From IMG/VR virus record IMGVR_UViG_3300028840_006257, positions 124,001-188,000 of that record: DNA of 64,000 nt. One strand, written 5' to 3'. Positions 1 through 64,000 of the stretch are shown here, one piece after another (position 1 is the first letter of the stretch; each line of letters starts with the position of its first letter). The notes under the pieces were generated by a model that did no database searches, had not been told where the DNA came from, and was given only the letters and a program-made list of their open reading frames with translations. A program made the translations under genes and the position numbers.

Positions 1-1
1 G

Positions 2-574
2 GGAACGTACACGAACGCGACGGTGGTCGTCGACGCCCAGGGACGCCTCGGTCCCGGCACCGCCTCGGGAATCGTCGAGCAGACGTACTCGCGGCAGATG
101 TTCATCCCGACGCAGGCGATCCCGGTGCCTCCTCTCGTCGTGCAGGAGTTCGACGTCATCTACGTGACGAGCGCGGCTGGCTTCCTCGCGCCGGCGAATC
201 CGGGAGTGCAGCCCGCCGGTCCGGGTCCGGGTCCGCTCCAGTTCTACTTCAACGTGGGAGGTCCCTTCGCGCCAGACACGTGGCTTCAGGTCTACTACGG
301 ACCCGCGGGAGCACTCGTCCCGATCCTCGATCCGGGCGCGACGGGCCCGCAGGGAGTCTACGCCGCCACGGGACTGGACTTGGGCACGCTGCCCGGAATT
401 CCGATTCCGCCCGGCGTCCCGACCGGACCCGGTCTCTCGATGCCCCTCGCCACGATCCTGCCCGTCTCGGTGCCTCCGCTGACGGCGGCGATCCTCCTCA
501 TCGAGGTTACCTATCCGGCCCAGGCGGCGGCCGGAACGGATGGCCTCACCGTCTCCCTCACGGGTACGGTGTAA
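2..574 (+). CDS. 5'-truncated virion/tail-fibre-like protein
   Basis: Frame open from base 2 (GTYTNATVVVDAQGRL, resembling the GTYTxVTVDxxGR motif of phage fibre proteins); Pro/Gly-rich; stop TAA at 572-574; upstream of structural genes. Confidence 0.5.
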   Translation, partial: GTYTNATVVVDAQGRLGPGTASGIVEQTYSRQMFIPTQAIPVPPLVVQEFDVIYVTSAAGFLAPANPGVQPAGPGPGPLQFYFNVGGPFAPDTWLQVYYGPAGALVPILDPGATGPQGVYAATGLDLGTLPGIPIPPGVPTGPGLSMPLATILPVSVPPLTAAILLIEVTYPAQAAAGTDGLTVSLTGTV

Positions 575-599
575 CCGGATCGACTTTGTGCTGTGCTAG

Positions 600-3500
600 A
601 TGAGCGTCCTCGGATACGGACTTGAGCCCTTCGGCATGGGCCCCTACGGGGGGCTCGGCGGGGTCATGCTTCCGGCCATGGTGCCTCCTCTAGGAGGCTA
701 CGGAGGCTACGCCTACGGGACGAGCTCGTACGGGTCGCTCGGCAGCTTCGGATCGCCTGCCATCGGGACCACGAGCGGCTTCGGCGGCTGCGGCTACGGG
801 ATCAACTCCTACGGCTGCATCGGCATGCTCACGATGCCGCCCATGGTCATCTCGGCCGTGTCGATCACGGGGTTCATCATCGAGGTGTTCTTCTCGAACG
901 AGATGTCGCCCGACGCCGACCTGTTCGACCCGGCAAGCTACACTCTGACCGACCTGGCCGGGGCGGCTCCGGCGACGGTCCTGAGCGTGCAGTCGGGCGT
1001 CCCCGGCGTGTGGGGACCTACCTCGGTGCTCCTGCACCACACGGGGACGACGCTGGGCGGCCTCTATCGCGTGACCGTGGTCGGCCCGCGCGACGTCTCC
1101 GGAGTTGAAATCGCCGCGTACGCGCCGCTCAACGAGGCCGACTGCCTCTGCAAGGGGGAGCCGCCGCCCTTCACGATCACGCCCACCTCGGGTACGGACC
1201 TGCTCTACGAGTTCGAGCAGGACATGCTGCCCGAGAGCGGGTTCACCCCCGGGATCCTCCAGACCGACGCCTACGACTACGAGACCGACTATCCCCAGAA
1301 CCTGATCCCGGTCGCCGTGGACCATCCGTTCGGCGGGAACCCGAAGCACGTGGAGGTGGAGGTCGTCGGGATGACGGCCGCCGAGTACCTCGGGATCGTG
1401 AGCTCCGCGACGGCCATCGACTACGACGGGACCTACCTGCCCGACGACCCCCAGGCGGACTTCACGGGGCAGCAGGTCGGCACCGGCACGACCACCCAGG
1501 GCACAGACGAGGTGCTGCTCTCGAGCGCGGTGGGGTTCTCCTACGGCTGGCGGTTCCTCGACACGTCGGGGCGCGTGCTGCCGAACTCGAGCTACCGCGT
1601 GGACGTCACCTTCGACGCGTCGGCCGCCGTCCTCCTCGATCCGGCCCCCGGGGTCGACCCGGTCGTGCTCGTGCTGATCAACGACGGCGCCGTGCAGGTC
1701 GAGCTGTCGTTCAAGCGCGTGGTGGGGGTGGATACCCTCGAGGTCGCCTCGGGCGCGTTCGTGGCCTCGTCGAGCATCGGCTGGACGGCCCAGGAGACAA
1801 CCGTCTCGCTCGCGCGTAACCAGAAGGCGGACACCTATACGGTGGTCGTCAACGGGGAACCCATCGTGGCGGGCCCCACCGCGAGCTTCACGGCGCCCCC
1901 GGGATTCCCCGCCGGCGTCCAGTTCATGGTCGATCCGAACGGGACGTACGAGGTCGTCGACCTCCCGCTCAAGGCGCTCCTGTTCACGGCGACCCAGACC
2001 GTGTTCTCCGCCGCGTGGAACTTCCTGCACAACCAGCAGGCTCCCTTCGTGGGGTCGGGCGCCCTCACCAGGGACTCGCTCCTGACCAGGAAGGGGCCGC
2101 TCGTCAAGGGGTGGGGCGATGCGACTCCGGCCACCAAGCAGGACGTCGTCGTCTACGTCAACGGGACGCCCGTGGAGGTCGACTCGGTCAACCCCTACTA
2201 CGGGCGCATCTTCCCTACCATCCCGATTCCCCTGACGCCTCCGGGGACGATGGAGGTCACGGTCGACTACATCTGGTTCCCTGCGCCGGTGATGGCGATG
2301 GCTGGGCTCAACACGCCGGGCCTCGTGCTGAACAAGTACGACTGCGGGCCGATCACCCCGACCGGCGGCAACTCTCCGGGCGTGGGACTCCCGGGAGGAG
2401 GCACCAACGGCGTGGAGCTCTCCCGCTTCCCGATGGCGGTCGTTCTCGGGCCGCGGGCCATGAGGCAGCCGCTGCTACGGAGCCCGAGGTTCGTCGCCTA
2501 CCAGAAGCCGTACACGGCGGCGCTGAACAGTCCGACCACCCTGCTCCTGAACCGGGACCCGCACCAGGTCGCGCTCTCCAGCGAGCACAGGGACGCCGAG
2601 GGCGTCGTCGTGTTCTACGAGGGGACCGAGGGGCCCACGGTCGCCGACCCGCCGTGGACGCTCGTGGGCACGGAGGGGCTCGACGACGCGGACATCGCGG
2701 GCCCCGATCCCGTAAACCCCTCGAACGTGGATCCCGACTCCACCCTCGACGGGGTGTTTCAGGTCTACAAGACTGTCAGCGGCCCCTACGGTGAGGGCGA
2801 CGTCACCTTCTACACGCAGGAGATCGACACGAGTTTCCCGTCCTCCATCGTGATGGTCGTGCGCTTCCAGGTGCTCCCCTCGGAGACCGAGGACGGCGAT
2901 GCCATCCCGATTCCCGACGGCGTCTTCGTCGGAGTAGGTTTTGGCTGCCACACGAACAACCACCTCTACCTGGTCGGCTGTCTCCGCGTCAACGACCTGC
3001 AGCACGTCGGGATGCTGGTGGACCCGTCCTTCCCCGAGCTGCTCGACTCGTGGCAGGTAGCCTACGCGACGGACGTCGAGGTGCTCGACGCCACGACGTG
3101 CCAGGCCCAGAGCGACGAGCTCCCCCAGCTCGTCAGGGAGCGCCTGATCTCCGATGACCTGGTGCGTTTCCAGATCTTCGCGGGAACGCAGACCGGAGTC
3201 TACGAGGTGGTCGAGATCGTCGACCAGACGGACGGCACCAGCACGATCACCCTCTCTCCGACGACGCCGTTTCCCGCTGATCCGGCCCTGTACGGCAACC
3301 GCGACTTCACGGTCTACTTCGAGTCCAGGTGGGACGGCGACGGAGAGCCCGGCAGGCCCGCGACGTACCGTCTGGTCGTGAAGAACGACGTCAAGCTGGT
3401 GCCCGACGGCCTCGCCGAATTGTACCTCGGCGCTTCGTTCTCCGGGCGCGCCCTCGAGCTGGCGGGCGCACCTCCGTTCGCCATCCCGCCCGACGGCGTC

Positions 3501-6116
3501 CTGCTGTACCCTACCGGGAACGAGGGCGAGGTCTTCTGGGGTTCGCTCGACCGCAGGGCGAGCAACCTGAGCAGCTGGTCCTTCGTCAGGTACGCGCTGG
3601 ATCCCGGCGCCACGACCCTGAACTTCCGGCAGATCGTCGTCGCGGCCGAGATGAACGACCTGCCCGAGGACGATCCGAACAATATCTGGTTCCTGACGCA
3701 GGAGTTCGGGTCGCGGATCATCGACTTCACGGGCGACCAACTGCTCCTCAAGGCCACCTCAGCCAACAACCAGGCGGGCGTCGAGGACCAGGACCTGACG
3801 ATAGGCTACGCGAGGGTAGAGCCGTTCCTGACGCGGCGTCTCGCCATCGACATGGATAGCACGTTCCAGGTGGACAGCGGCGTCCTCGGAGCGGGGGACC
3901 TCCTCTACGTGGTGCAGGACGGCCTGAGGGAGGTGCGCCTCGCGACCCTGCTCTACGAGGAGACCGGGACGGAACGCCAGCTCCTCGACCTGCCGAACCT
4001 CTCGCTCTCCGGGCTCCTCCTCCCGGACGAGCAGGGATGGTCGAGGGGCGGCGAGCTCACGACGGAGCGCGTTCAGGGTCAGAGGCTCCAGTTCGTCCAG
4101 GCGACGGGCGAGACGCTCGTGTACGCGCTCGTGCTCGTCGAGACGGGAGGAGATCCTCCGCCCGGCGACGGGCGCGTCATCGAGTCGAGGATCCGCGTCG
4201 CCAGCGTGACCACGACGGACCCGGCCGGAGACACCGGGATCTTCTTCGGCTCCGACGTGGGGCCCATCGGGTCTGCTAGGGGCGTCGGCCTCCAGCTCCG
4301 CGCGGCGACGGGCGGCGTCGCGGACCAGGTGTTCCTGTTCTCTCTCGAGACGGGACTCGAGGTCGCGGCGTTCGACGTGGGCTGGAACGACGGAGAACTT
4401 CACACCTATCGAGTCATCGCGGACGCGGACGTCTCCACCGTGTCCGTGGTGGTGGACGACGTGGTGCTGGGCACGGCCGACCTGACGCTGTTCGCCTCCT
4501 CGTCCACGGACACCGAGGCGACGCTCGGCTTCGCGAACACGCTCACGGCCTGCTTCGTCGAGGTCGAGGACTACTCGGTCGTGGTGCTGCCGCCGAGCAC
4601 GGCGGGACGCACGCTAGGCGTCTACGTCCGGGGGGACTCCGACGACATCGACAGCTGGAGGATTCCGCGGACGGACTTGCTCGACGTGCCGAACTCCGAC
4701 CTCTCCGCCGTGGTCGAGCAGATGGACTGGCGGCAGCGGGTCCGCGTCCGTATCCACCGAGACCCGGGCTGGGGCGTGACGATCCTGCGACCGGACCTCC
4801 CGCCGCCGCCCTACTTCACGGGAGACTTCGCGACGCAGTTCACGGAGCCGAGCGCGGGCTGGATCAACGTCGAGTACCGCGAGCTGCCGCGCGCGCCCTC
4901 CAACGCCGCCCTCGGCCAGGTCTCCTTCGGTGCCCTCGATCCGCGGTCGATCACTCAGCTCCGCATCGACGAGGTCCGGTACCGGATCTACAGGTACGCC
5001 ACCGAGGACATCATCATGCCCCCGCACATGGTGCTGAACCAGCAGAACGTCGTCTCGAGCGGGGAGTTTCACGAAGACATCACGGTCGAGCACATCACCG
5101 TTACCTCGACCGACGCGAGGACGGTCGACCTCAAGGGGGGCAACGTCACGGCCGACCGGGTCTTCCAGCTCGTCTCGCTGAACGAGGACGGTACCACGAC
5201 GACCTACCTGCCGGGGTCCTTCGAGTTCGACCGTGACGCCCAGGTCGTTACCATCACGTCCACGCAGTTCCTGGGTTCGGCCTTCGCCGCCGACGACCAG
5301 CTCGACGAGGACCCGGACGTGGTCGACGACGGCTTCCCGCACGAGGACCTGGTCGCGCCCGCGTCTCCGGTCGACGGCATCTCGGACCCGGATCGACGCG
5401 TCGACGCGCTCAACCCGATCAAGATCCCGGTGACGGTCTCGTTCGCTCCGGGGAGGCCCATCACGAAGACCTACGTGTGCTCGCAGCCACTCCTCGACGG
5501 GACGACCCTGCTCAACCAGGACACCCCGCCGTTCGAGACCTCTCAGGTCGGGACCGACGTGCGGTTCCTGGCCTGGGGTTCGCGGATCAACGACCCGAAC
5601 GACGTGCTCAACACCGACCCCGACTTCATCCTGAACGACCCGTTCCGGTTCATCGACTTCAGCAGCGACCCGAAGATCCAGTACGAGCAGATCGATTTCT
5701 GCGAGGTCTCGGAGGGCGAGGAGAACCGTCTGTCCCCGTTCTGCGACGGCGGCTATCCGGGGGCGGCGGACGCGGGCCATCCGGGCAACGATCCGGGCGA
5801 CATCGGCAACGGACCTGTCGAGATCGGCCTCGAGGGTATCGCCTTCACGGAGACCGAACCCATCAGTTTCAATGACGGTCCGTCGGACGGCTTCGGGGGT
5901 TTCACGAGCACCACCTTCCTCAAGGCCAGCGGGGGCGACGCCCCGCCCGGGGGCAACCTCGGAGAGGCCATCCTCTTCACGCCCCTGGGGCCCGAGACGG
6001 TCACTCCGGAGAGCCTCGACGGTAGCGTGGGTTGGAGCGTGATGGGGCAGCTCTACGACACGACCACGAACACCCTCACCCTCCTGTTTTTCGGCACTGA
6101 GTCGCTTGGTCCTTAG
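600..6116 (+). CDS. Giant (1838 aa) putative virion tail/baseplate protein with Ig-like and lectin-like beta modules
   Basis: Long ORF with GC3-rich codons. N-terminal G[YF]GxxxYG repeats, an Ig-like stretch (IIEVFFSNEM...DPASYTL) and a LamG-like strand (LHTYRVIAD...VSVVVDD). Function inferred from size and context. Confidence 0.55.
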   Translation: MSVLGYGLEPFGMGPYGGLGGVMLPAMVPPLGGYGGYAYGTSSYGSLGSFGSPAIGTTSGFGGCGYGINSYGCIGMLTMPPMVISAVSITGFIIEVFFSNEMSPDADLFDPASYTLTDLAGAAPATVLSVQSGVPGVWGPTSVLLHHTGTTLGGLYRVTVVGPRDVSGVEIAAYAPLNEADCLCKGEPPPFTITPTSGTDLLYEFEQDMLPESGFTPGILQTDAYDYETDYPQNLIPVAVDHPFGGNPKHVEVEVVGMTAAEYLGIVSSATAIDYDGTYLPDDPQADFTGQQVGTGTTTQGTDEVLLSSAVGFSYGWRFLDTSGRVLPNSSYRVDVTFDASAAVLLDPAPGVDPVVLVLINDGAVQVELSFKRVVGVDTLEVASGAFVASSSIGWTAQETTVSLARNQKADTYTVVVNGEPIVAGPTASFTAPPGFPAGVQFMVDPNGTYEVVDLPLKALLFTATQTVFSAAWNFLHNQQAPFVGSGALTRDSLLTRKGPLVKGWGDATPATKQDVVVYVNGTPVEVDSVNPYYGRIFPTIPIPLTPPGTMEVTVDYIWFPAPVMAMAGLNTPGLVLNKYDCGPITPTGGNSPGVGLPGGGTNGVELSRFPMAVVLGPRAMRQPLLRSPRFVAYQKPYTAALNSPTTLLLNRDPHQVALSSEHRDAEGVVVFYEGTEGPTVADPPWTLVGTEGLDDADIAGPDPVNPSNVDPDSTLDGVFQVYKTVSGPYGEGDVTFYTQEIDTSFPSSIVMVVRFQVLPSETEDGDAIPIPDGVFVGVGFGCHTNNHLYLVGCLRVNDLQHVGMLVDPSFPELLDSWQVAYATDVEVLDATTCQAQSDELPQLVRERLISDDLVRFQIFAGTQTGVYEVVEIVDQTDGTSTITLSPTTPFPADPALYGNRDFTVYFESRWDGDGEPGRPATYRLVVKNDVKLVPDGLAELYLGASFSGRALELAGAPPFAIPPDGVLLYPTGNEGEVFWGSLDRRASNLSSWSFVRYALDPGATTLNFRQIVVAAEMNDLPEDDPNNIWFLTQEFGSRIIDFTGDQLLLKATSANNQAGVEDQDLTIGYARVEPFLTRRLAIDMDSTFQVDSGVLGAGDLLYVVQDGLREVRLATLLYEETGTERQLLDLPNLSLSGLLLPDEQGWSRGGELTTERVQGQRLQFVQATGETLVYALVLVETGGDPPPGDGRVIESRIRVASVTTTDPAGDTGIFFGSDVGPIGSARGVGLQLRAATGGVADQVFLFSLETGLEVAAFDVGWNDGELHTYRVIADADVSTVSVVVDDVVLGTADLTLFASSSTDTEATLGFANTLTACFVEVEDYSVVVLPPSTAGRTLGVYVRGDSDDIDSWRIPRTDLLDVPNSDLSAVVEQMDWRQRVRVRIHRDPGWGVTILRPDLPPPPYFTGDFATQFTEPSAGWINVEYRELPRAPSNAALGQVSFGALDPRSITQLRIDEVRYRIYRYATEDIIMPPHMVLNQQNVVSSGEFHEDITVEHITVTSTDARTVDLKGGNVTADRVFQLVSLNEDGTTTTYLPGSFEFDRDAQVVTITSTQFLGSAFAADDQLDEDPDVVDDGFPHEDLVAPASPVDGISDPDRRVDALNPIKIPVTVSFAPGRPITKTYVCSQPLLDGTTLLNQDTPPFETSQVGTDVRFLAWGSRINDPNDVLNTDPDFILNDPFRFIDFSSDPKIQYEQIDFCEVSEGEENRLSPFCDGGYPGAADAGHPGNDPGDIGNGPVEIGLEGIAFTETEPISFNDGPSDGFGGFTSTTFLKASGGDAPPGGNLGEAILFTPLGPETVTPESLDGSVGWSVMGQLYDTTTNTLTLLFFGTESLGP

Positions 6117-6157
6117 CGGTTTTCGTTCTATCAGACGGCGCCTAGCAGGGAGATCTC

Positions 6158-6349
6158 ATGCCCACCATCATCCGTGAAAATCTCAGGCCAGCCCGCTCCG
6201 GCTACAAGTTCGGACTGGTGCAACGCTGCACGGATGTCGTCCCCCTCGCGATGACGCGGGGACGCGTGTTCATCGAGATGCGGGATGCCCGCACGGGTGA
6301 CGTCGAAGAACGGTATTGGCTGGACGACCTCAAGGAGTCTGATGTCTGA
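6158..6349 (+). pseudogene. Orphan N-terminal fragment of the tail/baseplate gene completed at 7441-8040
   Basis: 63-aa ORF with SD-like GGGAG. RGRVFIEMRDARTGDVEERYW aligns with KGEFFLTMTDVRTGEVQIQW of the 7441 ORF; the ORF ends where the endonuclease begins. Confidence 0.6.
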
Positions 6350-7460
6350 AGTCTCGCAAGCGGAGCTGAGGCGTCGCCAAAAAATCTCAGACGCCTTGAA
6401 GGGACGCAAGAAGGGACCGCGCAAGCGCGTTTCCGAGGAGGCTAGGAAGGCCCATTCCGAAATGATGAAGGTTCGATGGGCCGACATGTCCGACGAAAAA
6501 CGAGCCTGCATTGGACAACGGATCTCGGAATCCCTGAGCGGTAAAAAGCATACCGTGGAGCATCGAAAGGCAAATGCCGAGAGTCGGCGAGGCAAACCCC
6601 TCTCTCAAGAACAACGGAAGAAGATCTCACGGTCTCTCTGTGAAGCCTACGAGGAAGGACGACGCTCCTCGTGGAACACTGGAATGCGTGTGGGGTCTTG
6701 TTCTGAGGAGACCAAGAAAAAGATCTCTGATTCCCTTCGACGGGCGAGTCAGGAAGGACGTCTGACCCGCTGTCCTTGGAATCAAGGAAAACGGACGGGC
6801 CCGCGTCCGAAAGAGGTTCGTCGGAAGATCTCCGAAAGTTTGCGTGGGAGATCTCATTCGGTCTCACCTGAAAAGCGCGAGGCTTGGCGTCAGAAGATTT
6901 CCACAACTAAGCGAGGGGCGCGTCGTTCCGCGGAAGCCTGTCAAAAAACCTCCGAGTCTTTGCGGCGGGCATACGCGGAGGGTCGTCGCGGGATTTCCGT
7001 GAAGTCGGGCTATGGAAAGGGGAGTTACTACGATACGCCGTTCCAAGGCAAGAAATGGTTGCGATCTACTTCTGAAGTTCAGCGCGCACGCGAGTTGGAC
7101 CAGGCCGGCATCATCTGGTTCTACGAGTTACGCAAGTTCGTCGTGGAACTGAAGGGTCACAACTCCACGTACACTCCGGATTTCTGGATTGTCGAAGACC
7201 TCAAAAGAGAGGCCGTATCCTCAGCACCGTCCCTGGAGGACTTCATCAACGAGATGGAGACCTCGGGGCGTTTTCGGATCGAGGATGTGAAAGGCTGGTG
7301 GGGGCCCACACATAAAACCTTCAAGAAGATCAGCGCGTTTCAGGAGCAGTATCCGAGAGTGCCTTTCCGTATCGTGGTCCGAGAAGGTCTGTTCAGAGAG
7401 AGGGCAACACCCGGCATGCGCTGGAAAGAAGAGGAGCAACATGCAGGACAGAGCGTCTGA
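6342..7460 (+). mobile_element. Free-standing homing endonuclease: NUMOD3-type repeats plus C-terminal PD-(D/E)XK nuclease domain
   Basis: Start refined to ATG 6342 (AAGGAG at 6332-6337). Repeated K(K/R)IS(E/D)SL(K/R)G and PWNxG motifs; C-terminal RSTSE...IWFYE...YTPDF...EDVKG. Visibly lower GC than the flanks. Confidence 0.8.
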
Positions 7461-8040
7461 GCCCCGATTCCCCGGCACGCTGAAGGGAGAGTTTTTCTTG
7501 ACGATGACCGACGTGCGTACCGGGGAGGTCCAAATCCAGTGGAGGTGTCCCCAAGTTGTCACTCTCGACGCCTCGCTCCTGGTCGCGGCGCTCACGAAGG
7601 ACCCGAACGAACCCGCCCACGGGATCAACATGCTGGCCGTCGGGACGGGGGCCCTCGGCGCGATCCTGAATCCCGACAAGCCGACGAACGAGCAGAGGCG
7701 ACTCAACAACGAGATCGCCCGCAAGCCGTTCTCCGAGACGACCTTCCGCGACGCCAACGGAGCCGCGGTCGCGATCAGGACCAACGTCGTCGACTACACC
7801 ACCATCTTCGGCGAGTCCGAGGCCGTCGGGTCCCTGAACGAGATGGGGGTACTTTCCACGATCAGCGACAACGTCGCCATCAAGAATCCCAACCCGAACT
7901 TCGCCGGTCAGGGCGGCGAGCCCTACGATCCCACGATCGACACGTCGGAGTACGACATGTTGTGCAACTTCCTGACCTTCGGCGTGATCACGAAACCCGC
8001 GACCTCGATCCTGACCATCACCTGGCGACTTTCGTATTGA
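7441..8040 (+). CDS. Phage tail/baseplate-associated protein (199 aa)
   Basis: SD GAGGAG before ATG. MLAVGTG...EIARK...GESEAVGSLNEMG...TFGVITKPATSILTITWRLSY matches the pattern of conserved myophage tail/baseplate proteins. Confidence 0.65.
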   Translation: MQDRASEPRFPGTLKGEFFLTMTDVRTGEVQIQWRCPQVVTLDASLLVAALTKDPNEPAHGINMLAVGTGALGAILNPDKPTNEQRRLNNEIARKPFSETTFRDANGAAVAIRTNVVDYTTIFGESEAVGSLNEMGVLSTISDNVAIKNPNPNFAGQGGEPYDPTIDTSEYDMLCNFLTFGVITKPATSILTITWRLSY

Positions 8041-8047
8041 GGAACCG

Positions 8048-8830
8048 ATGAAGTCCTGTCCGGCATGTGGTGAGAAGGACGTTCTGAAGTTCGGCAAGAA
8101 CAAGCGCCGAAAAGACGGCCTTGCGTGCTACTGCCGTGCGTGTTCGCGTCGGAAGGCTAGAGAATACGCTCGTACCCCGGCACAGCAGAAGAAACGGAGG
8201 GTTTACTACGAAGAGAATCGCGAAAAGCTCCTGGGACAGGCGCACGAGCGTTGGCGTGTCAGCAAACATCGCTACGAAGCAGCACGACAGAAATGGGCGG
8301 CCGACAACAGAGAGAGGATGCTCGGTTACTATGCCGCGAAAGCGCACGCCCACCAAGAGTTCGTGGATGCAATCAAAGACGGAAAAGCCTGTTTTGATTG
8401 TCACCGGATGTTCGCGCCCTACGTCATGGAATTCGACCATGTCCGTGGCACGAAACGCTGGGCCATAGGCAAGATGGCGAATCATCGGCGAGAACGTGTC
8501 CTTGAGGAGATCGAGAAGTGCGACCTCGTCTGTTGCGTCTGTCATCGCATCCGCAGTCACGCACGCCGGACACCCTCTAAGAGCCCCCGGCTACAAGCGT
8601 TTCATGAGTGGCTAGCCCCCCTGAAGGCGGGCCCGTGTCATGACTGCGGGCGACGGTTCCCACCTCCAGCCATGGACTTCGACCATGTTTCAGGCATAAA
8701 GGTTGCTGGCATTGCGCAAATGGCTTTCTGGGGTCGTGAGAAAACGTTAGCGGAGATCGCGAAATGCGAGCTTGTCTGCGCCAACTGTCACCGCGAACGG
8801 ACGGTATTCCGTCTTTGGAGGGCAGCCTAG
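8048..8830 (+). mobile_element. Free-standing HNH endonuclease with two tandem HNH domains
   Basis: N-terminal CxxC...CxCxxC finger, then two copies of CxDC...(E/D)FDHV...KC(D/E)LVCxxCHRxR. Low GC. Confidence 0.8.
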
Positions 8831-8831
8831 A

Positions 8832-11800
8832 ATGCCGACCCGGCCCAAATTCTTCCCGTCCTCCGTCAGCCGGTACCTCGACCCGAAGGAGCGTGCCTGG
8901 GACACCGTCATCGCGCTCAAGGGGAAGCTCGTCCTCGACTCCGAGAAGATCCTCCAGCAGGACGTGCGCGAGCTCGACCGGATGCGCCAGCTCGCGCGGA
9001 CGGTCCCGTCGGGTTGGATTCGAGGGCAGTCGCGCGGTGACTCCTACGACGACTTCAGCTACGACGCACCGTGGCTCCCCGGGCCGGTCCTCAACCCCGA
9101 CTGGACGGCCAACGCCTTCCACATGCGGAAGGTCCAGGCGCTCGTCGGGGGCCTGCTCGTGGACGTAGAGTATACGAACACGGACACGCCGGGAGACAAC
9201 CTGATCGTCCTGGACTCGCCGACGGTCTTCGATGGCACGCCGCCGTCGGTCAAGCGCACGGACTTCGTGTTCCTCGAGGTCTGGCTCGCGCTCGTCAGCG
9301 AGAGTCCCAACGCGAAGGGGTCCCTGACCGTCAGCGATCCCGTTGCCTCCGCGCCGGGTGACACGGTGCTGGTCGACGGAGTGACCCTCACGGGCGTGCT
9401 GGTCGTCCCCGCACCGAACCAGTTTAGGATCTTTCCCGGCAGTCCGACCAACACCGCGGCGAGCATCGCGACGCAGCTCAACGCGGCGGTCGCCTCGGTC
9501 AACTGCGTGGCGGACGCTAACATCGTGAGGATCACGGCGGCGCAGGCCGGAGCGGCGGGCAACGCCATCACGCTGAACAGCAGCAACCCGGTCGCGATCC
9601 TGGCATCTGGCGGCTTCCTCACGGGAGGCGCGGACACGCCGAACAAACCGACCCAGGACCTGATCTACCGACACGGCAACGTCCTCTCCTCCGCCGCCGT
9701 CGCGCTCCCCGACGACATCGAGGATCCCATCGTGGGGGCGGAGACCACCAGCAGGGTCCAGGTGCAGTACCGCATCCGCCACACCGGCGCGGCCGAGGGC
9801 GTGGACTTCAAGCTCGAGTGCGACGGCTTCTCTAACCCGGCGGTCCTCGGGCAGGGAACTCAGTCGGCCCCGGTGACCGACTACCCCTTCGTTCCCGCCG
9901 ACCTCAAGACCGTCCTGCTGAACTCGGACGCCCGTGACGGGGTGGCCGGTCCCGAGATCGGCTACGGCATCCTGGACAACGGGCTCTGGATCGCGGGCGA
10001 CGGGACGCAGGCGAGCGCCACCGCGCTGGGAACCGTCGACGGATTCTCGTACGCCGTCCCGATCGGCTTCGTGTTCCGGCGCAACGACGCCACGCCCGGG
10101 ATCGGGTTCGACCCGCGCACGAACTCGAACGGCGGACTCCTGGCCAACCATGCCGCCCACGCGAACGTCAACCTGTTCGCCAGCGTTCCGGTCGGCGAGT
10201 CCGACCGCCCCGACGGTCTCTTCGCGGACGCCATCGCGGACACGGACGTGATGGACCTGCGCAGGCACGTGAAGTTGACGGGCCAGGATCTCGGTGCCGA
10301 ACTCCAGTTCCAGATGCAGGCGCTCCAGGACGGGGACTACCGGACGTGGGCGATCGACACGGCCTCGAAGCAGATGCTCGGCAACGGCTCGGGCGACGTG
10401 TCCACGCGGAACCTGGTCGCGAACGAGGTCGGACGCACGCTAGCGAAGGGCGGCACCGCGCCCCTCTCCGGGGACACGACCAGGGGCGAGACGATCCGCA
10501 ACTTCGACCACTTCGCCCGACGTTTCGGCGATCAACCCGTCGTGGAGCGCGTCGTGCTGGAGCTCTACGCGACGGACGACCAGGTCGGGCCTCCCGCACA
10601 TCCTGGAAAGTACGTCGTGCGTCCGGGCTACGCGGTCGCCTTCAGCGGGTGGGCCGAGGGGGACGAGATCAACATCGACCTTCTGGAACTCAACGCCACC
10701 ACGCTGGGCGACTTCGACCCCAACAACGTCGTTTCCGTACCGGGGCCACCCCCGACGGGAACGGTGCTCGACTACGCTCCTCCGGGAACGACGATCACCG
10801 ACGTCCTCTCCCTCTACCACGACGACGGCAATTTCAACGTCGCGGTGGACCAGACGGCGAAGCCGACGACGATCATCGGGCTCGGGACCTCGCACGTCCA
10901 GATTACCCTCGACCAGAACCCGACGCAGGTAAACGGCGGACTCCCGGTGGCCGACCACGACATGGTCGGCACGAGCGGCACGGGTGACGTGGGTTCGCAG
11001 CGCAGGATCTTCGTCGAGCTCGAGGTGACCTACCCCATCGGCGTCGGGACCACGGACACGCCCGACCTCGAGCTCTTCCCCGACACCACGGGCTGGCCCT
11101 ACCGGGCGATGATCGAGAACTGGCTCCCGACGGGCCCCGACCAGCGGCCGCTGGACATGGAGGACCGACGCGCCCCCGAGTTCCGACAGGGATTCCGCGA
11201 GGTGGGGATCGAGTACGTGGCGAACGATCCGACGGGGGGCGGAGGCCATGCCGGCGTTCCCATCGGGACGCTCACGCCCGAGACGGTCGTCAGCCGCGAT
11301 CCTCTGAGCTTCGTGCTCGGGCGGCGTTTCTGGGGCGACTCCGTCACGTCCGTCCTCGTCACGGACGCGAACGACACGAACCCCCGCGACGTGGACGATC
11401 CCAACACCCACTACGGCGCCTCCTCCAGGCTCGTGGTGCTCAACAACACCGGCATTCCCCCGGCCGTCCCGCTCTCCGGAGCGGGCCAGACCCTCTGCGA
11501 GGTGAGGTTCTTCGCGCAGGACGCCATCCCGAACTTCGGCCCCCCGGGTGGCGGCTACCAGCAGGCGATTTACTTCCGCACGAACGCCCCGCAGACGGCG
11601 GGCGTCAAGGAGGGAACGATCAGCACGGTCGTCACGGATTTCCCGTACTCGGGCTCCCTCGGGCCGATGCCCGCGACGCTGGAGGTCGAGCCGCTGTACC
11701 TCTCGGGCAACGTCTGGACCGGCCAGGTCGGCATGGGAAGCGTCGAGCTTCCCTTCCCCTACTACGCCCCGCTCGATCAGCTTCCCGTCAACGACGGCCA

Positions 11801-12284
11801 GACGGAGGTTCCGCCTCCTCCACCTCCCGACCTCTTCCCGGGCGAGCACTACTTCGCGGCCACGGCCACCATCGCCATCGACGACTTCGACGCGGCGGTG
11901 GGGACCCTCACGCTCCAGAGCCTCGTGCCCGCCGAGGGGAGTCAGCCGTGGACGGTGGGAGGGGTGCCGACCACGGACGTGCCCTACAAGGACGCGGAGT
12001 TCCGGGCCGTCTACCCGGTGATAAACCGCTCGGGACACCGCCCGACCGCGATGGGACAGCCGACGAGCAACGTCGTGCGCCACAAGGTCTTCGTCCCGTG
12101 CCTCGTCCGCGCGATGCAGGACAGCGTGTTGTTCCGCAAGGACGAGCTCCTCCTGCTCGTGATCACTCGGTGGGCGCGGCTCGACGACCACAACGTCGTG
12201 GAGTTCGCGGACGCGGGGAGCACGACGGGGGTGGGCGTGTTCCGCACCAAGAACCTCCTCATGACCGCGGGGAACCAGGAGTAG
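8832..12284 (+). CDS. Large virion protein (~1150 aa), DUF6519-like N-terminus, paralog of 19847-25495
   Basis: Start refined to ATG 8832, just after the HNH stop. SRYLDPKERAWDTVIALKGKLVLDSE resembles the DUF6519-type N-terminus; several motif blocks are shared with the 19847 ORF. Confidence 0.6.
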   Translation: MPTRPKFFPSSVSRYLDPKERAWDTVIALKGKLVLDSEKILQQDVRELDRMRQLARTVPSGWIRGQSRGDSYDDFSYDAPWLPGPVLNPDWTANAFHMRKVQALVGGLLVDVEYTNTDTPGDNLIVLDSPTVFDGTPPSVKRTDFVFLEVWLALVSESPNAKGSLTVSDPVASAPGDTVLVDGVTLTGVLVVPAPNQFRIFPGSPTNTAASIATQLNAAVASVNCVADANIVRITAAQAGAAGNAITLNSSNPVAILASGGFLTGGADTPNKPTQDLIYRHGNVLSSAAVALPDDIEDPIVGAETTSRVQVQYRIRHTGAAEGVDFKLECDGFSNPAVLGQGTQSAPVTDYPFVPADLKTVLLNSDARDGVAGPEIGYGILDNGLWIAGDGTQASATALGTVDGFSYAVPIGFVFRRNDATPGIGFDPRTNSNGGLLANHAAHANVNLFASVPVGESDRPDGLFADAIADTDVMDLRRHVKLTGQDLGAELQFQMQALQDGDYRTWAIDTASKQMLGNGSGDVSTRNLVANEVGRTLAKGGTAPLSGDTTRGETIRNFDHFARRFGDQPVVERVVLELYATDDQVGPPAHPGKYVVRPGYAVAFSGWAEGDEINIDLLELNATTLGDFDPNNVVSVPGPPPTGTVLDYAPPGTTITDVLSLYHDDGNFNVAVDQTAKPTTIIGLGTSHVQITLDQNPTQVNGGLPVADHDMVGTSGTGDVGSQRRIFVELEVTYPIGVGTTDTPDLELFPDTTGWPYRAMIENWLPTGPDQRPLDMEDRRAPEFRQGFREVGIEYVANDPTGGGGHAGVPIGTLTPETVVSRDPLSFVLGRRFWGDSVTSVLVTDANDTNPRDVDDPNTHYGASSRLVVLNNTGIPPAVPLSGAGQTLCEVRFFAQDAIPNFGPPGGGYQQAIYFRTNAPQTAGVKEGTISTVVTDFPYSGSLGPMPATLEVEPLYLSGNVWTGQVGMGSVELPFPYYAPLDQLPVNDGQTEVPPPPPPDLFPGEHYFAATATIAIDDFDAAVGTLTLQSLVPAEGSQPWTVGGVPTTDVPYKDAEFRAVYPVINRSGHRPTAMGQPTSNVVRHKVFVPCLVRAMQDSVLFRKDELLLLVITRWARLDDHNVVEFADAGSTTGVGVFRTKNLLMTAGNQE

Positions 12285-12288
12285 TGCC

Positions 12289-15200
12289 GTGCCTCGCATC
12301 GTAGATCCGTCGACCATCAGGAAGGGGCCGGGCACGGCGAACCAGAACTCCGTGGACGCCAACTCCTTCACGGACGAGGTGGTCGACGGTCAGGGGCAGG
12401 CGCTCGCCGCCCACGTGAACGACCCGCAGGACGCGCATCCCGCCTCCGCGATCTCGACCACGGGCTCGGGGGGTCAGTTCGACGGCGACGACGTCCAGGA
12501 GAACCTGGACGAGCTCTCGGCCCTCGTGCCGACGCGACCGCCGACGGTGGGGAACTGGAGCCGCGTGCTCGCGTTCTCGGGCATCACTGACTGGGGGAGC
12601 CTCAAGCTCCTCGATGGTGGGTTCGTCGATCGCGGAGACGTGACGCCGCCCGACCCGAACAACCCGACGAACGATTTCTTCGTATACGGCGAGTTCTGGT
12701 GGCCGCCGTTCGAGACCCAGAACATCAGCAGCTCGCCCAACCCGCCGGGCGACGTGTTCACGATCCCCGGCAACGACCCGGCGACCGACCCCACATTCAA
12801 CATCGACCCCGCGGGCACGGGCGATCCGACCTATACCGGAGGAGGTCCGGGAACAACCCATCAGGGCGGCTTCACGCGCTCGCAGCCGGTCATCGAGACC
12901 GCGAGGATCCTGGCACAGGGACCGGGAGGTCCCGTGGTCGTCTCGGGATCCCTCTATCCCGGTGACCGGGGCGTCGTGGCCCTCTTCCACTGGCCGGCGG
13001 GAGGAGACGTGGCGGCCTTCCTCGCGCAGCCTCTCGGAGACCGGGTCATCGCGGCGCTCCTGTGCGGACAGGGAGTCAACGACCAGTGCGACGGAGACCC
13101 CGGGGGCATTTTCTCCGAGGGCGCTCCCGACGTGTTCGCGTTCCCGGGCCGCGCGAGCGGACAGTTCGACCTCGTCGAGCTCCACTCGGGAGTGGACGGT
13201 CAGACGGGCGACCTTATCCCGCCCGGGCCGGATCCCGCGGCAGGTCAGGTGCGCCTGGGCACGGACCCGCTCGCGGGCCCCGTCATCCTCAACGGCATCC
13301 CCATCTTGGGAGGCACGACCATCGCTCGAGGAGGCGGCAACGACAACAACTACTTCCGCTACCGGCTCCCCTACCTCGACGACTACAGCTCCACCACGGG
13401 TATCGCGTTCACACCCGACATCCAGAAGCCGCGCTATTTCCAGAAACCCGTCGTTTCGGTGGCCGCCGGTACGGACCTCTCCCAGGCTGGGGACTTTGCT
13501 GATTTCCCGAAGAACTACTGGACCTTCCAGGTCGCCCGGTACCGGCACAGGTTCCTCCTCGACTCGCCGCCCGACGACCAGGGCAGCTACCTCCTGCTGC
13601 ACTTCAGGCGCGAGGCCGACTTCGAGGCTTTCGCCCGCGACGGGATCATGCCCGACGACGTGGGTTTCGGGTACGAGCTCTGGAGCGCGGAGATGGTGAA
13701 CTACGCGAACCCGGAGAGCACCGACAACCTGATCGACGTCAGTGATCCCTCCGAACCCATCACGTCAGGCGCCTACCACGTCCATAGGTCTGCGACCTTC
13801 GAGGATCCGGACACTACGCCGACGAGCACGGCCCTCACCTACACGTACCAGGTCGAGCAGGACGAGGTCATGTTCTGCTCGGGCGTCCAGTACTTCCTGC
13901 CGAACGGCAGCGGGGCCGGGACGAACTGGCAGATCGACACGCTCAACTGGAGCGTCAGCAACCTCTGGGCGAACTCCTACGTGCTCGGCACCGGGGTGGG
14001 CGCGACGTACGTCACGCCGGGACTCTGGCACCGCGTGCCCGCCATCCTATACCTCGGCATCGGCACGGCGAGCACCCAGATCCTCGATGGCTCGGGACCC
14101 GGATTCGACGGCTTCTCCGTCTATCAGCGGATGGATTTTCCGTACTCGTCTCTGGGGTCCGTGAGCGGCCCCTTCGACCTGACGAATGGCCCGCAACCCG
14201 GCGACTCGGCCGACATCGTCCTGACCGGTGTCGACACGCCCGTCAGGTTCAACGGCGACGACGCCCAGTGTCACTTCTGGTTCGACGGCCGCGTGCGCAT
14301 GTTCGGACGCAAACCCCTCGGCAGCGACACGCCAACGACCCCGGCGACCACGTTCCTCTTCCCCAACCCGGGCCTCGACCAGATCCTCATTCACACGACC
14401 TCGCACGCTCCCTCCTACGCGAGCCAGGGCGTCTACGGGAACTTCAAGACGGGACCGGGCGATAACCCGCCGCGGCCCACCCTCGAGGACCAGCGGAAGG
14501 ACGTCGAGGAGAGGTTCTACGACGAGGTCTACCGCGTGGCCGAGTCGGCCATGGTCTCCCTCGACCCGACCTTCAACGTCGGGATGGGCGTCGGAAACCT
14601 CGTCGGTCCGGGCCTCCCCTTCCCGGCGAGCACCATCGAACTCCCCGTGCGCTTCGCCTCCGAGGCGCTCGTCGCCTTCGGCTTCGCGAGCTACCTCAGG
14701 ACGGACCTGCACCTGCTCGACCTCGCGACGGCGCCCGCGGTCGCGAACGAGGCGCAGGTCTCGGGGCTCCCCGACCGGGATCCTCCCGCGACGGAGGGCG
14801 CCGAGAATCCGTGTCCGTTCTCGGGCATGCTGATCTACCCGCAGGTCGACTACACGAGCGGTTTCCGCCCCTCCGTGGCGGACGGCGACGTCACGACGCC
14901 GCAGCCCGACTACAACGTGGTGGCGGATCCTGAGCGCGTCTACATCCGGGTCTTCGACGCGGCCTACAGCAACGATGCGAACCAGGAGAACGGGGTCGTC
15001 GGCCAGAACCTCCTGACGTTCAGGATCGACGGGCTCGAGCGCTCCGACTTCGCCTACTGGCCGCCCGGTCCGGGCAGTCCATGGATCGCGATCGAGGTGA
15101 AGATTCCCGGACTCACCACGTGGATGGACATGGGTCGCGCCGATGGAGGCGGCCCCTCCAAGCAGGACCCGCTGGCGGACGGCGCGGGCTGTCAGGTGTT

Positions 15201-15513
15201 CGGGTCCTCGGTCAGTTTCGACGGCCGCGACGCGACCACGGGCACCGTGTACGCACAGGTTCGGATCAACGTCGGACCCGCCGCCAACGTCTTCGCGAAC
15301 ACGGGCGCCGTCGCCGTGGCCGGGGTCGCCCCGGTCATGGTCCGCGTGCGCATCAAGCAGGCGGGCACGGCCCTCAACTTCACGCAGGGAGGTCCCTCGG
15401 CACCCACGAACGTGCCCCGCGCCTTGACGGGCATAACGCTGCTCCGGCACAGCGACGGGTTGGGACCCAACGACTCGTGGCCCTACGGACCTCCGTCGCC
15501 CTTCGTCCCCTGA
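12289..15513 (+). CDS. Large virion structural protein (1074 aa)
   Basis: Long GC3-rich ORF with the AHVNDPQDAHPASAIS motif typical of tail-fibre/tail-associated proteins; in the structural operon. Confidence 0.55.
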   Translation: MPRIVDPSTIRKGPGTANQNSVDANSFTDEVVDGQGQALAAHVNDPQDAHPASAISTTGSGGQFDGDDVQENLDELSALVPTRPPTVGNWSRVLAFSGITDWGSLKLLDGGFVDRGDVTPPDPNNPTNDFFVYGEFWWPPFETQNISSSPNPPGDVFTIPGNDPATDPTFNIDPAGTGDPTYTGGGPGTTHQGGFTRSQPVIETARILAQGPGGPVVVSGSLYPGDRGVVALFHWPAGGDVAAFLAQPLGDRVIAALLCGQGVNDQCDGDPGGIFSEGAPDVFAFPGRASGQFDLVELHSGVDGQTGDLIPPGPDPAAGQVRLGTDPLAGPVILNGIPILGGTTIARGGGNDNNYFRYRLPYLDDYSSTTGIAFTPDIQKPRYFQKPVVSVAAGTDLSQAGDFADFPKNYWTFQVARYRHRFLLDSPPDDQGSYLLLHFRREADFEAFARDGIMPDDVGFGYELWSAEMVNYANPESTDNLIDVSDPSEPITSGAYHVHRSATFEDPDTTPTSTALTYTYQVEQDEVMFCSGVQYFLPNGSGAGTNWQIDTLNWSVSNLWANSYVLGTGVGATYVTPGLWHRVPAILYLGIGTASTQILDGSGPGFDGFSVYQRMDFPYSSLGSVSGPFDLTNGPQPGDSADIVLTGVDTPVRFNGDDAQCHFWFDGRVRMFGRKPLGSDTPTTPATTFLFPNPGLDQILIHTTSHAPSYASQGVYGNFKTGPGDNPPRPTLEDQRKDVEERFYDEVYRVAESAMVSLDPTFNVGMGVGNLVGPGLPFPASTIELPVRFASEALVAFGFASYLRTDLHLLDLATAPAVANEAQVSGLPDRDPPATEGAENPCPFSGMLIYPQVDYTSGFRPSVADGDVTTPQPDYNVVADPERVYIRVFDAAYSNDANQENGVVGQNLLTFRIDGLERSDFAYWPPGPGSPWIAIEVKIPGLTTWMDMGRADGGGPSKQDPLADGAGCQVFGSSVSFDGRDATTGTVYAQVRINVGPAANVFANTGAVAVAGVAPVMVRVRIKQAGTALNFTQGGPSAPTNVPRALTGITLLRHSDGLGPNDSWPYGPPSPFVP

Positions 15514-15523
15514 GGAGCTCGAG

Positions 15524-18500
15524 ATGGCGGAATTCACCGATCAGGACAGAGAGCTGCTCGACAAGCTTCGCAAGGCCCTCGAGAGGGCGGCCAAGACCTC
15601 CTCGGCTCGCACTCCGTGGCAGGAGCACGTCAGCCGCGACGAGTCCGTGGACGCCAACCGAGCGGCCCTGGCGGCCAAGATCGTCGAGGGGTTCTCGGGC
15701 TCCTGGGCGGCCCAGTACGAGTACGGATTCGGCTCGCTCAACCGCGCCGCCTTCGCCACCGGGGACCGTCCTTTCACGGAGGTTGACCCCCTCGGACCGC
15801 CAGCTCCGATCCGCGCCAAGACCAACAAGCTGGGGCGTCGCGGGCCGCCCGAGATCAACTTCGTCCCATACAACTGGCGCACGAACACCTTCGGGAGTAA
15901 GGGACCCGCCGTCGTCGGCCACCCCATCAGCTTCGAGGTCGTCGGCCCCACGCTGAAGTCGCCGTTCACCGACTGGACCTGGCGCGTGGACCAGGGTGCG
16001 GGCGCCAACGGCGGCGACCTGCTGACTCCCGACGTGCGCCCGGACGGGATCGCCTCCCTGTTCACCACGTCTCTCACCACGATGTACGGACCCCAGGTCG
16101 TCCCGTCGTGGACGCTCGGAGACGCGAACGAACCCAACGGCGGACTGTACCTCGTCGTCACGGACGACGGCACGAACCCGGGCTCGCTGTACACGGGCGG
16201 CGGCCAGGTCGCCATGAGTGCGCTCCCGAACTTCCTGGACACGGCGCGCTACGAGATCTTCAGGATCTCGGCCATCACCGTCGACAGCATCGAGGTCCAT
16301 CCCAACAAGAGCCTCTCGAACTTCTTCGACCTGCCCCTCTCCGGCACTCGCTGGATCAGGGCGATCATGATCGTCAGGCCGTACGTGACGCGGCTGGCGG
16401 CGATACCCCAGACGGGCGCCGAACCCGACGGGGGGCCGCCCACGGGACGAGAGCAGACGTTCGCCATCGTCTCCCCTGAGCGCGCGGCCACGTCGGACCT
16501 CTTCCCACCCTTCGCGGGCACCGGCCCCGGCAGCGGCGACGGAAGCTGGTTCGGAGGCGGCTTCACGGAGGCGCGAGCTCCCGGCTCGGGCATCGCCCCG
16601 GGGGACGTCGACGTGTACGGAGGCGGCGTGCGCCTTCCGATTCCGGTTCCCGTCATGGAGGGACGAGGAAACGTGGAGACGGGCCTCGCCGTGCTCCCTT
16701 CCGTGCCGACGGGCACCTGGAAGATCTACACGCCGAACGCCCCGTTCCTCATCCCGGAGTTCTCCGCCGAGTACCCCATCGCGAAGCTCTTCGCGACGTG
16801 GAAGGACGACGCGCTGCCGGACTTCACGATGGGAAGCGTCGAGAACGCCCTCGGATGGTTCGACGTGATCGCCGTTCAGGGACCGAACGGGCCCGACGCG
16901 ACGGTCTTCGCCCGCGTTCCTGAGGCCGATCCACAGACGGGCCTGATCTACTACGGGCCGGGCCCCTACATCCAGAACGTCACCCTCACCACGGAGGTGG
17001 GCTTCGAGCTGTACCAGCCGGTCTCCGAGCTCTGGAGGGGGCCGTTCAGCCTCGACAAGGTCGAGGCCACGCGCATCAGGAACCTGATCGATCCGCGCTG
17101 GGTCGAGCGCTTCACCAAGCAGATCTCGGACCCCACGCTGCCGACTCCGTTTCACCTTCCGCCTCCTCCTCGGGGCTCCGGAGCCGGAAGGCCCGACAGG
17201 GCGATTTTCCCGACGGAGATCATGGGCCGCGGATTCCCGGACGCCGCGAACCCGGGCAACCTGATGGACCTCGGCTTCCGCGTGGTCCTGTATCCGGCCA
17301 AGGAGGTCGCGGACCTGGCCGTGCCCGACTTCGACATGCCGATAGTGAGCCGCGAGGTGCTGATCGACGGCTCCGAGACCGACGAGGACCAGTACGTCGA
17401 GGTCGACTACTCGGCCGGGATCGTGCGCCTGAGCGTCCCTCCTCCGGCCTCTTCGGGCGGCGTGCCCTCGGCTCCCTCGGACATCGTGCCGAACGGCATC
17501 GTCGGCCTGACCACGAACAACGAGAGGGGCGAGGTGGTCCTGTTCGCCGCCTGCGTGCCCTACTCGATGGAGGACTCGCAGGTGGGGACGGGCGCGAGGA
17601 TCACGTCCCACGCCAGCACCGAGGGCACGGACTACGACGTCTCGAGCGCCGAGGTCCGAGCCCAGATTGACCTGGACAACACGGCCTTCGTGCCCGGGGC
17701 GCCCTACGTCGGAGTCAGCCCGCTCACGGGAGCGAACGACCTCGTGCTCGACCGGATCTGGAACGGTCCCGAGACGGGAGTCGTGACCGTCACGCAGGGA
17801 AGCGATGACTCTCCGGCCTTCGGGCGGTGGGGGTACATGAAGCGCAAGCTCGTCACGGTTCCCGCGATCCCGTTTTCCAGGCAGGTCACGGCGCTCGGCG
17901 AGCTCTCGTGCGGCACCTCGGCCCTCGACCCGACGCCTCTCTCGGGCGAGCCGCGGTCCGTGATCATGCGACGCGAGGTCGTCTTCTCGCCCAGTTCGCC
18001 GACGGTGCCCAGCTTCGCCGACACCTACGTGGGCGACACGACGTTCGGCAGCTCCATCAGGGCCGACGTCCTCCGGTTCCAGGACTGCCGGACGATCTAC
18101 GACGTGGACGGATCGGTCACGATAGTGCCGCGGTCGCCCGGCTTCGCGTGGCACCAGGCTGGGGAGTGGGGCCCGGCCGGCGACGAGGACCCGATCTCGC
18201 TGGACGACCTGCTCACCACGACCGGCGTGCTGGGGGGCGTCCTCTACCAGGAAGACCAGGGCGCCGGGTTCATCCCGAACGCGCCGTCGCAGGGGTTCAC
18301 ACGGAGCGACTACGTTCACGGCCAGTACTGGCGCCTGCCGTCGGGGAACACCATGAACTGGTACCGGGGCGCCATCACCAGGAACAGCCGGATCGTGGCC
18401 TCCCACAACTTCCGTCTGGTGGTCAAGTTCAAGTTCCTGCTCGACCTGGGAAACGTCGGGTTCTACATTGGACTGATCGGCCCCTCGGGGACGGCCACCG

Positions 18501-18937
18501 TGCAGGACGCGGTGATCGACCCTGCACCCACGAACCGGGACTTCCTCGGGCTGCGCATCTTCGGACCAAACAACCCGGCCACGCCCTTCACGTTCATCGG
18601 ACAGGAGGTTCCCCAGCCGCCAGGCCTCACCCGTCTTCGCTCGACCGTCGGTCTGCGAGATACGCCCCTCTTCTTCGTCATGGAGAGCGAGCAGTACTTC
18701 GACTCGCCCGACTATACGGTGAGGGTCCCGGCCTTCGTGAAGATGGGCCTCTACGACGAGAACTTCAACGAGCTTGGTCGGGCCCGGTACTACAACCAGC
18801 TCGAGGTGCCGGACGCCGAGATGGAGTTCTGCATCGCGAATCTCAACCCCGGTCCCGTGGTCGGCGCGAACCAGCTAGATCTCTACTACGTGAAAATCAT
18901 CAACCGTACGGACCTCCCGTTCCCGCAGATTCCCTGA
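15524..18937 (+). CDS. Large putative virion structural protein (1137 aa)
   Basis: SD GAGGAG; long Pro/Gly-rich ORF contiguous with structural genes; no recognisable enzyme motif. Confidence 0.5.
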   Translation: MAEFTDQDRELLDKLRKALERAAKTSSARTPWQEHVSRDESVDANRAALAAKIVEGFSGSWAAQYEYGFGSLNRAAFATGDRPFTEVDPLGPPAPIRAKTNKLGRRGPPEINFVPYNWRTNTFGSKGPAVVGHPISFEVVGPTLKSPFTDWTWRVDQGAGANGGDLLTPDVRPDGIASLFTTSLTTMYGPQVVPSWTLGDANEPNGGLYLVVTDDGTNPGSLYTGGGQVAMSALPNFLDTARYEIFRISAITVDSIEVHPNKSLSNFFDLPLSGTRWIRAIMIVRPYVTRLAAIPQTGAEPDGGPPTGREQTFAIVSPERAATSDLFPPFAGTGPGSGDGSWFGGGFTEARAPGSGIAPGDVDVYGGGVRLPIPVPVMEGRGNVETGLAVLPSVPTGTWKIYTPNAPFLIPEFSAEYPIAKLFATWKDDALPDFTMGSVENALGWFDVIAVQGPNGPDATVFARVPEADPQTGLIYYGPGPYIQNVTLTTEVGFELYQPVSELWRGPFSLDKVEATRIRNLIDPRWVERFTKQISDPTLPTPFHLPPPPRGSGAGRPDRAIFPTEIMGRGFPDAANPGNLMDLGFRVVLYPAKEVADLAVPDFDMPIVSREVLIDGSETDEDQYVEVDYSAGIVRLSVPPPASSGGVPSAPSDIVPNGIVGLTTNNERGEVVLFAACVPYSMEDSQVGTGARITSHASTEGTDYDVSSAEVRAQIDLDNTAFVPGAPYVGVSPLTGANDLVLDRIWNGPETGVVTVTQGSDDSPAFGRWGYMKRKLVTVPAIPFSRQVTALGELSCGTSALDPTPLSGEPRSVIMRREVVFSPSSPTVPSFADTYVGDTTFGSSIRADVLRFQDCRTIYDVDGSVTIVPRSPGFAWHQAGEWGPAGDEDPISLDDLLTTTGVLGGVLYQEDQGAGFIPNAPSQGFTRSDYVHGQYWRLPSGNTMNWYRGAITRNSRIVASHNFRLVVKFKFLLDLGNVGFYIGLIGPSGTATVQDAVIDPAPTNRDFLGLRIFGPNNPATPFTFIGQEVPQPPGLTRLRSTVGLRDTPLFFVMESEQYFDSPDYTVRVPAFVKMGLYDENFNELGRARYYNQLEVPDAEMEFCIANLNPGPVVGANQLDLYYVKIINRTDLPFPQIP

Positions 18938-18976
18938 GAATTCCCCTATAGAAACCCCTCCAAACAGGACTCGCGG

Positions 18977-19765
18977 ATGCGCATAGTAGCCACACTCGTC
19001 GGAGACGAGATCCTCCAGGTGGAGAAGAACCCGCCCGACGGCGAGTCCGTCAGTCGCAACGGGACCTACATGATCCCGATGGCCGAGGGCGTGAAGGTGG
19101 CCGTGGACCCGACGAGTTTCGTGCTGCCATCGTCCAACCCGGACTCGGTCGTGGCGCGGAACTTCGCCGGCCTTCTGGCGCAGTTTCCGATGTACGAGCA
19201 CGTCCTCTACAACCCCCTCATCGAGGGCTCCGACGTGGACGATCTCGACCCCGCCGGAGTTCTGAACGAGGGGTCTCCGGTCACGGCGTCCCACGCTTCG
19301 CGCTTCCAGATCGGACGCGGCACGGCGGGACCGCTCCCCTCTGGGAACGCGGCGAACTCGGTCGCGGTGCTCCCCCAGAACGACGCCCCCGGCGTTGGCC
19401 TCGAGCATCCAGGTGTTCTCGTCACGGACACCATCGACATCGGGCCCTTCACGGGCAACCAAGGTGCCACCGAGTTCCTCGTGTACTGGTACGTCTTCGA
19501 TTTCGAGACGACGCCGGACGTGAACGCGACCTATGGACTCTACACGGGTCAGAACAGTCCGGCGCTGCGACGGGCCATCGAGATCGACCAGGAGCCGAGC
19601 GACTTCGAGGCATTCATCTCCGTCAACGACGGCGCGAACTTCTTCCTTGTGCAGCGCCTCGTCCCCATCGCGTTCTGCACTCCGGGCCTCCTCATCCGGC
19701 TCGCGTTCAAGAACACCGATCCGCTTAAAAAGCGGTACTTCGCCCATTACGCAATCCTCTTCTAG
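18977..19765 (+). CDS. Hypothetical protein (262 aa), probably virion-associated
   Basis: Clean ORF between two giant structural genes; function from context only. Confidence 0.5.
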   Translation: MRIVATLVGDEILQVEKNPPDGESVSRNGTYMIPMAEGVKVAVDPTSFVLPSSNPDSVVARNFAGLLAQFPMYEHVLYNPLIEGSDVDDLDPAGVLNEGSPVTASHASRFQIGRGTAGPLPSGNAANSVAVLPQNDAPGVGLEHPGVLVTDTIDIGPFTGNQGATEFLVYWYVFDFETTPDVNATYGLYTGQNSPALRRAIEIDQEPSDFEAFISVNDGANFFLVQRLVPIAFCTPGLLIRLAFKNTDPLKKRYFAHYAILF

Positions 19766-19846
19766 TCGCATGCAACGGGAAGATAGAACGGCACCTCCAA
19801 CCATCGGCGACCGCACGCCTCGTCGCCGTCCAGGAGCCTTTGAGCT

Positions 19847-22800
19847 ATGAGTCAGGATTTTGGCAACGGTGTGAGCCGAACGCTGGACGCGCTCGCGCGC
19901 CAGTTCCAGGCGGTCGTCTTTCAGGAGGGCAAGCCTCCCCTCGACAGTGAGCTCAACCTGGTGCAGCAGGACCAGGTGGAACAGCTCGCCCAGCTCGTGC
20001 GCTCGGAGGCCCACTCGGGCTTCTTCCTCGATCCGACTCGGGCGCTCGACGACTTCGTCACGGACAGGGAGAACAGCAACCTCTTCTTCTTTGGACAGCA
20101 GAAGGAGGACGACGACGGCAACCCCGAGGAGCTCGCGCCCGTAGCTTACGCCAACGTGAACGGCTGGATCATCCCGGTCACCGGGACCGTGCTGACGACG
20201 GAGGGTTCGACCTCCAACGAGGTGCGACTCTACCCGCCGCCTACGTCCGACACGCGCATCGACTTCATCTTCCTCGAGGCGTGGCAGGCCCTGGTCGCTC
20301 CGAACCCGAGCACGATCAACAAGCCCTCCGCGTCGACCCTCTGGAAGTGGGGCAACGTCGAGTTCGGCGCGACGAACGTGACGGACGACATCACGGACCC
20401 TGTCATCGGGCACGAGACGACCGAGCGTCTGCAGCTTCAGTACCGCATTCGGGTCGTGGGCAGCGGCAGCGGGGCCGGGACGAGCCCCAGCCTCGACGTG
20501 TATCCTGACGGCCTCGGTGACCCCAACGTGTTCGCCCAGGGAGTTCAGAGCACCGTCACGAGCTTCACGTTCGAGAACATGCGCGAGGCCCTCGGGGACC
20601 CGTCCCTCTGGCGTGCTGGCGACGGCGACCCGCAGAACGCCCTCGGGACAGTCGACGGCTACTCCTACGCCATCCCCATCTGCGCCGTGTTCCGGCGCAA
20701 CAGCCAACCCTTCGTGGCCGTGAACCAGGCGGGCTCCCCGAACCAGAACGGCGCCTTCGACCGCAATCCGTCTGCCATCTCGCTGCCCGACCCACGCGAC
20801 GGCGCCAAGGTCCTGTCGGTCATGTCCCTGATCGACGACCTGCCGCCGGAGCAGTTCACGGTGGACGCCGTCGTCGAGGTGGACAACGCCATCGGATCCG
20901 GGTGGGACGATCCCGACATGAACCTGACCACGGCCTTCATGGTCATCGGCGACGAAGTGATAGGGATCTCGGCCGTCGACACGACGACGAGCCCCGCCAC
21001 GATCACCATCCCGGCCGGGGGTCGAGGACGCTGGGGGTCCGACATCGTGACGCACACGGGACGCAGCGATCCCGCCGTCGTCGGCAGCGGCACGGTCGTC
21101 GCGTTCTTCAACACGCGTCCGAGCGACGAGGGACCGGTCGCGCCCGGCCCGTACGCCGACGAGATCGCACCCGAGGATTTCCTCGACCTGCGCCGCGGCG
21201 TCAACCTGGGGGACTGGGACTACGGACGCCTGCTCCTCCACAACGTGTCGGCCCTCATGCGGAACCGACTGCGCTCGACCTGGAAGCAGGCCGGGGCGCC
21301 GGGCGGCGACACCGAGGGCGTGACGGTCACCGAGGTCGACTACCTCTTCCAGGACGGAGGGACTGCCGTCCCCTTCGGGACCGAGGCGCTCGACGGCCCG
21401 GACGGGATTCGTCAGGTGTGGTCCGACGCGGCCACGATCCAGGGCGACGTGACTCTCCTGCTCGACCCCGACGGCACGATGAACGCCGGGTTCATCAGCA
21501 CGATGGACGACCTCGTCGAGTGGGACGTGGGCGCGGACTTCAAGCCCGTGGGCTTCATGAACAACGGGAACAACGCGGTTCCGGGTCCGGGTTTCACGAA
21601 CGGAACGACGGTGTTCCTCTACATCGGGGGCGACTCGGGCAACGAGGGTGCCCGCAAGACCTTCCGCGACGGCAGCACCCGGGCCGTGCGGTTCGTTTCT
21701 CCGCGCGAGTACTGGAAGACCCGGTTTCCCGACGAGGGTACCGGCATGCAGAACCCGGTGACGATGCTGTGGGTGAGCTCGGATCAGGCCAACGCCGGGG
21801 TGGCTGGCGAGGGCGGCGGTCTTCAGTCGCTGACTCCCGCGGGACCGGGCGAGACCGCGAACGAGCATCCGGGTCCGATGTACCCGCTCCAGTTCCTCAA
21901 CTTCGAGAGGCCGTTCCTGGTCTGCGGCGGGGTCCTGAACACGGCCTCCGTCGTGACGGGCATCATCTCCGCCACGCAGCTGATCGGGAACTCGCTAGAC
22001 CCGACCATCCCGCTCGGCGAGGGAGAGGTCGTCCTGTCGGGCATCGACTTCGACGTGGCCGGTGACTGGTGGTCCAAGGACGCGAACGGCAACTTCGAGG
22101 ACGATCCGGGCCTCCTCAACTTCCCGGTGATCCGGGGCGAGCGCACGCTCTGGTCGCTGCTCACGAACGGCGGATCCGACGTCACGGGAGCCTCGTCGGA
22201 GGCGTACGCGATCCTCTTCGGAGACGACGAGAAGACGCCGAACAACGGCGCGTTCAAGGTCATCGGAGCCGGGACCACCGTGGCCGGACTGACCACGAGC
22301 CCGGCCTCGGCGTCCAACCGTCTCCGCGTCCGCTTCCTGAGCGAGGGAGTGACCGACTTCGACAACACGAGCAGCAAGACGGTCACCGCTGAGATGCGCA
22401 CCCAGATCACGAATTCCGAGGACGGAGCTGGCCTCGCCAACGGACCCGCGGCCCTGACCGTCACGATGACCGATCTCACGGCCGGCACGGGAGGCGGCTC
22501 GAACCCTTGGTACGTGGAGAACATCAACCCTGGCGCCGCGCCGAACGGCAAGACCCTCCAGCTTCCGTTCGACTACAAGGCGGTCATGAACCTCACGCTC
22601 CTCTACCACCCCGGTCGGGGTGGCATGGCCCGCGTGCCGGACGAGATCCGACGCATCGCCATCCAGAACCCGGTGAGTACGATCCTCCGACAGAGCCGCG
22701 CCGTGCTCGACCCGACGTTCCCGACGGCCACGGGCGCCCCGAGCAATCCGGCCGAGGTGGACTACAACCCGACGCACGTCCAGACGTGGAACCGCCTGCC

Positions 22801-25495
22801 GAGCCTTGGCCTCTCCGCGCCCGACGCTCCGAACTACGGCGGCAACGTGGTCCTGAGCTCGGAGATCGACCGCGAGAACGAGAGCTTCTTCGACCGAGGA
22901 TCCAAGACGCTGCTGTTCCGCCCGTTCCAGCGTCAGTCGATGACCCTCAAGGGATTCACGACGGAGGTGCCCCAGACGCTCCTCGGCCCCTCGAGCTACC
23001 CGAACCCATCCCTCATCCCGAACGGGTGGGACGGCCCGAAGGACGACGCCCAGATCTTCACGACAGGCCTCAAGATGGGTTATCCGGTCCCGCCGCAGTA
23101 CATGCCGCGGTTCGGGCGTTACGACATCCCCTACCGTCAGGACAACGGACCAAACTACGGTGCGGGCACGTTCCTCGAGGGCATCAACCACCTGTTTTGC
23201 GACGAGACGGACCTTAGTAGTCCGACCTTCGACGTAATCGGAGGCGAGGACAACCAGACCGGGGGCACGGAGGTCACGCCCATCTACCTCCAGACGGGCT
23301 CGACCTCGGGCTTCAAGTACGGCCAGTTTGGCACGATCACGGGCACGCTCAAGCCGGGCTACCAGGGGCGGCTGACCACCGAGATCGGGGACGTGTGCTC
23401 CGGCGCGGCCGAGATCACCCAGAAGCTCGCCGAGGTCGTGAGCTCCGACTTCGGCGCGGGGCTCGTCGGCATCCAGCTGCCGCCGTACCTGGGCATCGCG
23501 CGGGTCTACGGGATCTACGACCGCAGGGATTTCGTCGCCAAGGGAGGCGTGACCTACCAGGCCGACCGGGTGACGCCCGAGGCGGCGCCGGCCGTGAACC
23601 TGATGCGCCGCGACCTCGACAGGCAGACGCTGTTCGTCTGCGAGGACGGGGCCTACGACCTGACGGGGGAGCGCGGGGATCACACGTACATCCTCCCGTT
23701 CAACATGATCGACATCACGAAGTCCCCCGACTACGTGGCGGGCGAGCTCCCCGAGGACCTCGAGTACGTCGTGGAGTTCACCTGCTTCGGCTTCGCCCGG
23801 GGCTGGATCAACGAGAACAACTTCGTGATGGCTCGGCGCCACAACGGACAGGGAACGCTCAGGCAGGACAACGACAATCCCGAGCTTGAGGGCGTCCAGA
23901 TGTCCATCCCGAGCGCGCCGCCCGACTCGGCCCGCGCCTACGTGGCGCAGGAGCGGACGGTCTACCAGGGCGACCCGTACATGTCTCGCAACGGCGCGAC
24001 GCGGACGACCTCCGACTACGAGAACCGCTACGGACAGGTGGCGCAGTCGGACGCCTACCAGTTGAACTTCCCGATCCAGCAGTTCGACGCCGACGGGGAG
24101 CAGATTCCGACTCGTCCGAACGCCAGGTCGTTCCAGGTCCTCGCGGCCATGGACTTCTACACGACCATGGGCTGCGGGAACGTCGGGGGCAGGCTGTATC
24201 CGGGAACCGTCACGGACGTCGGGTTCGTGCAGAACCACGACCCCGCCTCCACACGGATCCCGCCCGAGGTGGACACGCCCGCGTGGCGCGTCCTGACGCG
24301 CGGCTTCACGGAGGGGCAGGCCAAGGTCAACACGATCCGCGCCCAGGCCGTGCTCGAGGTGACGGGCAACAACGCGACGTTCGTGTTCCTGTCCTCCGCC
24401 TTCACGGTCAGGAGGCCCGACGGCGTGCTCGTGTCCTTCACGGCCGTCAACGGCCCGACGGTGAATCCGGCCCAGTTCGACGCCAGCTCGCCCGATCCGG
24501 CCGTGATCGCGCGCGAGCTGTTCACCAAGATCAACGCTCGCACGGAGCTGTTGAACACCGTGGTCGCGTTCAACGACATCGACTCGCCGCAGATCGAGGT
24601 CGTGGCATTCGAGGTGGGGGCCGGAGGCGCCGAGGTCACGGTCCTCATCAACGACACCACGAACTTCCTGCTCAAGGTGCCGACCACGGGCGAACAGGGG
24701 CCCAGCGCGCGGCTGACGACTACCCCGCTGATCGGCGGCCGGGACCTGGTCCTGAACGCGGGCGACGGGACGACGCAGCTCGTGCTCAGCGGCATGACGG
24801 AGCGGATGCCCCTGGGCATTCTCCTCCAGGACTCGGACTTCATCGGCGAGAACCCGCTCGACGACAAGGCGAGCGCCGTGCAGACGGAGTTCGGCGGCAT
24901 CCGCCCGGCTCAGATCCTGCTGCCGCTCACGCGGGCGGCGGGCGAGGAGTTCACCCGCTTCTCCGGGGCTCCGGGCGAAGTACTCGCGGCCTCGGACGGC
25001 GGCATCCTTCAGTACACGGCCTACAACTCCGTGACGGCGCCGGGGGGCTCGAGGGCCTTCCGCCTGTTCCGCGGCGGCGGCTCGAGCTTCGTGCTCGGGG
25101 GCCGCAACCCGGGCGGCCCATTGGACTGGTTCGCCGACTCGCTCGCGCCGGCACTCAACCCGGTCCTCAAGGGCGGGATGCTCGCCTGCAAGGCCATCCT
25201 AGTGAGGAACTTCGTGGAGGAGGCGTTCTCCACGGAGGACGTGACGACCGACGGAGACGAGATCCAGATGCTCCTTCTCACCAACGGAGTCTTCGGCGAC
25301 GAAAACACGCCGCGAGAGGGCGTGACGGTCGCTGGCATCGTGGGTCCCACGGGCTTCGGCGAGGGGACGGCTGCCGCCGACCGCTACCGCCTGAACGGCA
25401 AGCCCATGTTCGTGGGTAGGATGCGCGTGACCCCGGACCCGGAGCAGGTCCCGATGGCCCCTTTCCCGGGCCGTGACCAGGTCGACCTCGGATGA
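19847..25495 (+). CDS. Giant virion protein (1882 aa), DUF6519-like N-terminus
   Basis: SRTLDALARQFQAVVFQEGKPPLDSELN start; blocks RIDFIFLEAW, ETTERLQLQYRIR and ALGTVDGYSYAIPI..VFRRN are shared with the 8832 ORF. Confidence 0.6.
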   Translation: MSQDFGNGVSRTLDALARQFQAVVFQEGKPPLDSELNLVQQDQVEQLAQLVRSEAHSGFFLDPTRALDDFVTDRENSNLFFFGQQKEDDDGNPEELAPVAYANVNGWIIPVTGTVLTTEGSTSNEVRLYPPPTSDTRIDFIFLEAWQALVAPNPSTINKPSASTLWKWGNVEFGATNVTDDITDPVIGHETTERLQLQYRIRVVGSGSGAGTSPSLDVYPDGLGDPNVFAQGVQSTVTSFTFENMREALGDPSLWRAGDGDPQNALGTVDGYSYAIPICAVFRRNSQPFVAVNQAGSPNQNGAFDRNPSAISLPDPRDGAKVLSVMSLIDDLPPEQFTVDAVVEVDNAIGSGWDDPDMNLTTAFMVIGDEVIGISAVDTTTSPATITIPAGGRGRWGSDIVTHTGRSDPAVVGSGTVVAFFNTRPSDEGPVAPGPYADEIAPEDFLDLRRGVNLGDWDYGRLLLHNVSALMRNRLRSTWKQAGAPGGDTEGVTVTEVDYLFQDGGTAVPFGTEALDGPDGIRQVWSDAATIQGDVTLLLDPDGTMNAGFISTMDDLVEWDVGADFKPVGFMNNGNNAVPGPGFTNGTTVFLYIGGDSGNEGARKTFRDGSTRAVRFVSPREYWKTRFPDEGTGMQNPVTMLWVSSDQANAGVAGEGGGLQSLTPAGPGETANEHPGPMYPLQFLNFERPFLVCGGVLNTASVVTGIISATQLIGNSLDPTIPLGEGEVVLSGIDFDVAGDWWSKDANGNFEDDPGLLNFPVIRGERTLWSLLTNGGSDVTGASSEAYAILFGDDEKTPNNGAFKVIGAGTTVAGLTTSPASASNRLRVRFLSEGVTDFDNTSSKTVTAEMRTQITNSEDGAGLANGPAALTVTMTDLTAGTGGGSNPWYVENINPGAAPNGKTLQLPFDYKAVMNLTLLYHPGRGGMARVPDEIRRIAIQNPVSTILRQSRAVLDPTFPTATGAPSNPAEVDYNPTHVQTWNRLPSLGLSAPDAPNYGGNVVLSSEIDRENESFFDRGSKTLLFRPFQRQSMTLKGFTTEVPQTLLGPSSYPNPSLIPNGWDGPKDDAQIFTTGLKMGYPVPPQYMPRFGRYDIPYRQDNGPNYGAGTFLEGINHLFCDETDLSSPTFDVIGGEDNQTGGTEVTPIYLQTGSTSGFKYGQFGTITGTLKPGYQGRLTTEIGDVCSGAAEITQKLAEVVSSDFGAGLVGIQLPPYLGIARVYGIYDRRDFVAKGGVTYQADRVTPEAAPAVNLMRRDLDRQTLFVCEDGAYDLTGERGDHTYILPFNMIDITKSPDYVAGELPEDLEYVVEFTCFGFARGWINENNFVMARRHNGQGTLRQDNDNPELEGVQMSIPSAPPDSARAYVAQERTVYQGDPYMSRNGATRTTSDYENRYGQVAQSDAYQLNFPIQQFDADGEQIPTRPNARSFQVLAAMDFYTTMGCGNVGGRLYPGTVTDVGFVQNHDPASTRIPPEVDTPAWRVLTRGFTEGQAKVNTIRAQAVLEVTGNNATFVFLSSAFTVRRPDGVLVSFTAVNGPTVNPAQFDASSPDPAVIARELFTKINARTELLNTVVAFNDIDSPQIEVVAFEVGAGGAEVTVLINDTTNFLLKVPTTGEQGPSARLTTTPLIGGRDLVLNAGDGTTQLVLSGMTERMPLGILLQDSDFIGENPLDDKASAVQTEFGGIRPAQILLPLTRAAGEEFTRFSGAPGEVLAASDGGILQYTAYNSVTAPGGSRAFRLFRGGGSSFVLGGRNPGGPLDWFADSLAPALNPVLKGGMLACKAILVRNFVEEAFSTEDVTTDGDEIQMLLLTNGVFGDENTPREGVTVAGIVGPTGFGEGTAAADRYRLNGKPMFVGRMRVTPDPEQVPMAPFPGRDQVDLG

Positions 25496-25881
25496 GACAC
25501 CTCTCACAGCAGATGCTCGCGGAGACGCTCCGGCGTCCTCACCTGAGGAAGCACCGCAGGCGTCTCCAGGAGTCTCTCCAGAACATGCACCTGAGCCCGG
25601 GGACGCGGAGGCGCCTCCTCGGCGAGCTCGCGAGACTCGGACAGCCGAAGATCTACCGCGCCGAGGCGACGCCCCCTCCCGGGGCGCTCGATCCGGGTCC
25701 CATGCCCCGCCCCGACATCGAACTCGACCTCGAGACGGCCACGGTCGAGTCCCTCTCCGCGACGCCGCACACGCGGCTCTACCTCTACGCGCGCCAGCAA
25801 GGTCTCGAGGTGAACCCGGCCGACACGAAGGTCCAGACGATAGGCAAGATCCTGGACGCCATCCAAGGAGGAGACAGATGA
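25492..25881 (+). CDS. Small protein with possible C-terminal Rho-N/HeH-like helix-extension-helix motif
   Basis: LYLYARQQGLEV...TKVQTIGKIL pattern; ATGA overlap with the upstream gene. Confidence 0.4.
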   Translation: MRHLSQQMLAETLRRPHLRKHRRRLQESLQNMHLSPGTRRRLLGELARLGQPKIYRAEATPPPGALDPGPMPRPDIELDLETATVESLSATPHTRLYLYARQQGLEVNPADTKVQTIGKILDAIQGGDR

Positions 25882-26537
25882 GGAAGCACTTCGCTCTGCT
25901 GCTGACATTCCTGGCAGCACTCGCAATCACGAGTCCGGTCTACGCCGGGCCGACCGAGGAGGCCAAGGCCGAAAACACGAAGGCGGAGGACACGAAGGCG
26001 GAGGAGGCCAAGACGGAAAAGACCAAGGCCGACGAGGCCGAGGCAGAGGACACCGAGGCGAAGGAGTCCCCGGACGCGGAGGGGGATGCCGAAGCGGACG
26101 GACCCGCGAAGATTGAGGACGACGACGAGGCGGTCGCCGCCGTGAAGCAGCTCATCGACGCGGCCAAGAACGGGCACTGGAGCCTGGTCGTCGCGCTCGG
26201 CATCATGCTCCTCGTCTATGTGATTCACAGGTTCGGCCTCGCCGCCAAACTCGGCAAGAAGGCAGTTCCGTGGATCGCGGCCGCCACGGGCGTCCTTGGC
26301 TACGTCGCGGCCGCGCTCCTGGTCGAGGGCGCAACCATTCCGAACGCGCTGACCGGTGGACTGTTGACGGGAGCCGCGGCGGTCGGTCTGTGGGAGATGC
26401 TTTTCAAGCATTTCATGGCGGCGAAGAAGGAGCCCGAGAAGGAGCCCGAGAAGGAGCCCGAGAAGGAGCCCGAGAAGGAGCCCGAGAAGGAAACCGGGGG
26501 GGACGGCGGCGACGCCGAGGGTGGCGACGGCGACTAG
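25878..26537 (+). CDS. Holin-like membrane protein with signal peptide
   Basis: Start refined to ATG 25878 (SD AAGGAGG). Signal-like MRKHFALLLTFLAALAITSPVYA, an acidic linker, three hydrophobic helices (HWSLVVALGIMLLVYV; PWIAAATGVLGYVAAALLV; ALTGGLLTGAAAVGLWEML) and a charged C-tail. Confidence 0.55.
   Translation: MRKHFALLLTFLAALAITSPVYAGPTEEAKAENTKAEDTKAEEAKTEKTKADEAEAEDTEAKESPDAEGDAEADGPAKIEDDDEAVAAVKQLIDAAKNGHWSLVVALGIMLLVYVIHRFGLAAKLGKKAVPWIAAATGVLGYVAAALLVEGATIPNALTGGLLTGAAAVGLWEMLFKHFMAAKKEPEKEPEKEPEKEPEKEPEKETGGDGGDAEGGDGD
26427..26486 (+). repeat. Perfect 12-bp tandem repeat AAGGAGCCCGAG x5 (encodes KEPE x5)
   Basis: Read directly from the sequence. Confidence 0.95.
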
Positions 26538-26558
26538 CGGCGTTGCGCGCTGGATGCG

Positions 26559-26588
26559 CAGGCCCGGCCTCGGTCGGGCCTGTTTTTT
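26559..26588 (+). terminator. Rho-independent terminator ending the structural/holin operon
   Basis: CAGGCCCG...CGGGCCTG stem followed by T6. Confidence 0.85.
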
Positions 26589-26617
26589 GCTCCGAAAAGC
26601 CACTTTCGGGACGTTTC

Positions 26618-26646
26618 TGTAAAAACCGCACGTCTTCCGTGCAGAG
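26618..26646 (+). promoter_or_regulatory. 29-bp motif TGTAAAAAC-NN-CACG-N5-CGTG-CAGAG, copy 1
   Basis: 22 of 29 bases identical to the copy at 44379-44407; ends 3 nt before ATG 26650. Confidence 0.6.
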
Positions 26647-26649
26647 GGC

Positions 26650-26985
26650 ATGACGATCATGCTGACAGCCAAGGGCCTGTTCTTCGGGGTGCTGACCGCG
26701 GGCGCGCCCGCGCCGAGCACGGCCCCGACCGCGGTAGGATCTTCGACAGTGACGGAGAAGACGGTCACCATCCTGTACGCGGAGAGCCTGCTCCCCAAGG
26801 AGCGACGCGACCACATCGCCGGGTTGCTCAGGGTGAACTTCGAGATCACGGAGACGAAGTACCTGGTCTCGGACTCGAAGGACGCCGACGTCGTGGTCAT
26901 CGAGGTCTCGGAGGGCGTCGACCGTGCCGCCGTGGCCGAGATGGTCGACTGGTACGCCTTCGAGTACGACCCGTGCCCTGACTAG
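26650..26985 (+). CDS. Hypothetical protein (111 aa)
   Basis: ORF directly after the conserved motif; no SD; no recognisable domain. Confidence 0.55.
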   Translation: MTIMLTAKGLFFGVLTAGAPAPSTAPTAVGSSTVTEKTVTILYAESLLPKERRDHIAGLLRVNFEITETKYLVSDSKDADVVVIEVSEGVDRAAVAEMVDWYAFEYDPCPD

Positions 26986-27039
26986 ACGCGCGCGAGTAGA
27001 ATGGGGGATCGAACTCGTTCCCCCGCTTGCGCTGTGAAG

Positions 27040-28713
27040 ATGCCCAGGACACCCGTGGAGGTCGCGACGGGAAACGACCTGCGCCGGAGGATGCTCGACG
27101 GAGTCGCGGAGATGGTCCGGGCGGTCGCGGCGACTTACGGCCCGTGCGGCCGTACGGTGATGCTCGACCGTCCCGGTGGCCTCCTCTCCACGAAGGACGG
27201 GGCGACCGTGGCGTGGGAGATCGAGCCCGCCGACCCGGCGCGGCGCCTCGGGACCCGCGTCGTGCAGGAGGCGTGTGCCGAGGTTGACCGTGCCTGCGGA
27301 GACGGCACGACGACGACGGCCATCCTCGTTCATGCCATCCTCGAGGAGAGCTTCCGGTGGGTGGCTGCGGGCGCGCATCCGGTCCTCCTCGCGAACGACC
27401 TCCGGGTGCTGGCCGAGAACATGGTGAGGTGCGACCTCTTCGACGTCGCGTGTCCCGAGCCCGTGGAGGACGAGGCCCAGATGCGGGAGATCGCTCTCGC
27501 GGCCTGCGACGCGGACGCGGAGCTGGCCGACGCGGTCGTTGACGCCCTCGGTCGAGCGGGCTCCGAGGGCATGGTGATCATCGAGCAGGGAAGGGGGCGT
27601 GGAGTCGAGGTCGAGCACAGGCGCGGCACGGAGCTCGACCGGGGATGGGAGAGCAGCGACCTAGCTGGCCCCGACGGATCCCCCAGGCTCCTCGAGGTCC
27701 CCCTCGTCGCTCTGGTCGACGGCGTGCTCGACTCGCTCGAAGACGTCCGCACGCTGCTTGAGGAGGCGACCCAGTTTCCCCACCCCCTCCTCATCGCGTC
27801 GCGCGGGTGCTTCGGGCCGGCACTCCAGACCGTCGTGACGAATGATCGCAGGTTGATGCGCTCGGACGGGGGGACGTTCGAGGTCGTCGCCGTCAGGATT
27901 CCCGGACACGAGGGGGGCGCGCGTGACCTCCTCGAGGACGTCGCGGCGCTGGCGGGCGCGACCGTGGTCGACCCGAGCGTGACCTCGCCGGGCGCGTTCC
28001 GGTCGGAGATGTTCGGCTCGGTCCAGACGGCCACCGTGCGGGCCGAGAGCACCACGCTGATTGCCTTCGAGGACAGGTTCCCGCTGATCGAAGCGCGCGT
28101 CGAGCAGCTGCGTCGCGCCGAAGGCGAGGCGGTGCACACTCATGACGCCGAGGAGATCCGCACCAGGATCGCGAAAATCACGGACGGGCTCTGCGTGATG
28201 AGAGTGGGAGGATCGACCGACGCGGAGATTCGTGAAAAGAGAGGACGAGTCGAGGACGCGCTGAGCGCCGTGCGTCTCGCGGTCGAGCGCGGCGTCGTTC
28301 CGGGCGCCGGAGTCGCGTACCTGGCGCTGGGCGAGTTCTTCGCGGGGGCGCTTCGGTTGTCGGAGACGACGGCAGCGCATGGACGCCCTGACCTGAGCGT
28401 GGCGGGTCTCGGGGCGAAGGTGCTCGCCAGGGCGCTCAGGGAACCCCTCAGGAGGCTGGCCCGAAACGCGGGTCACGAACCCTCGGTCGTCGAGCGACGC
28501 GTCCTGAGGGCGTCTGAGGAGCCTGGGATGTCTCCGTGTCCCTCCTGGGAGGCGGGATGGGACGCGACGACCGACGAGATCCGAGATTTGCGCCGCGCAC
28601 CGGCTCTCCGAGACCCTCTCGGCGTGGTCGAGTGCGCCGTGCTCACCGCGATCTCCGCCGCCTCGACGCTGCTCACGGCGGAGGTCGCGCTCACCCGGAA
28701 GGAACGATCATGA
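27040..28713 (+). CDS. groEL: Phage-encoded GroEL-like (group I) chaperonin
   Basis: TYGPCGRTVML, TKDGATVA, GDGTTT, GGSTDAEIREKRGRVEDAL, GVVPGAG and DPLGVV all align with GroEL motifs. No GGM tail. Start at 27040 is preferred over 27001 by alignment. Confidence 0.92.
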   Translation: MPRTPVEVATGNDLRRRMLDGVAEMVRAVAATYGPCGRTVMLDRPGGLLSTKDGATVAWEIEPADPARRLGTRVVQEACAEVDRACGDGTTTTAILVHAILEESFRWVAAGAHPVLLANDLRVLAENMVRCDLFDVACPEPVEDEAQMREIALAACDADAELADAVVDALGRAGSEGMVIIEQGRGRGVEVEHRRGTELDRGWESSDLAGPDGSPRLLEVPLVALVDGVLDSLEDVRTLLEEATQFPHPLLIASRGCFGPALQTVVTNDRRLMRSDGGTFEVVAVRIPGHEGGARDLLEDVAALAGATVVDPSVTSPGAFRSEMFGSVQTATVRAESTTLIAFEDRFPLIEARVEQLRRAEGEAVHTHDAEEIRTRIAKITDGLCVMRVGGSTDAEIREKRGRVEDALSAVRLAVERGVVPGAGVAYLALGEFFAGALRLSETTAAHGRPDLSVAGLGAKVLARALREPLRRLARNAGHEPSVVERRVLRASEEPGMSPCPSWEAGWDATTDEIRDLRRAPALRDPLGVVECAVLTAISAASTLLTAEVALTRKERS

Positions 28714-29534
28714 CGACGACTCTCGTACAGCACAGAGCTGGGGCGTTCACCCCTGACTTGGCGGCCGCCCTCCGACAACTCGAGCACCGCGTCAGCGCGT
28801 TGAAGGCTCGAGTCAAGATCGAGGGCCGCTCTCCGGCCAAGATGGCGTGGGACGACGTGCGCCAGGATCCGGGTCCCACAGGACTCGCGCCCGAGTGGTC
28901 TGCCGTGCCCACGGGCCGGGAGGTCCGTCTCCAGATCCAGATTCTTGAAGAGGAGGACGACGAACCGTCCGTGTCGAGGAGCGAGCGCGAGCTCGCGATG
29001 CTCTGGGGACTGGCGGTCCCACTAGGCCTCACGCCGTTCAGTCGCTACCCGCTGCCTGGACCCCACGAGTCCGTGTTCCATTTCGTCGGACCGTGGGCAT
29101 CCATGATGGACCAGCTTCTTGGAGCTGGTCGCGGCGAGGTCGCGTGGCCGAGTTTCTGCTGCGCCGCGCAGATCGACGTCGGTCGGTGGGAGGGAGGACG
29201 CACGATGGAGCGGCTCGTGCAGGCGCACCTTCACCGGCTCGGCTACAACGTGGGTCCCCTCGACGGGATCGTCGGCAACAAGACGCAGGGAGCCCTGAGA
29301 GCCGCGAACCTCCACTCCAAGTCGATGACCGAGGTGGCCGAGCACATCGTGAATCTTTCGCCCGAGGTTCCGAGGGAGTTCGAACCCGCCGTGCAGGGGC
29401 GTCTTGAGCTCCCCGACGCTAGTTTCTCTATTCACCCCTATGGACAGGTGCGCGCGTCGCGAACCATCCGAGGGGCCGATCTTCACATCACGGGTCCCGG
29501 TCGCGTCGTGGTCGACATCCGGGAACCGACGTGA
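28710..29534 (+). CDS. Peptidoglycan-binding-domain protein, possible degenerate M15-like endolysin
   Basis: Start refined to ATG 28710 (ATGA overlap). VQAHLHRLGYNVGPLDGIVGNKTQGALR is a PG_binding_1-type motif; the N-terminal region loosely resembles M15 peptidases without Zn ligands. Confidence 0.6.
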   Translation: MTTTLVQHRAGAFTPDLAAALRQLEHRVSALKARVKIEGRSPAKMAWDDVRQDPGPTGLAPEWSAVPTGREVRLQIQILEEEDDEPSVSRSERELAMLWGLAVPLGLTPFSRYPLPGPHESVFHFVGPWASMMDQLLGAGRGEVAWPSFCCAAQIDVGRWEGGRTMERLVQAHLHRLGYNVGPLDGIVGNKTQGALRAANLHSKSMTEVAEHIVNLSPEVPREFEPAVQGRLELPDASFSIHPYGQVRASRTIRGADLHITGPGRVVVDIREPT

Positions 29535-30190
29535 TGCTCTCAGCCGCCACCCCGAGCCACCAGCGAGTCGCCTGGGCGTGGCTCGAGAAGCTCGTGAGTC
29601 AGCCGCCCCCGCGAGCACCGAGTCCACCGCCTGCGCTCAAGATGACGGCCCGGGAGCGCGAGAGACTCCTCGAGAGTGCCTACGAGAGCATCAAGCAGGA
29701 GCTCATCGCGGCCGTCAAGCAGGAGATCCCGAAGCTCGAGCGGGCTCAGGGGCAGATCGCCGGGCGGCATGGCATCGATCCACTGTTTCTCGACTGGTTC
29801 ATCGTCAACGGCAAGCACTGGCCACCGATGTCGCCGAGGCAACGTCGCGCGCTCCGGGCTTTGCAGAGCACGAACATCTGGTTCGGCGCGCTGCCCGACA
29901 CGTGGCGCAACATGGTCGTGCCCGAACTCGACCAGATGCGCGAGCGCGACCAGGCGTTGCGCGAGCTCGCGGACTGGTTCGTGAAAAACAGCCTCGCCAC
30001 GATCGAACGCAAGTACGTGAACGCGATCTGGAAGCACTCGCGCGACCTCGTCCGGGCGTTTCGCGGAGGCGGTGCTCCGACCGACCCGAAGGCGTCGCTG
30101 CTGCTCATGAGGGAGTTCAAGAAACGCCTCGTCGGAGACAGATTTCAGCTTCAGCCGTCGGTCCAGAAGATCGTCGATCTCTTCGACTAG
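29531..30190 (+). CDS. Hypothetical helical protein (219 aa)
   Basis: GTGA overlap; GC3-rich codons. Confidence 0.55.
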   Translation: MMLSAATPSHQRVAWAWLEKLVSQPPPRAPSPPPALKMTARERERLLESAYESIKQELIAAVKQEIPKLERAQGQIAGRHGIDPLFLDWFIVNGKHWPPMSPRQRRALRALQSTNIWFGALPDTWRNMVVPELDQMRERDQALRELADWFVKNSLATIERKYVNAIWKHSRDLVRAFRGGGAPTDPKASLLLMREFKKRLVGDRFQLQPSVQKIVDLFD

Positions 30191-30220
30191 CACCCTCGCG
30201 GGGATGCGTATAACGGTGGC

Positions 30221-33200
30221 ATGGACGCACGCCTCAAGTCCGCGCACGCGAAGCTCCGAGAGCTGCGCGAACGTACCGACCTGTCGCTCAGGCCGACGCC
30301 GCTGCTGAAGCAGACGTTCACGGACTTCGACGGCGAGGAGAAGCCGCTCAGGATCCGCTACTACCAGGTGCAGGGCATCCTGCACCTCGTGGCGATGAAC
30401 AGGTTCCTCCTGGGCGACGACACGGGGTTGGGCAAATGCGTCGTCGGTGACACGTTGGTGAAGACGGATCGCGGTCTCGTCCCGATTCGCGATCTGAATC
30501 CCGGCGTAGAGGAACCGGACTCCTTCGCCGCGTTGGAGGGGGTGCGTTTTCAGGTCGGAGTTTCCGAGGTTCAGGGGCGGTATTTCTACTACGGCGGCGA
30601 GAAGCCGACCGTCAGACTCCGTACCCGCTCGGGCTACGAGCTGGAAGGGTCACAGATTCATCCTGTCATGGTGCGTCGCGACGGCACGGACCAGTGGGTC
30701 CGGCTGCGAGACCTTCGGGAGGGTGACTTCGTTGCGGTGGAGCGTACCGACGACTTCTCGGTGTGTGAAGGACGGCCGGAGCCTGCTCTTCCGGGGCCTG
30801 GTTCGGGCGCCCCGCACGAACGCAGGCACAGGATCCCTTCCAAGATGTCGCCTGACCTCGCCCGGTTCCTCGGTTATCTCATCGGGGAGGGGTGGTTCCG
30901 ACGACACGACTTCTTTACGCTCAGCCAGCATCGCGAAGTGAACCCTGAAGTCTACGGGGACATGGAGGAGCTGGGACGTGTGTTGTTCGACGTGAAGATG
31001 CAGCCGGCCGAGGACGGGTTCACCATCGCGAGCACACAGATCGTTCGGTTCCTGCGCGGGATCGGCTGCGACCCGAGTCTGGCGCCGGACAAGGAGGTGC
31101 CATGGTCGGTGCTTCAGGCATCTCCCGCGTCCATGCGAGAGTTTCTTCGGGGATTCGTGGATAGCGAAGGGTCGGCCAGCGAGTTGGGGATTGAAGTGAG
31201 TTCGTCCTCGGAGAAACTTCTTCGCCAAGTCCAGGTCATGTTGCTGTCCTTTGGAGTTGTCTCGCAACGCAATCCGAAGCTGATCGAAGGGCGTGACCGC
31301 GTCTACTGGAGACTCCAGATCCAGGGCGATGACGCACGCATTTTTTCTCGACGCATCGGCCTGGTGTCTTCCCGCAAGACCGCGGCGCTCCGGCCGCTGC
31401 TGGAACAGGACTCAAATCCGAACTATGACGTGGTGCCAGATGCGTCAGCAGAGATCGAGGACCTGCGTGCTGAGGTCTATGCCCGAGCGGGGCGCCACGG
31501 TTATAAAGGCGTAGGAATGACGGAGCGCTGGGGTTCGGCGTTTTACAACACGCTCGGTCATGTAAGGGCTGGGCGTCGGAATCCCACCTACCAGTACCTC
31601 AGGCGCTTCCTTGAGATCGCTCGTGAGGTTGGGATCTCCGAGTTGAATCCTGCGTACGCACGCGTCCAGGCCCTTGTGCGGCGCAAGTGGTTTTACGACC
31701 CTGTGGATGCCTTGGAGGACGGGTGGGCAGAGGTCTATGACGTTGAGGTCGATGATCCTCGGCATGCGTTCATCGGGAACGGCCTCGTCAACCACAACAC
31801 GCTCATGGGCATCGCCTCCCTCTGCTACATCTGGGCGAAGGCGCCGGAGACGAAGGCCGTCATCTTGACGAACAAGTCGCTGGTCCAGCAGTGGGCCGGG
31901 GAGTTCGACAAGTTCTGCGCGCCGGGCGAGATCAACGTCATCGTGTGCACCGGGGTTCCGGCAAAACGGCGGAAGATCTACCAGGAGTTCGAGGCGTCGA
32001 CGGGGCCGACCGTGCTCGTGATGGGCTACGCGACGGCGCGCCGCGACATCCGGCAGATCCAGGAGTGGTCCGGGCACGTGCTGATCACGGACGAGTGTTT
32101 CCAGTATCACACTCCCATTCTCCTGGCAGACGGTACTCAGGAGTTGATCGGGCGTCTGGTGACCCGAAAAACACCTGCCGAGGTTCTGTCGTGGAACGCC
32201 GAAACCGGGGAGATAGAGCCCCGACGGATCGTGGGGTGGTATCGAAAACCGATGCCGGGGATTCACGGGCGTTCTCCGAGCAAGCGAACGGCCGCCATGC
32301 TGAAGCTGGAGTTCAGGTGGGGGGGCAACCTCTTGAGCACGCCAGACCATGAGTTCTATCGCATGGATGGGACGAAGGTTCGGGCTCGTGACCTCGGGTC
32401 GGGGGACCGCATCGTTCACTTCGATCGGAACATTCCTTCGCCGGACCAGATGCAGGTCCTTCTCGGAGGGCTTCTGGGAGACTCTTCTGTTTCACACCCA
32501 CGAAAAACATGGGCCGTCGCGTTCGGGCACGGGACGGCTCAGAAGGCGTACCTTGAGTTTAAGCGGGACGTGCTTATGAGTTTGGGAGTTTCGGAGGTCA
32601 CGGAGACCCGAAGTGGCTACGCCAGGAGCAAAAAAATCTGGCGCTTTCGCATGAAGGCCAACGAGGAGTTCACCCGCGTCGCGCAGGACGACTGTGGCTT
32701 GCTTGTTCCGTACAGCGGGCCGCGTACGGATCGAAGGTACAGGAAACGAATCACGCACGAGTGGTTGAACCGGATAGGTCCTCTTGGGCTGGCGATCTGG
32801 TATGCCGATGACGGAAGCCTGACTCAGTACCGTAGAAAGGACGGCTCGAAGGGGTACCAGGTTCGCATCAGCACAGACGACTTCACACAGTCAGAGGCTG
32901 GCATGTTGGCGGGTTGGCTTTACTGGGTGTGGGGGATCAAGGCCGAACCCAAGATTGAATACCGCAAGTCAGGAGGAAAGAGGAAACGCCGACGCCTGCC
33001 GTACCCTCATCTGTTCCTTGGGGATGAGGCGGCTCGTTCCTTTTTTGAACTTCTTCCGGGCGCTTTCCCGGGGGTTCAGGCCAAGTTTCCAGACGGCATG
33101 CGGGTCCTTCGACCCCAGGATCTGGATCTGTTGTCGCAGACACAACTTCGGGACGACAGGCTAGTCCGTCGGTCTCGATGGAAAACCACGAAGCCAGCCG

Positions 33201-34369
33201 AACGGTACGTTTACGACCTTGAGGTCGAAGGAAATCACAACTACTTCGCCAACGGCACCCTCGTTTCCAATTGCAGCGCGTACAAGAACCCGAGCACCCA
33301 GACCTACCAGGTGGTTCGGCATCTCGGCCATCCTGAGCGCGCGGCCCGACACTGGGGGCTCACGGCCACGCTGATCAAGAACAACCTCATCGAGGGCTTC
33401 GGCATCTACTCGCTGCTCGTTCCCGGCCTGTTCCCGTCGTCCAAGAACAGGTTCATGAACGAGTACTGCCTGACGCGTCTTCAGCCCATCCCGAACAGCA
33501 GGCGTCAGATCCCGGTCATCGTCGGCTACCGGCCCGACCAGATCGCCCGGTTCCGCGAGAAGATCGATCCGTACTTCCTCTCGAGGGCGAAGTTCGACGT
33601 GGCCAAGGAGCTGCCCGTGCTGACCATGCGGGAGCACAAGGTCGGCATGACGCGCGAGCAGGAGGACAAGTATCGCGAGGCCCTCTCCGGGTTGCTGGAG
33701 ATCGACAAGACGGGGGAGGAGAAGGAGATGACGAAGCTGACGGCGCTCACGTACTGTCAGGAGATCGTCGACCATCCCGAGCTCGTGGACTGCGAGGGCG
33801 ACAGCGAGAAGATGGACGCGCTGTTCACCATGCTGACCGAGGGAGACTTCGCGGACGAGAAGGTGATCGTGTTCAGCCGGTTCAGGAAGATGGTGGACAA
33901 GCTGGAGGCCGTCGCCAAGTCCAAGAGGTACGGGTTGAGCACCGTCCGCGTGACGGGCAAGGAGGAGGAGGACGAGCGCCAGGAGGCCATGCGGCGGTTC
34001 CAGGACCCGAACGACGCCGCCCGGATCTGCTGGATCACGACCGCCGCGAAGGAGGGCGTCAACCTCCAGGCGGCGAAGGTCCTCATCTTCTACGACTCCC
34101 CCTGGTCGGCGGGCGATTTCCTGCAGGTTCTCGGCAGGATGATTCGAATCGGCTCGCTGCACGACAGGTGCTACGCGGTACACCTGGTCGCGCGGGGGAC
34201 GATCGACGTGCACGTGATGGCCGTCCTGCGCAAGAAGATGAAGCTGATAGAGCAGGTCATGGGGAGGCGCCTCAAGGGCGATGACATGAGCGACGTCGTG
34301 GTAGCCTCCCAGGACAGCATCGACGACCTGTTCGCGGCGATGAGCCGGGACGCGAGGAGGGCGGTGTGA
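30221..34369 (+). CDS. SNF2-family helicase/ATPase precursor with two inteins (~536 aa after splicing)
   Basis: LGDDTGLGK|T (Walker A), LITDE|CS (Walker B), WGLTATLIKN, KVIVFSRF, TTAAKEGVNLQAA and WSAGDFLQVLGRMIRIG. Confidence 0.92.
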   Translation: MDARLKSAHAKLRELRERTDLSLRPTPLLKQTFTDFDGEEKPLRIRYYQVQGILHLVAMNRFLLGDDTGLGKCVVGDTLVKTDRGLVPIRDLNPGVEEPDSFAALEGVRFQVGVSEVQGRYFYYGGEKPTVRLRTRSGYELEGSQIHPVMVRRDGTDQWVRLRDLREGDFVAVERTDDFSVCEGRPEPALPGPGSGAPHERRHRIPSKMSPDLARFLGYLIGEGWFRRHDFFTLSQHREVNPEVYGDMEELGRVLFDVKMQPAEDGFTIASTQIVRFLRGIGCDPSLAPDKEVPWSVLQASPASMREFLRGFVDSEGSASELGIEVSSSSEKLLRQVQVMLLSFGVVSQRNPKLIEGRDRVYWRLQIQGDDARIFSRRIGLVSSRKTAALRPLLEQDSNPNYDVVPDASAEIEDLRAEVYARAGRHGYKGVGMTERWGSAFYNTLGHVRAGRRNPTYQYLRRFLEIAREVGISELNPAYARVQALVRRKWFYDPVDALEDGWAEVYDVEVDDPRHAFIGNGLVNHNTLMGIASLCYIWAKAPETKAVILTNKSLVQQWAGEFDKFCAPGEINVIVCTGVPAKRRKIYQEFEASTGPTVLVMGYATARRDIRQIQEWSGHVLITDECFQYHTPILLADGTQELIGRLVTRKTPAEVLSWNAETGEIEPRRIVGWYRKPMPGIHGRSPSKRTAAMLKLEFRWGGNLLSTPDHEFYRMDGTKVRARDLGSGDRIVHFDRNIPSPDQMQVLLGGLLGDSSVSHPRKTWAVAFGHGTAQKAYLEFKRDVLMSLGVSEVTETRSGYARSKKIWRFRMKANEEFTRVAQDDCGLLVPYSGPRTDRRYRKRITHEWLNRIGPLGLAIWYADDGSLTQYRRKDGSKGYQVRISTDDFTQSEAGMLAGWLYWVWGIKAEPKIEYRKSGGKRKRRRLPYPHLFLGDEAARSFFELLPGAFPGVQAKFPDGMRVLRPQDLDLLSQTQLRDDRLVRRSRWKTTKPAERYVYDLEVEGNHNYFANGTLVSNCSAYKNPSTQTYQVVRHLGHPERAARHWGLTATLIKNNLIEGFGIYSLLVPGLFPSSKNRFMNEYCLTRLQPIPNSRRQIPVIVGYRPDQIARFREKIDPYFLSRAKFDVAKELPVLTMREHKVGMTREQEDKYREALSGLLEIDKTGEEKEMTKLTALTYCQEIVDHPELVDCEGDSEKMDALFTMLTEGDFADEKVIVFSRFRKMVDKLEAVAKSKRYGLSTVRVTGKEEEDERQEAMRRFQDPNDAARICWITTAAKEGVNLQAAKVLIFYDSPWSAGDFLQVLGRMIRIGSLHDRCYAVHLVARGTIDVHVMAVLRKKMKLIEQVMGRRLKGDDMSDVVVASQDSIDDLFAAMSRDARRAV
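30437..31798 (+). mobile_element. Intein 1 (454 aa, LAGLIDADG endonuclease) in SNF2 Walker A
   Basis: Starts CVVGDT, ends GLVNHN, +1 Thr; LGYLIGEG and LRGFVDSEG motifs; lower GC. Confidence 0.92.
32096..33271 (+). mobile_element. Intein 2 (392 aa, LAGLIDADG_2-type) in SNF2 Walker B
   Basis: Starts CFQYHT, ends GTLVSN, +1 Cys; LLGGLLGDSS and LAIWYADDGS motifs. Confidence 0.9.
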
Positions 34370-35658
34370 CGGTCGAACCCGCGGTGATCAGGCGTCCTCT
34401 GGGTGACCGGGCCCGGACGGCGATCCTCTACTACGGTGCGAGCTGTCTCGAGACCCTGCGCTGTCTGGCGGACGAGTCGGTCCACTGCTGCGTGACTTCT
34501 CCTCCTTACTGGGGGCTCCGGGACTACGGGACCGAGGAAGATCAGATTGGGCTCGAGGAGAGGCCGGAGAAGTACGTCGATAACCTGCTGAACGTGTTTC
34601 GTGAAGTCCGGCGCGTCCTCCGAGACGATGGAACCGTGTGGCTCAACCTCGGCGATTCGTACGCACGGGGGCGTACAGGACGGGATGATGCGGGACGCAC
34701 GGTGGCAAAGAAGGACGCCTGGAAGGACACGATGCCACACGAGCGCCGTGATCGTGGCATCCCTCAAGGCCTGAAGAACAAGGACCTCGTGGGCATCCCG
34801 TGGATGGTGGCGTTCGCCCTGAGGGCCGACGGGTGGTACCTCAGGTCGGACATCGTCTGGGCCAAGTCGATCAGCGGAGACACGCGGACGGGTACCTGCA
34901 TGCCCGAGTCGGTAACCGACAGGCCCACGCAGTCCAAGGAGTACGTCTTCCTCCTGTCGAAGTCCCCGACCTACTTCTTCGACATGGATGCGGTACGGGA
35001 ACCCCACACGATGCGCCCACAGGCGCGTCCATCGGGCCACAAGCGCGGGAGACCGGGACCCCTCTTGCCGGAGCACACCTGGTCTGGGACTGCTCGCAAC
35101 GGGCCCGGCATCGACGGCGACCTCTCCGGTCGCAATCTCCGGTCCGTCTGGCACCTGAACCCCAAGCCTTATCCGGGGGCCCACTTCGCAGTCTTTCCTC
35201 CGACGTTGCCCCGTCTCTGCATCCTCGCAGGCACGTCCGAACGGGGTTGTTGTCCCATGTGTGGGACGCCCTGGGTTCGGGAGGTCGAGCGCTCTTCCAT
35301 GAAGGTGCGGGAAGGCCCTGGACGAGCCGGCCTCATGGGTGCCTCGACTACCGCCACCTCGCGGACGGCCTGCACCGGGACCGTCACGGAAGCACCCGTT
35401 TATCGCATGCTAGGATGGCGCCCGACCTGCGGGTGTCCCGAGCACGAGCCGGTCCCGTGCGTCGTGCTCGACCCATTCTCCGGCAGCGGGACGACGGGGA
35501 TGGTCGCCCTCGATCACGGACGCAACATCGTGGGACTGGACCTGAACGGAGACTATCTCGAGCTCGCTAGGGCTCGGATCCTCGGTGAACCCGTGCCAGA
35601 TCCGCACGAGGAGGACGACCTCGGGATCTTGAATTTCCTGGGAGTAGAAGATCCGTGA
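34366..35658 (+). CDS. Beta-class amino DNA methyltransferase (N4-C/N6-A)
   Basis: Motif IV VTSPPY at the N-terminus, RVLRDDG, HFAVFP, and motif I LDPFSGSGT at the C-terminus; Cys-rich insertion. Confidence 0.9.
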   Translation: MTVEPAVIRRPLGDRARTAILYYGASCLETLRCLADESVHCCVTSPPYWGLRDYGTEEDQIGLEERPEKYVDNLLNVFREVRRVLRDDGTVWLNLGDSYARGRTGRDDAGRTVAKKDAWKDTMPHERRDRGIPQGLKNKDLVGIPWMVAFALRADGWYLRSDIVWAKSISGDTRTGTCMPESVTDRPTQSKEYVFLLSKSPTYFFDMDAVREPHTMRPQARPSGHKRGRPGPLLPEHTWSGTARNGPGIDGDLSGRNLRSVWHLNPKPYPGAHFAVFPPTLPRLCILAGTSERGCCPMCGTPWVREVERSSMKVREGPGRAGLMGASTTATSRTACTGTVTEAPVYRMLGWRPTCGCPEHEPVPCVVLDPFSGSGTTGMVALDHGRNIVGLDLNGDYLELARARILGEPVPDPHEEDDLGILNFLGVEDP

Positions 35659-36545
35659 GCCGGGAGTACGCCAGGCCGGACTGCATCCACTGTCGGGGCA
35701 GCGGGTTCATCTACGGCGAGTCCATGTTGGACGGAGGGCACTACTGCGAGTGCACCTTCGACGGGATGCGCCTGGAGAACATGGAGAAGGTGTGGAGGCC
35801 GCTTCCGGCCGCGCGTGAGATTCCTGGCCTTCGGCAGAGGGCGCCTCTGCGGCAGCTCGTGGGCACGGACGTCTGGATAACGGCCAAGACTCCCGTCTTC
35901 CAGGCGCACCTCAAGGCGGTCGCGTTCAGCTGTCCCACGATGTGGGACTGCCGGGTGTTCTCCGACAAGGACCTCCTGACCGCGTGGCTCAACACGGCCC
36001 GAGCACAGGGGCACAAGATCTACGACGCCGAGGTCGAGGCCATGCGCATCGGGGCGATGGACGTCGATGAGCTGGTCGAGCCGCCCGAACTCGTCATCCT
36101 CGTGCTCGGTGTCAAGCAGGCCCCGAACAAGGAGACGCCTAGCGTCCTGCTCGAGGCCATCGGGGTGCGACGGCATCTCGGAAAACCCACCTGGCTCGTG
36201 GATCAACCCGATCATCCCGTCGATCAGATGAGGCATCTCTGCTACAGCGAGACGCTCGAGATGTGGCTCTCTCACTGGCCGCACCTCGAGCTGCACGGCC
36301 CGAACGTGAAAGTCGTCGGCGGCGTGGTCGAGAAACCCTCAGCCGCGGCGGAGACGGATCCTGAGGAGATCGTCGAGCCGTCGGACGAGGCCGAGGAGCA
36401 AGTCGAGGAGGCGCTCGAGGACCTGGACGGGGCCGAGTCGGCGACGACGAACTTCATGGACGAGATCCTCCAGAACGAGGAGGCTCAGGAGAAGAAGGCG
36501 CGGAGAAAGTCGTTCTCCCAGAGGAAGAAGGGAGGGCGTTCGTGA
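35655..36545 (+). CDS. Degenerate DnaC/IstB-like helicase loader with N-terminal Zn ribbon
   Basis: CIHCRG...YCEC; ELVILVLG...LLEAIGVRRHLGKPTWLV resembles the DnaC C-terminal half, but there is no Walker A and no Walker B acidic residues; directly upstream of DnaB. Confidence 0.55.
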   Translation: MSREYARPDCIHCRGSGFIYGESMLDGGHYCECTFDGMRLENMEKVWRPLPAAREIPGLRQRAPLRQLVGTDVWITAKTPVFQAHLKAVAFSCPTMWDCRVFSDKDLLTAWLNTARAQGHKIYDAEVEAMRIGAMDVDELVEPPELVILVLGVKQAPNKETPSVLLEAIGVRRHLGKPTWLVDQPDHPVDQMRHLCYSETLEMWLSHWPHLELHGPNVKVVGGVVEKPSAAAETDPEEIVEPSDEAEEQVEEALEDLDGAESATTNFMDEILQNEEAQEKKARRKSFSQRKKGGRS

Positions 36546-38110
36546 AGAACCTGCTGCGCTCGTGCTTCCTCGCCGACCCGACGGACAGCGCCGAGCTGCA
36601 CGCCCAGAACTACCACGCGATGGTGGACTCGGGCCTCGGCTTCGAGCTGCCCGAGGACAACATCATCTGGGCGTTCGTCCAGGACTTCTTCAAGAGCCAC
36701 GGGCACGTCCCCCTCGTCCAGTCGATCCGGTCGCACTACGAGGCCGTCCACGAGAACGACGTGGTCGACCGCCTCGAGCGACTCGCGATGATCAAGCCCA
36801 GGACTCGGGGCGACTTCCTCACCTACCTCGAGGAGAAGGCCAGGGACCGTCGCAACCGGGTCGTGCTCGAGCTCGCCAAGGAGATGACCCAGATCACCTC
36901 TACCGGGCTGGAGGTCAAGGGTCCGCGCGGGAAGTCCGAGAAGCTGTTCGGGGCGATCGACGCTATCCGTCACGTGCTCGACCGCAGCCACGACATCGTG
37001 GCCCCCACGCTCGGGACCAAGCTGTCGGGAAACCTGATGCAGGACGGCGACGACTTCATGGCGCGGTACGATCGCGTGAAGGCGGACCCGAAGTACGGCA
37101 TCGGGCAGTACTGCGGGATCGCCCAGATCGACGCCGCGATGAACGGCGCCAAGCGCTACGAGCTATGGGTCCACGCCGGGTTCACGGGCGCCCTGAAGTC
37201 CACGACGGGGCTCCACTGGGCCTACATCCAGGCGGTCTACTACGGCTTCTCGACGGTCTACTTCTCGCTCGAGATGCCGTACCTCCAGTGCCGCAACATG
37301 ATCTACACGATGCACAGCGCGCACGAGGACTTCAAGCCCGTGCGCGAGGAGCTGGGAATCGAGGGCATCGGGCTCGACTACGAGAGGGTCCGCGACGGAA
37401 ACCTCGCCCCGAACGAGGAGAGGTTCCTGCGCGAGTACGTCGTGCCCTCGCTGAACAAGCAGCGGGTCGTCCCGCCCCGGGGCAGGCACGCCCTGGATCC
37501 CCGAGACTACGGGGACATCCACATCGAGGTCGCCGATCCCGACAAGACCGACTTCACGGTCCCGGACCTGCGCGCCAAGGCCGAGCTGATCTTCTCCAAG
37601 ACGCCGTTCTCCATGATCGTCGTGGACCACGGCGGCCTCATGAGTGCGAGGCAGCGGTACTCGAACACGACCGAGAAGCTCAACGAGGTCGTGCGCGACC
37701 TCAAGCGGCTGGCGATGAGCTTCAACCGCGGCATGGGCATCGCCATCCTCCTCCTGTTCCAGATTAACCGCGAGGGCTACAAGCAGGCCGAGAAGAACGG
37801 CGGCCGCTACAACCTCGCGGCCCTCGCCTACGCGAACGAGTGCGAGAGGAGTGCCGACGTGGTGACGGCGACCTGGATCGACGACGCCCTCCGCAAGATG
37901 AACCGGGCCGTCTTCCAGTGCCTCAAGTCACGCGATCAGAAGCCGTTCGACCGGATCCCGGTGAAGGTCGAGTTCTCGTGCAGGCGCCTTCTGACGGACA
38001 AGACGACCTCGATCGAGGAGATCGACCAGAAGATGAGGGACGCGAGAGGTGATGCCCCGCGCATCGTCGAGTCGAGTCAGCAGGTTCCCGACCTGGGGTT
38101 GCAGACATGA
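36542..38110 (+). CDS. dnaB: DnaB-like replicative helicase
   Basis: AGFTGALKST (variant Walker A), YFSLEM, IVVDH, QINREG, ECERSADVV, LKSR. Confidence 0.85.
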   Translation: MKNLLRSCFLADPTDSAELHAQNYHAMVDSGLGFELPEDNIIWAFVQDFFKSHGHVPLVQSIRSHYEAVHENDVVDRLERLAMIKPRTRGDFLTYLEEKARDRRNRVVLELAKEMTQITSTGLEVKGPRGKSEKLFGAIDAIRHVLDRSHDIVAPTLGTKLSGNLMQDGDDFMARYDRVKADPKYGIGQYCGIAQIDAAMNGAKRYELWVHAGFTGALKSTTGLHWAYIQAVYYGFSTVYFSLEMPYLQCRNMIYTMHSAHEDFKPVREELGIEGIGLDYERVRDGNLAPNEERFLREYVVPSLNKQRVVPPRGRHALDPRDYGDIHIEVADPDKTDFTVPDLRAKAELIFSKTPFSMIVVDHGGLMSARQRYSNTTEKLNEVVRDLKRLAMSFNRGMGIAILLLFQINREGYKQAEKNGGRYNLAALAYANECERSADVVTATWIDDALRKMNRAVFQCLKSRDQKPFDRIPVKVEFSCRRLLTDKTTSIEEIDQKMRDARGDAPRIVESSQQVPDLGLQT

Positions 38111-38817
38111 GCCGCGTCGTTAAACTCTGGAAGGGAGACTGCCTGGAGCGGCTGCTCGAGATCCCAGACGGCACCGTTGGCGCCTTCATCTGCGATCCTC
38201 CCTACGACCTGACTCAGGCGAGTCGGCGAGGAAGCCCGCGACCGCCAGGATCGGGGCCCTTCGGGCGGCACACGCTGGCCACCCACGGACACGACCGCGG
38301 AGTCGGGTCCTCGGGGGGTTTCATGGGGAAGACGTGGGACGCGACGGGCATCGCGTTCGATCCCGAGTTCTGGCACCTCGCGTTCCGCAAGCTATGTCCC
38401 GGCGGCGTCGTCAAGGCATTCGGTGGGACCAGGACGCACCATCGGATGCTCCGCGTGGTCGAGCAGGCCGGCTTCGTGGACGCGTGCCTTGAGGCGTGGG
38501 TATACGGGTCTGGTTTTCCGAAATCGACGAACATCTCGAAGCAGATCGACCGGCGAGCAGGGGCACCGCGCGAGGTCGTCGGCTACAAGCGGGGAGTAGG
38601 GGGAGAGAACCTGAACGATCTGGTGCGGGGCTCGGAGATTCGACAGACGACGGACGCTGGCGGCCGGGGAATGGGCGCCTACGGCACGGGGGCGAGGCAG
38701 GTCCCCGTGGACGTGCCCGTGACCGTGCCCACGACCGAGCTGGCGAAGCTGTGGTCTGAGTATGGAACCGCGCTCAAGCCGGCTTGGGAACCAGTTGTGA
38801 TCGCCAGAAAACCATGA
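38107..38817 (+). CDS. DNA methyltransferase N-terminal (catalytic DPPY) half, no SAM-binding motif I
   Basis: FICDPPY, MGKTWD, PGGVVKAFGGTRTHHRM, WVYGSGFPKS; ends ALKPAWEPVVIARKP-stop. Confidence 0.8.
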   Translation: MSRVVKLWKGDCLERLLEIPDGTVGAFICDPPYDLTQASRRGSPRPPGSGPFGRHTLATHGHDRGVGSSGGFMGKTWDATGIAFDPEFWHLAFRKLCPGGVVKAFGGTRTHHRMLRVVEQAGFVDACLEAWVYGSGFPKSTNISKQIDRRAGAPREVVGYKRGVGGENLNDLVRGSEIRQTTDAGGRGMGAYGTGARQVPVDVPVTVPTTELAKLWSEYGTALKPAWEPVVIARKP

Positions 38818-39308
38818 GCAAAAGAACGAAAAGAAGGCACACATCACGTCCAACAACGCTGACGTGTGCCAATGCGTTGTGCGGGAAAGAATTCCAATCC
38901 TACGAAGGACCGGCGCATCTCAAGCGAAGCAAACGGCACTACTGTTGTCGGTCGTGTCAGAACACGACCCATGGTCTGGGGGGCACCGAGCGCCATAAGA
39001 TCTGGGAACGCCTCAGGAAACGGGCACGGCAGCAAAAAATCCCGTTTGAACTCACCGTGCACGACATCCCGGAAATCCCGGTACGATGTCCCGTTTTGGG
39101 CATCGAGATCAAGGCAAACTCCGAGGCTGGTCCTCTGGATACCAGTCCTTCGGTCGACAAAATCAACCCGTCCCAAGGGTATGTCCCCGGCAACATCCGC
39201 ATCATCAGCAACAGGGCTAACCGTATTCGCTCAGATGCCACGGCAGAGGAACTCTACAAAATCGCCCAAGATGCCGAGACATTGGAGGCCCGTAAAGCGG
39301 CGAGGTAA
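38814..39308 (+). mobile_element. Free-standing His-Me finger (HNH-like) homing endonuclease
   Basis: Start refined to ATG 38814 (ATGA overlap). CxxxxC...YCCRSC finger; CPVLG...SPSVDKINPSQGYVPGNIRIISNRAN; low GC. Confidence 0.8.
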
Positions 39309-39317
39309 GGTGAAGAC

Positions 39318-40109
39318 ATGCCGAACAGGCGACAGTTTCTGCAGATGCTCGGCCTCGGAGGAGCCTCCCTGGCCGTGTCCGCCGCCGTCGAGGCGAGCCC
39401 CATCGTCCCGCTGTTCTCGGGACGTGAAAGCAAGGTCTGGAGGCCCGAGCATGCCAGTTTGACGCGGAGTCACCTCGTCCTCACGCGTCCGAAGGAAACG
39501 TCGTGGACGCAATCTCCCACTCCCCGAGGCGCTCTTCTGGGCATCCAGCGGCTCGGCAAGAAGCGGTGGCCCATCGTGGGAGGAATGCGCCTTCCGATGA
39601 TCGATGACGCGGAAATCTGGTCCTCACCATGGAGGACGCGTCCTGAATCCGCCTTTTCCAACATCCGCGATGTCAAAGTCTTGCTGGAGAAGGGCGACGA
39701 TCCGCACGAGGCGTTCTACCGAGCCGCGATGAAGATGCGAGACGAGTTCGCCACGCAGTCGCGTCGGCGATTTGCCCAGGTTCCCGAGCCCCGACGACCC
39801 TACTCCCTGCTCGTCACCCTCGTGGACACTCCCATCTTCGCGGGTCCGTTGACCACTCCGGGGCCCTACGAGCCGGAAGACGCCGAGCGAGGTTTCTACC
39901 TCGAGATCAGCTACACTCCGCACCTCGTCGAGAACGGAGATCTCGAGCTCAACGGCTGGGGAATCTACTCCGAGAACGGCGAGTATCCGATAGAGGTTCC
40001 GACCGACGTGGACTTCGACCGCCTCCTGACCCTCGACCGCCTCGTTCTCGCGGGGGACGCCGATCCCCTCAGGTTCGCGGGCAAGCTGATCTCGGCCGCG
40101 CAGGATTGA
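39318..40109 (+). CDS. Hypothetical protein with twin-arginine (TAT)-like signal
   Basis: MPNRRQFLQMLGLGGASLAVSAAVEA. Confidence 0.6.
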   Translation: MPNRRQFLQMLGLGGASLAVSAAVEASPIVPLFSGRESKVWRPEHASLTRSHLVLTRPKETSWTQSPTPRGALLGIQRLGKKRWPIVGGMRLPMIDDAEIWSSPWRTRPESAFSNIRDVKVLLEKGDDPHEAFYRAAMKMRDEFATQSRRRFAQVPEPRRPYSLLVTLVDTPIFAGPLTTPGPYEPEDAERGFYLEISYTPHLVENGDLELNGWGIYSENGEYPIEVPTDVDFDRLLTLDRLVLAGDADPLRFAGKLISAAQD

Positions 40110-40112
40110 TCC

Positions 40113-42671
40113 ATGCGCATCGTGACGATGACGCGCAAGCCGTGCTCAGGTGGCAGCGCGACGAACAACGTCATCGGGCACCAGGCGGGAGCGCTGAACA
40201 TCGACGGCTGCCGCGTCGGGTACCTGTCCACGCGAGATTTTCGGGAGACGGTTAGCCGCAATCCGGGCACAGATCGCCGATTCGTCTCGAACCTGTACGA
40301 CACACAGAGCAAGACGAGGCCGATGCAGAGAGTGGACACGTCGGGAAGGTGGCCCGCGAACGTCGTGCTCGTCCACCGCCCAGAGTGTCATCATGTCGGC
40401 GCCGTCGCCGGACCTGGCTACACGATCAACCGCTGGACCGACGGGGCCAAGCCCTTCGGGGGCGGTGCGGGCCACGAGTACGAGAGCAAAGAACGGTCCG
40501 AGGAGCGCATCCCCGTCTGGGATTGCGTGGATTCCTGCGCTGTGGGGAAAATGGACGAACAGAGCGGGGTTTCTCGAAGCGGTGCCATGAGGCGGTACGT
40601 CGGCGCCTACGAGGGCGACTCCGTAACGGGATTTCTCCGTGGAAATTCAGGGCCGCACAACCAGAGGGATGATGTGGGAACCGCGGCCCGCTTTTTCAAG
40701 CAGGTGCAGAGCGAGGAGGACGCCATGAGCAACGTCCCACGGGAACTCTGGGACTACCTCTACACGATGATCGCGCCGCCACTCAGCTGCGAACCCATCA
40801 TCATCATGGACGCCGACCTGGCGGCCCTCGACCTCTCGCAGTTCGAGGACTCCTCCGTCCACGGCATGATCACGGTCGGGAACCCGGAGCTCTACATGAA
40901 GGAGATCGACCGGGTGCTCAAGCCAGGGGCACACCTTCTCCTGATCGCCCCCGACACTGAGCCGACGGGACACACGGGAGCCTGTGCCGTGGAGGACTTC
41001 GGCTACGAGATACGCGATGCCATCGCCCTCCTGGATGCTCCCGCCGAGTTCCACTACGTCGCGAAGGCGAGCACGAGCGAGCGCAACGCGGGCGTCCCCG
41101 AGTTCAGGCGCACGGTCGAGGTCGCGCGGCTGTTCCCGGCGGACGGCGTGGACGTCGAGGACCTCGCGGAGGACATGGCCGAACACCTCGAGGAGGAGCA
41201 GGCGCGCACGTGGCTTGAGGAGGGGCTGCCTCCGCACGCGGTGCCCGAAGATTTGAAGGACAAGTTCGTGGAGCGCAAGGTCAGCGTCGAGAAGGTGCGC
41301 CGCAACGATCACCCTTGTTTGCATCCTGATGACTTAGTGATGACCGCGAGGGGGTACCGGCCGTTGACGGAGGTTCAAACGGGGGATCTCGTATACTCGC
41401 AGGACGGTAGGTTCCACGTTATCGAGGAGGTCACCCGTCATCCGTATGCAGGCCCCTGTCTTTACGAGATCAGGGTGATCGGAACTAACTACACGACGAG
41501 AGCGAGCAACAACCACCCTTTCCTGGTCTGGCGGCCCGTGCGCGAGAGACGGTACATCCTGGGGGGGCACGTTCTGTGGCTTGATGCGGCAGATGTCCAA
41601 CGAGGGGATTACACGATGACTCCGATCATGGAGGACGAGCCTCTTGGAGACGGGCGCTCGGAGGAGTTGGCGGCACGAGCCGACGACGAAGAGTTCTGGT
41701 TCATGTTTGGTCTCTACCTGGCCGAAGGTTCAATCCATACTGCCGGGCCCGGGAAAGCCGCCTATCCGTCCTATGGATTGGGCGACCATGAGGACGATTT
41801 GCATCTGCGGATTGACGAGTACTTCGCACATGTCAAAGTCGGAATCTATGAGAAGGAATCGGGTACCGCCGTCGCAATCATTCCTTTTGATGCTGAGGCA
41901 GGACGAATTTTCCTCTGGCTCGGGGGAAAGGGAGCCGCGACTAAGAGTCTTCGTCCTGAGTTCTGGAGTCTCTCTCGGAGCGCACGAGAGGCAGTTTACG
42001 AGGGTTACATGGCCGGAGACGGAGGAGACGTCAGGAATCACAGGCAGTGCAAAACAGTATCGCAGGACCTCGCCTCTCAGATGTGGCTTCTTTCCGAGGG
42101 ACTGGGCTACAAGGCCAATCTGTTCCGGTACCCCGGAACGCCAGGTGGGATTGGAGATCGCGTCTTCAAGAGTGTAAGCCCTGAGCATCAGATGCACTTT
42201 TATAGTCGGAATCAGGCGCTCCAAAGGCGACAGCCTTCCAGGCCCACGCATCTTGAGCATGAAGGTCGACGGTATCTTCTGCGCTACGTCAAGGAAGTCC
42301 GAGAAGTCCCCTACGAGGGAGACGTGATGAACCTCAGCGTGGAGGGGTCTCCGACTTTCATGACACCTGTCGGGATGACCCACAACACCTGCAAACCCGT
42401 CGGCGTGATGGAACGGCTCCTCGCCGACGTCCCCAAGGACGCCCTCGTGGTCGATCCGTTCGTGGGTTCGGGCACGACCGGCATCGCGTGTCTCAGGACG
42501 GGACATGACTTCGTCGGCATCGAGCAGGACGCCGAGTACCTGAAGATCGCGGACCAGCGAATCCGGTACTGGGATCGAGCGGAGGCCGCGTGGCAGAACG
42601 CTGAGATCGAGAGCGAGGCCGAGCTCGAGGAGGACGAGCCGATGACTCTTGAGGACCTGTTCGGAGGCTAG
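40113..42671 (+). CDS. DNA methyltransferase C-terminal part (variable region, decayed catalytic region, motifs X-I-II-III) with intein
   Basis: Begins MRIVTMTRKP...GALNIDGCRV...GRWPAN...AARFF; RVLKPGAHLL...EDFGYEIRD present but DPPY absent; HP|TCKP; VDPFVGSGTTG; GIEQDAEY. Confidence 0.8.
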   Translation: MRIVTMTRKPCSGGSATNNVIGHQAGALNIDGCRVGYLSTRDFRETVSRNPGTDRRFVSNLYDTQSKTRPMQRVDTSGRWPANVVLVHRPECHHVGAVAGPGYTINRWTDGAKPFGGGAGHEYESKERSEERIPVWDCVDSCAVGKMDEQSGVSRSGAMRRYVGAYEGDSVTGFLRGNSGPHNQRDDVGTAARFFKQVQSEEDAMSNVPRELWDYLYTMIAPPLSCEPIIIMDADLAALDLSQFEDSSVHGMITVGNPELYMKEIDRVLKPGAHLLLIAPDTEPTGHTGACAVEDFGYEIRDAIALLDAPAEFHYVAKASTSERNAGVPEFRRTVEVARLFPADGVDVEDLAEDMAEHLEEEQARTWLEEGLPPHAVPEDLKDKFVERKVSVEKVRRNDHPCLHPDDLVMTARGYRPLTEVQTGDLVYSQDGRFHVIEEVTRHPYAGPCLYEIRVIGTNYTTRASNNHPFLVWRPVRERRYILGGHVLWLDAADVQRGDYTMTPIMEDEPLGDGRSEELAARADDEEFWFMFGLYLAEGSIHTAGPGKAAYPSYGLGDHEDDLHLRIDEYFAHVKVGIYEKESGTAVAIIPFDAEAGRIFLWLGGKGAATKSLRPEFWSLSRSAREAVYEGYMAGDGGDVRNHRQCKTVSQDLASQMWLLSEGLGYKANLFRYPGTPGGIGDRVFKSVSPEHQMHFYSRNQALQRRQPSRPTHLEHEGRRYLLRYVKEVREVPYEGDVMNLSVEGSPTFMTPVGMTHNTCKPVGVMERLLADVPKDALVVDPFVGSGTTGIACLRTGHDFVGIEQDAEYLKIADQRIRYWDRAEAAWQNAEIESEAELEEDEPMTLEDLFGG
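41316..42386 (+). mobile_element. Intein (357 aa, LAGLIDADG) in methyltransferase motif X
   Basis: Starts CLHPDD, ends GMTHN, +1 Thr; FGLYLAEGS and YEGYMAGDG motifs. Confidence 0.9.
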
Positions 42672-42674
42672 GCC

Positions 42675-43322
42675 ATGCGCGTCGTGACGGTGGCCCGAAA
42701 GCCGTGTTCGGAGAGCAGCACGGTGCGGAACGTGGTCAGGCACCAGGCGGGTGCGATCAACGTCGACGGCACGCGAGTCGCCGGACCTGCGTGGGTTCGG
42801 AGCACGGAGACGCTCGAGGACATCCGAGGAGGCCGGTATGGGGCCGCATCGAAGGACCGGATCGTGACGGAACCTCGAGAGATGCCCGAGGGAGGGCGCT
42901 GGCCCTGCAACGTCGTTTTCGTGCACCGTCCCACGTGCCAGGCCGTCGGGACGCGGAAGGTCTCGACCGGGACCGCCGTCCGACGCAACGTGGGGCACTC
43001 GACCAGGGGCCTGATCAGCTACGCGCGAGGAACCAAGGACGCCGAGATGAAGGACGACGTGACCTACGGCGAGAGAGACGGGAAGGAGACGGTGCTCGAC
43101 TGGCGCTGCGAGTCCGGCTGTCCCGTGGCCGAACTGGACCGACAGAGCGGGTTTCTCGCCTCAGGAGCGGGGGCCGTCAAGCGGGCGAGCTCGCAGGACC
43201 GAGAGGATAACAGGAGCGCGACCTACGGCGCCGAGAACCGTCGGGACGGCGAGCCCCAGGTCTGCTACGGAGATAGCGGGGGTGCCTCCCGGTTCTTCCG
43301 GCACTTCAAGGCCAGCTCCTGA
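42675..43322 (+). CDS. Stand-alone second copy of the methyltransferase variable (TRD-like) region
   Basis: MRVVTVARKP...GAINVDGTRV...GRWPCNVVFVH...CPVAELDRQSG...GASRFF parallels the N-terminus of the 40113 ORF; no catalytic or SAM motif. Confidence 0.7.
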   Translation: MRVVTVARKPCSESSTVRNVVRHQAGAINVDGTRVAGPAWVRSTETLEDIRGGRYGAASKDRIVTEPREMPEGGRWPCNVVFVHRPTCQAVGTRKVSTGTAVRRNVGHSTRGLISYARGTKDAEMKDDVTYGERDGKETVLDWRCESGCPVAELDRQSGFLASGAGAVKRASSQDREDNRSATYGAENRRDGEPQVCYGDSGGASRFFRHFKASS

Positions 43323-43430
43323 TCCCCCGTCGCCCCCTCTTGAGCCTCTGGCATGGTCGGGGACCCCTCCGGCTGGTCCGCACACAGTCGGGCCCTTGAA
43401 GGGCGTAAAAGCAGGGAGGAGGTCGATGGC

Positions 43431-44354
43431 ATGAGCTACACGGAGATGTACGCGGTCCGCGAGGACGGGGAGGTCGTGTCCTTCGCCGAGTTCGCGAACT
43501 CGCACGGCGGCGGCATGGCCGTCTGGCGCATCCTCATCAAGAAGTACTTCGGCGTCACCGGGGTTGGGCTCATAAAGATGATGGACGGCGGCTTCAAGGG
43601 ACTGTTCGAGTTCCAGAAGGAAGGCAAACTTCAACCCTGGGAGGACGTGGTGCTGACCACGACCTGCGATAACGTGATCGTCCCCATCGAGTGTGTCGAG
43701 ACCGTGGCTTCCGCGATGGAGGTTTTCGACGACACCTACGGGCCCGTCGAGAGGACCGAGCAGCGCGCCTTCTCCATCGGGCAGCAGGCCAAGGAGCTTC
43801 GTCGGATGCTGGCCGAGCGCGAGGAGCACGGCTGGCGAGGCGTCTGCTGGAACCAGACCTCCGTGAACGGAGACGCCCTCTGGTACGGCAGATGGGTCGA
43901 GTGTTCCGAGTGCGATTCCGTGGAGAGGGAACACGACGAGGAGGGGGAGAACGTTCCGTACAACGTCGACGAGCATGACGACCACTGGTTCTACAAGCCC
44001 GAGAGGATCGAGGGCGGATACGCGAGACCCAGGTCGAGCAAGGAGAGCGTCTACGACGAGCGGATTTCGCCGCTCATGACGGAGATTTTGAAGGTCTGCA
44101 AGGAGCACGGGATCAACATGGCCGCGACGTTCTCCCTCGACCCGTGCCAGGACGAGGAGAGCGAGAGCTACGGTGAGCCTCTCCTGTGCACTTCGGTCCT
44201 CGCGGTCGACGAGGCCGACGCCGCGGGTTTCGCGCTCGTGAACAACGTCCGACGCGTCGTACGCGACGGTTGGAAGGTCCAAGGGCCGCTCACGACGACC
44301 ATGACCATCCTTTCGCGCGACCCGCGCGGCTCCGGGGAGGACGGGGGCGAATGA
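43431..44354 (+). CDS. Hypothetical protein (~307 aa)
   Basis: Start refined to ATG 43431 (SD GGAGGAGG); may be a fusion of two small phage domains. Confidence 0.6.
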   Translation: MSYTEMYAVREDGEVVSFAEFANSHGGGMAVWRILIKKYFGVTGVGLIKMMDGGFKGLFEFQKEGKLQPWEDVVLTTTCDNVIVPIECVETVASAMEVFDDTYGPVERTEQRAFSIGQQAKELRRMLAEREEHGWRGVCWNQTSVNGDALWYGRWVECSECDSVEREHDEEGENVPYNVDEHDDHWFYKPERIEGGYARPRSSKESVYDERISPLMTEILKVCKEHGINMAATFSLDPCQDEESESYGEPLLCTSVLAVDEADAAGFALVNNVRRVVRDGWKVQGPLTTTMTILSRDPRGSGEDGGE

Positions 44355-44378
44355 GGCGCGTCTGCGCGCCCCGGAGCG

Positions 44379-44407
44379 TGTAAAAACTTCACGATCATCG
44401 TGCAGAG
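44379..44407 (+). promoter_or_regulatory. 29-bp motif TGTAAAAAC-NN-CACG-N5-CGTG-CAGAG, copy 2
   Basis: Matches the copy at 26618; ends 5 nt before the ligase ATG. Confidence 0.6.
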
Positions 44408-44412
44408 AGCGT

Positions 44413-46371
44413 ATGGCTAGCCGAAACATCCCGGAGATCGTCGAGCAGCTCGAGCAGTGGCGCGAGGCGTACTACAACGCCGAGCCGCTCGTCGACGACG
44501 CCGAGTACGACGCGCTCCTAGACGAGCTGCACGAGCTCGACCCCAACAACCCGTTCTTCAAGCACGTCGGCGCGACGCCGAAGGCTTCGACCAAGTGGAA
44601 GAAGGTCCGGCACGGCGCGCCGATGGGCTCCTTGAACAAGGTCCAGACTCCAGCCGAATTCGATGCCTGGGAGCAGGACGCCATCGCGAAGATCCGGGCA
44701 GCCGAGCGCGCCGGAGACCTCGACGGCCCAACGCGCGACTTTGTGATCAGCGAGAAGCTCGACGGCATCTCGGTCTCCATGCACTACGAGCAAGGCAGGC
44801 TGGCCGAGGCGATCACGCGGGGCGACGGCGAGACCGGCGAGGACATCACGCGCAACGTCCTGCTGATGAAGGGCGTCGTGAAGAAGGCGCGCGACTTCAG
44901 CGGGTACGTCCGAGGCGAGATCATCCTCACCAAGTCCGCCCACAAGAAGCACGTCCCCGACTACAAGAATCCTCGCAACGCGGCCTCCGGCATCGCAAAG
45001 CGCGAGTCCGACCCGGAGCCCTGCAAGCACCTCACCGTGGTCTGCTACCAGGTCATCAGCGACAAGCACAACATCGAGCGCAAGAGCCACGAGTTCAGGC
45101 TGCTCGAGGCCCTCGGCTTCGAGACCCCGAACTGGGAACTCCTCAAGGCAGGTGATGCCAGGGAGGTCCAGCAGGTCTACGACGAGTACGTGGCGAAGAG
45201 GCGCGACGCGCTCGACTACGAGATCGACGGCCTCGTCATCGAGTTCGACGATCTCGCCGCGATGGAACATCTGGGCGAGCACGACGGGCGTCCGAAGGGC
45301 GCGCGGGCCTTCAAGTTTCCGCACGAGGAGCAGGCGACGAGGCTTCGAGAGATCGTCTGGCAGGTCGGCAACTCGGGTCGAGTGACCCCGGTCGCCTACT
45401 TCGATGGCGTGAGCCTCGCGGGCGCGACGGTGTCGCAGGCGAGCCTGCACAACGAGTCCAACGTCCGGCGCCTCGCCGCCAGCTGCCCCCAGGGCCTCCT
45501 CGGCAAGTCCGACAAGATCCTGGTCAGCCGCCGCAACGACGTGATCCCCTACGTGGAGAGGGTCATAGCTGCCTCCAAGAGGGAGCGCCTGGCCGTTCCG
45601 AATGAGTGTCCCTCCTGTGGCACGAGGCTGACCAAGAAGGGCGAGTACCTCGTCTGCGCGAACGAGAAGAAATGCCCCGCGCAGCGGAGCGGCGCCGTCA
45701 AGCGATGGGTCAAGAAACTCGACATCAAGGGATGGGGCGACACCCTCGTCGAGGCTCTGTGCGAGTCGGGGATGGTCCGCGGCGTGGCCGACCTGTACGG
45801 TCTCGACGCGGACGAGCTGGGCGACCTGACGCTCTCGGGCAAGAAGGTCGGCAAGAGCACGGCCACCAAGGTCCTCAAGAACCTGCGGGCCAAGATGAAC
45901 CTGTCCATCGTGGACTTCGTCGGTTCCTTGGGCATCGACCTTTGGGGTCGCAGCATGGTGAAGTTCATCGTCCAGGCCGGGTTCGACACCCTGGAGAAGA
46001 TGGAGGACGCCTCGGTGGCCCAGATCGCGGCCGTGCCTGGCGTCGGTGACACGAAGGCCACGGCCTTCGTGGACGGGTTCAAGCACCGCCGGAAGGTGAT
46101 TGACGAGCTCCTGGCCGCGGGCGTGAAGATCAAGAAGCCGGTGACGGGCGGCAAGCTGAGCGGCGTGTCGTTCTGCTTCACAGGAGTGCGCGACCGCGCC
46201 TTCGAGACGCAGATCGAGGAGGCGGGCGGCACCGTGAAGAGCGGCGTTGGTAAGGGCCTGACCTACCTAGTCGCGAAGTCGAAAAGCGGCTCTTCTGCCA
46301 AACTCAAGAAGGCTAAGGCTCAAGGAGTCCAGATCCTCACTTTGGAGGAAGCGAAAGGGTTTCTGAAATGA
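44413..46371 (+). CDS. ligA: NAD-dependent DNA ligase
   Basis: AYYNAEP...DAEYD, ISEKLDG (KxDG), VRGE, NPRNAASG, YEIDGLV, AFKF, WQVGNSGRVTP, Zn finger CPSCG...C...C, HhH repeats and a C-terminal BRCT domain. Confidence 0.95.
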   Translation: MASRNIPEIVEQLEQWREAYYNAEPLVDDAEYDALLDELHELDPNNPFFKHVGATPKASTKWKKVRHGAPMGSLNKVQTPAEFDAWEQDAIAKIRAAERAGDLDGPTRDFVISEKLDGISVSMHYEQGRLAEAITRGDGETGEDITRNVLLMKGVVKKARDFSGYVRGEIILTKSAHKKHVPDYKNPRNAASGIAKRESDPEPCKHLTVVCYQVISDKHNIERKSHEFRLLEALGFETPNWELLKAGDAREVQQVYDEYVAKRRDALDYEIDGLVIEFDDLAAMEHLGEHDGRPKGARAFKFPHEEQATRLREIVWQVGNSGRVTPVAYFDGVSLAGATVSQASLHNESNVRRLAASCPQGLLGKSDKILVSRRNDVIPYVERVIAASKRERLAVPNECPSCGTRLTKKGEYLVCANEKKCPAQRSGAVKRWVKKLDIKGWGDTLVEALCESGMVRGVADLYGLDADELGDLTLSGKKVGKSTATKVLKNLRAKMNLSIVDFVGSLGIDLWGRSMVKFIVQAGFDTLEKMEDASVAQIAAVPGVGDTKATAFVDGFKHRRKVIDELLAAGVKIKKPVTGGKLSGVSFCFTGVRDRAFETQIEEAGGTVKSGVGKGLTYLVAKSKSGSSAKLKKAKAQGVQILTLEEAKGFLK

Positions 46372-46850
46372 ATCAGTGCCCGGTCTGTCACCAAGATTTC
46401 CAGAATGTGTGGGGGCATGCCAGGAAGCACCGCGACGTGGCTCATCGGTCGTTTGTGGAGGAGATGGTGGAGGAAGTTATCCAGGATTTCCACTCTCGCG
46501 AGACGGCAGTACAGGTCGCACAGCGATTTCCGTTCAACCCGGAGGTAGTGAAACGAATTTGGCGCGACCACTACACTGTGGAGGAACGTACCCACAGGCG
46601 TCTTTCGTTGCTGGCTCGCGAGCGACCATCGTGTAAAAGGTATGGGAAACCTGTGAAGGAAATGAGGGGCAAATTCTGTTCGGTTCGGTGCTCCAACATG
46701 GTGAACGGTCAGAGGAGCGATTTCCGAAAGCGTCGTTCGCAGAGTTTGAAAGGACGCCCCAAGACGGAAGTCCACCGCCAGAGGATCTCGGAGACTTTGA
46801 AACGTGAAGCGGAGCAGGGAACTCTGGCGCCGCCCTCAGAGCCCCTATAG
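46368..46850 (+). pseudogene. Probable truncated homing endonuclease (Zn finger and NUMOD3 DNA-binding part only)
   Basis: CPVC...H...H, FCSVRC, RSQSLKGRPKTEVHRQRISETLK; low GC; stops without a nuclease domain. Confidence 0.55.
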
Positions 46851-46916
46851 CACTCCTTCAGCGTGGGATCGATGCTCACGGTGGGTCGGCGTCCCCTGCG
46901 GGCGTACAAGGGAGGC

Positions 46917-47573
46917 ATGAAGCTCGCGGATGCCTACGAGCGCATTCGGCTCAAGCCGCTCGTCCCGTTCGAGCGAGGAGAGGGCGTCCTGGTGCGCCGC
47001 GCCGTCGGCGGGGTGGGGATCAGGGGCATAGGTTCCTCGGTTCACATGCTCGTCGAGCTCTACCTCGATCTGGCCGACGCCCTCCGAGAAGTCGCCTTGT
47101 GGGAACGGCATCGGGTCAGGTTCTTGGTGGTATGTCTCGACCATCACCAGGCTCGGGATTTCCGCGGAGTGCTGGAGCAGATCCACGGCACTCTCGACCA
47201 GGATGTCGCCCTCGACCAGATCAGCTTCTTCCCCGAGACCTCCGACGAGCAGCGTCTCCGTGGATACGAGTGGCACTCGTGGGGCGTGTTCTGCGACCAC
47301 GCCGTCAAGGAGAGGCACGACCTGGAGAGGTCGGTCGGTCCCTACCGCCTGGTACGGTCGCTCGAGCGTGGCTCCTCGGCGTGGGTGGCTCGCGACCGCG
47401 ACGGAGGGCTCGTCTGTCACCTGACCGACGATGGCATGCGGGATCTCGTCGACGCCAGCCCGTGCCCGATCACCTACCGTCCGGACCCGAAGGTTGTTCC
47501 CGTCACGTACCCGGCGTGGTCTAGCTTCGGTGATCGGATCGACATCAGGCTGACGAGGGCCTTTCAGCTGTGA
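46917..47573 (+). CDS. Hypothetical protein (~218 aa)
   Basis: Start refined to ATG 46917 (SD GGGAGG). Confidence 0.55.
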   Translation: MKLADAYERIRLKPLVPFERGEGVLVRRAVGGVGIRGIGSSVHMLVELYLDLADALREVALWERHRVRFLVVCLDHHQARDFRGVLEQIHGTLDQDVALDQISFFPETSDEQRLRGYEWHSWGVFCDHAVKERHDLERSVGPYRLVRSLERGSSAWVARDRDGGLVCHLTDDGMRDLVDASPCPITYRPDPKVVPVTYPAWSSFGDRIDIRLTRAFQL

Positions 47574-48157
47574 GCACGTCCAGACTTCGGGCTAGGGCCG
47601 ACAGGGTCAATCAGGAGTGCGACCTGGGCGCGCTCCTGCAGGAGTACGGCTACGCGGTCGTCCCGGATCGCCAGCGCGAGCAGCAGTTCTCGTGCGACCT
47701 GCACGGCGTGGACGCGAAGCCGTCGGCCCGGCTCTACGGCGCGACCAACTCGACGTACTGCTGGGTCTGTCAGAAGACCCGCGATCCCATCGCCTACGTC
47801 ATGGAGAAAGAGCACGTCGGCTTCGTCGAGGCCGTCGACATGCTCGAGAGGCGCCTGGGGCTTTCCCCGCTTCCGTGGAAGGACGAGGAGGAGCGGCCGA
47901 GGGACCTGGTCGACGAGCTCGAGGACCTAGCCTCTGCCGACGGGGGCTATGAGGTGGAACGTGGTCGCGCGCGCCGTTTCCTCGATCAGCTCACCCAGGA
48001 ACGCGAGCTCGACGTGCTCACGCTCCTCGCTTTCTGGGAGGCGTTCGATCGGGTCGAGTACGCGGTCGCCAGGCAGGGTTGGCCCGAGAGGAAGGGCGCC
48101 GAGGCGATGGCGAAGATCAGGGAGCGCGTGATGGCTCGTCTTCGGGAGGCATCGTGA
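47570..48157 (+). CDS. CHC2 zinc-finger (DnaG primase zinc-binding domain) protein without TOPRIM domain
   Basis: FSCDLHGVDAKPSARLY...YCWVC...DPIAYVMEKEHVGFVEAVDML. Confidence 0.8.
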   Translation: MSTSRLRARADRVNQECDLGALLQEYGYAVVPDRQREQQFSCDLHGVDAKPSARLYGATNSTYCWVCQKTRDPIAYVMEKEHVGFVEAVDMLERRLGLSPLPWKDEEERPRDLVDELEDLASADGGYEVERGRARRFLDQLTQERELDVLTLLAFWEAFDRVEYAVARQGWPERKGAEAMAKIRERVMARLREAS

Positions 48158-48609
48158 TTCGCGGGTTCCGCTACGTCGTTCTCGACGACCCCGACCGTCA
48201 TGCTCGGCTCCCCGTGATGTTCCCGACGCCGCGGCGCGACGAGCCGTGGGGGGTACTGGCACCCCTGCGCGGGACGAAGTGGGGCGAACAGATTCCCGTC
48301 GTCACGGGCGAGGCGCTGTCGCACGCGCTCCACGGACATCCGAAGATGCTTCGTGAAATGTGGGGCAACCCTCCCCGGACGCGCGCCATGCGACTCGAGG
48401 CGAAGCACCGACTATGCCACGAGCACCAGCACGGCATCTGCGCGATCAGGACCCCCGACTGCCACCCGGGTTCCGCGCAGATGCCCGACTGCTACGTCGC
48501 TCCCCTTCAGGACCAACACGTCAGGCGCCTGGCGGACGTCGTGGCCCGCGCCTGGGCCGAGGACCGGCACGTGTTCGTGGTCGAGGGACCCGAGTTCGTC
48601 GTCACGTAG
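48154..48609 (+). CDS. Hypothetical protein (~151 aa), Cys/His cluster
   Basis: GTGA overlap at 48154; CHEHQHGICAIRTPDC. Confidence 0.5.
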   Translation: MIRGFRYVVLDDPDRHARLPVMFPTPRRDEPWGVLAPLRGTKWGEQIPVVTGEALSHALHGHPKMLREMWGNPPRTRAMRLEAKHRLCHEHQHGICAIRTPDCHPGSAQMPDCYVAPLQDQHVRRLADVVARAWAEDRHVFVVEGPEFVVT

Positions 48610-48651
48610 GAACGTGAAAACCGAGGCGGGTAGAACCAGAAGAGAACACCC

Positions 48652-51600
48652 GTGAACCTGAGTTTCCTGGACAGCCTTGAGGAGGCGACTAGGCCCGACG
48701 TGGAACGCCGCGCCTGGATCGACGACGTGCACCTGGAGCTCGTGACCGAGAAGACGCTGGACGGCGTCGTGGACGACTGCATCGCGTCGGGGCGTTTCGG
48801 TTGTGACCTGGAGACCACAGGTCTCGACAACCGGGTGTTCGACGGACGCACCAAGGACCAGATCGTCGGCTACTGCCTCAGCCCGGACGTGAAGCGGGGT
48901 TACTACATCCCCGTCCGGCACCGGAAGGGAGAGCAGCACAACCTCCCGATCCAGCGGGTCGAGACGGCCATCCGTCGCCTGGTGAGCTCCGAGGCCGTGG
49001 CAATCTTCCACCATGCGAAGTTCGACCAGGAGTTCCTCCAGTTCTGCGACCTCGGCCTCTGGGACGAGCCGCGCCAGTTCGACGACACGATGATCCTGGC
49101 GTACCTGTGGAACGCCAGGAACAAGCAGAAGGGCCTGAAGTACCTGGTCAGGACCCTCCTCGGCGTCGACATGATCGAGCTGGACGAGCTGTTTCCGGGC
49201 GATCACAAGGGCGCCAAGGACTTCTCCGAGCTCGACCCGTCGTGGGACCCCTGCGTCTGGTACGCGGCGGCGGACCCGCTGTTCACCTACCGGCTGTACG
49301 AGCACCTTCATCCCCTCGTGGCCGCGCCGGACGGGGACCGCGGGAGGGGGCAGGAGGTCGTCTACAACCTCGAGAAGATGTGCCTGCCGGCGACGCGCTG
49401 GATGGAGCGGTGCCGGGTCTACATTGACCAGGACAGGGTGACCGAGTTGATGCAGCTCGGACAGCAGGAGTACTTCGACTCGATGCGGGAGATCTACGAC
49501 TTCTCCAACGAGTCTCTCGGGCGGCGCATCGAACCAGGGTGGTTCAGGCTGCTGCGCGAGAAGTTCGTCGCGGACAATCCCGACTACAACATCAACCAGC
49601 AGATCCACGACTGTCGGCTCGAGGCGAAGAGGAAGGGGTTCGACGACCTGGACGGCAAGGGGCACTACTTCAAGACCGAGAAGGGGTGGCCCGAGCGCTG
49701 CGACGTGTTGAGTCGAGAGCAGCTCGGTCCCCTGTTCGAGGAACTCCAGATACCGGACCTGCGCAAGACGGAGAAGAAGGAGCAGGTTCAGACGACGCAG
49801 GCCGAGATCGCGCGCCTCGAGGAGCAGCATGGCGAGAAGTACCCGTTCCTGCCCAAGATCAAGCGCCTCGGCGAGCTGCAGAAGGCCCTGGGGACCTACC
49901 TCATCTCGCTCCGCAACGACGTGGGCCCCGACGGGACCCTGAAGATCGACTACAACCAGTGCGGGACGGACACGGGTCGCTTCACGACTCCCTCGTCGCA
50001 GAATCCTGCGTCCGACGGCGGGACGAAGTTCCCTATGCACGGGACCCCGGCCACCTACGACAAGTCGCGTCCTCAGTGTCTCCTGCGAGCTCGCGAGTGC
50101 GTCAAGGCGCGGCCCGGCAAGGCGATGGTCGCGTGCGATTTCGGTGGGGTCGAACTCAGGATCGCCACCATCCTGTCGGGCGAGCCCCTGTGGCTCCGCG
50201 AGTTCTTCCGGTGCAGCACGTGCGGCCAGACGTTTGACCGCGGCGACGGCAAGAGCACGCCGCCGGCTCCTCCGGCCTACTGTCCCAAGTGCGGGGACGA
50301 CCGTATTGGAGACCTGCACACCCTGACCGGCATCACCTTCTTCGGCGAGGACAAGGTCGGCACGAAGGAGTGGAAGCAGCTGCGGAACCGAGCGAAGAGC
50401 GCCAACTTCAGCATGGCGTACGGAGGGGGGCCCTCCTCCATAGTCCGCACCATCAAGTGCGACGAGCAGGAGGCCTCGCGGCACCATCTGGCCTTCAACC
50501 GAACCTACTCGACGCTGAAGGCGTGGTGGGACAGCGTAAAGGCGTTCGGCCGCGCGCACGGATACGTCAAGACGGCCTTCGGGCGCCACTACCCTATCCC
50601 CGACATCCAGCTGCCGACGAACGCCCGCGGCGTGCAGAAGCAACTCGCGGAGCAGTACAAGGCGAGGGTCGCGGCCGGGAAGAAGGCGACGCCGCCTGAC
50701 GAAGCGGCCATCCGGCGCCAGATGGACTGGAACCGAAAGTTCCGAGCGAAGGCCGAGCGCAACGCGACCAACGGACCGATCCAGGGCTGTCTTCACGCGG
50801 ACTGTCGGATTCCGACGTCTCTTGGGACTTGTCGGATCCAGGACCTCTGGGAACTCCGTGAACGAGGAGTTAGTAGATTCAAGGTATGGACCGGGCGAAA
50901 CTGGGAGGCCGCGTGCGCCCTCTACTCAGGATTGAAGGAGCTCGTCGTCACGGAGTTCGAATCGGGACAGACCATCAGGACGAGCCCCGAACACCTGTTT
51001 CGCGTGTATCGGGAGGGGGCGTTCGGCTGGGTTCGGCAGGACGAGCTCACGCCGGACATGTGGGTGGCGACGAATTCAATGCCCGTGATCTCAGAGGGAG
51101 AACCCGTTTACTCGTACGACTCGACGACGTTCGACCTAGAGGGGGACCCGGTCAAGATTCCGAATTTTCCCCACAATCGAAAGCCGTTCGTCTTCAAAGG
51201 AAATTCCCCAATCTTGTGGGAGTTTCTCGGAATGGTTTACGGAGACGGGACCATCCAGACGGATTACTTGCTGGTCCACGTCGGGGAGGCGCCGAAGCAC
51301 CTTACGACCGACTTCTCCGCCGAGCGGCTTGCTCGCGAATGCGCGGAGGAACTCAACGACGCGCTGGAAATTGGAGCCATAGCCCGGAAAAGATGTCGAA
51401 GGGAGGGCGACGCTCGGCGCCCTACCTGGCAGATCAAGGTCCACAATAAGTCGTTTCGCGACTTTTGCCGGATCGTGTTGGGCGTCGAAGATCAGAACAC
51501 CTGGACCAAGCGGTTCCCCCGCGCCGTGTGGTCGGAGAGCTACGAGAACCGCAACGCTTTCCTTCGGGGGTATTTTTCGGCCGACGGTGGCATCAACTGC

Positions 51601-52920
51601 GAAAGCGTGATCGATGTCCGGAGCGTGAACGAGGGTCTTCTGCGAGACGCGCACCAGCTGCTTCGCTCGGTCGGCATTCGTTCCACTCTCCGGCTGGCCT
51701 CTCAACGGGTGTCCGTCAAGGATCGACGAGCTTTTCGGGATCGAGTGGGATTCCTTCATTCCTACAAGCGCGACCGCATGGCCGCCATGACCGAGAATCC
51801 GTACTTCGATCAGTGGCACCTCTGTCCTCCAGATCTCGTTGGACGAGTGGGTCAGTGCGTTCGAGAGTCCTCGCTGTGGCTGACCCTGACCAAGGACGAG
51901 AAGTCCGCCGTCTACCGGCTGATGAAGGGTTCGGGAAGCAAGTCACAGTGTCTTCGTTTTCTCAACCGAGTGAAGGGCGCCGAGGTTCCGCAGAGCCTGC
52001 GGGACGCCCTAGTATACGACTTCGAGCGCATCGTCGATTCTGAGCATACTGGAGAAATCGTCGAGATGTATGATGTCGAGGTGTTCGACGACGAGCACGC
52101 GTTCGTGGCCGACGGTTACGTCGTCCACAACACCTCGGCGGACATCACGAAGCTGGCGATGGCCCTGATCTACAAGGAGTGCAAGAAGCGGGACTGGCTC
52201 GACAAGGTCTACATGATCATCACGATTCACGACGAGCTCGTGTTCGAGATCGATCTCGACATCCTCGCGGAGGCCGTCGAGGTGTTCCAGGAGATCATGA
52301 CCCGGAACAGGACGATCACGAAGATGTGCTGGTCCGTGCCCCTCACCACCGACTGCGAGATCGGGTTCGACTGGACCGTCCCGTACGACGTGAAGGACTT
52401 CAAGTACCGTCGGGTGCGGCCCGACGGCGTCCAGGTCAACGAGAAGGGGGAGCCGACCAAGAAGGTGTGGCCCGAGGAGTTCGTGAAACTCTTCGGTCCG
52501 GTGTACGGGTTTGCCGGGGACGCGGAGGCTCCTCCGGCCCCGGCTTTCAAGCCCCTTCCCGCACCGCCCGCGGAGGCGCCCCAGAAGGCCCAGGAGGCGC
52601 CCGCACCCGTCGAGGCCCCGTCGCTCCCGGAACGCGTCGTCGAGGCTCCCGAGCGCTCTGAGACGCCCTCGACGCCTCTCCCGGCGCCGACCCTCCCGTC
52701 GGCGCCCCTGGAACGTGGTCAGGTCTATGAGTACCGGCTGCGCGCCCTCGGGGTCGGCGTCGCGGACCGCCTGGCGCGCGCCATCGTACAGTGCCACGGT
52801 CGGGGGTCGCACCCGCTGCGCGTCGTCGGTCCGACGGGCGAGGAGGCCCTATGGGCCGGCGCGGAGATTCTGGTAAACCCCATTGAGTTCGAGACCGTCG
52901 CCGGCATGTACGGAATCTGA
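48652..52920 (+). CDS. polA: Family A DNA polymerase (3'-5' exo plus pol, no 5' exo) with intein (~974 aa spliced)
   Basis: Exo motifs CDLETTG, HAKFD and YAAAD; pol motif A CDFGGVELR, motif B RNRAKSANFSMAYG (Phe at the 762-equivalent position), motif C IHDEL. Confidence 0.93.
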   Translation: MNLSFLDSLEEATRPDVERRAWIDDVHLELVTEKTLDGVVDDCIASGRFGCDLETTGLDNRVFDGRTKDQIVGYCLSPDVKRGYYIPVRHRKGEQHNLPIQRVETAIRRLVSSEAVAIFHHAKFDQEFLQFCDLGLWDEPRQFDDTMILAYLWNARNKQKGLKYLVRTLLGVDMIELDELFPGDHKGAKDFSELDPSWDPCVWYAAADPLFTYRLYEHLHPLVAAPDGDRGRGQEVVYNLEKMCLPATRWMERCRVYIDQDRVTELMQLGQQEYFDSMREIYDFSNESLGRRIEPGWFRLLREKFVADNPDYNINQQIHDCRLEAKRKGFDDLDGKGHYFKTEKGWPERCDVLSREQLGPLFEELQIPDLRKTEKKEQVQTTQAEIARLEEQHGEKYPFLPKIKRLGELQKALGTYLISLRNDVGPDGTLKIDYNQCGTDTGRFTTPSSQNPASDGGTKFPMHGTPATYDKSRPQCLLRARECVKARPGKAMVACDFGGVELRIATILSGEPLWLREFFRCSTCGQTFDRGDGKSTPPAPPAYCPKCGDDRIGDLHTLTGITFFGEDKVGTKEWKQLRNRAKSANFSMAYGGGPSSIVRTIKCDEQEASRHHLAFNRTYSTLKAWWDSVKAFGRAHGYVKTAFGRHYPIPDIQLPTNARGVQKQLAEQYKARVAAGKKATPPDEAAIRRQMDWNRKFRAKAERNATNGPIQGCLHADCRIPTSLGTCRIQDLWELRERGVSRFKVWTGRNWEAACALYSGLKELVVTEFESGQTIRTSPEHLFRVYREGAFGWVRQDELTPDMWVATNSMPVISEGEPVYSYDSTTFDLEGDPVKIPNFPHNRKPFVFKGNSPILWEFLGMVYGDGTIQTDYLLVHVGEAPKHLTTDFSAERLARECAEELNDALEIGAIARKRCRREGDARRPTWQIKVHNKSFRDFCRIVLGVEDQNTWTKRFPRAVWSESYENRNAFLRGYFSADGGINCESVIDVRSVNEGLLRDAHQLLRSVGIRSTLRLASQRVSVKDRRAFRDRVGFLHSYKRDRMAAMTENPYFDQWHLCPPDLVGRVGQCVRESSLWLTLTKDEKSAVYRLMKGSGSKSQCLRFLNRVKGAEVPQSLRDALVYDFERIVDSEHTGEIVEMYDVEVFDDEHAFVADGYVVHNTSADITKLAMALIYKECKKRDWLDKVYMIITIHDELVFEIDLDILAEAVEVFQEIMTRNRTITKMCWSVPLTTDCEIGFDWTVPYDVKDFKYRRVRPDGVQVNEKGEPTKKVWPEEFVKLFGPVYGFAGDAEAPPAPAFKPLPAPPAEAPQKAQEAPAPVEAPSLPERVVEAPERSETPSTPLPAPTLPSAPLERGQVYEYRLRALGVGVADRLARAIVQCHGRGSHPLRVVGPTGEEALWAGAEILVNPIEFETVAGMYGI
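50788..52131 (+). mobile_element. Intein (448 aa, LAGLIDADG) in PolA at IQG|TSAD
   Basis: Starts CLHADC, ends YVVHN, +1 Thr; FLGMVYGDG and FLRGYFSADG motifs. Confidence 0.92.
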
Positions 52921-52951
52921 CCGTCGGTAGAGTAGACCCAGGACACGACCC

Positions 52952-53563
52952 ATGCTCAAACCGCTAGAGACCGAGTTCAAGGGACGGCCCCTGTCTCTCG
53001 AGTGCACCCACAGGCGCAACTTCCCTCCGCCTCAGATGTACGGACATACGATCGAGGACATCGACGTGCTGTGGAAGCAGGGGAACCTCGATCAGAATCA
53101 GCACCAGCTGCTCAAGACCTGGGCCGAGAACTGTGGCCTGATGGTCATGGGACCACGCTGCCTCGACTGTCCTCTCGCCCTCAAGCGGAATCCGCGTCCG
53201 GGTCGCCCCGAGGTCATCGAGACGGAGAACTGGCTCGAGGCCAAGCGCAGGATGCACTGGGAGGACATGAAGGCGGCCAAAAGGTCCGAGGAAGGTGACG
53301 ACCTCGAACAGCAGGAGGTCTCGGTGAGCGCGGTCGTGGACGACGTCGACGAGCCGCCACAGCCCGAGGACCTGGAATCCGTTCCCTGGACTGACAAGGA
53401 ACCCGTCGGCTTCAGGGACGTCGACGTGCCTGCTCCGCTCGGTGAGGCCGGGGACGAGGAACCCGAAGCTGCCGAGGAGGCCGACAAGGCGAGCGAAAAG
53501 TCGTCGGCATTGAAGGAGCCGGTCCTCTCCCAGGACATCATCGAGGCGCTCGCGGACGACTGA
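52952..53563 (+). CDS. Hypothetical protein with acidic C-terminal tail
   Basis: Clean ORF with a Cys cluster and an Asp/Glu-rich tail. Confidence 0.55.
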   Translation: MLKPLETEFKGRPLSLECTHRRNFPPPQMYGHTIEDIDVLWKQGNLDQNQHQLLKTWAENCGLMVMGPRCLDCPLALKRNPRPGRPEVIETENWLEAKRRMHWEDMKAAKRSEEGDDLEQQEVSVSAVVDDVDEPPQPEDLESVPWTDKEPVGFRDVDVPAPLGEAGDEEPEAAEEADKASEKSSALKEPVLSQDIIEALADD

Positions 53564-54510
53564 TGGTGAAGCCGAGGCGTCTTGAGCTCGACCCGAACGA
53601 CCGGGTGGTCGGCGTCCGTGCTCGAGAGAAGCGCGACCTCTTCGCGGGCTGCAACGAGCCCGGCCAGCGGTGGTTTCAGCGCGACCCTCACGAGTTCGAG
53701 CGCATCCACTGCCGCATCTGCAAGAACGCGGACTGCATCCGGGCGAAGGGAGCGGTCAGTCCTTGGGCGACTCGGATGCAGGAACAGGTGGACTACCTGC
53801 TCAACGCCCCGATCTTCTCCGACATGACCTCTCCCGAGCACAAGGCCCTGGCAGAGATGGCGTTCGAGTCGATCAGGGCGAAGGCCGAGCGCCTGGAGAT
53901 CGCTCGTGAGCGCCAGGACTGGACGATCCCCGACGACGGCCCGACCGACGGCTACGATAGGGTCTCGCAACCCGCGACCACGGAGGGCTTCGACGACGCC
54001 GTCAAGGCGCTGGCAAAGGCCAAGGGCAGGCCCGAACCCGAGCTGCCCACCGAGCGTCGGGAAGAGGGCCCAGCCCACTTCACGCCGGGTACCGACGAGG
54101 AACCCGAGTACGAGACTCGGTACCCGTCCTCGGACGGGAGCCGGACCTACCACGTGATGCTCGCGAGAGATGGTGCGTGGTCATGTGAGTGCGAGGGGTT
54201 CAGGCATCGCGGCAAGTGCAAGCACCTGGCGACCGTGCGCGCCTGGTACGAGGAGGAGGTGCGCAAGATCGAGGAGACCGAGCGGCGTCGGGAGGAGGAA
54301 CGGATCTCGCCTCCGCCTCCTCGGCCCACGGCCGACCCTCGCGTGCCCGTGAGCCGACCGCACAACACTCCGATGCCTCCCGGCGGCGTGATGGTGGGGG
54401 GAGCAGACTCGTCGGCCTCCTCGAGGGTCGAGAGGGATCCCTGGGAGATTCCCGACGAGCACGTGGTCGAGCCCGGGGCGACGGTCACGGTGAGGAGGAG
54501 CAAGAAGTGA
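53563..54510 (+). CDS. SWIM zinc-finger protein
   Basis: WSCECEGFRHRGKCKHL (CxC...CxH); TGATG overlap. Confidence 0.75.
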   Translation: MVKPRRLELDPNDRVVGVRAREKRDLFAGCNEPGQRWFQRDPHEFERIHCRICKNADCIRAKGAVSPWATRMQEQVDYLLNAPIFSDMTSPEHKALAEMAFESIRAKAERLEIARERQDWTIPDDGPTDGYDRVSQPATTEGFDDAVKALAKAKGRPEPELPTERREEGPAHFTPGTDEEPEYETRYPSSDGSRTYHVMLARDGAWSCECEGFRHRGKCKHLATVRAWYEEEVRKIEETERRREEERISPPPPRPTADPRVPVSRPHNTPMPPGGVMVGGADSSASSRVERDPWEIPDEHVVEPGATVTVRRSKK

Positions 54511-55580
54511 CCGAAGACTCGGAGATGCTCGCCGCCATCGAAAGGTTCAGCCGGGAGATGTTCGGGGAGGAGCCCGCCCTCGACGACCTCGTCCGGCGAG
54601 CGCGGTCGGGCTCCATGACCCTCCAGGAAGTCGTCAGGGAAACGTGGAGGATCGCGGCGATCTACCCCAACTTCGACAGCGAGCTGAAAGACGCGCTCTG
54701 CTCCGCGTTCGGCCTAGAGACGGCCTCGACGGAACTCGCCCGGTTCCCGGATAGGGACAGGCTGCTCGAGCGCTGGGGTTTCGCCGAGGAGGACCTGATC
54801 TACCAACCCTTCGAGGAGCGCCCCGACTACAAGATGCTCCATCCGCTGCTCATGGGCATGATCGTCGAGCTCATCCAGTTCGATGGCGACGTGCCGGAGC
54901 TGCGGACCGGCCGGATGCCCGAGGGAGGCAGCCCGGCCGTCCCGGTCGAGACGACTGCCCGCGATCCCGTCATGATAGGGGCCATGCTGCGGACGGCCAG
55001 CGCCGAGGTGGCCGGAGAGCTCCGCGCCGCCGAGGAGACACATGACCGGAAAGTGGGGAAGCTCGCCGAGGCACTCAGCGGCGAGGAGGGAGGAACGGAG
55101 TTGGTACGTCAGGAAGCCGAGCGCGCCGTCGGAGTCCCGGGTTACGAGCCGGGGAGGCGAGCACGTCCTCGTCGGGTCGACGCTCCGTTGTCCTCGGAGC
55201 TGGCCCGTCTGCCCTTCAGGGAACGACAGGAGCTTGCGCACAAGACGCTGACGAGCACGCAGGGACGTCGGTCGGCGGCTCCGGTGATCGCGAGCGGGGT
55301 CCTGGAGGAGCTCCACGAGCGGGGGTTCACAGGCGTGGCGATAGGAGAGGGATCCGAGAGGTTCGCGGAGGCCGAGTGGATCGTCTCCATCGACGGAGGA
55401 CGAGGCGAACGCAACCCAAACTTCAACTTCATCGAGACGGCGACGAGGGCCATCGCGGCCAAGCTAGGGAACGAGCTGAGCGGCAATGCCAGCCGCTACA
55501 CCCGCTTCCGTCTCCAGGTCAGGCCCGTGAACGAGGTCTCGGAGCGCCGCGTCGGTTGGCGCGCGGTCCTGTGCGAGTAA
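54507..55580 (+). CDS. Hypothetical protein (~357 aa)
   Basis: GTGA overlap at 54507 with SD GAGGAGGAG. Confidence 0.55.
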   Translation: MTEDSEMLAAIERFSREMFGEEPALDDLVRRARSGSMTLQEVVRETWRIAAIYPNFDSELKDALCSAFGLETASTELARFPDRDRLLERWGFAEEDLIYQPFEERPDYKMLHPLLMGMIVELIQFDGDVPELRTGRMPEGGSPAVPVETTARDPVMIGAMLRTASAEVAGELRAAEETHDRKVGKLAEALSGEEGGTELVRQEAERAVGVPGYEPGRRARPRRVDAPLSSELARLPFRERQELAHKTLTSTQGRRSAAPVIASGVLEELHERGFTGVAIGEGSERFAEAEWIVSIDGGRGERNPNFNFIETATRAIAAKLGNELSGNASRYTRFRLQVRPVNEVSERRVGWRAVLCE

Positions 55581-55662
55581 GGAGGGATCACGAACGGGGC
55601 TGGAGACGGCCGACGGCGCGCCCTCGAGACGGGAGCACTGTTCTTCGTGTATTAAGAGCAGG

Positions 55663-56025
55663 ATGGATCTCGAGGTCACCCACATGCTCGTCCTCGGTCG
55701 GATGATCGAGCACGCGCGACGCACGCGCGAATGGCTCGTCGTCGTGGCGCCGGAGCGGTCATTTCGCGGGCTCCTGCGCGTCCTCCCGGGGATCGCGCCC
55801 GCCGAAAGCCGCGTCCTGGGTTGCACGGTGCTGCTTTCCGACGGAGGGCGCGTGACCCTGACCGAGACGTCGCGCCCGGTGCATGGAGACGGTTACCGGG
55901 TCGCCTTCCTGGGCGTCGACGGTGCCGGGACGCCCCGCGAGGAGATCGCCATGCACGCGTGGCGCGAGGCGGCCCGGGGAACTCTCAGCCTGGGCGACAG
56001 ACCCGGAGAACTGAGGATCGGATGA
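55663..56025 (+). CDS. Hypothetical protein (120 aa)
   Basis: ORF after an AT-richer intergenic patch; fits operon tiling. Confidence 0.45.
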   Translation: MDLEVTHMLVLGRMIEHARRTREWLVVVAPERSFRGLLRVLPGIAPAESRVLGCTVLLSDGGRVTLTETSRPVHGDGYRVAFLGVDGAGTPREEIAMHAWREAARGTLSLGDRPGELRIG

Positions 56026-56462
56026 TGGCCCACCGCGAGTTCTGGATCTTCGAGGTCCTCGGCGGCCAGTCCTTCGACATGCGGGTGACGGGCAACCCGA
56101 CCATGCGTCACGACGGGAACCGCTCGATTGTCCGCTGTCTATGCACGGACGAGCAGGCGGCCGAGCTCGAGGACGAGATGCGGCGCCGAGGATGCCGGGT
56201 TCGGTCGAACTCGCCCAGGGAGGACGACGAGCAGGCACACGAACGCGAGAACCTGCTCGCCGTGCTCGGAGGGGAGCGGGCGTTCCCGTGCGAGCGCTGT
56301 CCCGAGTGTGCATGGTTCGACCCCCACTTGGAGAGCTTGTGCGGAGCCGGGTTCGCCGTCGCGGGTCGGGGTTGGGAGACTTCGGCCCGCGACGGTGCCA
56401 TGACGAACCAGAAGTTCCGCGACGACTGCGAGGCATGTCCGCTGCGGAGGGAGAGCTCTTGA
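56022..56462 (+). CDS. Hypothetical Cys-cluster protein (~146 aa)
   Basis: ATGA overlap at 56022; CERCPECAWF...C...CEACP. Confidence 0.5.
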   Translation: MMAHREFWIFEVLGGQSFDMRVTGNPTMRHDGNRSIVRCLCTDEQAAELEDEMRRRGCRVRSNSPREDDEQAHERENLLAVLGGERAFPCERCPECAWFDPHLESLCGAGFAVAGRGWETSARDGAMTNQKFRDDCEACPLRRESS

Positions 56463-57088
56463 GCGACGAGACGGAACGCAAGAACCCCGTCCTGGAGGTG
56501 AAGGACGGTGGCTACCCGGGCCGGGAAATGCTCGACTCGCTCAAGAAGACGTTGTTCGACACGGGCGGCGACAACTACCTCGGCAGCGGGATGACCTTTC
56601 ACGACTGGTTCGCCATGATGGACCTCCTGCGCTACGACCGATGGCAGGCGACGCAGGCTCCCCACGAGAAGCGCAGGCGCATGAGATACCTCATCTCGCT
56701 CTGCGCCGAGCAGGCTCGCCTCGTGGAGGAGAGCATCCAGGCCACCGGCATCTCCGAGATGCTGATCGAGGATCTGATCGCGGGAGACTGGAAGGGGGTC
56801 GACTGCTGCATCCAGAGCTTGAAGTTCGAGGGAGAGCGCCCGGAGTACCGACAGCCTCAGGCCGAGCGGTTCGCCCGCTTCGTAAAGATCGCCCAGGAGG
56901 CGTACGACACGCGCCCCAAGGTGTTCTGTCCCGTGTGCATGCGCCCCGCCCCGAAGGAACACGTCGGGGCGTTCCACGACGGACGCCACGTATGTCCCTG
57001 GTGCGAGGTCGTCCACGACGACGAGGGAAACTACGAGGACAGGGCCAAGGCCAACCTCAGGCCCGTGAAGGAGTCCGAGGATGGCTGA
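56459..57088 (+). CDS. Hypothetical protein with C-terminal Zn ribbon (~209 aa)
   Basis: TTGA overlap at 56459; CPVC...CPWC. Confidence 0.5.
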   Translation: MSDETERKNPVLEVKDGGYPGREMLDSLKKTLFDTGGDNYLGSGMTFHDWFAMMDLLRYDRWQATQAPHEKRRRMRYLISLCAEQARLVEESIQATGISEMLIEDLIAGDWKGVDCCIQSLKFEGERPEYRQPQAERFARFVKIAQEAYDTRPKVFCPVCMRPAPKEHVGAFHDGRHVCPWCEVVHDDEGNYEDRAKANLRPVKESEDG

Positions 57089-57470
57089 GCAGCTCCCGCT
57101 CGGCACGCGCCTCGATCCTCCGTGTCCCGAGTGCGGGGAACCGATGGTCCTGCGCGACAGCAAGTACGGGCTGTTCTACGGGTGCAGTGCCTTCCCTCAG
57201 TGCAGGGCGACGCACGGCGCCTATCCCGACGGTCGTCCCCTCGGGACGCCAGCCGACAAGGAGACGAAGAAGGCCCGCATCCGAGCTCATGACTGCTTCG
57301 ACCAGTTGTGGAAAGGCAGGCACATGGGCCGTGGCGAGGCGTACGCCTGGATGCAGGAGGCGATGAGTCTCTCCCCGGAGGAGGCCCACATCGGGAGATT
57401 CACGATCGACCAGTGCGACCGACTCGAGCTGCTCGTGGACGAGTACCTCGAGGAGAAGGACGACAAGTGA
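57081..57470 (+). CDS. Topoisomerase-type C4 Zn finger / DUF3268-like protein
   Basis: CPECG...MVLR..KYGLFYGCS.FP.C; PLGTPAD...R..AH..FD.LW; HIGRF...QC. Confidence 0.75.
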   Translation: MAEQLPLGTRLDPPCPECGEPMVLRDSKYGLFYGCSAFPQCRATHGAYPDGRPLGTPADKETKKARIRAHDCFDQLWKGRHMGRGEAYAWMQEAMSLSPEEAHIGRFTIDQCDRLELLVDEYLEEKDDK

Positions 57471-57727
57471 TGGACGCGGACACGCTCACCATGCTGCTCC
57501 TGGGCCACTGGACCATCGAGACCGACTGCGGCCCATGTCTCCGCCTCGTGCGCCATACGAGGTACACGGACCTTCCCGACGTCGAGGGGCCGTGGGTCTA
57601 CCCGGAGGACGCCGGGCTGCCTCGCTTCTGCGACGACTGGGACGCCACCCTTCGGGTCCTTTTGCCCTTGGCCGTTGACTCAATCATGGAACATCTCAGG
57701 AAGGAAACCCATGGAGAGACCATATAA
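57470..57727 (+). CDS. Hypothetical protein (~85 aa)
   Basis: Overlapping start at 57470; SD GGAG upstream. Confidence 0.4.
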   Translation: MDADTLTMLLLGHWTIETDCGPCLRLVRHTRYTDLPDVEGPWVYPEDAGLPRFCDDWDATLRVLLPLAVDSIMEHLRKETHGETI

Positions 57728-58007
57728 GCGGTGGGTTCAGAGCTTCTTCACGCCCGAAGGGCGAATGGGGGCGTGGGTCGTCGTCTGCGACTCCGAGGAG
57801 CAGGCGGACGCCGTGCTCGACGCCTTCGGGAAACCTCGGGACGGCGAGTCCGAGCTCTCGCTAGACCAGCAGGCCGGGCTGGCCGGGCACCGGACGGGGA
57901 CCGGACTTCCGGGGTTGTCGATGCAGCGAGAGGCCGAGCTGGCGCAGCCGGGGGTGCACGAGCCAGCGCCGAAGGGTGACGATGGATCGCGTCGGTTCCC
58001 TAGGTGA
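57711..58007 (+). CDS. Hypothetical protein (~98 aa)
   Basis: SD AGGAAGG before ATG 57711. Confidence 0.45.
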   Translation: MERPYKRWVQSFFTPEGRMGAWVVVCDSEEQADAVLDAFGKPRDGESELSLDQQAGLAGHRTGTGLPGLSMQREAELAQPGVHEPAPKGDDGSRRFPR

Positions 58008-58197
58008 GCGTCTGCGCTGGCACAGACAGGCGACCGGGATGACCGGCGCCGAGGTCGCTGCGGCGCTCAAGGTCTCGCCCGCCACGCTGTCTCGTTGGGA
58101 GAACGATCTGTTGTCACCCCCCGTGGTTCAGCTCCGACTCTTGGCGCGCGTGCTGGTCATTCCCGACTACTGGAACCTGCTGAGGGGCCCGGACTGA
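57982..58197 (+). CDS. XRE-family helix-turn-helix transcriptional regulator
   Basis: LGERLRWHRQATGMTGAEVAAALKVSPATLSRWEND. Confidence 0.85.
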   Translation: MDRVGSLGERLRWHRQATGMTGAEVAAALKVSPATLSRWENDLLSPPVVQLRLLARVLVIPDYWNLLRGPD

Positions 58198-59015
58198 TGC
58201 CACACGAAATGAGATTGAAAGATGCTTTGACGGGCCTCCGCGAGATGGGCGACGGGTCTGCCAATCTTATCGTAACCGATCCTCCGTATGAGTCCTTGGA
58301 ACGCTGGCGTGACATGGGGACGACCACGAGGCTCAAAAAGTCCAAGATGTCGAACAACCCGTGGTTCCCGACGGTCCCCAACGACTATTTCGTGCCGTTC
58401 TTCGTGGAGTGCTACAGGGTTCTGGCGAGCAACACGCACATGTACGTGATGTGCGACGAGGAGACATCCGAGGCGCTCAGGCCGATGATCCGCGCCGCCG
58501 GGTTCAGCCTCCGCAAGTCGCTCATCTGGCACAAGGTCGGGAAGCTGGAGAAGGTTTCGTGCCCGAGGTGCGGGACGCACGTCTGTGACCGTCGCGCTCC
58601 GGGGACGCCCGGCATGGGCTATCCGTACCGCTCGGCCTACGAGATGATCCTGCTCGCCGAGAAGGGCAAGAGGAAGCCTCCGGAGGACAGGTCGGTCCGC
58701 AACGTGCTCGAGGAGGGCTGGATCGACGAGGCGTGGATCAAGAGCCAGGACGCGTACCCGACGGAGAAGCCGGTCGCGCTCTGCCTGCCTCTGATAAGGA
58801 TCTCCTCCGAGAAGGGCGACCTCGTGCTCGATCCCTTCGCGGGCAGCGGCTCCGCGGGCGAGGCGGCGTTCGAGCTCGGGCGCGACTTCCTGGGTTTCGA
58901 CGTGCAGCAGGAGGCCCTCGACAGGTTCGAGGAGCGGCGGCAGCACTGGACCTACGAGAACCCGGAGGAGGCCCCGAAGGTCACGGGGGGCATCCTCGAT
59001 TTCCTGTCACACTAG
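58197..59015 (+). CDS. Beta-class amino DNA methyltransferase (272 aa)
   Basis: Start refined to ATG 58197 (TGATG overlap with the XRE gene). IVTDPPY, ECYRVL, YPTEKP, LDPFAGSGS. Confidence 0.9.
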   Translation: MPHEMRLKDALTGLREMGDGSANLIVTDPPYESLERWRDMGTTTRLKKSKMSNNPWFPTVPNDYFVPFFVECYRVLASNTHMYVMCDEETSEALRPMIRAAGFSLRKSLIWHKVGKLEKVSCPRCGTHVCDRRAPGTPGMGYPYRSAYEMILLAEKGKRKPPEDRSVRNVLEEGWIDEAWIKSQDAYPTEKPVALCLPLIRISSEKGDLVLDPFAGSGSAGEAAFELGRDFLGFDVQQEALDRFEERRQHWTYENPEEAPKVTGGILDFLSH

Positions 59016-59020
59016 GAACG

Positions 59021-59702
59021 TCACCACAGGCGCCGGAGATCTCCCTTCTGGTATGCCTCCCAAGTGGTGCGTTTTCGGGTGCGATGGTCCACGACCTGGT
59101 TGCGTTGGACGGCGATCGTCCGTCGTTTGTCCCCACGCGCTCCACGACCCACCTGGGCCTTCCTGTCGGCGTTCCGCCCCCGCGTCTCCCTAGCGTCGAT
59201 CTTGGCCTTGAGACGCGCCCTCAGGACGGCCAGGGCCGTTTGACGGTTGACGTGCTGGCTGCGACCGCCGTCGATCCTCACGGTGATGTCCGAGGGGCGG
59301 TGCGACAAGACCACGCAGCTGTCGGTCTTGTTCCGATGCTGGCCTCCCTTTCCGCTCCCGCGCGTGAACGACTCCTCGAGGTCGCGAGGGTCGATGTGGA
59401 GCTCGTGCTCCTCAGGCTCAGGAAGGACGGCGATCGTCACCGTCGACGTGTGGACGCGTCCGCGCTTCTCGGTCGGAGGGACCCGTTGGAATCTGTGACC
59501 CCCGGCCTCATGGCGGAACGCCGCCACGGCCCCACGTCCTGCGACGCGCATCAGGAGGAAGCCGGGTCTCGCCTCGAGGATCTCGTGGTCAAAGACCCTC
59601 CTGGGCCATGAACTTCTCGTACACCCGGTACTGGACGCGCACGAGGTCCTTGGAGTCGTCGCCGCCCTCGGCAGCCCTGATTTCCACGATCACTCGTTCC
59701 AT
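59021..59702 (-). CDS. RF1-type peptide chain release factor lacking domain 1, expressed via +1 programmed frameshift (~226 aa)
   Basis: Frame 0 (ATG 59702): MERVIVEIRAAEGGDDSKDLVRVQYRVYEKFMAQEGL-TGA. The +1 frame continues DHEILEARPGFLLMRVAG...EAGGHRFQRVPPTEKRGRVHTST...GSGKGGQHRNKTDS. Both parts align with RF1 domains 2-4. Confidence 0.88.
59588..59602 (-). promoter_or_regulatory. prfB-like +1 frameshift cassette AGGAGG-GT-CTT-TGA-C
   Basis: Internal SD at 59602-59597, CTT at 59594-59592, TGA at 59591-59589, C at 59588; the +1 frame joins the downstream RF ORF exactly. Confidence 0.88.
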
Positions 59703-59782
59703 TTCGATTTGTCTACTTCCTCTCGCGCTCGGGCGCAAGATGCCGTTGATGTTCGTGCTCGTGTGGACGTGCGCGAACCTGG

Positions 59783-60203
59783 CTAGAGGAATCCTGGAAA
59801 CGAACCCTGAAACTCGTAGTCCGATGCAAGCCTGATTCGCTTAGCCTGTTTGTTGCGGGAGGGTGCGACACGCAGAGAAGCTTTCCTTGTTCCAACATGT
59901 TCGACCGGTACTAAGTACACGGCATCCAACTCTGGTGAGTACACGGCAAAAAACTCGATTTCTTCTCGGTAGGCTCTCGTCTCGCCCGTGTTCCAGTTGT
60001 TGGAACATGTCGAAAAATTGAGGGCTCCTTTGAAGACCTTGCCGGTCTTGCACTGAATACGAACGAAACGACCATCCTGATCCACGACCAAATCGTACCT
60101 CTGTGAGTCTCCGAAGGGAGTCAGAACAACCAACCCTGCCCGCAAAAAATCTAGCAATCATTTGCGCTTCAGACCGTTCTCCGATCTCCTTTGGGGTTGC
60201 CAT
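59783..60203 (-). pseudogene. I-Ssp6803I-like (group I intron-type) PD-(D/E)XK endonuclease broken by one extra T in a T6 run
   Basis: Frame A gives MATPKEIGERSEAQMIARF and frame B gives FLRAGLVVLTPFGDSQRYDLVVD...RIQCKT. Removing one T at 60144-60149 joins them. Low GC. Confidence 0.8.
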
Positions 60204-60238
60204 AGAGCTAAGATATCACAACCCCCATCTCTTGTAAC

Positions 60239-60331
60239 TGGCGAGCGAGGAGGGATTTGAACCCCCGATGGGACTTGCGTCCTCTGGATTAAAAGTCCAG
60301 TGCGTTCGGCCAGGCTACGCGTAACTCGCCC
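60239..60331 (-). tRNA. tRNA-Lys(UUU), atypical: long variable arm, 4-nt acceptor-D linker, G73, encoded CCA
   Basis: GGGCGAG/CTCGCTC acceptor; GCGT/ACGC D stem; CTGGA-CTTTTAA-TCCAG anticodon arm; GGAC-GCAA-GTCC variable arm; GGGGG-TTCAAAT-CCCTC T arm. Confidence 0.88.
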
Positions 60332-60396
60332 ACAACTGATGGAGCAGGGCGCCGCGCGTTTGAGTCTGTGGTGTGTAACCGACATCGTCTTCTCGG

Positions 60397-60469
60397 TGAG
60401 CCGGGTGGGTCACGATCCCACGGCCTGCGGGTTAAGAGTCCGCCGCTCTGCCTACTGAGCTACCGGCCC
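60397..60469 (-). tRNA. tRNA-Lys(CUU), CCA not encoded, atypical T loop
   Basis: GGGCCGG/CCGGCTC acceptor, A73 then CCG; GCTC/GAGC D stem; GCGGA-CTCTTAA-CCCGC; GTGGG-ATCGTGA-CCCAC. Confidence 0.88.
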
Positions 60470-60514
60470 TGGAGACGCACTCCAGCGATGCCCGAGGGCA
60501 CGCGAGGCGTCCCC
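60470..60514 (-). ncRNA. Candidate tRNA-Ala/tmRNA-like acceptor minihelix
   Basis: GGGGACGC...GCGTCTCC-A hairpin with G3:U70 and A73 equivalents; 3' end abuts G1 of tRNA-Lys(CUU). Confidence 0.35.
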
Positions 60515-60557
60515 CCAGGCTAGGTCTTGCGTTTCAGTCGGACAGTCACGGGAATCC

Positions 60558-60586
60558 GTTGTACGCGACGAGGGGCGCCCTGTCAA
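60558..60586 (-). promoter_or_regulatory. Sigma70-like promoter for the tRNA/RF operon
   Basis: TTGACA (60586-60581), 17-bp spacer, TACAAC (60563-60558). Confidence 0.7.
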
Positions 60587-60595
60587 GCCTCGGGC

Positions 60596-61477
60596 TCAGA
60601 CGATGCACTCGCACGGCCGGTTCTCGTTCTCCTCCTCCTGCTCCTGGAGGACCGGGGAGAAGTAGTCGAAGATCGTAGGGCGCCCGTGCCACTCGAGGGC
60701 CTCTCGAGCGTGGGCCCAGAAGAGGGACGCCTCCGTGTTCTCGGTCGCCTCCACCTTCGCCTCCCTCATGATCGCGAAGTCGGCCTCGAGCTCCTCTAGC
60801 CGGACGTTCCGCAGGATGGTGTGGCCGATGTGGGCCTCGGCCTTCTTGGCCTTCTCCCAGAGGTCGGGTCGGGTGCAGTAGACGATGTACCAGTGGCGCC
60901 TGCCGGCCCTGAGGCACGCCGTGCAGTTCGCGTGCTTGAAGACCCCGTAGGTAAGCGGCGGCTCTATCCCGATCTCCCTGGTGGACTCGATGGTGCGGCC
61001 GGTCCAGCGAGCGAGTGGGTAGTCGGTCTGGTATCCCATGTCCCCCAGGACGGCCGTGCGCCTCTCGATCCTGTGATCCTCGTACGCGTCGAACCCGTAG
61101 TAGACGACGCAGTTCTTCTCCGGTTCCATGTTCGCCGCGAGCCACTTGTGGAAGGGCTCCGTCTTGAACCTGTGCGTGCAGAGCACGGACGTGGCGCCGA
61201 CCTTGAAGCCCGTGTGCTTGATGCAAACGTCGAACTGGTCCATCGTGTCCCAGCTCGGATAGTTCGCGTACGTGATCTCGACTCCGAGGTAGCCGGCGAC
61301 CTCGCGCTTGAAGCGCTTGATGTCCGGGTCCTCGACCGACGGGTTGATGTCGTGGTTGAGGAGGATCAGATTCTCGGTCCCGTGGCGACGCGCGACCTCG
61401 ACGGCCACGAGCGCCGAGCTGTGGCCCCCGCTGAAGCACACGACGTGCTTCGTGGTCTCGTCGATCCTCGGCATCAT
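60596..61477 (-). CDS. PAPS-reductase-family / PP-loop protein with Cys clusters
   Basis: VVCFSGGHSSA (PP-loop), CTHRFK, YYGFDAYE..R, HANCTACLRAG, C-terminal CEC. Start refined to 61477 (SD AGGAG). Confidence 0.75.
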   Translation of the reverse strand: MMPRIDETTKHVVCFSGGHSSALVAVEVARRHGTENLILLNHDINPSVEDPDIKRFKREVAGYLGVEITYANYPSWDTMDQFDVCIKHTGFKVGATSVLCTHRFKTEPFHKWLAANMEPEKNCVVYYGFDAYEDHRIERRTAVLGDMGYQTDYPLARWTGRTIESTREIGIEPPLTYGVFKHANCTACLRAGRRHWYIVYCTRPDLWEKAKKAEAHIGHTILRNVRLEELEADFAIMREAKVEATENTEASLFWAHAREALEWHGRPTIFDYFSPVLQEQEEENENRPCECIV

Positions 61478-61544
61478 CTGGGGGTCTCCTAGAGGACGAC
61501 CAGCGAGGTCGCTCATTCTACGCCCCGACGGACCTCGGTCCTTT

Positions 61545-61832
61545 TCACGAAAGGTCGAGTTCCCGCAGCTGCTCGTGAAAATCCAGCAGATGCCGCCGTT
61601 CCTGGCGCGTGAGTGCCTCGAAGCTGCGGCCGAAGACCGTGAAGCCGAAGTGGCGACGCGGATTCCCGCACGAGTAACACGAGCACCAGGCCAGGTTGTC
61701 GGCTAGGCGCAGGGCCGCCTGATGGAGCTCCTCCTCGGTGAAGCGGGCGCCGCTCCACCAGCGCCTCTGGATCCTCTTGACGTGGGCGATCATCCTCGCC
61801 CGGTGATGGCGACGCAGGGCTCTCTTGGACAT
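61545..61832 (-). CDS. Small basic phage protein with CSCxxCGNPR motif
   Basis: SD GAGGAGG; RALRRHH...CSCYSCGNPRRH. Confidence 0.6.
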   Translation of the reverse strand: MSKRALRRHHRARMIAHVKRIQRRWWSGARFTEEELHQAALRLADNLAWCSCYSCGNPRRHFGFTVFGRSFEALTRQERRHLLDFHEQLRELDLS

Positions 61833-61956
61833 GACGGCCTCCTCGGCCCGCCCGGTCCCGAGAGCCTCCTGCTCCGGGCCGGGCTAGGTCGTGATCGGAC
61901 CGCCGCGTGCCTTGTCGCGCATCACGCCCCCTCTATACATCAACTCGAGGCCCGTG

Positions 61957-62589
61957 TCACCGTTTGAAGGGTCGTTCGACCTCGGAGAGAAAGCGGTATC
62001 CGAGAGAGTCGATCTCCTCTCCGAAGCGACGCCGGACGATGGCCCTGGTCTCGTCGTCGTAGTAGGACGGCCACGGCATCTTCTCGGTCGTGACGTTCGT
62101 CCAGGAGAGGCGGACGGGCTCGATTCCGAACCTGTCGAGGAACATGTCGAGGTCGTCCTGGAGGCGCTCGTAGCGGAGGGCGTAGTCCGCGTCCTGCCAG
62201 AAGATCTTGCCGGTCCTGAGGTACGGACCTCCGGGCATTCCCTCGTCGTAGACCTCGACGAAGTGACGGAAGGTGACCTCTCGGTCCAGGTGCTTTTCGA
62301 GGACTTTCCTCTGTCGCAGCCACCAGGTCACGAGCAGGTCGTACGGGTTCCTGATCGTCGTGACGGCCAGCTCGACGCCCACGAAGGAGTCGGGTTGGCG
62401 CTTCCTCAGCTCGGCGCGCGTCGCGTGGTGGGTCGCCCTGGGAAACCAGTGCTCGATCTCGAGGTCGCGGACCTCGTTGATGTCGCTGACTACGGCCCCC
62501 TCTAGCGTCGCGAGGGCTCGCGTGGTGGCGATGGAGGCCGTGTGCGGGGTCGCCAGGTAGATGAACCTTCCGGGAAGTAGGACCGCCAT
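61957..62589 (-). CDS. Sulfotransferase-family protein
   Basis: FIYLATPHTASIAT (5'-PSB-like loop, His in place of the usual Lys), TTIRNPYDLLVTW (3'-PB), LRYERLQDD. Start refined to 62589. Confidence 0.7.
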   Translation of the reverse strand: MAVLLPGRFIYLATPHTASIATTRALATLEGAVVSDINEVRDLEIEHWFPRATHHATRAELRKRQPDSFVGVELAVTTIRNPYDLLVTWWLRQRKVLEKHLDREVTFRHFVEVYDEGMPGGPYLRTGKIFWQDADYALRYERLQDDLDMFLDRFGIEPVRLSWTNVTTEKMPWPSYYDDETRAIVRRRFGEEIDSLGYRFLSEVERPFKR

Positions 62590-62675
62590 CGTGCGTCCTC
62601 GTGGGCGCGTGCGGCCCACGTCTAGGGGCCGTCAAAAGGGCGGTTATCGTCCCCCGAAGATCGGCGCGTGACCGC

Positions 62676-63368
62676 TCAGGCCCTGCGCCTCTCGTCGAGG
62701 ATGGCTTGGATGGCCCGGAAGCGACGGTTGCTCTCCTCGGCGAGCTCGTCGAGGCTCATGGGGACGATCTCGCGCTCGAGCCACGCCCCCAGGCTCTGCG
62801 GGGCCTCGGCCGGAGGGACGCCGAGGTGCAGATAGTGAGGTTTCACGGAGAGGAGCTGCCGCACCATCGGTCGGCTGTGGGTCGTGACGAACACGCCCCT
62901 CGTCTGCTCGGGAAGATCGGCCACGAACTCGGCCACGACCGTTCCAGCTCCGGCCGCGGCCGCCTCCCCCATGCCGATGTCGGGCTCGTCCCAGTAGAGG
63001 AGGTGCGAGTGCGTCCGAGCTCGGCACGTGCTGATGGCCGTCCTCACCGTCATTCCCGAGTTCTCTCCGGTGGAGCGGAAGCCCTCGTCTCCGTAGACGA
63101 AGCCCTTCATCGCCCCCATCATGTTCATGCCGGCGCGGGCCTCCATGCTGAGGTGGATGACCTCCTTGATGGAGGTGTGGCTCTTGGCCGACGCCTGAAC
63201 GCAGCGTCGGAAGAAGCTCTTCCCGCTCGCGTTCTCTCCGAGCACGAGGAAGAGGGGCGACGACCCCTTCACCCAGAGGGCCGGGATGGCGGGTTCGTCG
63301 CCGACGAAGTATCGCCAGCTACCGAGGATGTTTCCGACGATCCAGAGGCCGGTGCTCGGCTTGCTCAT
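62676..63368 (-). CDS. ABC-type (single-domain) ATPase
   Basis: Start refined to ATG 63368. GENASGKS, STGE signature, LLYWDEPDIGM, VTTHS. Confidence 0.8.
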   Translation of the reverse strand: MSKPSTGLWIVGNILGSWRYFVGDEPAIPALWVKGSSPLFLVLGENASGKSFFRRCVQASAKSHTSIKEVIHLSMEARAGMNMMGAMKGFVYGDEGFRSTGENSGMTVRTAISTCRARTHSHLLYWDEPDIGMGEAAAAGAGTVVAEFVADLPEQTRGVFVTTHSRPMVRQLLSVKPHYLHLGVPPAEAPQSLGAWLEREIVPMSLDELAEESNRRFRAIQAILDERRRA

Positions 63369-64000
63369 CGGTCTCCTCCGTCGAACAGGAGGATCCGGTC
63401 GAGCATGGCCGCCGGGAACCTGCGTCGCAGGATCTCCTCGGCCTCCTCGCGCGAGTGCTTCATGGACCTGTGCGTGAGCACGAGATAGTCGCCCTCGAAT
63501 TTCTCGCAGTGCTCGGCCATCTCGGCCACGTGCGTGTGGCCGTAGCGCCGCGCGCCCTCGACGTTCGCGTCGTCCATCTCCCAGGTCGTGACCTCGTGGA
63601 CGAGCACCTTGGCCCTCCGAGCCCTCTCGTGCTCCAGCAGGAAGTCGATCCGGGTGTCGCCCGAGACCACCAGGAGGGTGCTCACCACGTCGTCCGTGAC
63701 CTGCACGCCCTCCCGACGGAGGCGCCCTATCTCGGAGCCCTCCATGCCGACGAACTCGGTCTTGAGCTTGCTCGTGGTGCGGTCGACGCCCCACCCGAGC
63801 GACGCCCCCCGGTGCCAGCTCCGCATCGCGTGTACGACCGCGCCGCGTCCGAGCTCGAAGAAGTAGCCGGGCCTCGCGGGGTAGAGGCGAACCTTCGCCT
63901 CGTGCTCGCTGTCCCGCTGCACGTCGCGCATCGCCTCGAGGAGCCTCTCCATCGGCTCGCCGAGCTCGTCCGGTAGGTAGACGCTCAGCGTCGCCTTGTT
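63365..64000 (-). CDS. rnz: TM-type tRNase Z (metallo-beta-lactamase fold), 5'-truncated by the window end
   Basis: Frame open to base 64000. KLKTEFVGMEGSEIGRLRREGVQVT exosite-like segment, VSGDT, VLVHEVT, YGHTH, LTHRSMKH. Confidence 0.8.
   Translation of the reverse strand, partial: NKATLSVYLPDELGEPMERLLEAMRDVQRDSEHEAKVRLYPARPGYFFELGRGAVVHAMRSWHRGASLGWGVDRTTSKLKTEFVGMEGSEIGRLRREGVQVTDDVVSTLLVVSGDTRIDFLLEHERARRAKVLVHEVTTWEMDDANVEGARRYGHTHVAEMAEHCEKFEGDYLVLTHRSMKHSREEAEEILRRRFPAAMLDRILLFDGGDR

What the first reader, a model, noticed from the sequence alone, without database searches (positions are those of the whole stretch)
6158..8040. Homing endonuclease splits a tail gene and appears to bring a replacement 5' end
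The 63-aa ORF and the N-terminus of the 199-aa ORF encode the same segment (RGRVFIEMRDARTGDVEERYW vs KGEFFLTMTDVRTGEVQIQW) on either side of a NUMOD3/PD-(D/E)XK endonuclease. The second copy has its own SD/ATG. Its codons look AT-richer up to ~7560 (TTT TTC TTG, CAA GTT GTC ACT), like the endonuclease, before switching to GC3-rich usage. Inference: the mobile cassette rescues the essential gene it invades by supplying a new N-terminus and destroys its own target site.
Basis: partly seen in the sequence, partly recalled or inferred. Interest (0 to 1): 0.62.

Follow-up and report, generated by a model that had tools for sequence, protein, structure and literature searches.

The report
Endonuclease cassette replaces gene's front end
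A selfish endonuclease gene sits inside a baseplate-type structural gene of a huge phage and carries its own copy of the gene's first structural segment, so a complete protein is still made; this trick is known from fungal mitochondria and appears here as a conserved family in phages.

Summary
Thirteen related loci without this endonuclease carry one uninterrupted ~217-codon gene at this place. In the window it is cut just before the invariant VTLDA codons by a 372-aa endonuclease (NUMOD3 repeats plus a T7-endonuclease-I-like PD-(D/E)XK domain). The 63-codon ORF is the native 5' end (41/50 identical to the closest intact homologue). The 199-codon ORF is a mosaic. From VTLDA onward it is 94% identical to that homologue. 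Its first ~40 codons, which duplicate the first beta-hairpin, are only 41% identical and have lower GC3.

Every endonuclease relative of 43-50% identity found with sequence downstream (at least 15 loci) shows the same layout: N-fragment, endonuclease, C-fragment with duplicated hairpin, and overlapping stop/start codons. In 12 of 15 C-fragments the Asn next to the insertion point is Gln, against 2 of 162 intact genes. This fits target-site immunity.

No intron was detected. It is kept in every locus with upstream sequence, with dN/dS 0.11-0.33.

Closest precedents are fungal mitochondrial endonuclease ORFs that carry a foreign gene end, and the mobE-split nrdA of phage Aeh1. Verdict: a new variant of a known kind. 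Cleavage, homing and the N-fragment's role are untested.

The parts
600..6116 (+). Upstream 1838-aa gene of unknown family, used as the left synteny anchor of the locus
   Evidence: Its C-terminal 400 aa match directly upstream of the intact homologue in L002-L013, L014 and L016. No Pfam or PHROG match.
6158..6349 (+). N-fragment ORF (63 codons): the displaced native 5' end of the split gene, comprising a disordered N-terminal arm and the first beta-hairpin
   Evidence: 82% identical over residues 1-50 to intact homologue P0003, E 7e-30. An equivalent 59-66-codon ORF occurs in the other endonuclease-bearing loci with upstream sequence; L017 has a longer (~85-codon) open frame there and L037's copy is cut by the contig end. 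dN/dS is 0.11-0.33 in four locus pairs.
6299..6349 (+). Tail of the N-fragment, probably the left end of the cassette (donor-type codons, the endonuclease's ribosome-binding site AAGGAG at 6332-6337, and the stop overlapping the endonuclease ATG)
   Evidence: Similarity to P0003 ends after residue ~50. GC3 is 0.64, like the endonuclease. The tail shares a W..LKES motif with the N-fragment of L020. A relative's contig in run X1 stops matching at 6298.
6342..7460 (+). Free-standing homing endonuclease gene (372 aa): NUMOD3 repeats plus a C-terminal T7-endonuclease-I-like PD-(D/E)XK nuclease domain
   Evidence: Pfam NUMOD3 3.8e-9; phrog_314 'homing endonuclease'. The family profile matches PDB 1m0d at E 1.4e-3 over the catalytic motifs. 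Catalytic D/E/K columns are invariant in 23 relatives. GC3 0.61 against 0.91 for neighbouring genes. Single copy in the 213-kb record. Absent from 13 related loci.
7441..7563 (+). Cassette-borne replacement segment: own SD (AGGAG 7432-7436) and ATG, a short leader and a foreign copy of the first beta-hairpin (codons 1-41 of the 199-codon ORF)
   Evidence: 11/27 identical to P0003 here against 150/159 downstream. Nearest relatives of this segment are P0007 and the C-fragment of L023 (56%). GC3 0.75 against 0.906. dN/dS of the equivalent segment is 0.08-0.16 in other loci, so it is translated.
7549..7572 (+). Re-created insertion or target site, carrying changes expected to block cleavage (CAA GTT GTC ACT at 7552-7563 where intact alleles have AAC GTC GTC ACG)
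   Evidence: Codon alignment of nine intact alleles and nine C-fragments. Gln replaces Asn in 12 of 15 endonuclease-linked C-fragments against 2 of 162 intact genes.
7441..8040 (+). C-fragment ORF (199 codons): the complete folded domain of a baseplate/tail-fibre-type protein, lacking only the ~20-residue N-terminal arm
   Evidence: 929 homologues, mostly 214-219 aa. phrog_5417, whose profile starts near residue 24 of the full-length protein. In the AlphaFold model of full-length P0003, residues 1-31 are disordered and the fold starts at the hairpin 35-57. Fold matches to A511 gp105 and the phi812 baseplate arm, E 1e-4.
8048..8830 (+). Second, unrelated free-standing endonuclease (260 aa, two HNH modules) in the next intergenic slot. 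It is not part of the cassette but shows the locus is a hot spot for such genes.
   Evidence: phrog_2255 and phrog_3106 'HNH endonuclease', 1.6e-39. GC3 0.63. Present in L002, L003, L008, L012 and L015 and absent from L004-L007, L009-L011, L013 and L014. A relative's contig in run X2 skips 8027 to 8919.
8772..12284 (+). Downstream 1170-aa gene, used as the right synteny anchor
   Evidence: Residues 21-400 match directly downstream of the intact homologue in all related loci.

Best explanation
A site-specific, free-standing homing endonuclease cassette of about 1.26 kb (roughly 6299-7563) is inserted in a ~218-codon baseplate-type gene, immediately before its invariant VTLDA codons.

The cassette has three parts:

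1. a short left junction that closes the native reading frame and provides the endonuclease's ribosome-binding site;
2. the endonuclease gene (NUMOD3 DNA-binding repeats plus a PD-(D/E)XK nuclease related to T7 endonuclease I);
3. at its right end, its own start signals and its own copy of codons ~20-58 of the target gene, which encode the first beta-hairpin.

This copy joins in frame to the resident gene body. A 199-aa protein containing the whole folded domain is therefore still made. The re-created junction carries substitutions (Asn to Gln plus synonymous changes) that would protect it from the endonuclease.

The displaced native 5' end remains as a 63-codon ORF. The three ORFs overlap stop-to-start, so ribosomes that start at the native site can pass to the endonuclease and then to the C-fragment.

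In the inferred homing event, the enzyme cuts an intact allele at this site during mixed infection. Repair uses the N-fragment as the left homology arm and the gene body as the right arm. Everything between them, including the duplicated hairpin, is then copied across.

Shown here: the anatomy, the mosaic, the family-wide recurrence and the selection pattern. Inferred: cleavage, homing, immunity and coupled translation.

The N-fragment is still constrained at the amino-acid level. It most likely still serves the virion as a separate arm peptide. Its role as a translated leader for the endonuclease could explain why the frame stays open, but not the low dN/dS.
For: **Interruption.** Thirteen related loci have one intact gene at this place and no such endonuclease. 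In run X1 a contig is collinear with an intact allele: its two matching pieces are 310 nt apart, exactly as expected without the insert.

**Mosaic.** Identity to P0003 is 94% from VTLDA onward and 41% in the duplicated segment (p 3e-10). The 63-codon ORF holds the P0003-like version. The GC3 step fits this.

**Recurrence.** All relatives of the endonuclease at 43-50% identity lie directly upstream of a truncated homologue with the same duplication: L015, L017-L023, L036-L047, L050, L053, L056, L079, L080 and the P0125 contig. More distant relatives lie elsewhere.

**Movement.** In the pair L039/L042, synonymous-only codon differences run at 29% in the endonuclease and 32% in the duplicated segment, against 59% in the gene body (p 3e-8 and 0.007). 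The duplicated segment's distances track the endonuclease's after controlling for the body (partial Mantel r 0.36, p 0.006).

**Site immunity.** See the codon alignment. Gln occurs in 12/15 linked C-fragments against 2/162 intact genes.

**The C-fragment is a complete domain.**

**Overlapping stops and starts** occur in 11 of 11 loci examined.

**No intron** was detected.
Against: - No cleavage, homing or expression data exist. No RNA run holds the locus.
- The donor of the window's cassette is unsampled. The best match to the endonuclease is 50% identical and to the replaced segment 56%.
- Across loci the endonuclease, the duplicated segment and the gene body mostly co-diverge (Mantel r about 0.7). 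Long vertical residence may therefore be the rule and homing rare.
- One clade (L018, L021, L022) keeps Asn at the site.
- The counts for Gln against Asn are not phylogenetically independent.
- DNA of the three closest intact alleles could not be fetched, so the junctions are placed from protein alignments and GC3 only.
- If the C-fragment were fully sufficient, the strict retention of the N-fragment would be unexplained.
Confidence: 0.75

Rival explanations
1. The 199-aa protein does the whole job, and the 63-codon ORF is a functionless leftover. It persists only because insertions are young, or because the endonuclease needs it as a homology arm and translated leader.
For: Residues 1-31 of the full-length protein are predicted to be disordered. 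The distant family profile phrog_5417 starts near residue 24. The stop/start overlap with the endonuclease gives the element a reason to keep the frame open. The window's insertion looks recent. GC3 of the N-fragment is lower than in neighbouring genes.
Against: An intact N-fragment ORF is present in every endonuclease-bearing locus with upstream sequence, including L017. Its dN/dS is 0.11, 0.13, 0.33 and 0.27 in four pairs. In the three of those pairs where the endonuclease's divergence could be estimated, it has itself diverged by dS 0.45-0.67. These values are no higher than the 0.27-0.38 typical for the same region of intact genes (range 0.09-0.38). A leader or homology-arm role does not predict amino-acid conservation.
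Confidence: 0.2
2. A true genes-in-pieces arrangement produced by a local tandem duplication. Both hairpin copies would be native to this phage lineage, the endonuclease would simply sit between them, and no gene segment would travel with it.
For: In several loci (L018, L019, L021, L022) the two hairpin copies are 44-56% identical to each other, which is more than to copies in other loci. The gene body and the endonuclease largely co-diverge.
Against: In the window the downstream copy is foreign (41% against 94%), while the upstream copy is native. In L039/L042 the duplicated segment shares the younger age of the endonuclease, not that of the body. C-fragment hairpins from divergent phages share derived characters (Phe/Tyr in place of Val, and Gln in place of Asn) that are rare in intact genes.
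Confidence: 0.1
3. The endonuclease lies in a self-splicing group I intron, or the two pieces are rejoined by protein splicing. A full-length protein would then be restored, and the downstream 'copy' would be intron or intein sequence.
For: Joining the N-fragment at about codon 58 to the VTLDA codons would recreate a perfect full-length gene. Phage endonuclease genes are often intron- or intein-borne (PMC2988022).
Against: No Rfam family matches at E up to 1 in the window or up to 0.1 in eight other loci. There is no non-coding space, because the ORFs overlap. The downstream copy is under purifying selection as protein (dN/dS 0.08-0.16) and has its own SD and ATG. The endonuclease is in a different frame with its own start and stop, and no Hint/intein domain was found.
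Confidence: 0.03

Closest known systems
Mobile endonuclease ORFs of fungal mitochondria that carry a foreign gene end (Allomyces macrogynus atp6; Glomus atp6, atp9, cox2, nad3; also reported for Rhizopus atp9 and Mortierella cox2), as described in PMC3630166
   Same: An endonuclease ORF is inserted in a protein-coding gene together with a duplicate of the adjacent gene end. The inserted copy is divergent and foreign and becomes part of the expressed gene. The displaced native copy matches close relatives and lies on the other side of the endonuclease.
   Different: This case is the mirror image: the 5' end is replaced rather than the 3' end, so the element must supply start signals rather than a stop. 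The host is a huge phage and the target a virion gene. The nuclease is NUMOD3 plus PD-(D/E)XK, not LAGLIDADG or GIY-YIG. The displaced piece here is kept as an intact, constrained ORF translationally linked to the endonuclease. In the fungal cases it is often untranscribed.
[quoted passage not shown]
   Same: A free-standing phage endonuclease gene splits a conserved gene at a critical place. Sequences that arrived with the insertion compensate for the split. Both pieces are retained.
   Different: In Aeh1 the pieces do not overlap and both are needed to build one active site. Here the downstream piece holds the entire fold, and ~40 codons are present in both pieces. Assembly of the two pieces is only weakly supported here.
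T4 mobA with the gene 60 ribosomal bypass element (PMC2988022; bioRxiv 10.1101/2022.08.31.505936)
   Same: An endonuclease and an adjacent piece of sequence inside the target gene form one mobile unit. The extra sequence both preserves gene function and alters the target site.
   Different: T4 uses a 50-nt untranslated gap bypassed by ribosomes. Here the extra sequence is a translated duplicate of a structural segment with a new start codon.
Intronless homing of free-standing seg and mob endonucleases in T-even phages, with co-conversion of flanking markers (PMC2988022)
   Same: A free-standing endonuclease with sporadic distribution among relatives. Flanking host sequence is co-inherited with the element. 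The resident allele is resistant through sequence differences.
   Different: Those genes sit between genes and duplicate nothing. This one sits inside a gene at a fixed codon.

Membership tests
Free-standing homing endonuclease gene | Nuclease domain with an intact catalytic motif, plus a DNA-binding module | tested here: met
   NUMOD3 at 3.8e-9. PD...(E/D)xK columns are invariant in 23 relatives. The profile matches T7 endonuclease I (1m0d) at E 1.4e-3.
Free-standing homing endonuclease gene | Sporadic presence among close relatives, at a fixed insertion site in a conserved target | tested here: met
   Absent from 13 related loci, one with 94% identity in the gene body. At least 15 loci carry it at the same codon, before VTLDA.
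Free-standing homing endonuclease gene | History of the element differs from that of the host gene (lateral movement) | tested here: inconclusive
   Clear in the window's mosaic and in L039/L042. Across all loci, however, element and gene mostly co-diverge.
Free-standing homing endonuclease gene | Cleaves the element-free allele and spares its own | not testable with these tools
   Only indirect evidence: AAC GTC GTC ACG against CAA GTT GTC ACT, and the Gln/Asn association.
Group I intron carrying an endonuclease ORF | Conserved intron core structure flanking or embedding the ORF | tested here: not met
   No Rfam match in the window 5500-9500 at E up to 1, nor in eight other loci at E up to 0.1. 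The ORFs overlap, so no non-coding core is available.
Group I intron carrying an endonuclease ORF | Spliced mRNA joining the exons | not testable with these tools
   No RNA run holds the locus.
Intein or split-intein 'fractured gene' | In-frame Hint-domain halves at the ends of the two gene pieces | tested here: not met
   No Hint or intein family in any ORF. The N-fragment tail beyond the homology is only 5-15 residues. The start of the C-fragment is homologous to the host protein's own hairpin.
Endonuclease ORF with gene-end replacement (fungal mitochondrial type) | A duplicate of the adjacent gene end lies beside the endonuclease; the inserted copy is foreign and the displaced copy is native | tested here: met
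   downstream copy 41%, upstream copy 82%, gene body 94% identical to the closest intact homologue.
Endonuclease ORF with gene-end replacement (fungal mitochondrial type) | 3' end replaced, read in phase with the host gene; LAGLIDADG or GIY-YIG enzyme | tested here: not met
   Here the 5' end is replaced, with its own SD and ATG. The enzyme is NUMOD3 plus PD-(D/E)XK.
Genes-in-pieces (Aeh1 nrdA type) | Both pieces are needed and assemble into one functional protein | tested here: inconclusive
   The N-fragment is retained and constrained. The complex test gave only weak support: score 0.47, best control 0.00, partner pLDDT at least 47, runs agreeing in at least 62% of contacts. At a score of 0.60 or under, only 7 of the 80 solved calibration complexes passed, and so did both of the 2 mismatched pairs (out of 110) that passed at all.
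Baseplate / tail-fibre-associated protein (A511 gp105-like) | Shared fold with solved baseplate components | tested here: inconclusive
   Foldseek matches to phi812 baseplate chains and A511 gp105 at E 1e-4 to 4e-4, with TM only 0.39-0.53. BFVD hits include tail-fibre and baseplate annotations. No sequence family with a known function matches.

The most novel reading that the evidence does not exclude
The three overlapping ORFs form an obligate, co-translated module. The displaced 63-aa piece would still work in trans: its disordered arm attaches the protein to the baseplate, and its own hairpin docks onto the 199-aa piece. The duplicated hairpin would then be the 'handle' that lets a structural protein function in two overlapping pieces. 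That is a way of neutralising gene fragmentation distinct from splicing, bypassing or the Aeh1-type tails. The endonuclease would meanwhile draw its expression from the structural gene's own translation start.
Probability: 0.3. Interest if true: 0.75.

Novelty: new variant of a known kind. Interest (0 to 1): 0.64.

Why it matters
- **How a selfish gene can live inside a gene without an intron or intein.** The endonuclease carries a spare copy of the structural segment it cuts off, with start signals and a pre-mutated target site.
- **A wider principle.** Gene-end replacement was known from fungal mitochondria. Finding the mirror-image form as a conserved family in huge environmental phages suggests it is a general solution.
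- **Hidden chimeras.** It is also a way for short foreign segments to be written into virion genes, which can mislead phylogenies of those genes.
- **A testable system.** The family offers a predicted target (AAC GTC GTC ACG before VTLDA), predicted resistant variants (Gln alleles, including intact genes such as P0007 and P0257 that may record endonuclease loss or site conversion), and an unexplained retained peptide.
- **A possible enzyme class.** As far as my searches went, the NUMOD3 plus T7-endonuclease-I-like architecture has not been described as a class of homing enzyme.

Tried and rejected
- **Phage DNA search.** blastn of 5600-8900 against the 50,697 deposited phage records found nothing.
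- **Single-protein scans.** Scans of viral contigs with the endonuclease found nothing, and with the 63-aa ORF found only one distant locus. An alignment-based scan was needed.
- **A mistake corrected.** I first took L017 to lack an N-fragment because the gene caller placed a minus-strand gene there. A profile of the N-terminal arm found it at E 3.5e-9, so the inference that the N-fragment is dispensable was withdrawn. A whole-record search of L017 was not possible because the record is not held.
- **Intron, intein and split-intein readings** were rejected.
- **Expression.** No RNA run holds the locus, so splicing and expression could not be examined. Laying contigs gave only presence and two informative joints.
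- **Complex prediction** of the C-fragment with the N-fragment gave weak support only: score 0.47, best control 0.00, partner pLDDT at least 47. The N-fragment's hairpin is homologous to part of its partner, which could itself inflate the score. I do not count it as evidence of binding.
- **Distance-matrix tests** were only mildly informative because all three parts co-diverge.
Full report
**What is in the window**

Between a 1838-codon gene (600-6116) and a 1170-codon gene (8772-12284) lie four ORFs on the + strand:

- a 63-codon ORF (6158-6349);
- a 372-codon endonuclease gene (6342-7460);
- a 199-codon ORF (7441-8040);
- a 260-codon double-HNH endonuclease gene (8048-8830).

The 372-aa protein matches Pfam NUMOD3 (3.8e-9) and PHROG families annotated as homing endonuclease or endonuclease. 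A profile of it and 22 relatives matches T7 endonuclease I (PDB 1m0d, E 1.4e-3) across the PD...(E/D)xK motifs. Those columns are invariant in the family.

The window lies in a 213-kb viral record that CheckV estimates to be 40% complete. Relatives lie on contigs of 311-619 kb. This is a huge phage lineage from sediment and seawater metagenomes.

**Is the gene really interrupted?**

The 199-aa protein has 929 homologues, nearly all 214-219 aa long. In twelve related viral loci, plus L014, there is a single uninterrupted ~217-codon gene between the same two large neighbours. None has a NUMOD3 endonuclease.

The 63-codon ORF is the first 50 residues of that gene: 82% identical to P0003, E 7e-30. 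The 199-codon ORF covers it from about residue 20 to the end.

In sequencing run X1, which also holds the window's phage, a lower-depth 723-nt contig matches 6270-6298 and 7834-7872. The two pieces are 310 nt apart, exactly the spacing of an uninterrupted allele (arithmetic in the notebook).

**The replacement 5' end**

Against the closest intact homologue, the 199-codon ORF is 150/159 identical from the VTLDA motif onward, but only 11/27 in the duplicated segment before it (Fisher p 3e-10). The P0003-like version of that segment is the one in the 63-codon ORF.

GC3 agrees: 0.75 in codons 1-40 against 0.906 afterwards (p 0.014), 0.61 in the endonuclease and 0.91-0.92 in neighbouring genes. The last GC3-poor codons are CAA GTT GTC ACT at 7552-7563.

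On the left, similarity to P0003 ends after residue ~50. The remaining tail of the 63-codon ORF has GC3 0.64 and shares a W..LKES motif with the N-fragment of another endonuclease-bearing locus, L020. The foreign tract therefore runs from about 6299 to about 7563.

**This is a family, not a one-off**

Searching with the endonuclease, and scanning viral and metagenome contigs with its alignment, gave about 20 relatives at 43-50% identity. In every case where downstream sequence exists, the relative sits immediately upstream of a truncated (185-204 aa) homologue of the same gene. These are L015, L017-L023, L036-L047, L050, L053, L056, L079, L080 and the P0125 contig. More distant relatives (41% or less) lie elsewhere.

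Every such locus with upstream sequence has an N-fragment: a 59-66-codon ORF in most, a longer open frame in L017, and a copy cut by the contig end in L037. Each ends a few codons after the point just before VTLDA. Each also has a C-fragment that begins 7-17 codons before the hairpin.

Stops and starts overlap in all eleven loci examined. The N-fragment stop and endonuclease start overlap by 1-14 nt, and by 8 nt in six loci. The endonuclease stop and C-fragment start overlap by 4-20 nt. This points to one ancestral junction and to coupled translation.

**Does the duplicated segment travel with the endonuclease?**

- The window's mosaic says yes.
- In the pair L039/L042, codons differing only synonymously make up 29% of conserved codons in the endonuclease and 32% in the duplicated segment, but 59% in the gene body (p 3e-8 and 0.007). 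The endonuclease and the segment are therefore younger than the body they sit in.
- C-fragment hairpins from phages whose gene bodies are only ~50% identical share derived residues that are rare in intact genes.
- A partial Mantel test gives a modest independent association of the segment with the endonuclease (r 0.36, p 0.006). All three parts also co-diverge strongly (r about 0.7), so long vertical residence is common.

**Target-site immunity (inferred)**

Intact alleles of the window's group read GAC AAC GTC GTC ACG CTC GAC GCC at the insertion point. The window's downstream copy reads CCC CAA GTT GTC ACT CTC GAC GCC.

The Asn codon is Gln in 12 of 15 verified endonuclease-linked C-fragments. 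The other three, a single clade, keep Asn but change the next residue. Asn is kept in 160 of 162 intact homologues (p 3e-14, lineages not independent).

The two intact genes with Gln (P0007 and P0257) also carry the cassette-type hairpin. They are candidates for endonuclease loss, or for repair templated by the downstream copy.

**What the protein is**

An AlphaFold model of full-length P0003 (pLDDT 78) has a disordered arm (residues 1-31). It then has a beta-hairpin (35-57), which is exactly the duplicated segment, followed by a helix beginning at TLDA. The C-fragment therefore contains the whole fold. The distant family profile phrog_5417 likewise starts near residue 24.

Foldseek finds A511 gp105 and phi812 baseplate-arm chains (E 1e-4, TM 0.4-0.5) and viral models annotated as tail fibre or baseplate. 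'Tail gene' is plausible but not proven. 'Essential' is an assumption.

**The 63-codon ORF is not a relic**

Its dN/dS over residues 1-50/55 is 0.11 (L021/L022), 0.13 (L039/L042), 0.33 (L020/L079) and 0.27 (L023/L080). In the three pairs where it could be estimated, the endonuclease itself has diverged by dS 0.45-0.67; in L023/L080 it was too diverged to estimate. The same region of intact genes typically gives 0.27-0.38 (range 0.09-0.38). So there is no relaxation.

Frequent re-seeding from intact alleles could mimic this. The comparable divergence of endonuclease and N-fragment argues against that.

A complex prediction of the C-fragment with the N-fragment gave weak support only: score 0.47, best control 0.00, partner pLDDT at least 47, runs agreeing in at least 62% of contacts. 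At a score of 0.60 or under, only 7 of the 80 solved calibration complexes passed, and so did both mismatched pairs that passed at all. I treat it as inconclusive.

**Rivals**

No group I intron is detectable in the window or in eight other loci. No non-coding space exists. The downstream hairpin copy evolves as protein, with dN/dS 0.08-0.16. No intein domain is present. Splicing cannot be excluded without RNA, and none is available.

**Comparison with what is known**

- The closest precedent is the mobile endonuclease ORF of fungal mitochondria that inserts with a foreign carboxy-terminal gene segment and leaves the native one behind. Examples are Allomyces atp6 and Glomus atp6, atp9, cox2 and nad3 (PMC3630166). 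The phage case is its mirror image at the 5' end, uses a different enzyme family, and keeps the displaced piece under constraint.
- Phage precedents for endonuclease-split genes are mobE in Aeh1 nrdA, with element-derived tails (PMC3045599), mobA with T4 gene 60, and seg in gene 43 (PMC2988022). None of these involves duplicated coding sequence; the review contains no occurrence of 'duplicat'.
- I found no description of this arrangement in phages. The library is incomplete, so this is absence of evidence only.

**Verdict**

It needs correcting on what is replaced (the first hairpin, not the extreme N-terminus) and on the fate of the displaced piece.
- Novelty: a new variant of a known kind.
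- Confidence in the cassette model: 0.75.

Noticed in passing
window 8048-8830 (+): A second, unrelated endonuclease (260 aa, two HNH modules, GC3 0.63) fills the next intergenic slot. It is present in L002, L003, L008, L012 and L015 but absent from L004-L007, L009-L011, L013 and L014. In run X2 a relative's contig skips 8027 to 8919. It appears to be an independent free-standing homing endonuclease gene.
   Followed up: partly
L023 5046-6302; L042 3286-3852; P0003 contig (324-aa ORF): The same slot downstream of the split gene holds other endonuclease-like ORFs in other phages. L023 has a 418-aa ORF with NUMOD-like repeats and a PD-(D/E)XK-like motif. L042 has a 29%-identical relative of the 372-aa enzyme. 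The P0003 contig has an ORF with a faint ROS_MUCR hit. The locus seems to be a hot spot for such genes.
   Followed up: no
L014 1075-1734 (P0007); P0257: These are the only two intact full-length homologues with Gln at the insertion codon and the cassette-type hairpin. They may record loss of the endonuclease by recombination between the two hairpin copies, or break repair templated by the downstream copy, giving a resistant endonuclease-free allele.
   Followed up: partly
L017 4496-6480: Here the N-fragment, endonuclease and C-fragment unit lies on the strand opposite to its usual large neighbours, so the module is inverted relative to them. The N-fragment ORF has a long tail overlapping the 5' part of the endonuclease frame, and the automatic gene call missed it.
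   Followed up: partly
window 6158-6307: Codons 1-50 of the N-fragment have GC3 0.78 against 0.92 in the upstream gene (p 0.003), although their protein sequence is native-like and constrained. This could be a 5'-end effect or relaxed codon selection. It is unexplained.
   Followed up: no
L079 4048-5121 (-): A gene with a Cas12f1-like TNB (TnpB-type) domain lies two genes downstream of the split gene in this relative. It is another mobile-element-associated nuclease in the same neighbourhood.
   Followed up: no
window 7400-7460: The window's endonuclease has a ~20-residue C-terminal extension absent from all relatives. This extension overlaps the ribosome-binding site and first seven codons of the 199-codon ORF, giving the longest overlap (20 nt) of any locus.
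   Followed up: no

What the first reader, a model, noticed from the sequence alone, without database searches (positions are those of the whole stretch)
38107..43322. Three-gene split beta-class DNA methyltransferase with a spare target-recognition module
One well-known phage MTase type reads DPPY...GSGFPK...EPxxxARKP...GALNIDxCR...GRWPAN...ARFF..AKAS..ER...HPTVKP...DPFxGSG. Here it is partitioned into three genes. Gene A (38107) has DPPY up to ARKP-stop. Gene B (40113) restarts at xxTRKP and has the variable region, a decayed catalytic region without DPPY, and the SAM-binding motifs. Gene C (42675) restarts at TVARKP and has only a second variable region. Neither A nor B is complete alone. 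Beta-class MTases are known to act as domain-swapped dimers and two-subunit MTases exist (M.AquI), so A+B complementation with C as an alternative specificity subunit is plausible. An HNH gene sits at the A break point.
Basis: partly seen in the sequence, partly recalled or inferred. Interest (0 to 1): 0.7.

Follow-up and report, generated by a model that had tools for sequence, protein, structure and literature searches.

The report
Naturally split phage DNA methyltransferase
A huge uncultured phage encodes one DNA methyltransferase as separate, conserved pieces (a catalytic half, a cofactor-binding half fused to a dead catalytic half, and free-standing DNA-reading modules), which most likely assemble into one enzyme and belong to a widespread, undescribed modular family.

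Summary
Gene A (38107-38817) is the DPPY half of a beta-class methyltransferase and stops right after EPVVIARKP. Gene B (40113-42671) restarts at that strand and carries a target-recognition domain (T1), a DPPY-less pseudo-half (N'), and the SAM-binding half (S). Gene C (42675-43322) is a free recognition domain.

The split is not decay:
- The closest relatives of A all stop at the same residue.
- More than 100 protein clusters share B's architecture, and about 80 share C's exact ends.
- dN/dS is 0.1-0.5.
- 35 of 36 well-flanked N'-S loci have an A-type gene beside them.
- One phage fuses A and B in a single frame.

Complex prediction (relative's A+B+C+SAM) puts A's beta4/DPPY against B's beta1/FxGxG: ipSAE 0.83, best control 0.33. 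B folded alone does not pack N' on S canonically.

The HNH gene is a sporadic insert, not the cause of the split.

Best reading: a multi-subunit, probably N6-adenine, methyltransferase with a trans-assembled catalytic domain and exchangeable recognition subunits. Activity is untested. I found no published description.

The parts
38107..38817 (+). Gene A, 236 aa. It is the N-lobe (strands beta4-beta7) of a beta-class amino-methyltransferase with motif IV DPPY, and ends at EPVVIARKP-stop. It has no SAM-binding lobe.
   Evidence: ORF. 41% identity to residues 2-180 of Adahisdi gp59. phrog_67 and phrog_6025 DNA methyltransferase. Start ATG overlaps the DnaB stop as ATGA.
38194..38205 (+). Motif IV, D30-P31-P32-Y33 of A. 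This is the only DPPY in the A-B-C set.
   Evidence: Read from the translation. D, P and Y are invariant in alignment A2.
38212..38319 (+). In-frame insertion of about 36 aa between DPPY-DL and GFMGKTWD. It is present in some relatives only.
   Evidence: Alignment of A-type proteins. It is the same site where 8 other phages carry a short stop-containing gap.
38814..39308 (+). Free-standing HNH/endonuclease VII-like gene, 164 aa from the ATG at 38814. It is a sporadic insert in the A-X gap.
   Evidence: phrog_3322 E 6.5e-29, phrog_1035, phrog_3118. ATGA overlap with A's stop. Absent or replaced at this place in relatives.
39318..40109 (+). Gene X, 263 aa. It has a twin-arginine-like signal (NRRQFLQMLGLGG) and no known family. 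It is conserved between A and B in several relatives.
   Evidence: tblastn shows 45-50% identity in L004, L005 and L089 (37% L093, 32% L085), at the same place in most. No Pfam or PHROG hit. Atlas search gave only weak leads. dN/dS 0.21-0.35.
40113..42671 (+). Gene B precursor, 852 aa. Order: T1, N', linker, intein, S. The spliced product would be 495 aa.
   Evidence: PF01555 at residues 755-813.
40113..40706 (+). T1, B residues 1-198. A beta7-like strand (MRIVTMTRKP) plus a target-recognition domain (GALNIDGCR, GRWPAN, a His/Cys3 site, ARFFKQV).
   Evidence: Matches gp59 residues 174-245. Same boundaries as the free T family. In the AF2 model of the L004 homologue, strand 2-8 has pLDDT about 96.
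40707..41051 (+). N', B residues about 199-313. A pseudo N-lobe: strands beta4'-beta6' are kept, motif IV is replaced by SVHGMITVGNP, and it has no beta7 of its own.
   Evidence: 29% identity to gp59 residues 15-160. Family consensus SVHGxIxxGxP, with no DPPY in 120 of 120 relatives. dN/dS 0.2-0.29.
41052..41315 (+). Linker from N' to S. It holds HYVAKASTSER, an acidic helical insert of about 55 aa, and the first half of motif X (..NDHP).
   Evidence: Alignment with intein-free and intein-bearing homologues.
41316..42386 (+). Intein, 357 aa, with a LAGLIDADG homing endonuclease. It has Cys1, SxxH (block B), LAEG and AGDG motifs, and ends ..THN before Thr+1. It splits motif X as HP|T(C)KP.
   Evidence: It is a precise in-frame insertion relative to P0105, P0106 and P0126. 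The same intein sits at the same site in P0113, P0118, P0129, P0141, P0183 and P0214. Sub-threshold Hint_2, Intein_splicing, LAGLIDADG_3 and TIGR01445 hits.
42387..42671 (+). S-lobe C-extein. It holds the rest of motif X (TCKP), motif I DPFVGSG (42453-42473), and motifs II and III.
   Evidence: PF01555 61.6 bits. In the model of the homologue, this part alone superposes on CcrM, M.RsrI and M.BceJIV (rmsd 1.3-2.9 A). dN/dS 0.17-0.24.
42675..43322 (+). Gene C, 215 aa. A free-standing recognition-domain subunit (T2): MRVVTVARKP ... GRWP ... H84/C88/C145/C149 ... GGASRFF.
   Evidence: About 80 homologous stand-alone proteins share the same start and end. C orthologues group together on the T-module tree, with moderate support (89/72), beside the strongly supported T1 clade. 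GGAGG lies 3 nt before its ATG, inside the end of B.

Best explanation
A, spliced B and C are subunits of one naturally split beta-class DNA amino-methyltransferase. DPPY suggests N6-adenine.

Proposed steps:
1. B is made as a precursor. Its intein must splice to rejoin motif X (HP-TCKP).
2. A's half-sheet (beta4-beta7, DPPY) packs against B's SAM-binding half (beta1-beta3, FxGxG, motif X). This rebuilds a normal Rossmann catalytic domain across two chains.
3. B's N' lobe is completed by the beta7-like strand at B's own N-terminus. N' carries T1 and acts as a catalytically dead second protomer that contacts A through the homologous helix. This mimics the obligate dimer of beta-class enzymes, where one protomer reads DNA for the other's active site.
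4. C is a further recognition subunit that docks through the same N-terminal strand and changes or extends specificity.

Shown: the anatomy, conservation, co-occurrence, a natural fusion, and predicted contacts. Inferred: assembly, activity, base specificity, and where C docks.
For: - Anatomy: only A has DPPY and only B has motifs X and I.
- The same cut is conserved. Six of the 80 nearest IMG/VR relatives of A stop within 0-4 residues of ARKP, and they include the closest ones (the top two matches and the best-matching segments). 61 are fused.
- 120 of 120 best hits of B start at the MRVVTVARKP strand and lack DPPY.
- About 80 free T proteins share the same ends and have invariant R8, P10, GRWP, and H/C3.
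- Purifying selection: A 0.13-0.18, N' 0.2-0.29, S 0.17-0.24, T1 0.08-0.28, C 0.11-0.5, with dS saturated.
- The SAM motifs of S are nearly invariant, although N' has lost motif IV.
- Co-occurrence: 35 of 36 unique N'-S loci with at least 4 kb on both sides have an A-type gene. All 36 have a T.
- Rosetta stone: L109 has A-T-N'-S in one 577-aa frame, with both beta7 strands kept.
- Predicted complex (L004 A+B+C+SAM): ipSAE 0.83, 0.86 and 0.82. Best control 0.33. That mark was reached by 58 of 80 solved complexes and 2 of 110 mismatched pairs. Runs agree on at least 64% of contacts. Partner pLDDT at least 67.
- Lowest-error pairs in that complex: A 24-28 (SIDAFVCDPPY) with B 360-363 (VVDCFMG); A 5-9 with B 381-386; A 129-130 (WIYG) with B 310-311 (FHYVAK); A 110-114 with B 283-287, the homologous helix of N'.
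- B folded alone: both lobes have pLDDT above 90, but beta-class structures superpose on S only (about 72-90 residues) or on N' only. Foldseek's full-length alignments have rmsd 16-24 A. So N' does not fill S's open edge.
- Operon-like packing with ATGA overlaps and 3-nt spacers, and no terminator.
- Inteins sit in conserved motifs of both A (in relatives) and B, as is usual for functional hosts.
Against: - There is no experimental or expression data. Only DNA contigs from three metagenomes were available.
- The complex was predicted for a relative (69%, 55% and 51% identical), not for the window's own proteins.
- An A-on-S contact copies the intrachain contact of ordinary enzymes, so the score may partly be memory.
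- My own alignments and a ligand were used, which is outside the tool's calibration.
- T starts before beta7 and N'S lacks exactly beta7+TRD, so T+N'S could on paper be a complete permuted fold without A.
- C's docking rests on four residues only. C folded alone is poor, pLDDT 62.
- One B-type locus (L092) has no A within 8 kb.
Confidence: 0.6

Rival explanations
1. B is a self-contained, catalytically dead pseudo-methyltransferase. T1's strand completes N', and N' packs on S as a circularly permuted fold. B binds SAM and DNA as a regulator, a decoy, or the recognition partner of another complete methylase. A is an unrelated or merely dimerising half-protein. No composite A-S active site forms.
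For: T (beta7+TRD) and N'S (an enzyme minus beta7+TRD) are exact complements, whereas A and T overlap by beta7. Two complete PF01555 enzymes lie in the same record, at window 34366-35658 and 58095-59015. L092 has B without A within 8 kb.
Against: AF2 of B alone does not pack N' on S canonically. The complex prediction puts A's beta4, not N', on S's beta1. A-type genes accompany 35 of 36 N'-S loci and keep an invariant DPPY. L109 fuses A to B. A half Rossmann fold such as A is unlikely to be stable or selected on its own (dN/dS 0.13-0.18).
Confidence: 0.17
2. The three genes are decaying debris of one or more methylase genes, broken by the HNH endonuclease, the intein and recombination. They have no function.
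For: Mobile elements crowd the locus: the HNH gene, an intein in B, and inteins in the SNF2 and PolA genes nearby. N' has lost DPPY.
Against: The same breakpoints occur in phages only 45-70% identical, and in more than 100 protein clusters. All frames are intact. dN/dS is 0.1-0.5 with saturated dS. Relatives split identically have no HNH. T1 and C form separate orthologue clades.
Confidence: 0.03
3. A single full-length enzyme is restored after transcription or translation, by intron splicing, protein trans-splicing, or ribosomal frameshift or bypass between A and B.
For: A's end and B's start repeat the same strand. Elsewhere in the family a short stop-containing gap after DPPYG looks like a ribosome hop.
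Against: No Rfam intron is found in 37500-44500. 1.3 kb holding two conserved, separately translated genes (HNH and X) lies between A and B. There are no split-intein motifs at A's end or B's start. Every T and B gene has its own start codon, and B and C begin 3 nt after the upstream stop (C behind a GGAGG). No joints appear in three metagenomes.
Confidence: 0.03
4. C (and free T genes in general) are silent cassettes. [quoted passage not shown]
For: The 5' ends of B and C share 108 nt at 75% identity, and both end in the SRFF coding motif.
Against: There is no long identical stretch to recombine on. C has its own ATG behind a GGAGG. Free T proteins have conserved starts and stops, and many systems have N'S with no fused T at all, so T must act in trans there. 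No rearranged contigs appear in three metagenomes.
Confidence: 0.05

Closest known systems
Single-chain phage beta-class methylases of Pfam PF01555 (e.g. Mycobacterium phage Adahisdi gp59, 353 aa)
   Same: Same motifs in the same order: DPPY, GFMGKxWD, YGSGFPK, EPVVVARKP, GALNIDxCR, GRWPAN, SRFF-YxAKAS-ER, HPTVKP, DPFxGSG. About 40% identity over A.
   Different: There, all motifs lie in one polypeptide. Here they are spread over A, B and C, with an extra DPPY-less N-lobe and duplicated copies of the beta7 strand.
Beta-class dimers with division of labour: CcrM, M.EcoP15I Mod2, M.RsrI, M.BceJIV (review PMC7544214)
   Same: B's S-lobe superposes on their C-terminal halves (Z 6.4-7.2, rmsd 1.2-2.9 A). 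They are obligate dimers in which one protomer's TRD serves the other's catalytic site. The predicted A-N' contact uses homologous elements, like a dimer interface.
   Different: Those are homodimers of complete chains. Here the second protomer would be hard-wired as dead (N'), would lack its own S-lobe, and would be covalently tied to the S-lobe that serves the first.
Active/pseudo-enzyme heterodimers of the same superfamily: METTL3-METTL14, ciliate MTA1-MTA9 (PMC7544214)
   Same: One catalytic subunit plus one degenerate paralogue that has lost motif IV and supports substrate binding.
   Different: Each of those subunits is a complete fold. None builds its Rossmann domain from two chains, and none has free TRD subunits.
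Natural two-polypeptide C5 methyltransferases M.AquI and M.EcoHK31I (cited in PMC3404938, PMC2836561)
   Same: A DNA methyltransferase assembled from two gene products.
   Different: They belong to a different class (C5-cytosine, other motif order), have other break points, and have no pseudo-lobe and no separate recognition subunits.
Type I R-M HsdM/HsdS
   Same: Specificity is carried by a separate polypeptide that can be exchanged.
   Different: HsdS is unrelated in sequence and fold to these T modules. HsdM is a complete gamma-class enzyme.
Inteins in mycobacteriophage N6_N4_Mtase genes (DNMT-1/2; PMC5050341)
   Same: An intein inside a phage PF01555 methylase.
   Different: Here the host is the B-type subunit of a split enzyme, and the site is motif X. 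Sequence hits to intein families are sub-threshold.

Membership tests
Beta-class N6/N4 DNA methyltransferase (PF01555) | Motif IV (D/S)PP(Y/F) on the strand after the N-terminal helix | tested here: met
   A residues 30-33 are DPPY, invariant in alignment A2. There is none in B or C.
Beta-class N6/N4 DNA methyltransferase (PF01555) | Motif X and motif I (HPTxKP ... DPFxGSG) C-terminal to the TRD; Pfam score over the cut-off | tested here: met
   B residues 755-813 score 61.6 bits against PF01555 (cut-off 26.7), with DPFVGSG at 781. A alone gives no Pfam hit at E 0.01.
Beta-class N6/N4 DNA methyltransferase (PF01555) | Motifs IV and I in one polypeptide forming one Rossmann domain | tested here: not met
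   Motif IV is only in A and motif I is only in B, and two genes lie between them.
Beta-class N6/N4 DNA methyltransferase (PF01555) | SAM-dependent methylation of DNA | not testable with these tools
   No assay and no methylome data are available.
Modular split family defined here (A | T | N'-S) | An A-type gene that ends within a few residues of EPxxVxRKP | tested here: met
   The window's A ends at ARKP. The same is true in L004, L005, L011, L019, L025, L089, L090 and L091.
Modular split family defined here (A | T | N'-S) | An N'-S unit with SVHGxIxxGxP in place of DPPY and intact motifs X and I | tested here: met
   B has SVHGMITVGNP at 248-258. Family consensus; 120 of 120 relatives lack DPPY.
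Modular split family defined here (A | T | N'-S) | T module(s) that start at M-R/K-V-V-T-V-A-R-K-P and end at GGASRFF, free or fused to N' | tested here: met
   T1 of B and gene C.
Class 1 intein with LAGLIDADG endonuclease | In-frame insertion absent from homologues; Cys/Ser1; C-terminal His-Asn; Cys/Ser/Thr at +1 | tested here: met
   B residues 402-758: CLHPDD ... GMTHN followed by T. The insertion is absent in P0105, P0106 and P0126.
Class 1 intein with LAGLIDADG endonuclease | Curated family models over threshold | tested here: not met
   Hint_2 18 bits (cut-off 28.4), Intein_splicing 17.1 (35.8), LAGLIDADG_3 12.3 (22.5), TIGR01445 14.4 (24.5). No PDB sequence hit.
Class 1 intein with LAGLIDADG endonuclease | Protein splicing activity | not testable with these tools
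   Inferred only.
HNH / endonuclease VII-like homing endonuclease | Family profile match | tested here: met
   phrog_3322 E 6.5e-29, phrog_1035 E 1.1e-17, phrog_3118 E 2.3e-6. No Pfam or NCBIfam hit.
HNH / endonuclease VII-like homing endonuclease | Catalytic His-Asn-His residues and sporadic, mobile distribution | tested here: inconclusive
   The distribution is sporadic. The catalytic residues were not verified.
Two-subunit methyltransferases of the M.AquI / M.EcoHK31I kind | C5-cytosine motifs (PCQ, ENV) split between alpha and beta chains | tested here: not met
   The motifs here are of the amino-methyltransferase beta class. This is an analogy only.

The most novel reading that the evidence does not exclude
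The family is a hub-and-spoke, combinatorial methyltransferase. One N'-S protein lends its single SAM-binding lobe in turn to several different catalytic half-proteins (A) and recognition subunits (T). A phage can then write many methylation specificities with one cofactor module. Examples: L091 has 5 A and 5 free T around one B, and L129 has 7 A and 6 T around one N'S. The window's A+B+C would be the small version. This would be a Rossmann-fold enzyme whose catalytic domain is routinely assembled from exchangeable chains.
Probability: 0.3. Interest if true: 0.85.

Novelty: new variant of a known kind. Interest (0 to 1): 0.7.

Why it matters
If A and B do assemble, this is a natural enzyme whose Rossmann catalytic domain is built across two polypeptides. 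Its recognition domains are separate, exchangeable subunits, and its second dimer protomer has been reduced to a dead scaffold.

It would give a direct natural test of the 'division of labour' model for beta-class methyltransferases.

It would explain hundreds of metagenomic proteins now labelled only 'DNA modification methylase' or 'hypothetical'.

It suggests how huge phages diversify anti-restriction methylation cheaply.

The parts (an A half, an N'S half, plug-in T modules) are also an attractive template for split or programmable methyltransferases, which so far have been made artificially.

Tried and rejected
- Group I/II intron or other RNA between A and B: Rfam at E up to 1 on 37500-44500 found nothing relevant.
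- Close DNA relatives among cultured phages: none. Only a 136-nt hit.
- B-type proteins in cultured phages: none cover at least 80% of the query. One uncultured 485-kb phage record is the best hit.
- C-based pattern scan of IMG/VR found nothing.
- Population variants lacking the HNH gene or the intein: three metagenomes hold the stretch as one contig, with no joints. No RNA run was listed among the holders (the search was kind 'any', not RNA-specific), so there is no expression evidence.
- A near-identical contig (L088, 1 mismatch) was useless for dN/dS.
- DNA-level cassette switching: only a 108-nt, 75% repeat between the 5' ends of B and C.
- Promoter and terminator scan: nothing above chance.
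- Intein against PDB sequences: no hit.
- Fold of C alone: low confidence, so it was not searched.
- X: no family from Pfam, PHROGs or the Atlas.
- L092's whole record could not be searched for an A gene.
- Literature searches for a split beta-class phage methylase found no description.


Full report
**Context.** The window is bases 124001-188000 of a 213-kb IMG/VR virus record. CheckV estimates it as 40% complete, so this is a huge phage, with G+C about 65%. The finding lies in a replication and DNA-metabolism block, all on the + strand. The order is: an SNF2 helicase, a complete SPPY-type methylase (34366-35658), an unknown gene, a DnaB-like helicase, A, HNH, X, B, C, an unknown gene, then NAD-dependent ligase, primase and PolA.

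**Observation.** I compared them with a complete 353-aa mycobacteriophage methylase, Adahisdi gp59:
- A covers residues 2-180 (E 1e-47), that is DPPY to EPVVVARKP, and then stops.
- B 4-86 restarts at residue 174, the same strand, and covers the variable region.
- B 241-367 matches residues 15-160 again at 29% identity, without DPPY.
- B 755-817 matches the SAM-binding end (PF01555, 61.6 bits).
- C matches only the variable region, up to SRFF.

It is incomplete in one major respect. Alignment with intein-free homologues shows that B residues 402-758 (nt 41316-42386) are an in-frame insertion. It begins with Cys, contains SxxH and two LAGLIDADG motifs, and ends His-Asn before Thr. It splits motif X as HP|TCKP. 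The same element sits at the same site in six homologues whose exteins are only 39-61% identical. JGI labels two of them intein/homing endonuclease. Family models hit it only below threshold. Inteins in phage PF01555 methylases are already known (PMC5050341).

**Is the split conserved?** Yes, on several counts.
- Of the 80 best IMG/VR relatives of A, six stop within 0-4 residues of ARKP, and they include the closest relatives (the top two matches and the best-matching segments). 61 run on as ordinary fused enzymes.
- L004, L005, L019, L025, L089 and others repeat the order A-(X)-B-C at 45-70% protein identity. Most have no intein in B and no HNH.
- In L025, B starts 4 nt before A's stop, so the split does not depend on any insert.
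- The A-X gap holds the window's HNH, a different HNH in L005, an unrelated ORF in L004, and nothing in L089. The HNH gene is therefore a sporadic passenger.
- In the 5.8-billion-protein collection, all 120 best hits of an intein-free B (E below 1e-69) begin at the M-R-V-V-T-V-A-R-K-P strand and have no DPPY.
- About 80 clusters of 130-240-aa proteins match C from first to last residue. They share the start MRVVTVARKP and the end GGASRFFKQV. Invariant residues are R8, P10, R34, GRWP, N79, H84, C88, C145 and C149, the last four being a likely zinc site.
- No cultured phage has a B-type protein.
- dN/dS against four relatives is 0.13-0.18 for A, 0.2-0.29 for N', 0.17-0.24 for S, 0.08-0.28 for T1 and 0.11-0.5 for C. 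dS is saturated, so these are upper bounds.
- On a tree of T modules, the T1 modules of seven phages form one clade (100/99) and the C modules another. C is therefore an old, maintained paralogue, not a recent spare.

**A wider family.** I built profiles for the four modules: N (the A-type lobe), N', S and T. I scanned 78 IMG/VR loci found with the B alignment, plus loci fetched earlier.
- 47 unique loci carry an N'-S gene.
- Of the 36 with at least 4 kb on both sides, 35 have at least one A-type gene (an N-lobe without S). All 36 have at least one T.
- In 21 of these 36, T is fused in front of N'-S, as in the window. In 15, N'-S stands alone with free T genes.
- The commonest minimal form is A (about 190 aa), T (about 200 aa) and N'S (about 240 aa).
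- Copy numbers vary. L091 has five A genes (all with DPPY) and five free T genes around one B, often as A-T pairs with overlapping stop and start. L129 has seven A and six T.
- L109 has A, T, N' and S in one 577-aa open frame, with both beta7-like strands retained. This is a natural fusion, and it argues that A and B act in one complex.
- In L019 and L025, A itself carries an intein inside YG|SGFPK.

**Mechanism.** The logic from sequence is this. The S-lobe keeps nearly invariant SAM motifs (HPTVKP, DPFMGSG) although the N' next to it has lost motif IV. The only motif IV in the system is on A, and A has no SAM lobe. An active site requires beta4 (motif IV) to lie beside beta1 (motif I).

The complex prediction used L004's A, B and C plus SAM, with my alignments.
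- A scored ipSAE 0.83, 0.86 and 0.82 against the rest. The best control was 0.33.
- That mark was reached by 58 of 80 solved complexes and 2 of 110 mismatched pairs.
- The runs share at least 64% of contacts, and the partner pLDDT is at least 67.
- The lowest-error pairs are: A 24-28 (in SIDAFVCDPPY) with B 360-363 (in VVDCFMG); A 5-9 with B 381-386 (beta2); A 129-130 (WIYG) with B 310-311 (FHYVAK); and A 110-114 with B 283-287, which is the homologous helix of N'.
- So from FHYVAK onward, B wraps A as the C-terminal part of an ordinary enzyme wraps its own N-lobe. N' touches A through equivalent elements, like a dimer interface.

AF2 of B alone is confident: pLDDT 82.5, both lobes above 90, and the N-terminal strand about 96. 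Solved beta-class enzymes superpose on S alone (CcrM, M.RsrI, M.BceJIV; about 72-90 residues, rmsd 1.2-2.9 A) or on N' alone, never on both. Foldseek's 210-250-column alignments have rmsd 16-24 A. So even without A present, N' is not predicted to fill S's open edge.

This fits what is known of the class. Beta-class enzymes are obligate dimers in which the TRD of one protomer serves the catalytic domain of the other (PMC7544214). Here the second protomer would be reduced to N'+T1 and tethered to the S-lobe that completes the first.

Where C docks is weakly defined. Only residues 1, 3, 5 and 80 touch A confidently, and C alone folds poorly. In systems where N'S has no fused T, free T modules must supply the missing beta7 in trans. 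T modules are therefore protein subunits, and C is most simply an additional or alternative recognition subunit.

DPPY, rather than SPPY, suggests N6-adenine. This rests on general knowledge of the class and was not tested.

**Caveats.**
- Everything is computational.
- The complex is for a relative, not for the window's proteins.
- The A-on-S contact imitates an intrachain contact of ordinary enzymes, and may be partly recalled by the model.
- T and N'S are exact complements on paper.
- One B locus (L092) has no A within 8 kb, and its record could not be searched.
- The stretch is found in three metagenomes as plain contigs, without variants. No RNA data were available.

**Novelty.** Database pipelines call B-type proteins 'DNA modification methylase' and most T proteins 'hypothetical'. 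Full-text searches, a jumbo-phage genomics survey (PMC7824862) and a review of the beta class found no description of this organisation. The known natural two-chain methyltransferases, M.AquI and M.EcoHK31I, are C5 enzymes (PMC3404938, PMC2836561). I rate this a new variant of a known kind, with interest 0.7.

**Side finding.** In eight different IMG/VR phage contigs, an A-type gene is interrupted immediately after ...DPPYG. The interruption is a stop codon plus 2-9 further bases. Reading then resumes at a Gly codon followed by (L/I)EFMGK, which restores the canonical DPPYGLEFMGK. Four of the eight have identical Gly codons on both sides, for example GGC-TGA-TT-GGC. This looks like a short programmed ribosome hop of the T4 gene 60 kind (compare 10.1101/2022.08.31.505936), or else a further split. 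The window's own A has an in-frame insertion of about 36 aa at the same site.

Noticed in passing
L172:1655-1682, L173:3502-3535(-), L174:7121-7155, L175:286-319, L176:625-652(-), L177:13541-13568(-), L178:64-91, L179:3004-3035: In eight phage contigs an A-type methylase gene is broken right after ...DPPYG. The break is a stop codon plus 2-9 nt (5-12 nt in all). Reading then resumes at a Gly codon followed by (L/I)EFMGK. The take-off and landing Gly codons are identical in four cases. This is a candidate short ribosome hop (like T4 gene 60) or a further gene split.
   Followed up: partly
window 39318-40109 (+): Gene X has a twin-arginine-type signal peptide (NRRQFLQMLGLGG..A.A) and no known family. 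It is conserved between A and B in L004, L005, L085 and L089, and lies upstream of A in L093. dN/dS is 0.21-0.35. It is odd to find an apparently exported protein inside a methylase operon.
   Followed up: partly
L091:5591-13129; L129 (whole locus); L161 (whole locus): These are arrays of modules around a single N'-S gene. L091 has 5 A and 5 free T, mostly as A-T pairs with overlapping stop and start. L129 has 7 A and 6 T. L161 has 2 A and 7 T.
   Followed up: partly
L109:9425-11158: One 577-aa open frame holds A, T, N' and S together, a natural A-B fusion. Both beta7-like strands (EPIIVCRK and HLIYIGRKP) are kept.
   Followed up: partly
L019:6699-8318; L025:7965-9707: The A-type genes of these relatives carry an intein of about 300 aa inside the conserved YG|SGFPK motif (Cys1 ... 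GN|Ser+1).
   Followed up: partly
window 30221-34369 (+): An SNF2-family helicase gene of 1382 aa shows two Intein_splicing stretches and both LAGLIDADG_2 and LAGLIDADG_3 domains. It probably has two inteins in one gene.
   Followed up: no
window 48652-52920 (+): A family A DNA polymerase of 1422 aa has an intein with a LAGLIDADG_3 domain, around residues 762-1160. The window is unusually rich in inteins.
   Followed up: no
window 27001-28713 (+): A phage-encoded Cpn60/GroEL-type chaperonin (PF00118, E 2e-46).
   Followed up: no
window 34366-35658 (+) and 58095-59015 (+): Two further complete PF01555 methyltransferases lie in the same window. The first has SPPY (a possible N4-cytosine type) and a Cys-rich insert. 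Homologues of the first also lie upstream of the split system in relatives.
   Followed up: no
L002:2474-4357 (Mycobacterium phage Pollywog gp67): This cultured-phage methylase is fused. It has a low-complexity insert of about 200 aa exactly at the A/T junction, flanked by two copies of the beta7 strand (EPVCVAVKP ... EPIVVARKP). The junction seems to be a permissive hot spot.
   Followed up: no
window 38212-38319 (+): An in-frame insertion of about 36 aa in A lies directly after DPPY-DL. It is shared with L004, L011 and L025 and absent in L005, L019 and L089. It is at the same site as the stop-containing gaps seen in other phages.
   Followed up: partly
L004:10127-10348; L019:8282-8536; L089:6783-7004: A conserved small ORF of 73-84 aa (MMEGDNRVYY...) sits just upstream of B in several relatives. 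It is absent from the window.
   Followed up: no

Follow-up and report, generated by a model that had tools for sequence, protein, structure and literature searches.

Organization of the mini release factor locus

Analysis of a 64,000-nucleotide stretch of a 213-kb IMG/VR contig (record IMGVR_UViG_3300028840_006257, positions 124,001 to 188,000; hereafter ‘the window’) identified a minus-strand gene for a shortened RF1-type release factor that is split between two reading frames. An ATG at 59702 opens a 37-codon ORF ending in ...CAG GAG GGT CTT TGA C, after which the +1 frame, entered at GAC 59590-59588, stays open for 189 codons. The features of the locus are as follows.

59592..59702, minus strand: ORF1 (frame 0), 37 codons from Met to the slippery Leu, encoding the start of release factor domain 2, including the E-I-R-A-A-E-G-G-D-D helix tip
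59597..59602, minus strand: internal Shine-Dalgarno (SD)-like AGGAGG, with its GGAG core (59601-59598) 3 nt before CTT
59592..59594, minus strand: slippery P-site codon CTT (Leu)
59589..59591, minus strand: gate stop codon TGA, followed by C at 59588 (a weak UGA-C context)
59024..59590, minus strand: ORF2 (+1 frame), 189 codons, encoding the rest of domain 2, the GGQ domain 3 and domain 4, with its stop at 59023-59021
59471..59479, minus strand: tripeptide ‘anticodon’ P-P-T within the loop Q-R-V-P-P-T-E-K-R-G-R-V-H-T-S
59339..59347, minus strand: catalytic GGQ motif (S-G-K-G-G-Q-H-R-N)
59783..60157, minus strand: PD-(D/E)XK endonuclease gene (Pfam PF11645, E 7e-33) between the tRNAs and the mini release factor gene
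60243..60330, minus strand: second tRNA, with anticodon loop C-T-T-T-T-A-A (Lys-TTT) and a long extra arm, found by Rfam at 38.9 bits and missed by ARAGORN
60395..60469, minus strand: tRNA-Lys(CTT), upstream on the same strand

Profile searches show that the two pieces are successive parts of one release factor. ORF1 matches NCBIfam RF1/RF2 profile positions about 105-138 and Pfam PCRF positions 101-134, while ORF2 matches RF1 profile positions 158-318, PCRF at 155-194 and the whole RF-1 (GGQ) domain. A +1 shift at CTT_T therefore gives a 226-aa protein with the junction ...QEGL|DHEIL.... No part of domain 1 is encoded, as the ORF starts four codons before the E-I-R-A-A-E-G-G motif. A conventional ORF list of the window reports only a 176-aa product (59551-59021), which is the part after an internal ATG at 59551. 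A preliminary description had proposed a release factor without domain 1 and with an RF1-type decoding loop, split by a prfB-type SD/CUU/UGA/C site, and this anatomy is fully supported.

The window uses the standard genetic code, with an ORF density of 0.95 and TGA as the main stop (TGA 28, TAG 9 and TAA 6 among 43 selected ORFs). It carries a DNA polymerase, helicases, NAD ligase, GroEL, several N6/N4 methylases, a PAPS-reductase-like gene and homing-endonuclease signatures, which fits the replication region of the contig. The tRNA-Lys(CTT) gene is part of a conserved tRNA-Lys plus mini release factor module. In the relatives L002, L003, L004 and L167 (phage loci recovered in our searches), tRNA-Lys genes also lie on the same strand upstream of the gene, from about 75 nt away in L002 to 2.4 kb away in L004, and long tRNA-Lys(TTT) genes were called in L002, L004 and L167. 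More distant members sit in large tRNA arrays; one lies near a tmRNA gene, and one has tRNA-Trp(CCA) just upstream of an in-frame UGA gene. A promoter and terminator scan around the gene gave nothing informative.

Conservation of the frameshift cassette

Taken alone, the motif is weak evidence for recoding. GGAGNNNCTTTGA occurs once in the window against 0.14 expected, with 13 of 100 shuffles containing at least one match, and CTTTGAC occurs at the chance rate. The case against chance rests instead on the position of the motif, exactly at the frame junction of a split gene, and on its conservation in homologs. We scanned viral contigs, metagenome contigs and species-representative genomes with ORF2, and in every close relative the same cassette sits at the same junction. 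A curated collection of phages, whose records are unannotated, gave no relative above 60% identity. Among 38 distinct aligned frameshift sites, spanning GC contents of 0.28 to 0.76 and down to about 40% protein identity, the slippery codon is CTT in all 38. The bases at -10 to -7 are G, G, A and G in 95%, 89%, 84% and 89% of sites respectively, the three-base spacer is free, and the base after the stop is C in 79%. Three further sites inspected individually fit the same pattern, bringing the total to 41 distinct sites with an invariant CTT.

The cassette is also present in cultured bacteria. Five Nannocystis species carry CGGGAGCACCTTTGAC (with CGC or CAT in place of CAC in two species, and G after the stop in one) in large, mostly megabase-scale contigs, including those of N. 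exedens DSM 71 and the complete N. punicea FL3 chromosome. In Nannocystis the gene lies in a 12.5-kb chromosomal locus that is syntenic at 85-93% between species, next to a ClpB-like ATPase and a hemerythrin gene and with no tRNAs. The arrangement is therefore not a phage-only circuit. A sixth assembly (N. pusilla, locus L181) shows typical homopolymer deletions and was disregarded.

These comparisons make an assembly error or a decaying pseudogene very unlikely. A single-base frame break in a metagenomic contig could in principle be either, and the other contig with this sequence (L087) is 100% identical over 6.5 kb and so is not an independent check. However, the same break with the same cassette occurs in dozens of divergent contigs and in isolate genomes, and the one assembly with real homopolymer errors (L181) looks different. 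Uncorrected pN/pS is below 1 for ORF1 in frame 0 and for ORF2 in frame +1, to a similar degree; for ORF1, it is 0.16-0.64 in the eight pairs with the window copy and up to 0.93 in one other pair.

It is likewise unlikely that only ORF2 is made, from ATG 59551 or another internal start, with ORF1 as a separate small peptide or an upstream leader. Gene callers do favor such products, as 119 of the 120 closest database proteins are ORF2-only calls of 168-218 aa. The Met at 59551 is nevertheless not conserved, being absent in L003 and in Nannocystis, whereas the ORF1 start is conserved 2-5 codons before E-I-R in relatives. ORF1 carries the conserved helix-tip motif, is under purifying selection in its own frame and is colinear with RF1. 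In RF1 this tip (G-G-x-D) probably reads the first base, U, of the stop codon, in which case ORF1 would be needed for codon-specific action. The single in-frame protein among the 120 (P0064), the one ungated member of the window’s clade, has TTG in place of CTT, GAAAGG in place of GGAG, and no stop. It serves as a natural control showing that CTT and the SD-like sequence go with the frame break.

Diversity of stop-codon gates across the family

We classed 97 distinct members of the family and examined four more individually. Of these 101, 39 have a single in-frame TGA, 31 have a +1 site with CTT-TGA, 9 have CTT-TAG, 2 have CTT-TAA, and 20 are uninterrupted, such that about 80% carry a stop-codon gate at or near the same place. 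Loci with several in-frame stops that were misfiled by automatic classing (L082-L084, L086, L111 and L141) were left out of these counts, together with L181 and L196, while L085, which is genuinely uninterrupted, was kept. In most of the in-frame TGA class, the stop falls where canonical RF1 appears to have G-W-K (context GG[TC] TGA AAG). In four members it lies four codons after an intact TGG, and its position is thus not fixed.

One possible explanation for the in-frame TGA is genetic code 4 (TGA = Trp), but this can be rejected. Each of these genes has exactly one TGA, while their other 88 Trp codons are all TGG. No tRNA(UCA) was found in the loci scanned, and ORF density in the low-GC loci does not rise when TGA is read as sense. 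The TGA is therefore a site-specific gate that must be read through, although code 4 is not excluded for four huge-phage records with one or two TGAs at shifting positions.

A maximum-likelihood tree of the decoding and catalytic parts resolved a readthrough clade (support 100/97) with one CTT-TAG pair nested inside it. A frameshift clade of 28 rows (99/97) holds the window, its phage relatives and the Nannocystaceae genes, with a UAG subclade nested among UGA members. The tree also contains an ungated clade of 17, including contigs from Acidimicrobiaceae MAGs, with P-K/R-x loops, and several further frameshift lineages. The window’s protein falls inside this Myxococcota-dominated frameshift clade, which hints at a myxobacterial host, although this is inference only. 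CTT-stop sites occur at three different positions in the gene. The general rule is a stop-codon gate shortly after the first helix, of which the window’s version is the commonest frameshift form. The gate is therefore not always RF2-specific, and the preliminary reading of a UGA/RF2 sensor needs broadening to gating by termination efficiency.

Relationship to known release factors

The decoding loop and profile scores identify the product as RF1-like. Against NCBIfam models, ORF2 scores 180.8 bits with RF1, 116.3 with RF2, 61.1 with PrfH and 35.5 with ArfB; against solved structures in the PDB, it scores 140 bits with RF1, 80 with RF2 and 40 with PrfH. The decoding loop, GGQ and domains 2-4 align over about 160 residues with solved RF1 structures at 1e-35 to 1e-40, and the loop aligns residue for residue with Q-R-V-P-V-T-E-S-G-G-R-I-H-T-S of the RF1 entry 1rq0. 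The GGQ motif is conserved in nearly all members. Nonetheless, the protein is not a member of the prfA equivalog (NF001859/TIGR00019), as it lacks domain 1 and its scores of 180.8 and 180 are below the cut-offs of 400 and 423. Its tripeptide is PPT, whereas PAT or PVT appears to be usual for RF1. NCBIfam has no specific model for the family, and the matching PHROG is of ‘unknown function’.

Like PrfH, a bacterial class-I release factor homolog (PMC1586002), the protein lacks domain 1. However, the PrfH model (TIGR03072) scores 61.1 against a cut-off of 166.65 and only over the GGQ domain, and the neighbors scanned are a PD-(D/E)XK nuclease and a DNA methylase, plus two tRNA genes, with no RtcB among them. 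The ArfB model (NF006718) scores 35.5 against a cut-off of 100, and PCRF codon-reading parts are present. These results bear on the possibility that the full-length protein does not terminate the phage’s own genes, but competes with host RF1 or acts as a rescue or quality-control factor on stalled or damaged ribosomes, as PrfH and ArfB do, with the gate merely keeping a toxic protein at a low level. Overexpression of release factors is toxic (PMC12421855), and the chromosomal Nannocystis copy is unlikely to be the only release factor in those genomes. We consider this reading unlikely, given that the stop-codon-reading elements and GGQ are conserved across the family.

The cassette has the same elements as that of prfB (RF2), with an SD-like sequence, 3-nt spacer, CUU, UGA and C, the same direction of shift, a short abortive ORF1 and a class-I release factor as the gene product. 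As in prfB, no downstream RNA structure is present (z 0.02). The site lies at codon 38 inside domain 2 (RF1 profile position about 138) rather than at codon 26 of domain 1, the position in E. coli prfB (PMC5009743), and is thus not inherited from prfB. Moreover, gate codons in the family include UAG, which was found in none of 8,164 prfB motifs in a survey of more than 12,000 bacterial genomes (PMC12421855). The same survey found no programmed frameshift in prfA and no prfB motif in Actinomycetota, while the ungated members found here include contigs from Actinomycetota MAGs.

The Mimivirus/Megavirus class-I release factor (Jeudy et al. 2012, PMC3521657) is also virus-encoded and requires recoding at internal stops, using both frameshift and readthrough, which are interpreted as regulatory. 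That factor is of eRF1/aRF1 type, belongs to a eukaryotic giant virus and needs both events in one gene, whereas here the factor is of bacterial RF1 type, and frameshift and readthrough occur as alternatives in different lineages. Stop-codon-recoded phages likewise carry class-I release factors among tRNA genes in a translation module (Borges et al., bioRxiv 10.1101/2021.08.26.457843). Those RF1 and RF2 genes are described as standard-code genes in TGA- or TAG-recoded phages, with no mention of frameshifting. We found no prior description of the present family in the literature we could search.

Possible function of the gate

The best-supported reading of the cassette is prfB-type +1 ribosomal frameshifting, in which the rate is set by competition between release at the A-site stop and slippage of peptidyl-tRNA-Leu from CUU to UUU, helped by SD/anti-SD pairing, a mechanism established for prfB and summarized in PMC12421855. 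By this analogy, ribosomes would start at ATG 59702 and after 37 codons reach CUU-UGA-C. If RF2 acts on the UGA, a 37-aa peptide would be released; if UGA decoding is slow, the ribosome would be pushed +1, GAC would be read next, and the full 226-aa factor would be made. Output would therefore rise as termination efficiency at the gate falls, and in this window, where the stop is UGA, the gate would depend on RF2. That the protein is made when RF2 is scarce, as the preliminary description proposed, follows only from analogy with prfB. High-GC hosts rich in RF2 may shift poorly, as the prfB motif gave about 6% in M. smegmatis (PMC12421855).

Judged from its decoding loop, the product likely releases peptides at UAA and UAG. 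Domain 1, which contacts RF3 and the ribosomal stalk, is probably needed for recycling by RF3 but not for peptide release, and if so the factor would work without RF3. Our preferred hypothesis, to which we assign a probability of roughly 0.6, is that the locus of this jumbo phage encodes an auxiliary UAA/UAG release factor, held low unless termination capacity is strained, as it may be late in infection by a large phage. This physiology is inferred, and its adaptive logic is incomplete, since a strictly UAA/UAG-reading product cannot relieve a UGA/RF2 shortage.

A second possible, though less likely, hypothesis is true autoregulation as in prfB, with a mini factor of relaxed or changed specificity that itself reads the gate codon (UGA here), so that its own abundance, and not host RF2 alone, closes a negative feedback loop. 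Every recoding-gated release factor known so far, namely prfB and the Mimivirus factor (PMC3521657), is described as autoregulatory. Closely related members switch between UGA, UAG and UAA gates without any change in the decoding loop, as expected if the product reads all three. No covariation was found between the gate codon (TGA or TAG) and the tripeptide (PPT or PPN). Tripeptide variants in the family are PPT, PPN, PVT and SPT; the third residue varies between T and N and the first is S in two members, which may mean that the specificity is not classical RF1. Under the tripeptide rule of Ito et al. 2000, S-x-T would be expected to read all three stops. On the other hand, the residues around the loop (Q-R-V-P-x-T, H-T-S) match RF1 and not RF2, profile scores favor RF1 by 60 bits or more, and Pro in the first and Thr in the third tripeptide position predict UAA/UAG.

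Taken more broadly, it is somewhat more likely than not that these genes form a previously undescribed family of auxiliary bacterial-type class-I release factors, RF1-like, lacking domain 1 and mostly carrying a P-P-T/N decoding loop, which occur in phages, often inside tRNA arrays, and in Nannocystaceae chromosomes. Their synthesis would be gated by recoding at a stop codon just after the codon-reading helix, in interchangeable forms: +1 frameshifting at CUU-UGA, CUU-UAG or CUU-UAA, or readthrough of a single in-frame UGA. This would be the first programmed frameshift in an RF1-type gene, and the first bacterial-type release factor genes with the in-frame-stop readthrough control that was predicted decades ago. 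[quoted passage not shown] The present family shows these arrangements side by side, in phages and in culturable bacteria, and offers natural comparisons for asking what a stop-codon gate senses. It shows that the SD-CUU-stop cassette arose a second time, at a different place in a different release factor gene, and explains why these genes are systematically mis-annotated as truncated 170-220-aa ‘release factor 1’ fragments. The family would act as a sensor of cellular termination capacity, and it suggests that large phages tune termination, and not only the tRNA supply.

Genomic context of the mini-RF gene in the window and its phage relatives

A second tRNA is found in the window at 60243-60330 on the minus strand, with a Lys-TTT anticodon loop and a long extra arm (88 nt). 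This tRNA was found by Rfam at 38.9 bits but was missed by ARAGORN. Similar long tRNA-Lys(TTT) genes were called in three phage relatives (L002, L004 and L167). L167 (contig JBDHAB010000014.1) is labelled as a Gemmatimonadota MAG, yet this 72-kb contig carries the same module of four tRNA-Lys genes plus a mini-RF gene as the viral contigs L002 and L004, and is probably a phage contig binned into a bacterial MAG.

Elsewhere in the window, the following genes were noted on the plus strand:

600-6116 (+), very long ORF of 1838 aa
12289-15513 (+), very long ORF of 1074 aa
15524-18937 (+), very long ORF of 1137 aa
30221-34369 (+), helicase of 1382 aa
34366-35658 (+), N6/N4 DNA methyltransferase
40113-42671 (+), N6/N4 DNA methyltransferase
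48652-52920 (+), DNA polymerase of 1422 aa
58095-59015 (+), N6/N4 DNA methyltransferase

The three very long ORFs have no PHROG match at 1e-5 and are of unknown function. The helicase has a LAGLIDADG-endonuclease match in its middle, while the DNA polymerase is matched in two separate stretches, and both may carry inteins or inserted homing endonucleases. The three methyltransferase genes lie within 25 kb, and the middle one is fused to a region with a weak match to anaerobic ribonucleotide reductase.

Gates and decoding loops in other members of the family

Among the relatives, one assembly would mislead a frameshift survey. Relative to the other five Nannocystis genomes, the assembly of Nannocystis pusilla Na p29 (L181, 5880-6030) has lost one base from an A run and one from the T run of the shift site, and these losses look like long-read homopolymer errors. 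In the huge-phage records LR745206, LR756504, LR756502 and LR756501 (L082, L083, L084 and L086, respectively), the mini-RF genes of 630-735-kb phages (GC about 0.3) contain one or two in-frame TGAs at shifting positions (codons 39-54). Two readthrough-type members (L130 and L142) have S-P-T instead of P-P-T in their decoding loops, a combination that, if the tripeptide rule applies, would read all three stop codons.

In the relative L006, a phage-borne tmRNA gene and three tRNA-Met genes (3130-3496 and 5372-6612) flank a mini-RF gene, whose gate is CTT-TAG and lies 17 codons further downstream than in the window. In the relatives L025/L026, a tRNA-Trp(CCA) at 5738-5812 lies just upstream of a mini-RF gene whose single in-frame UGA would most naturally be read by near-cognate Trp-tRNA. 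The phage may supply the tRNA that reads through the gate.
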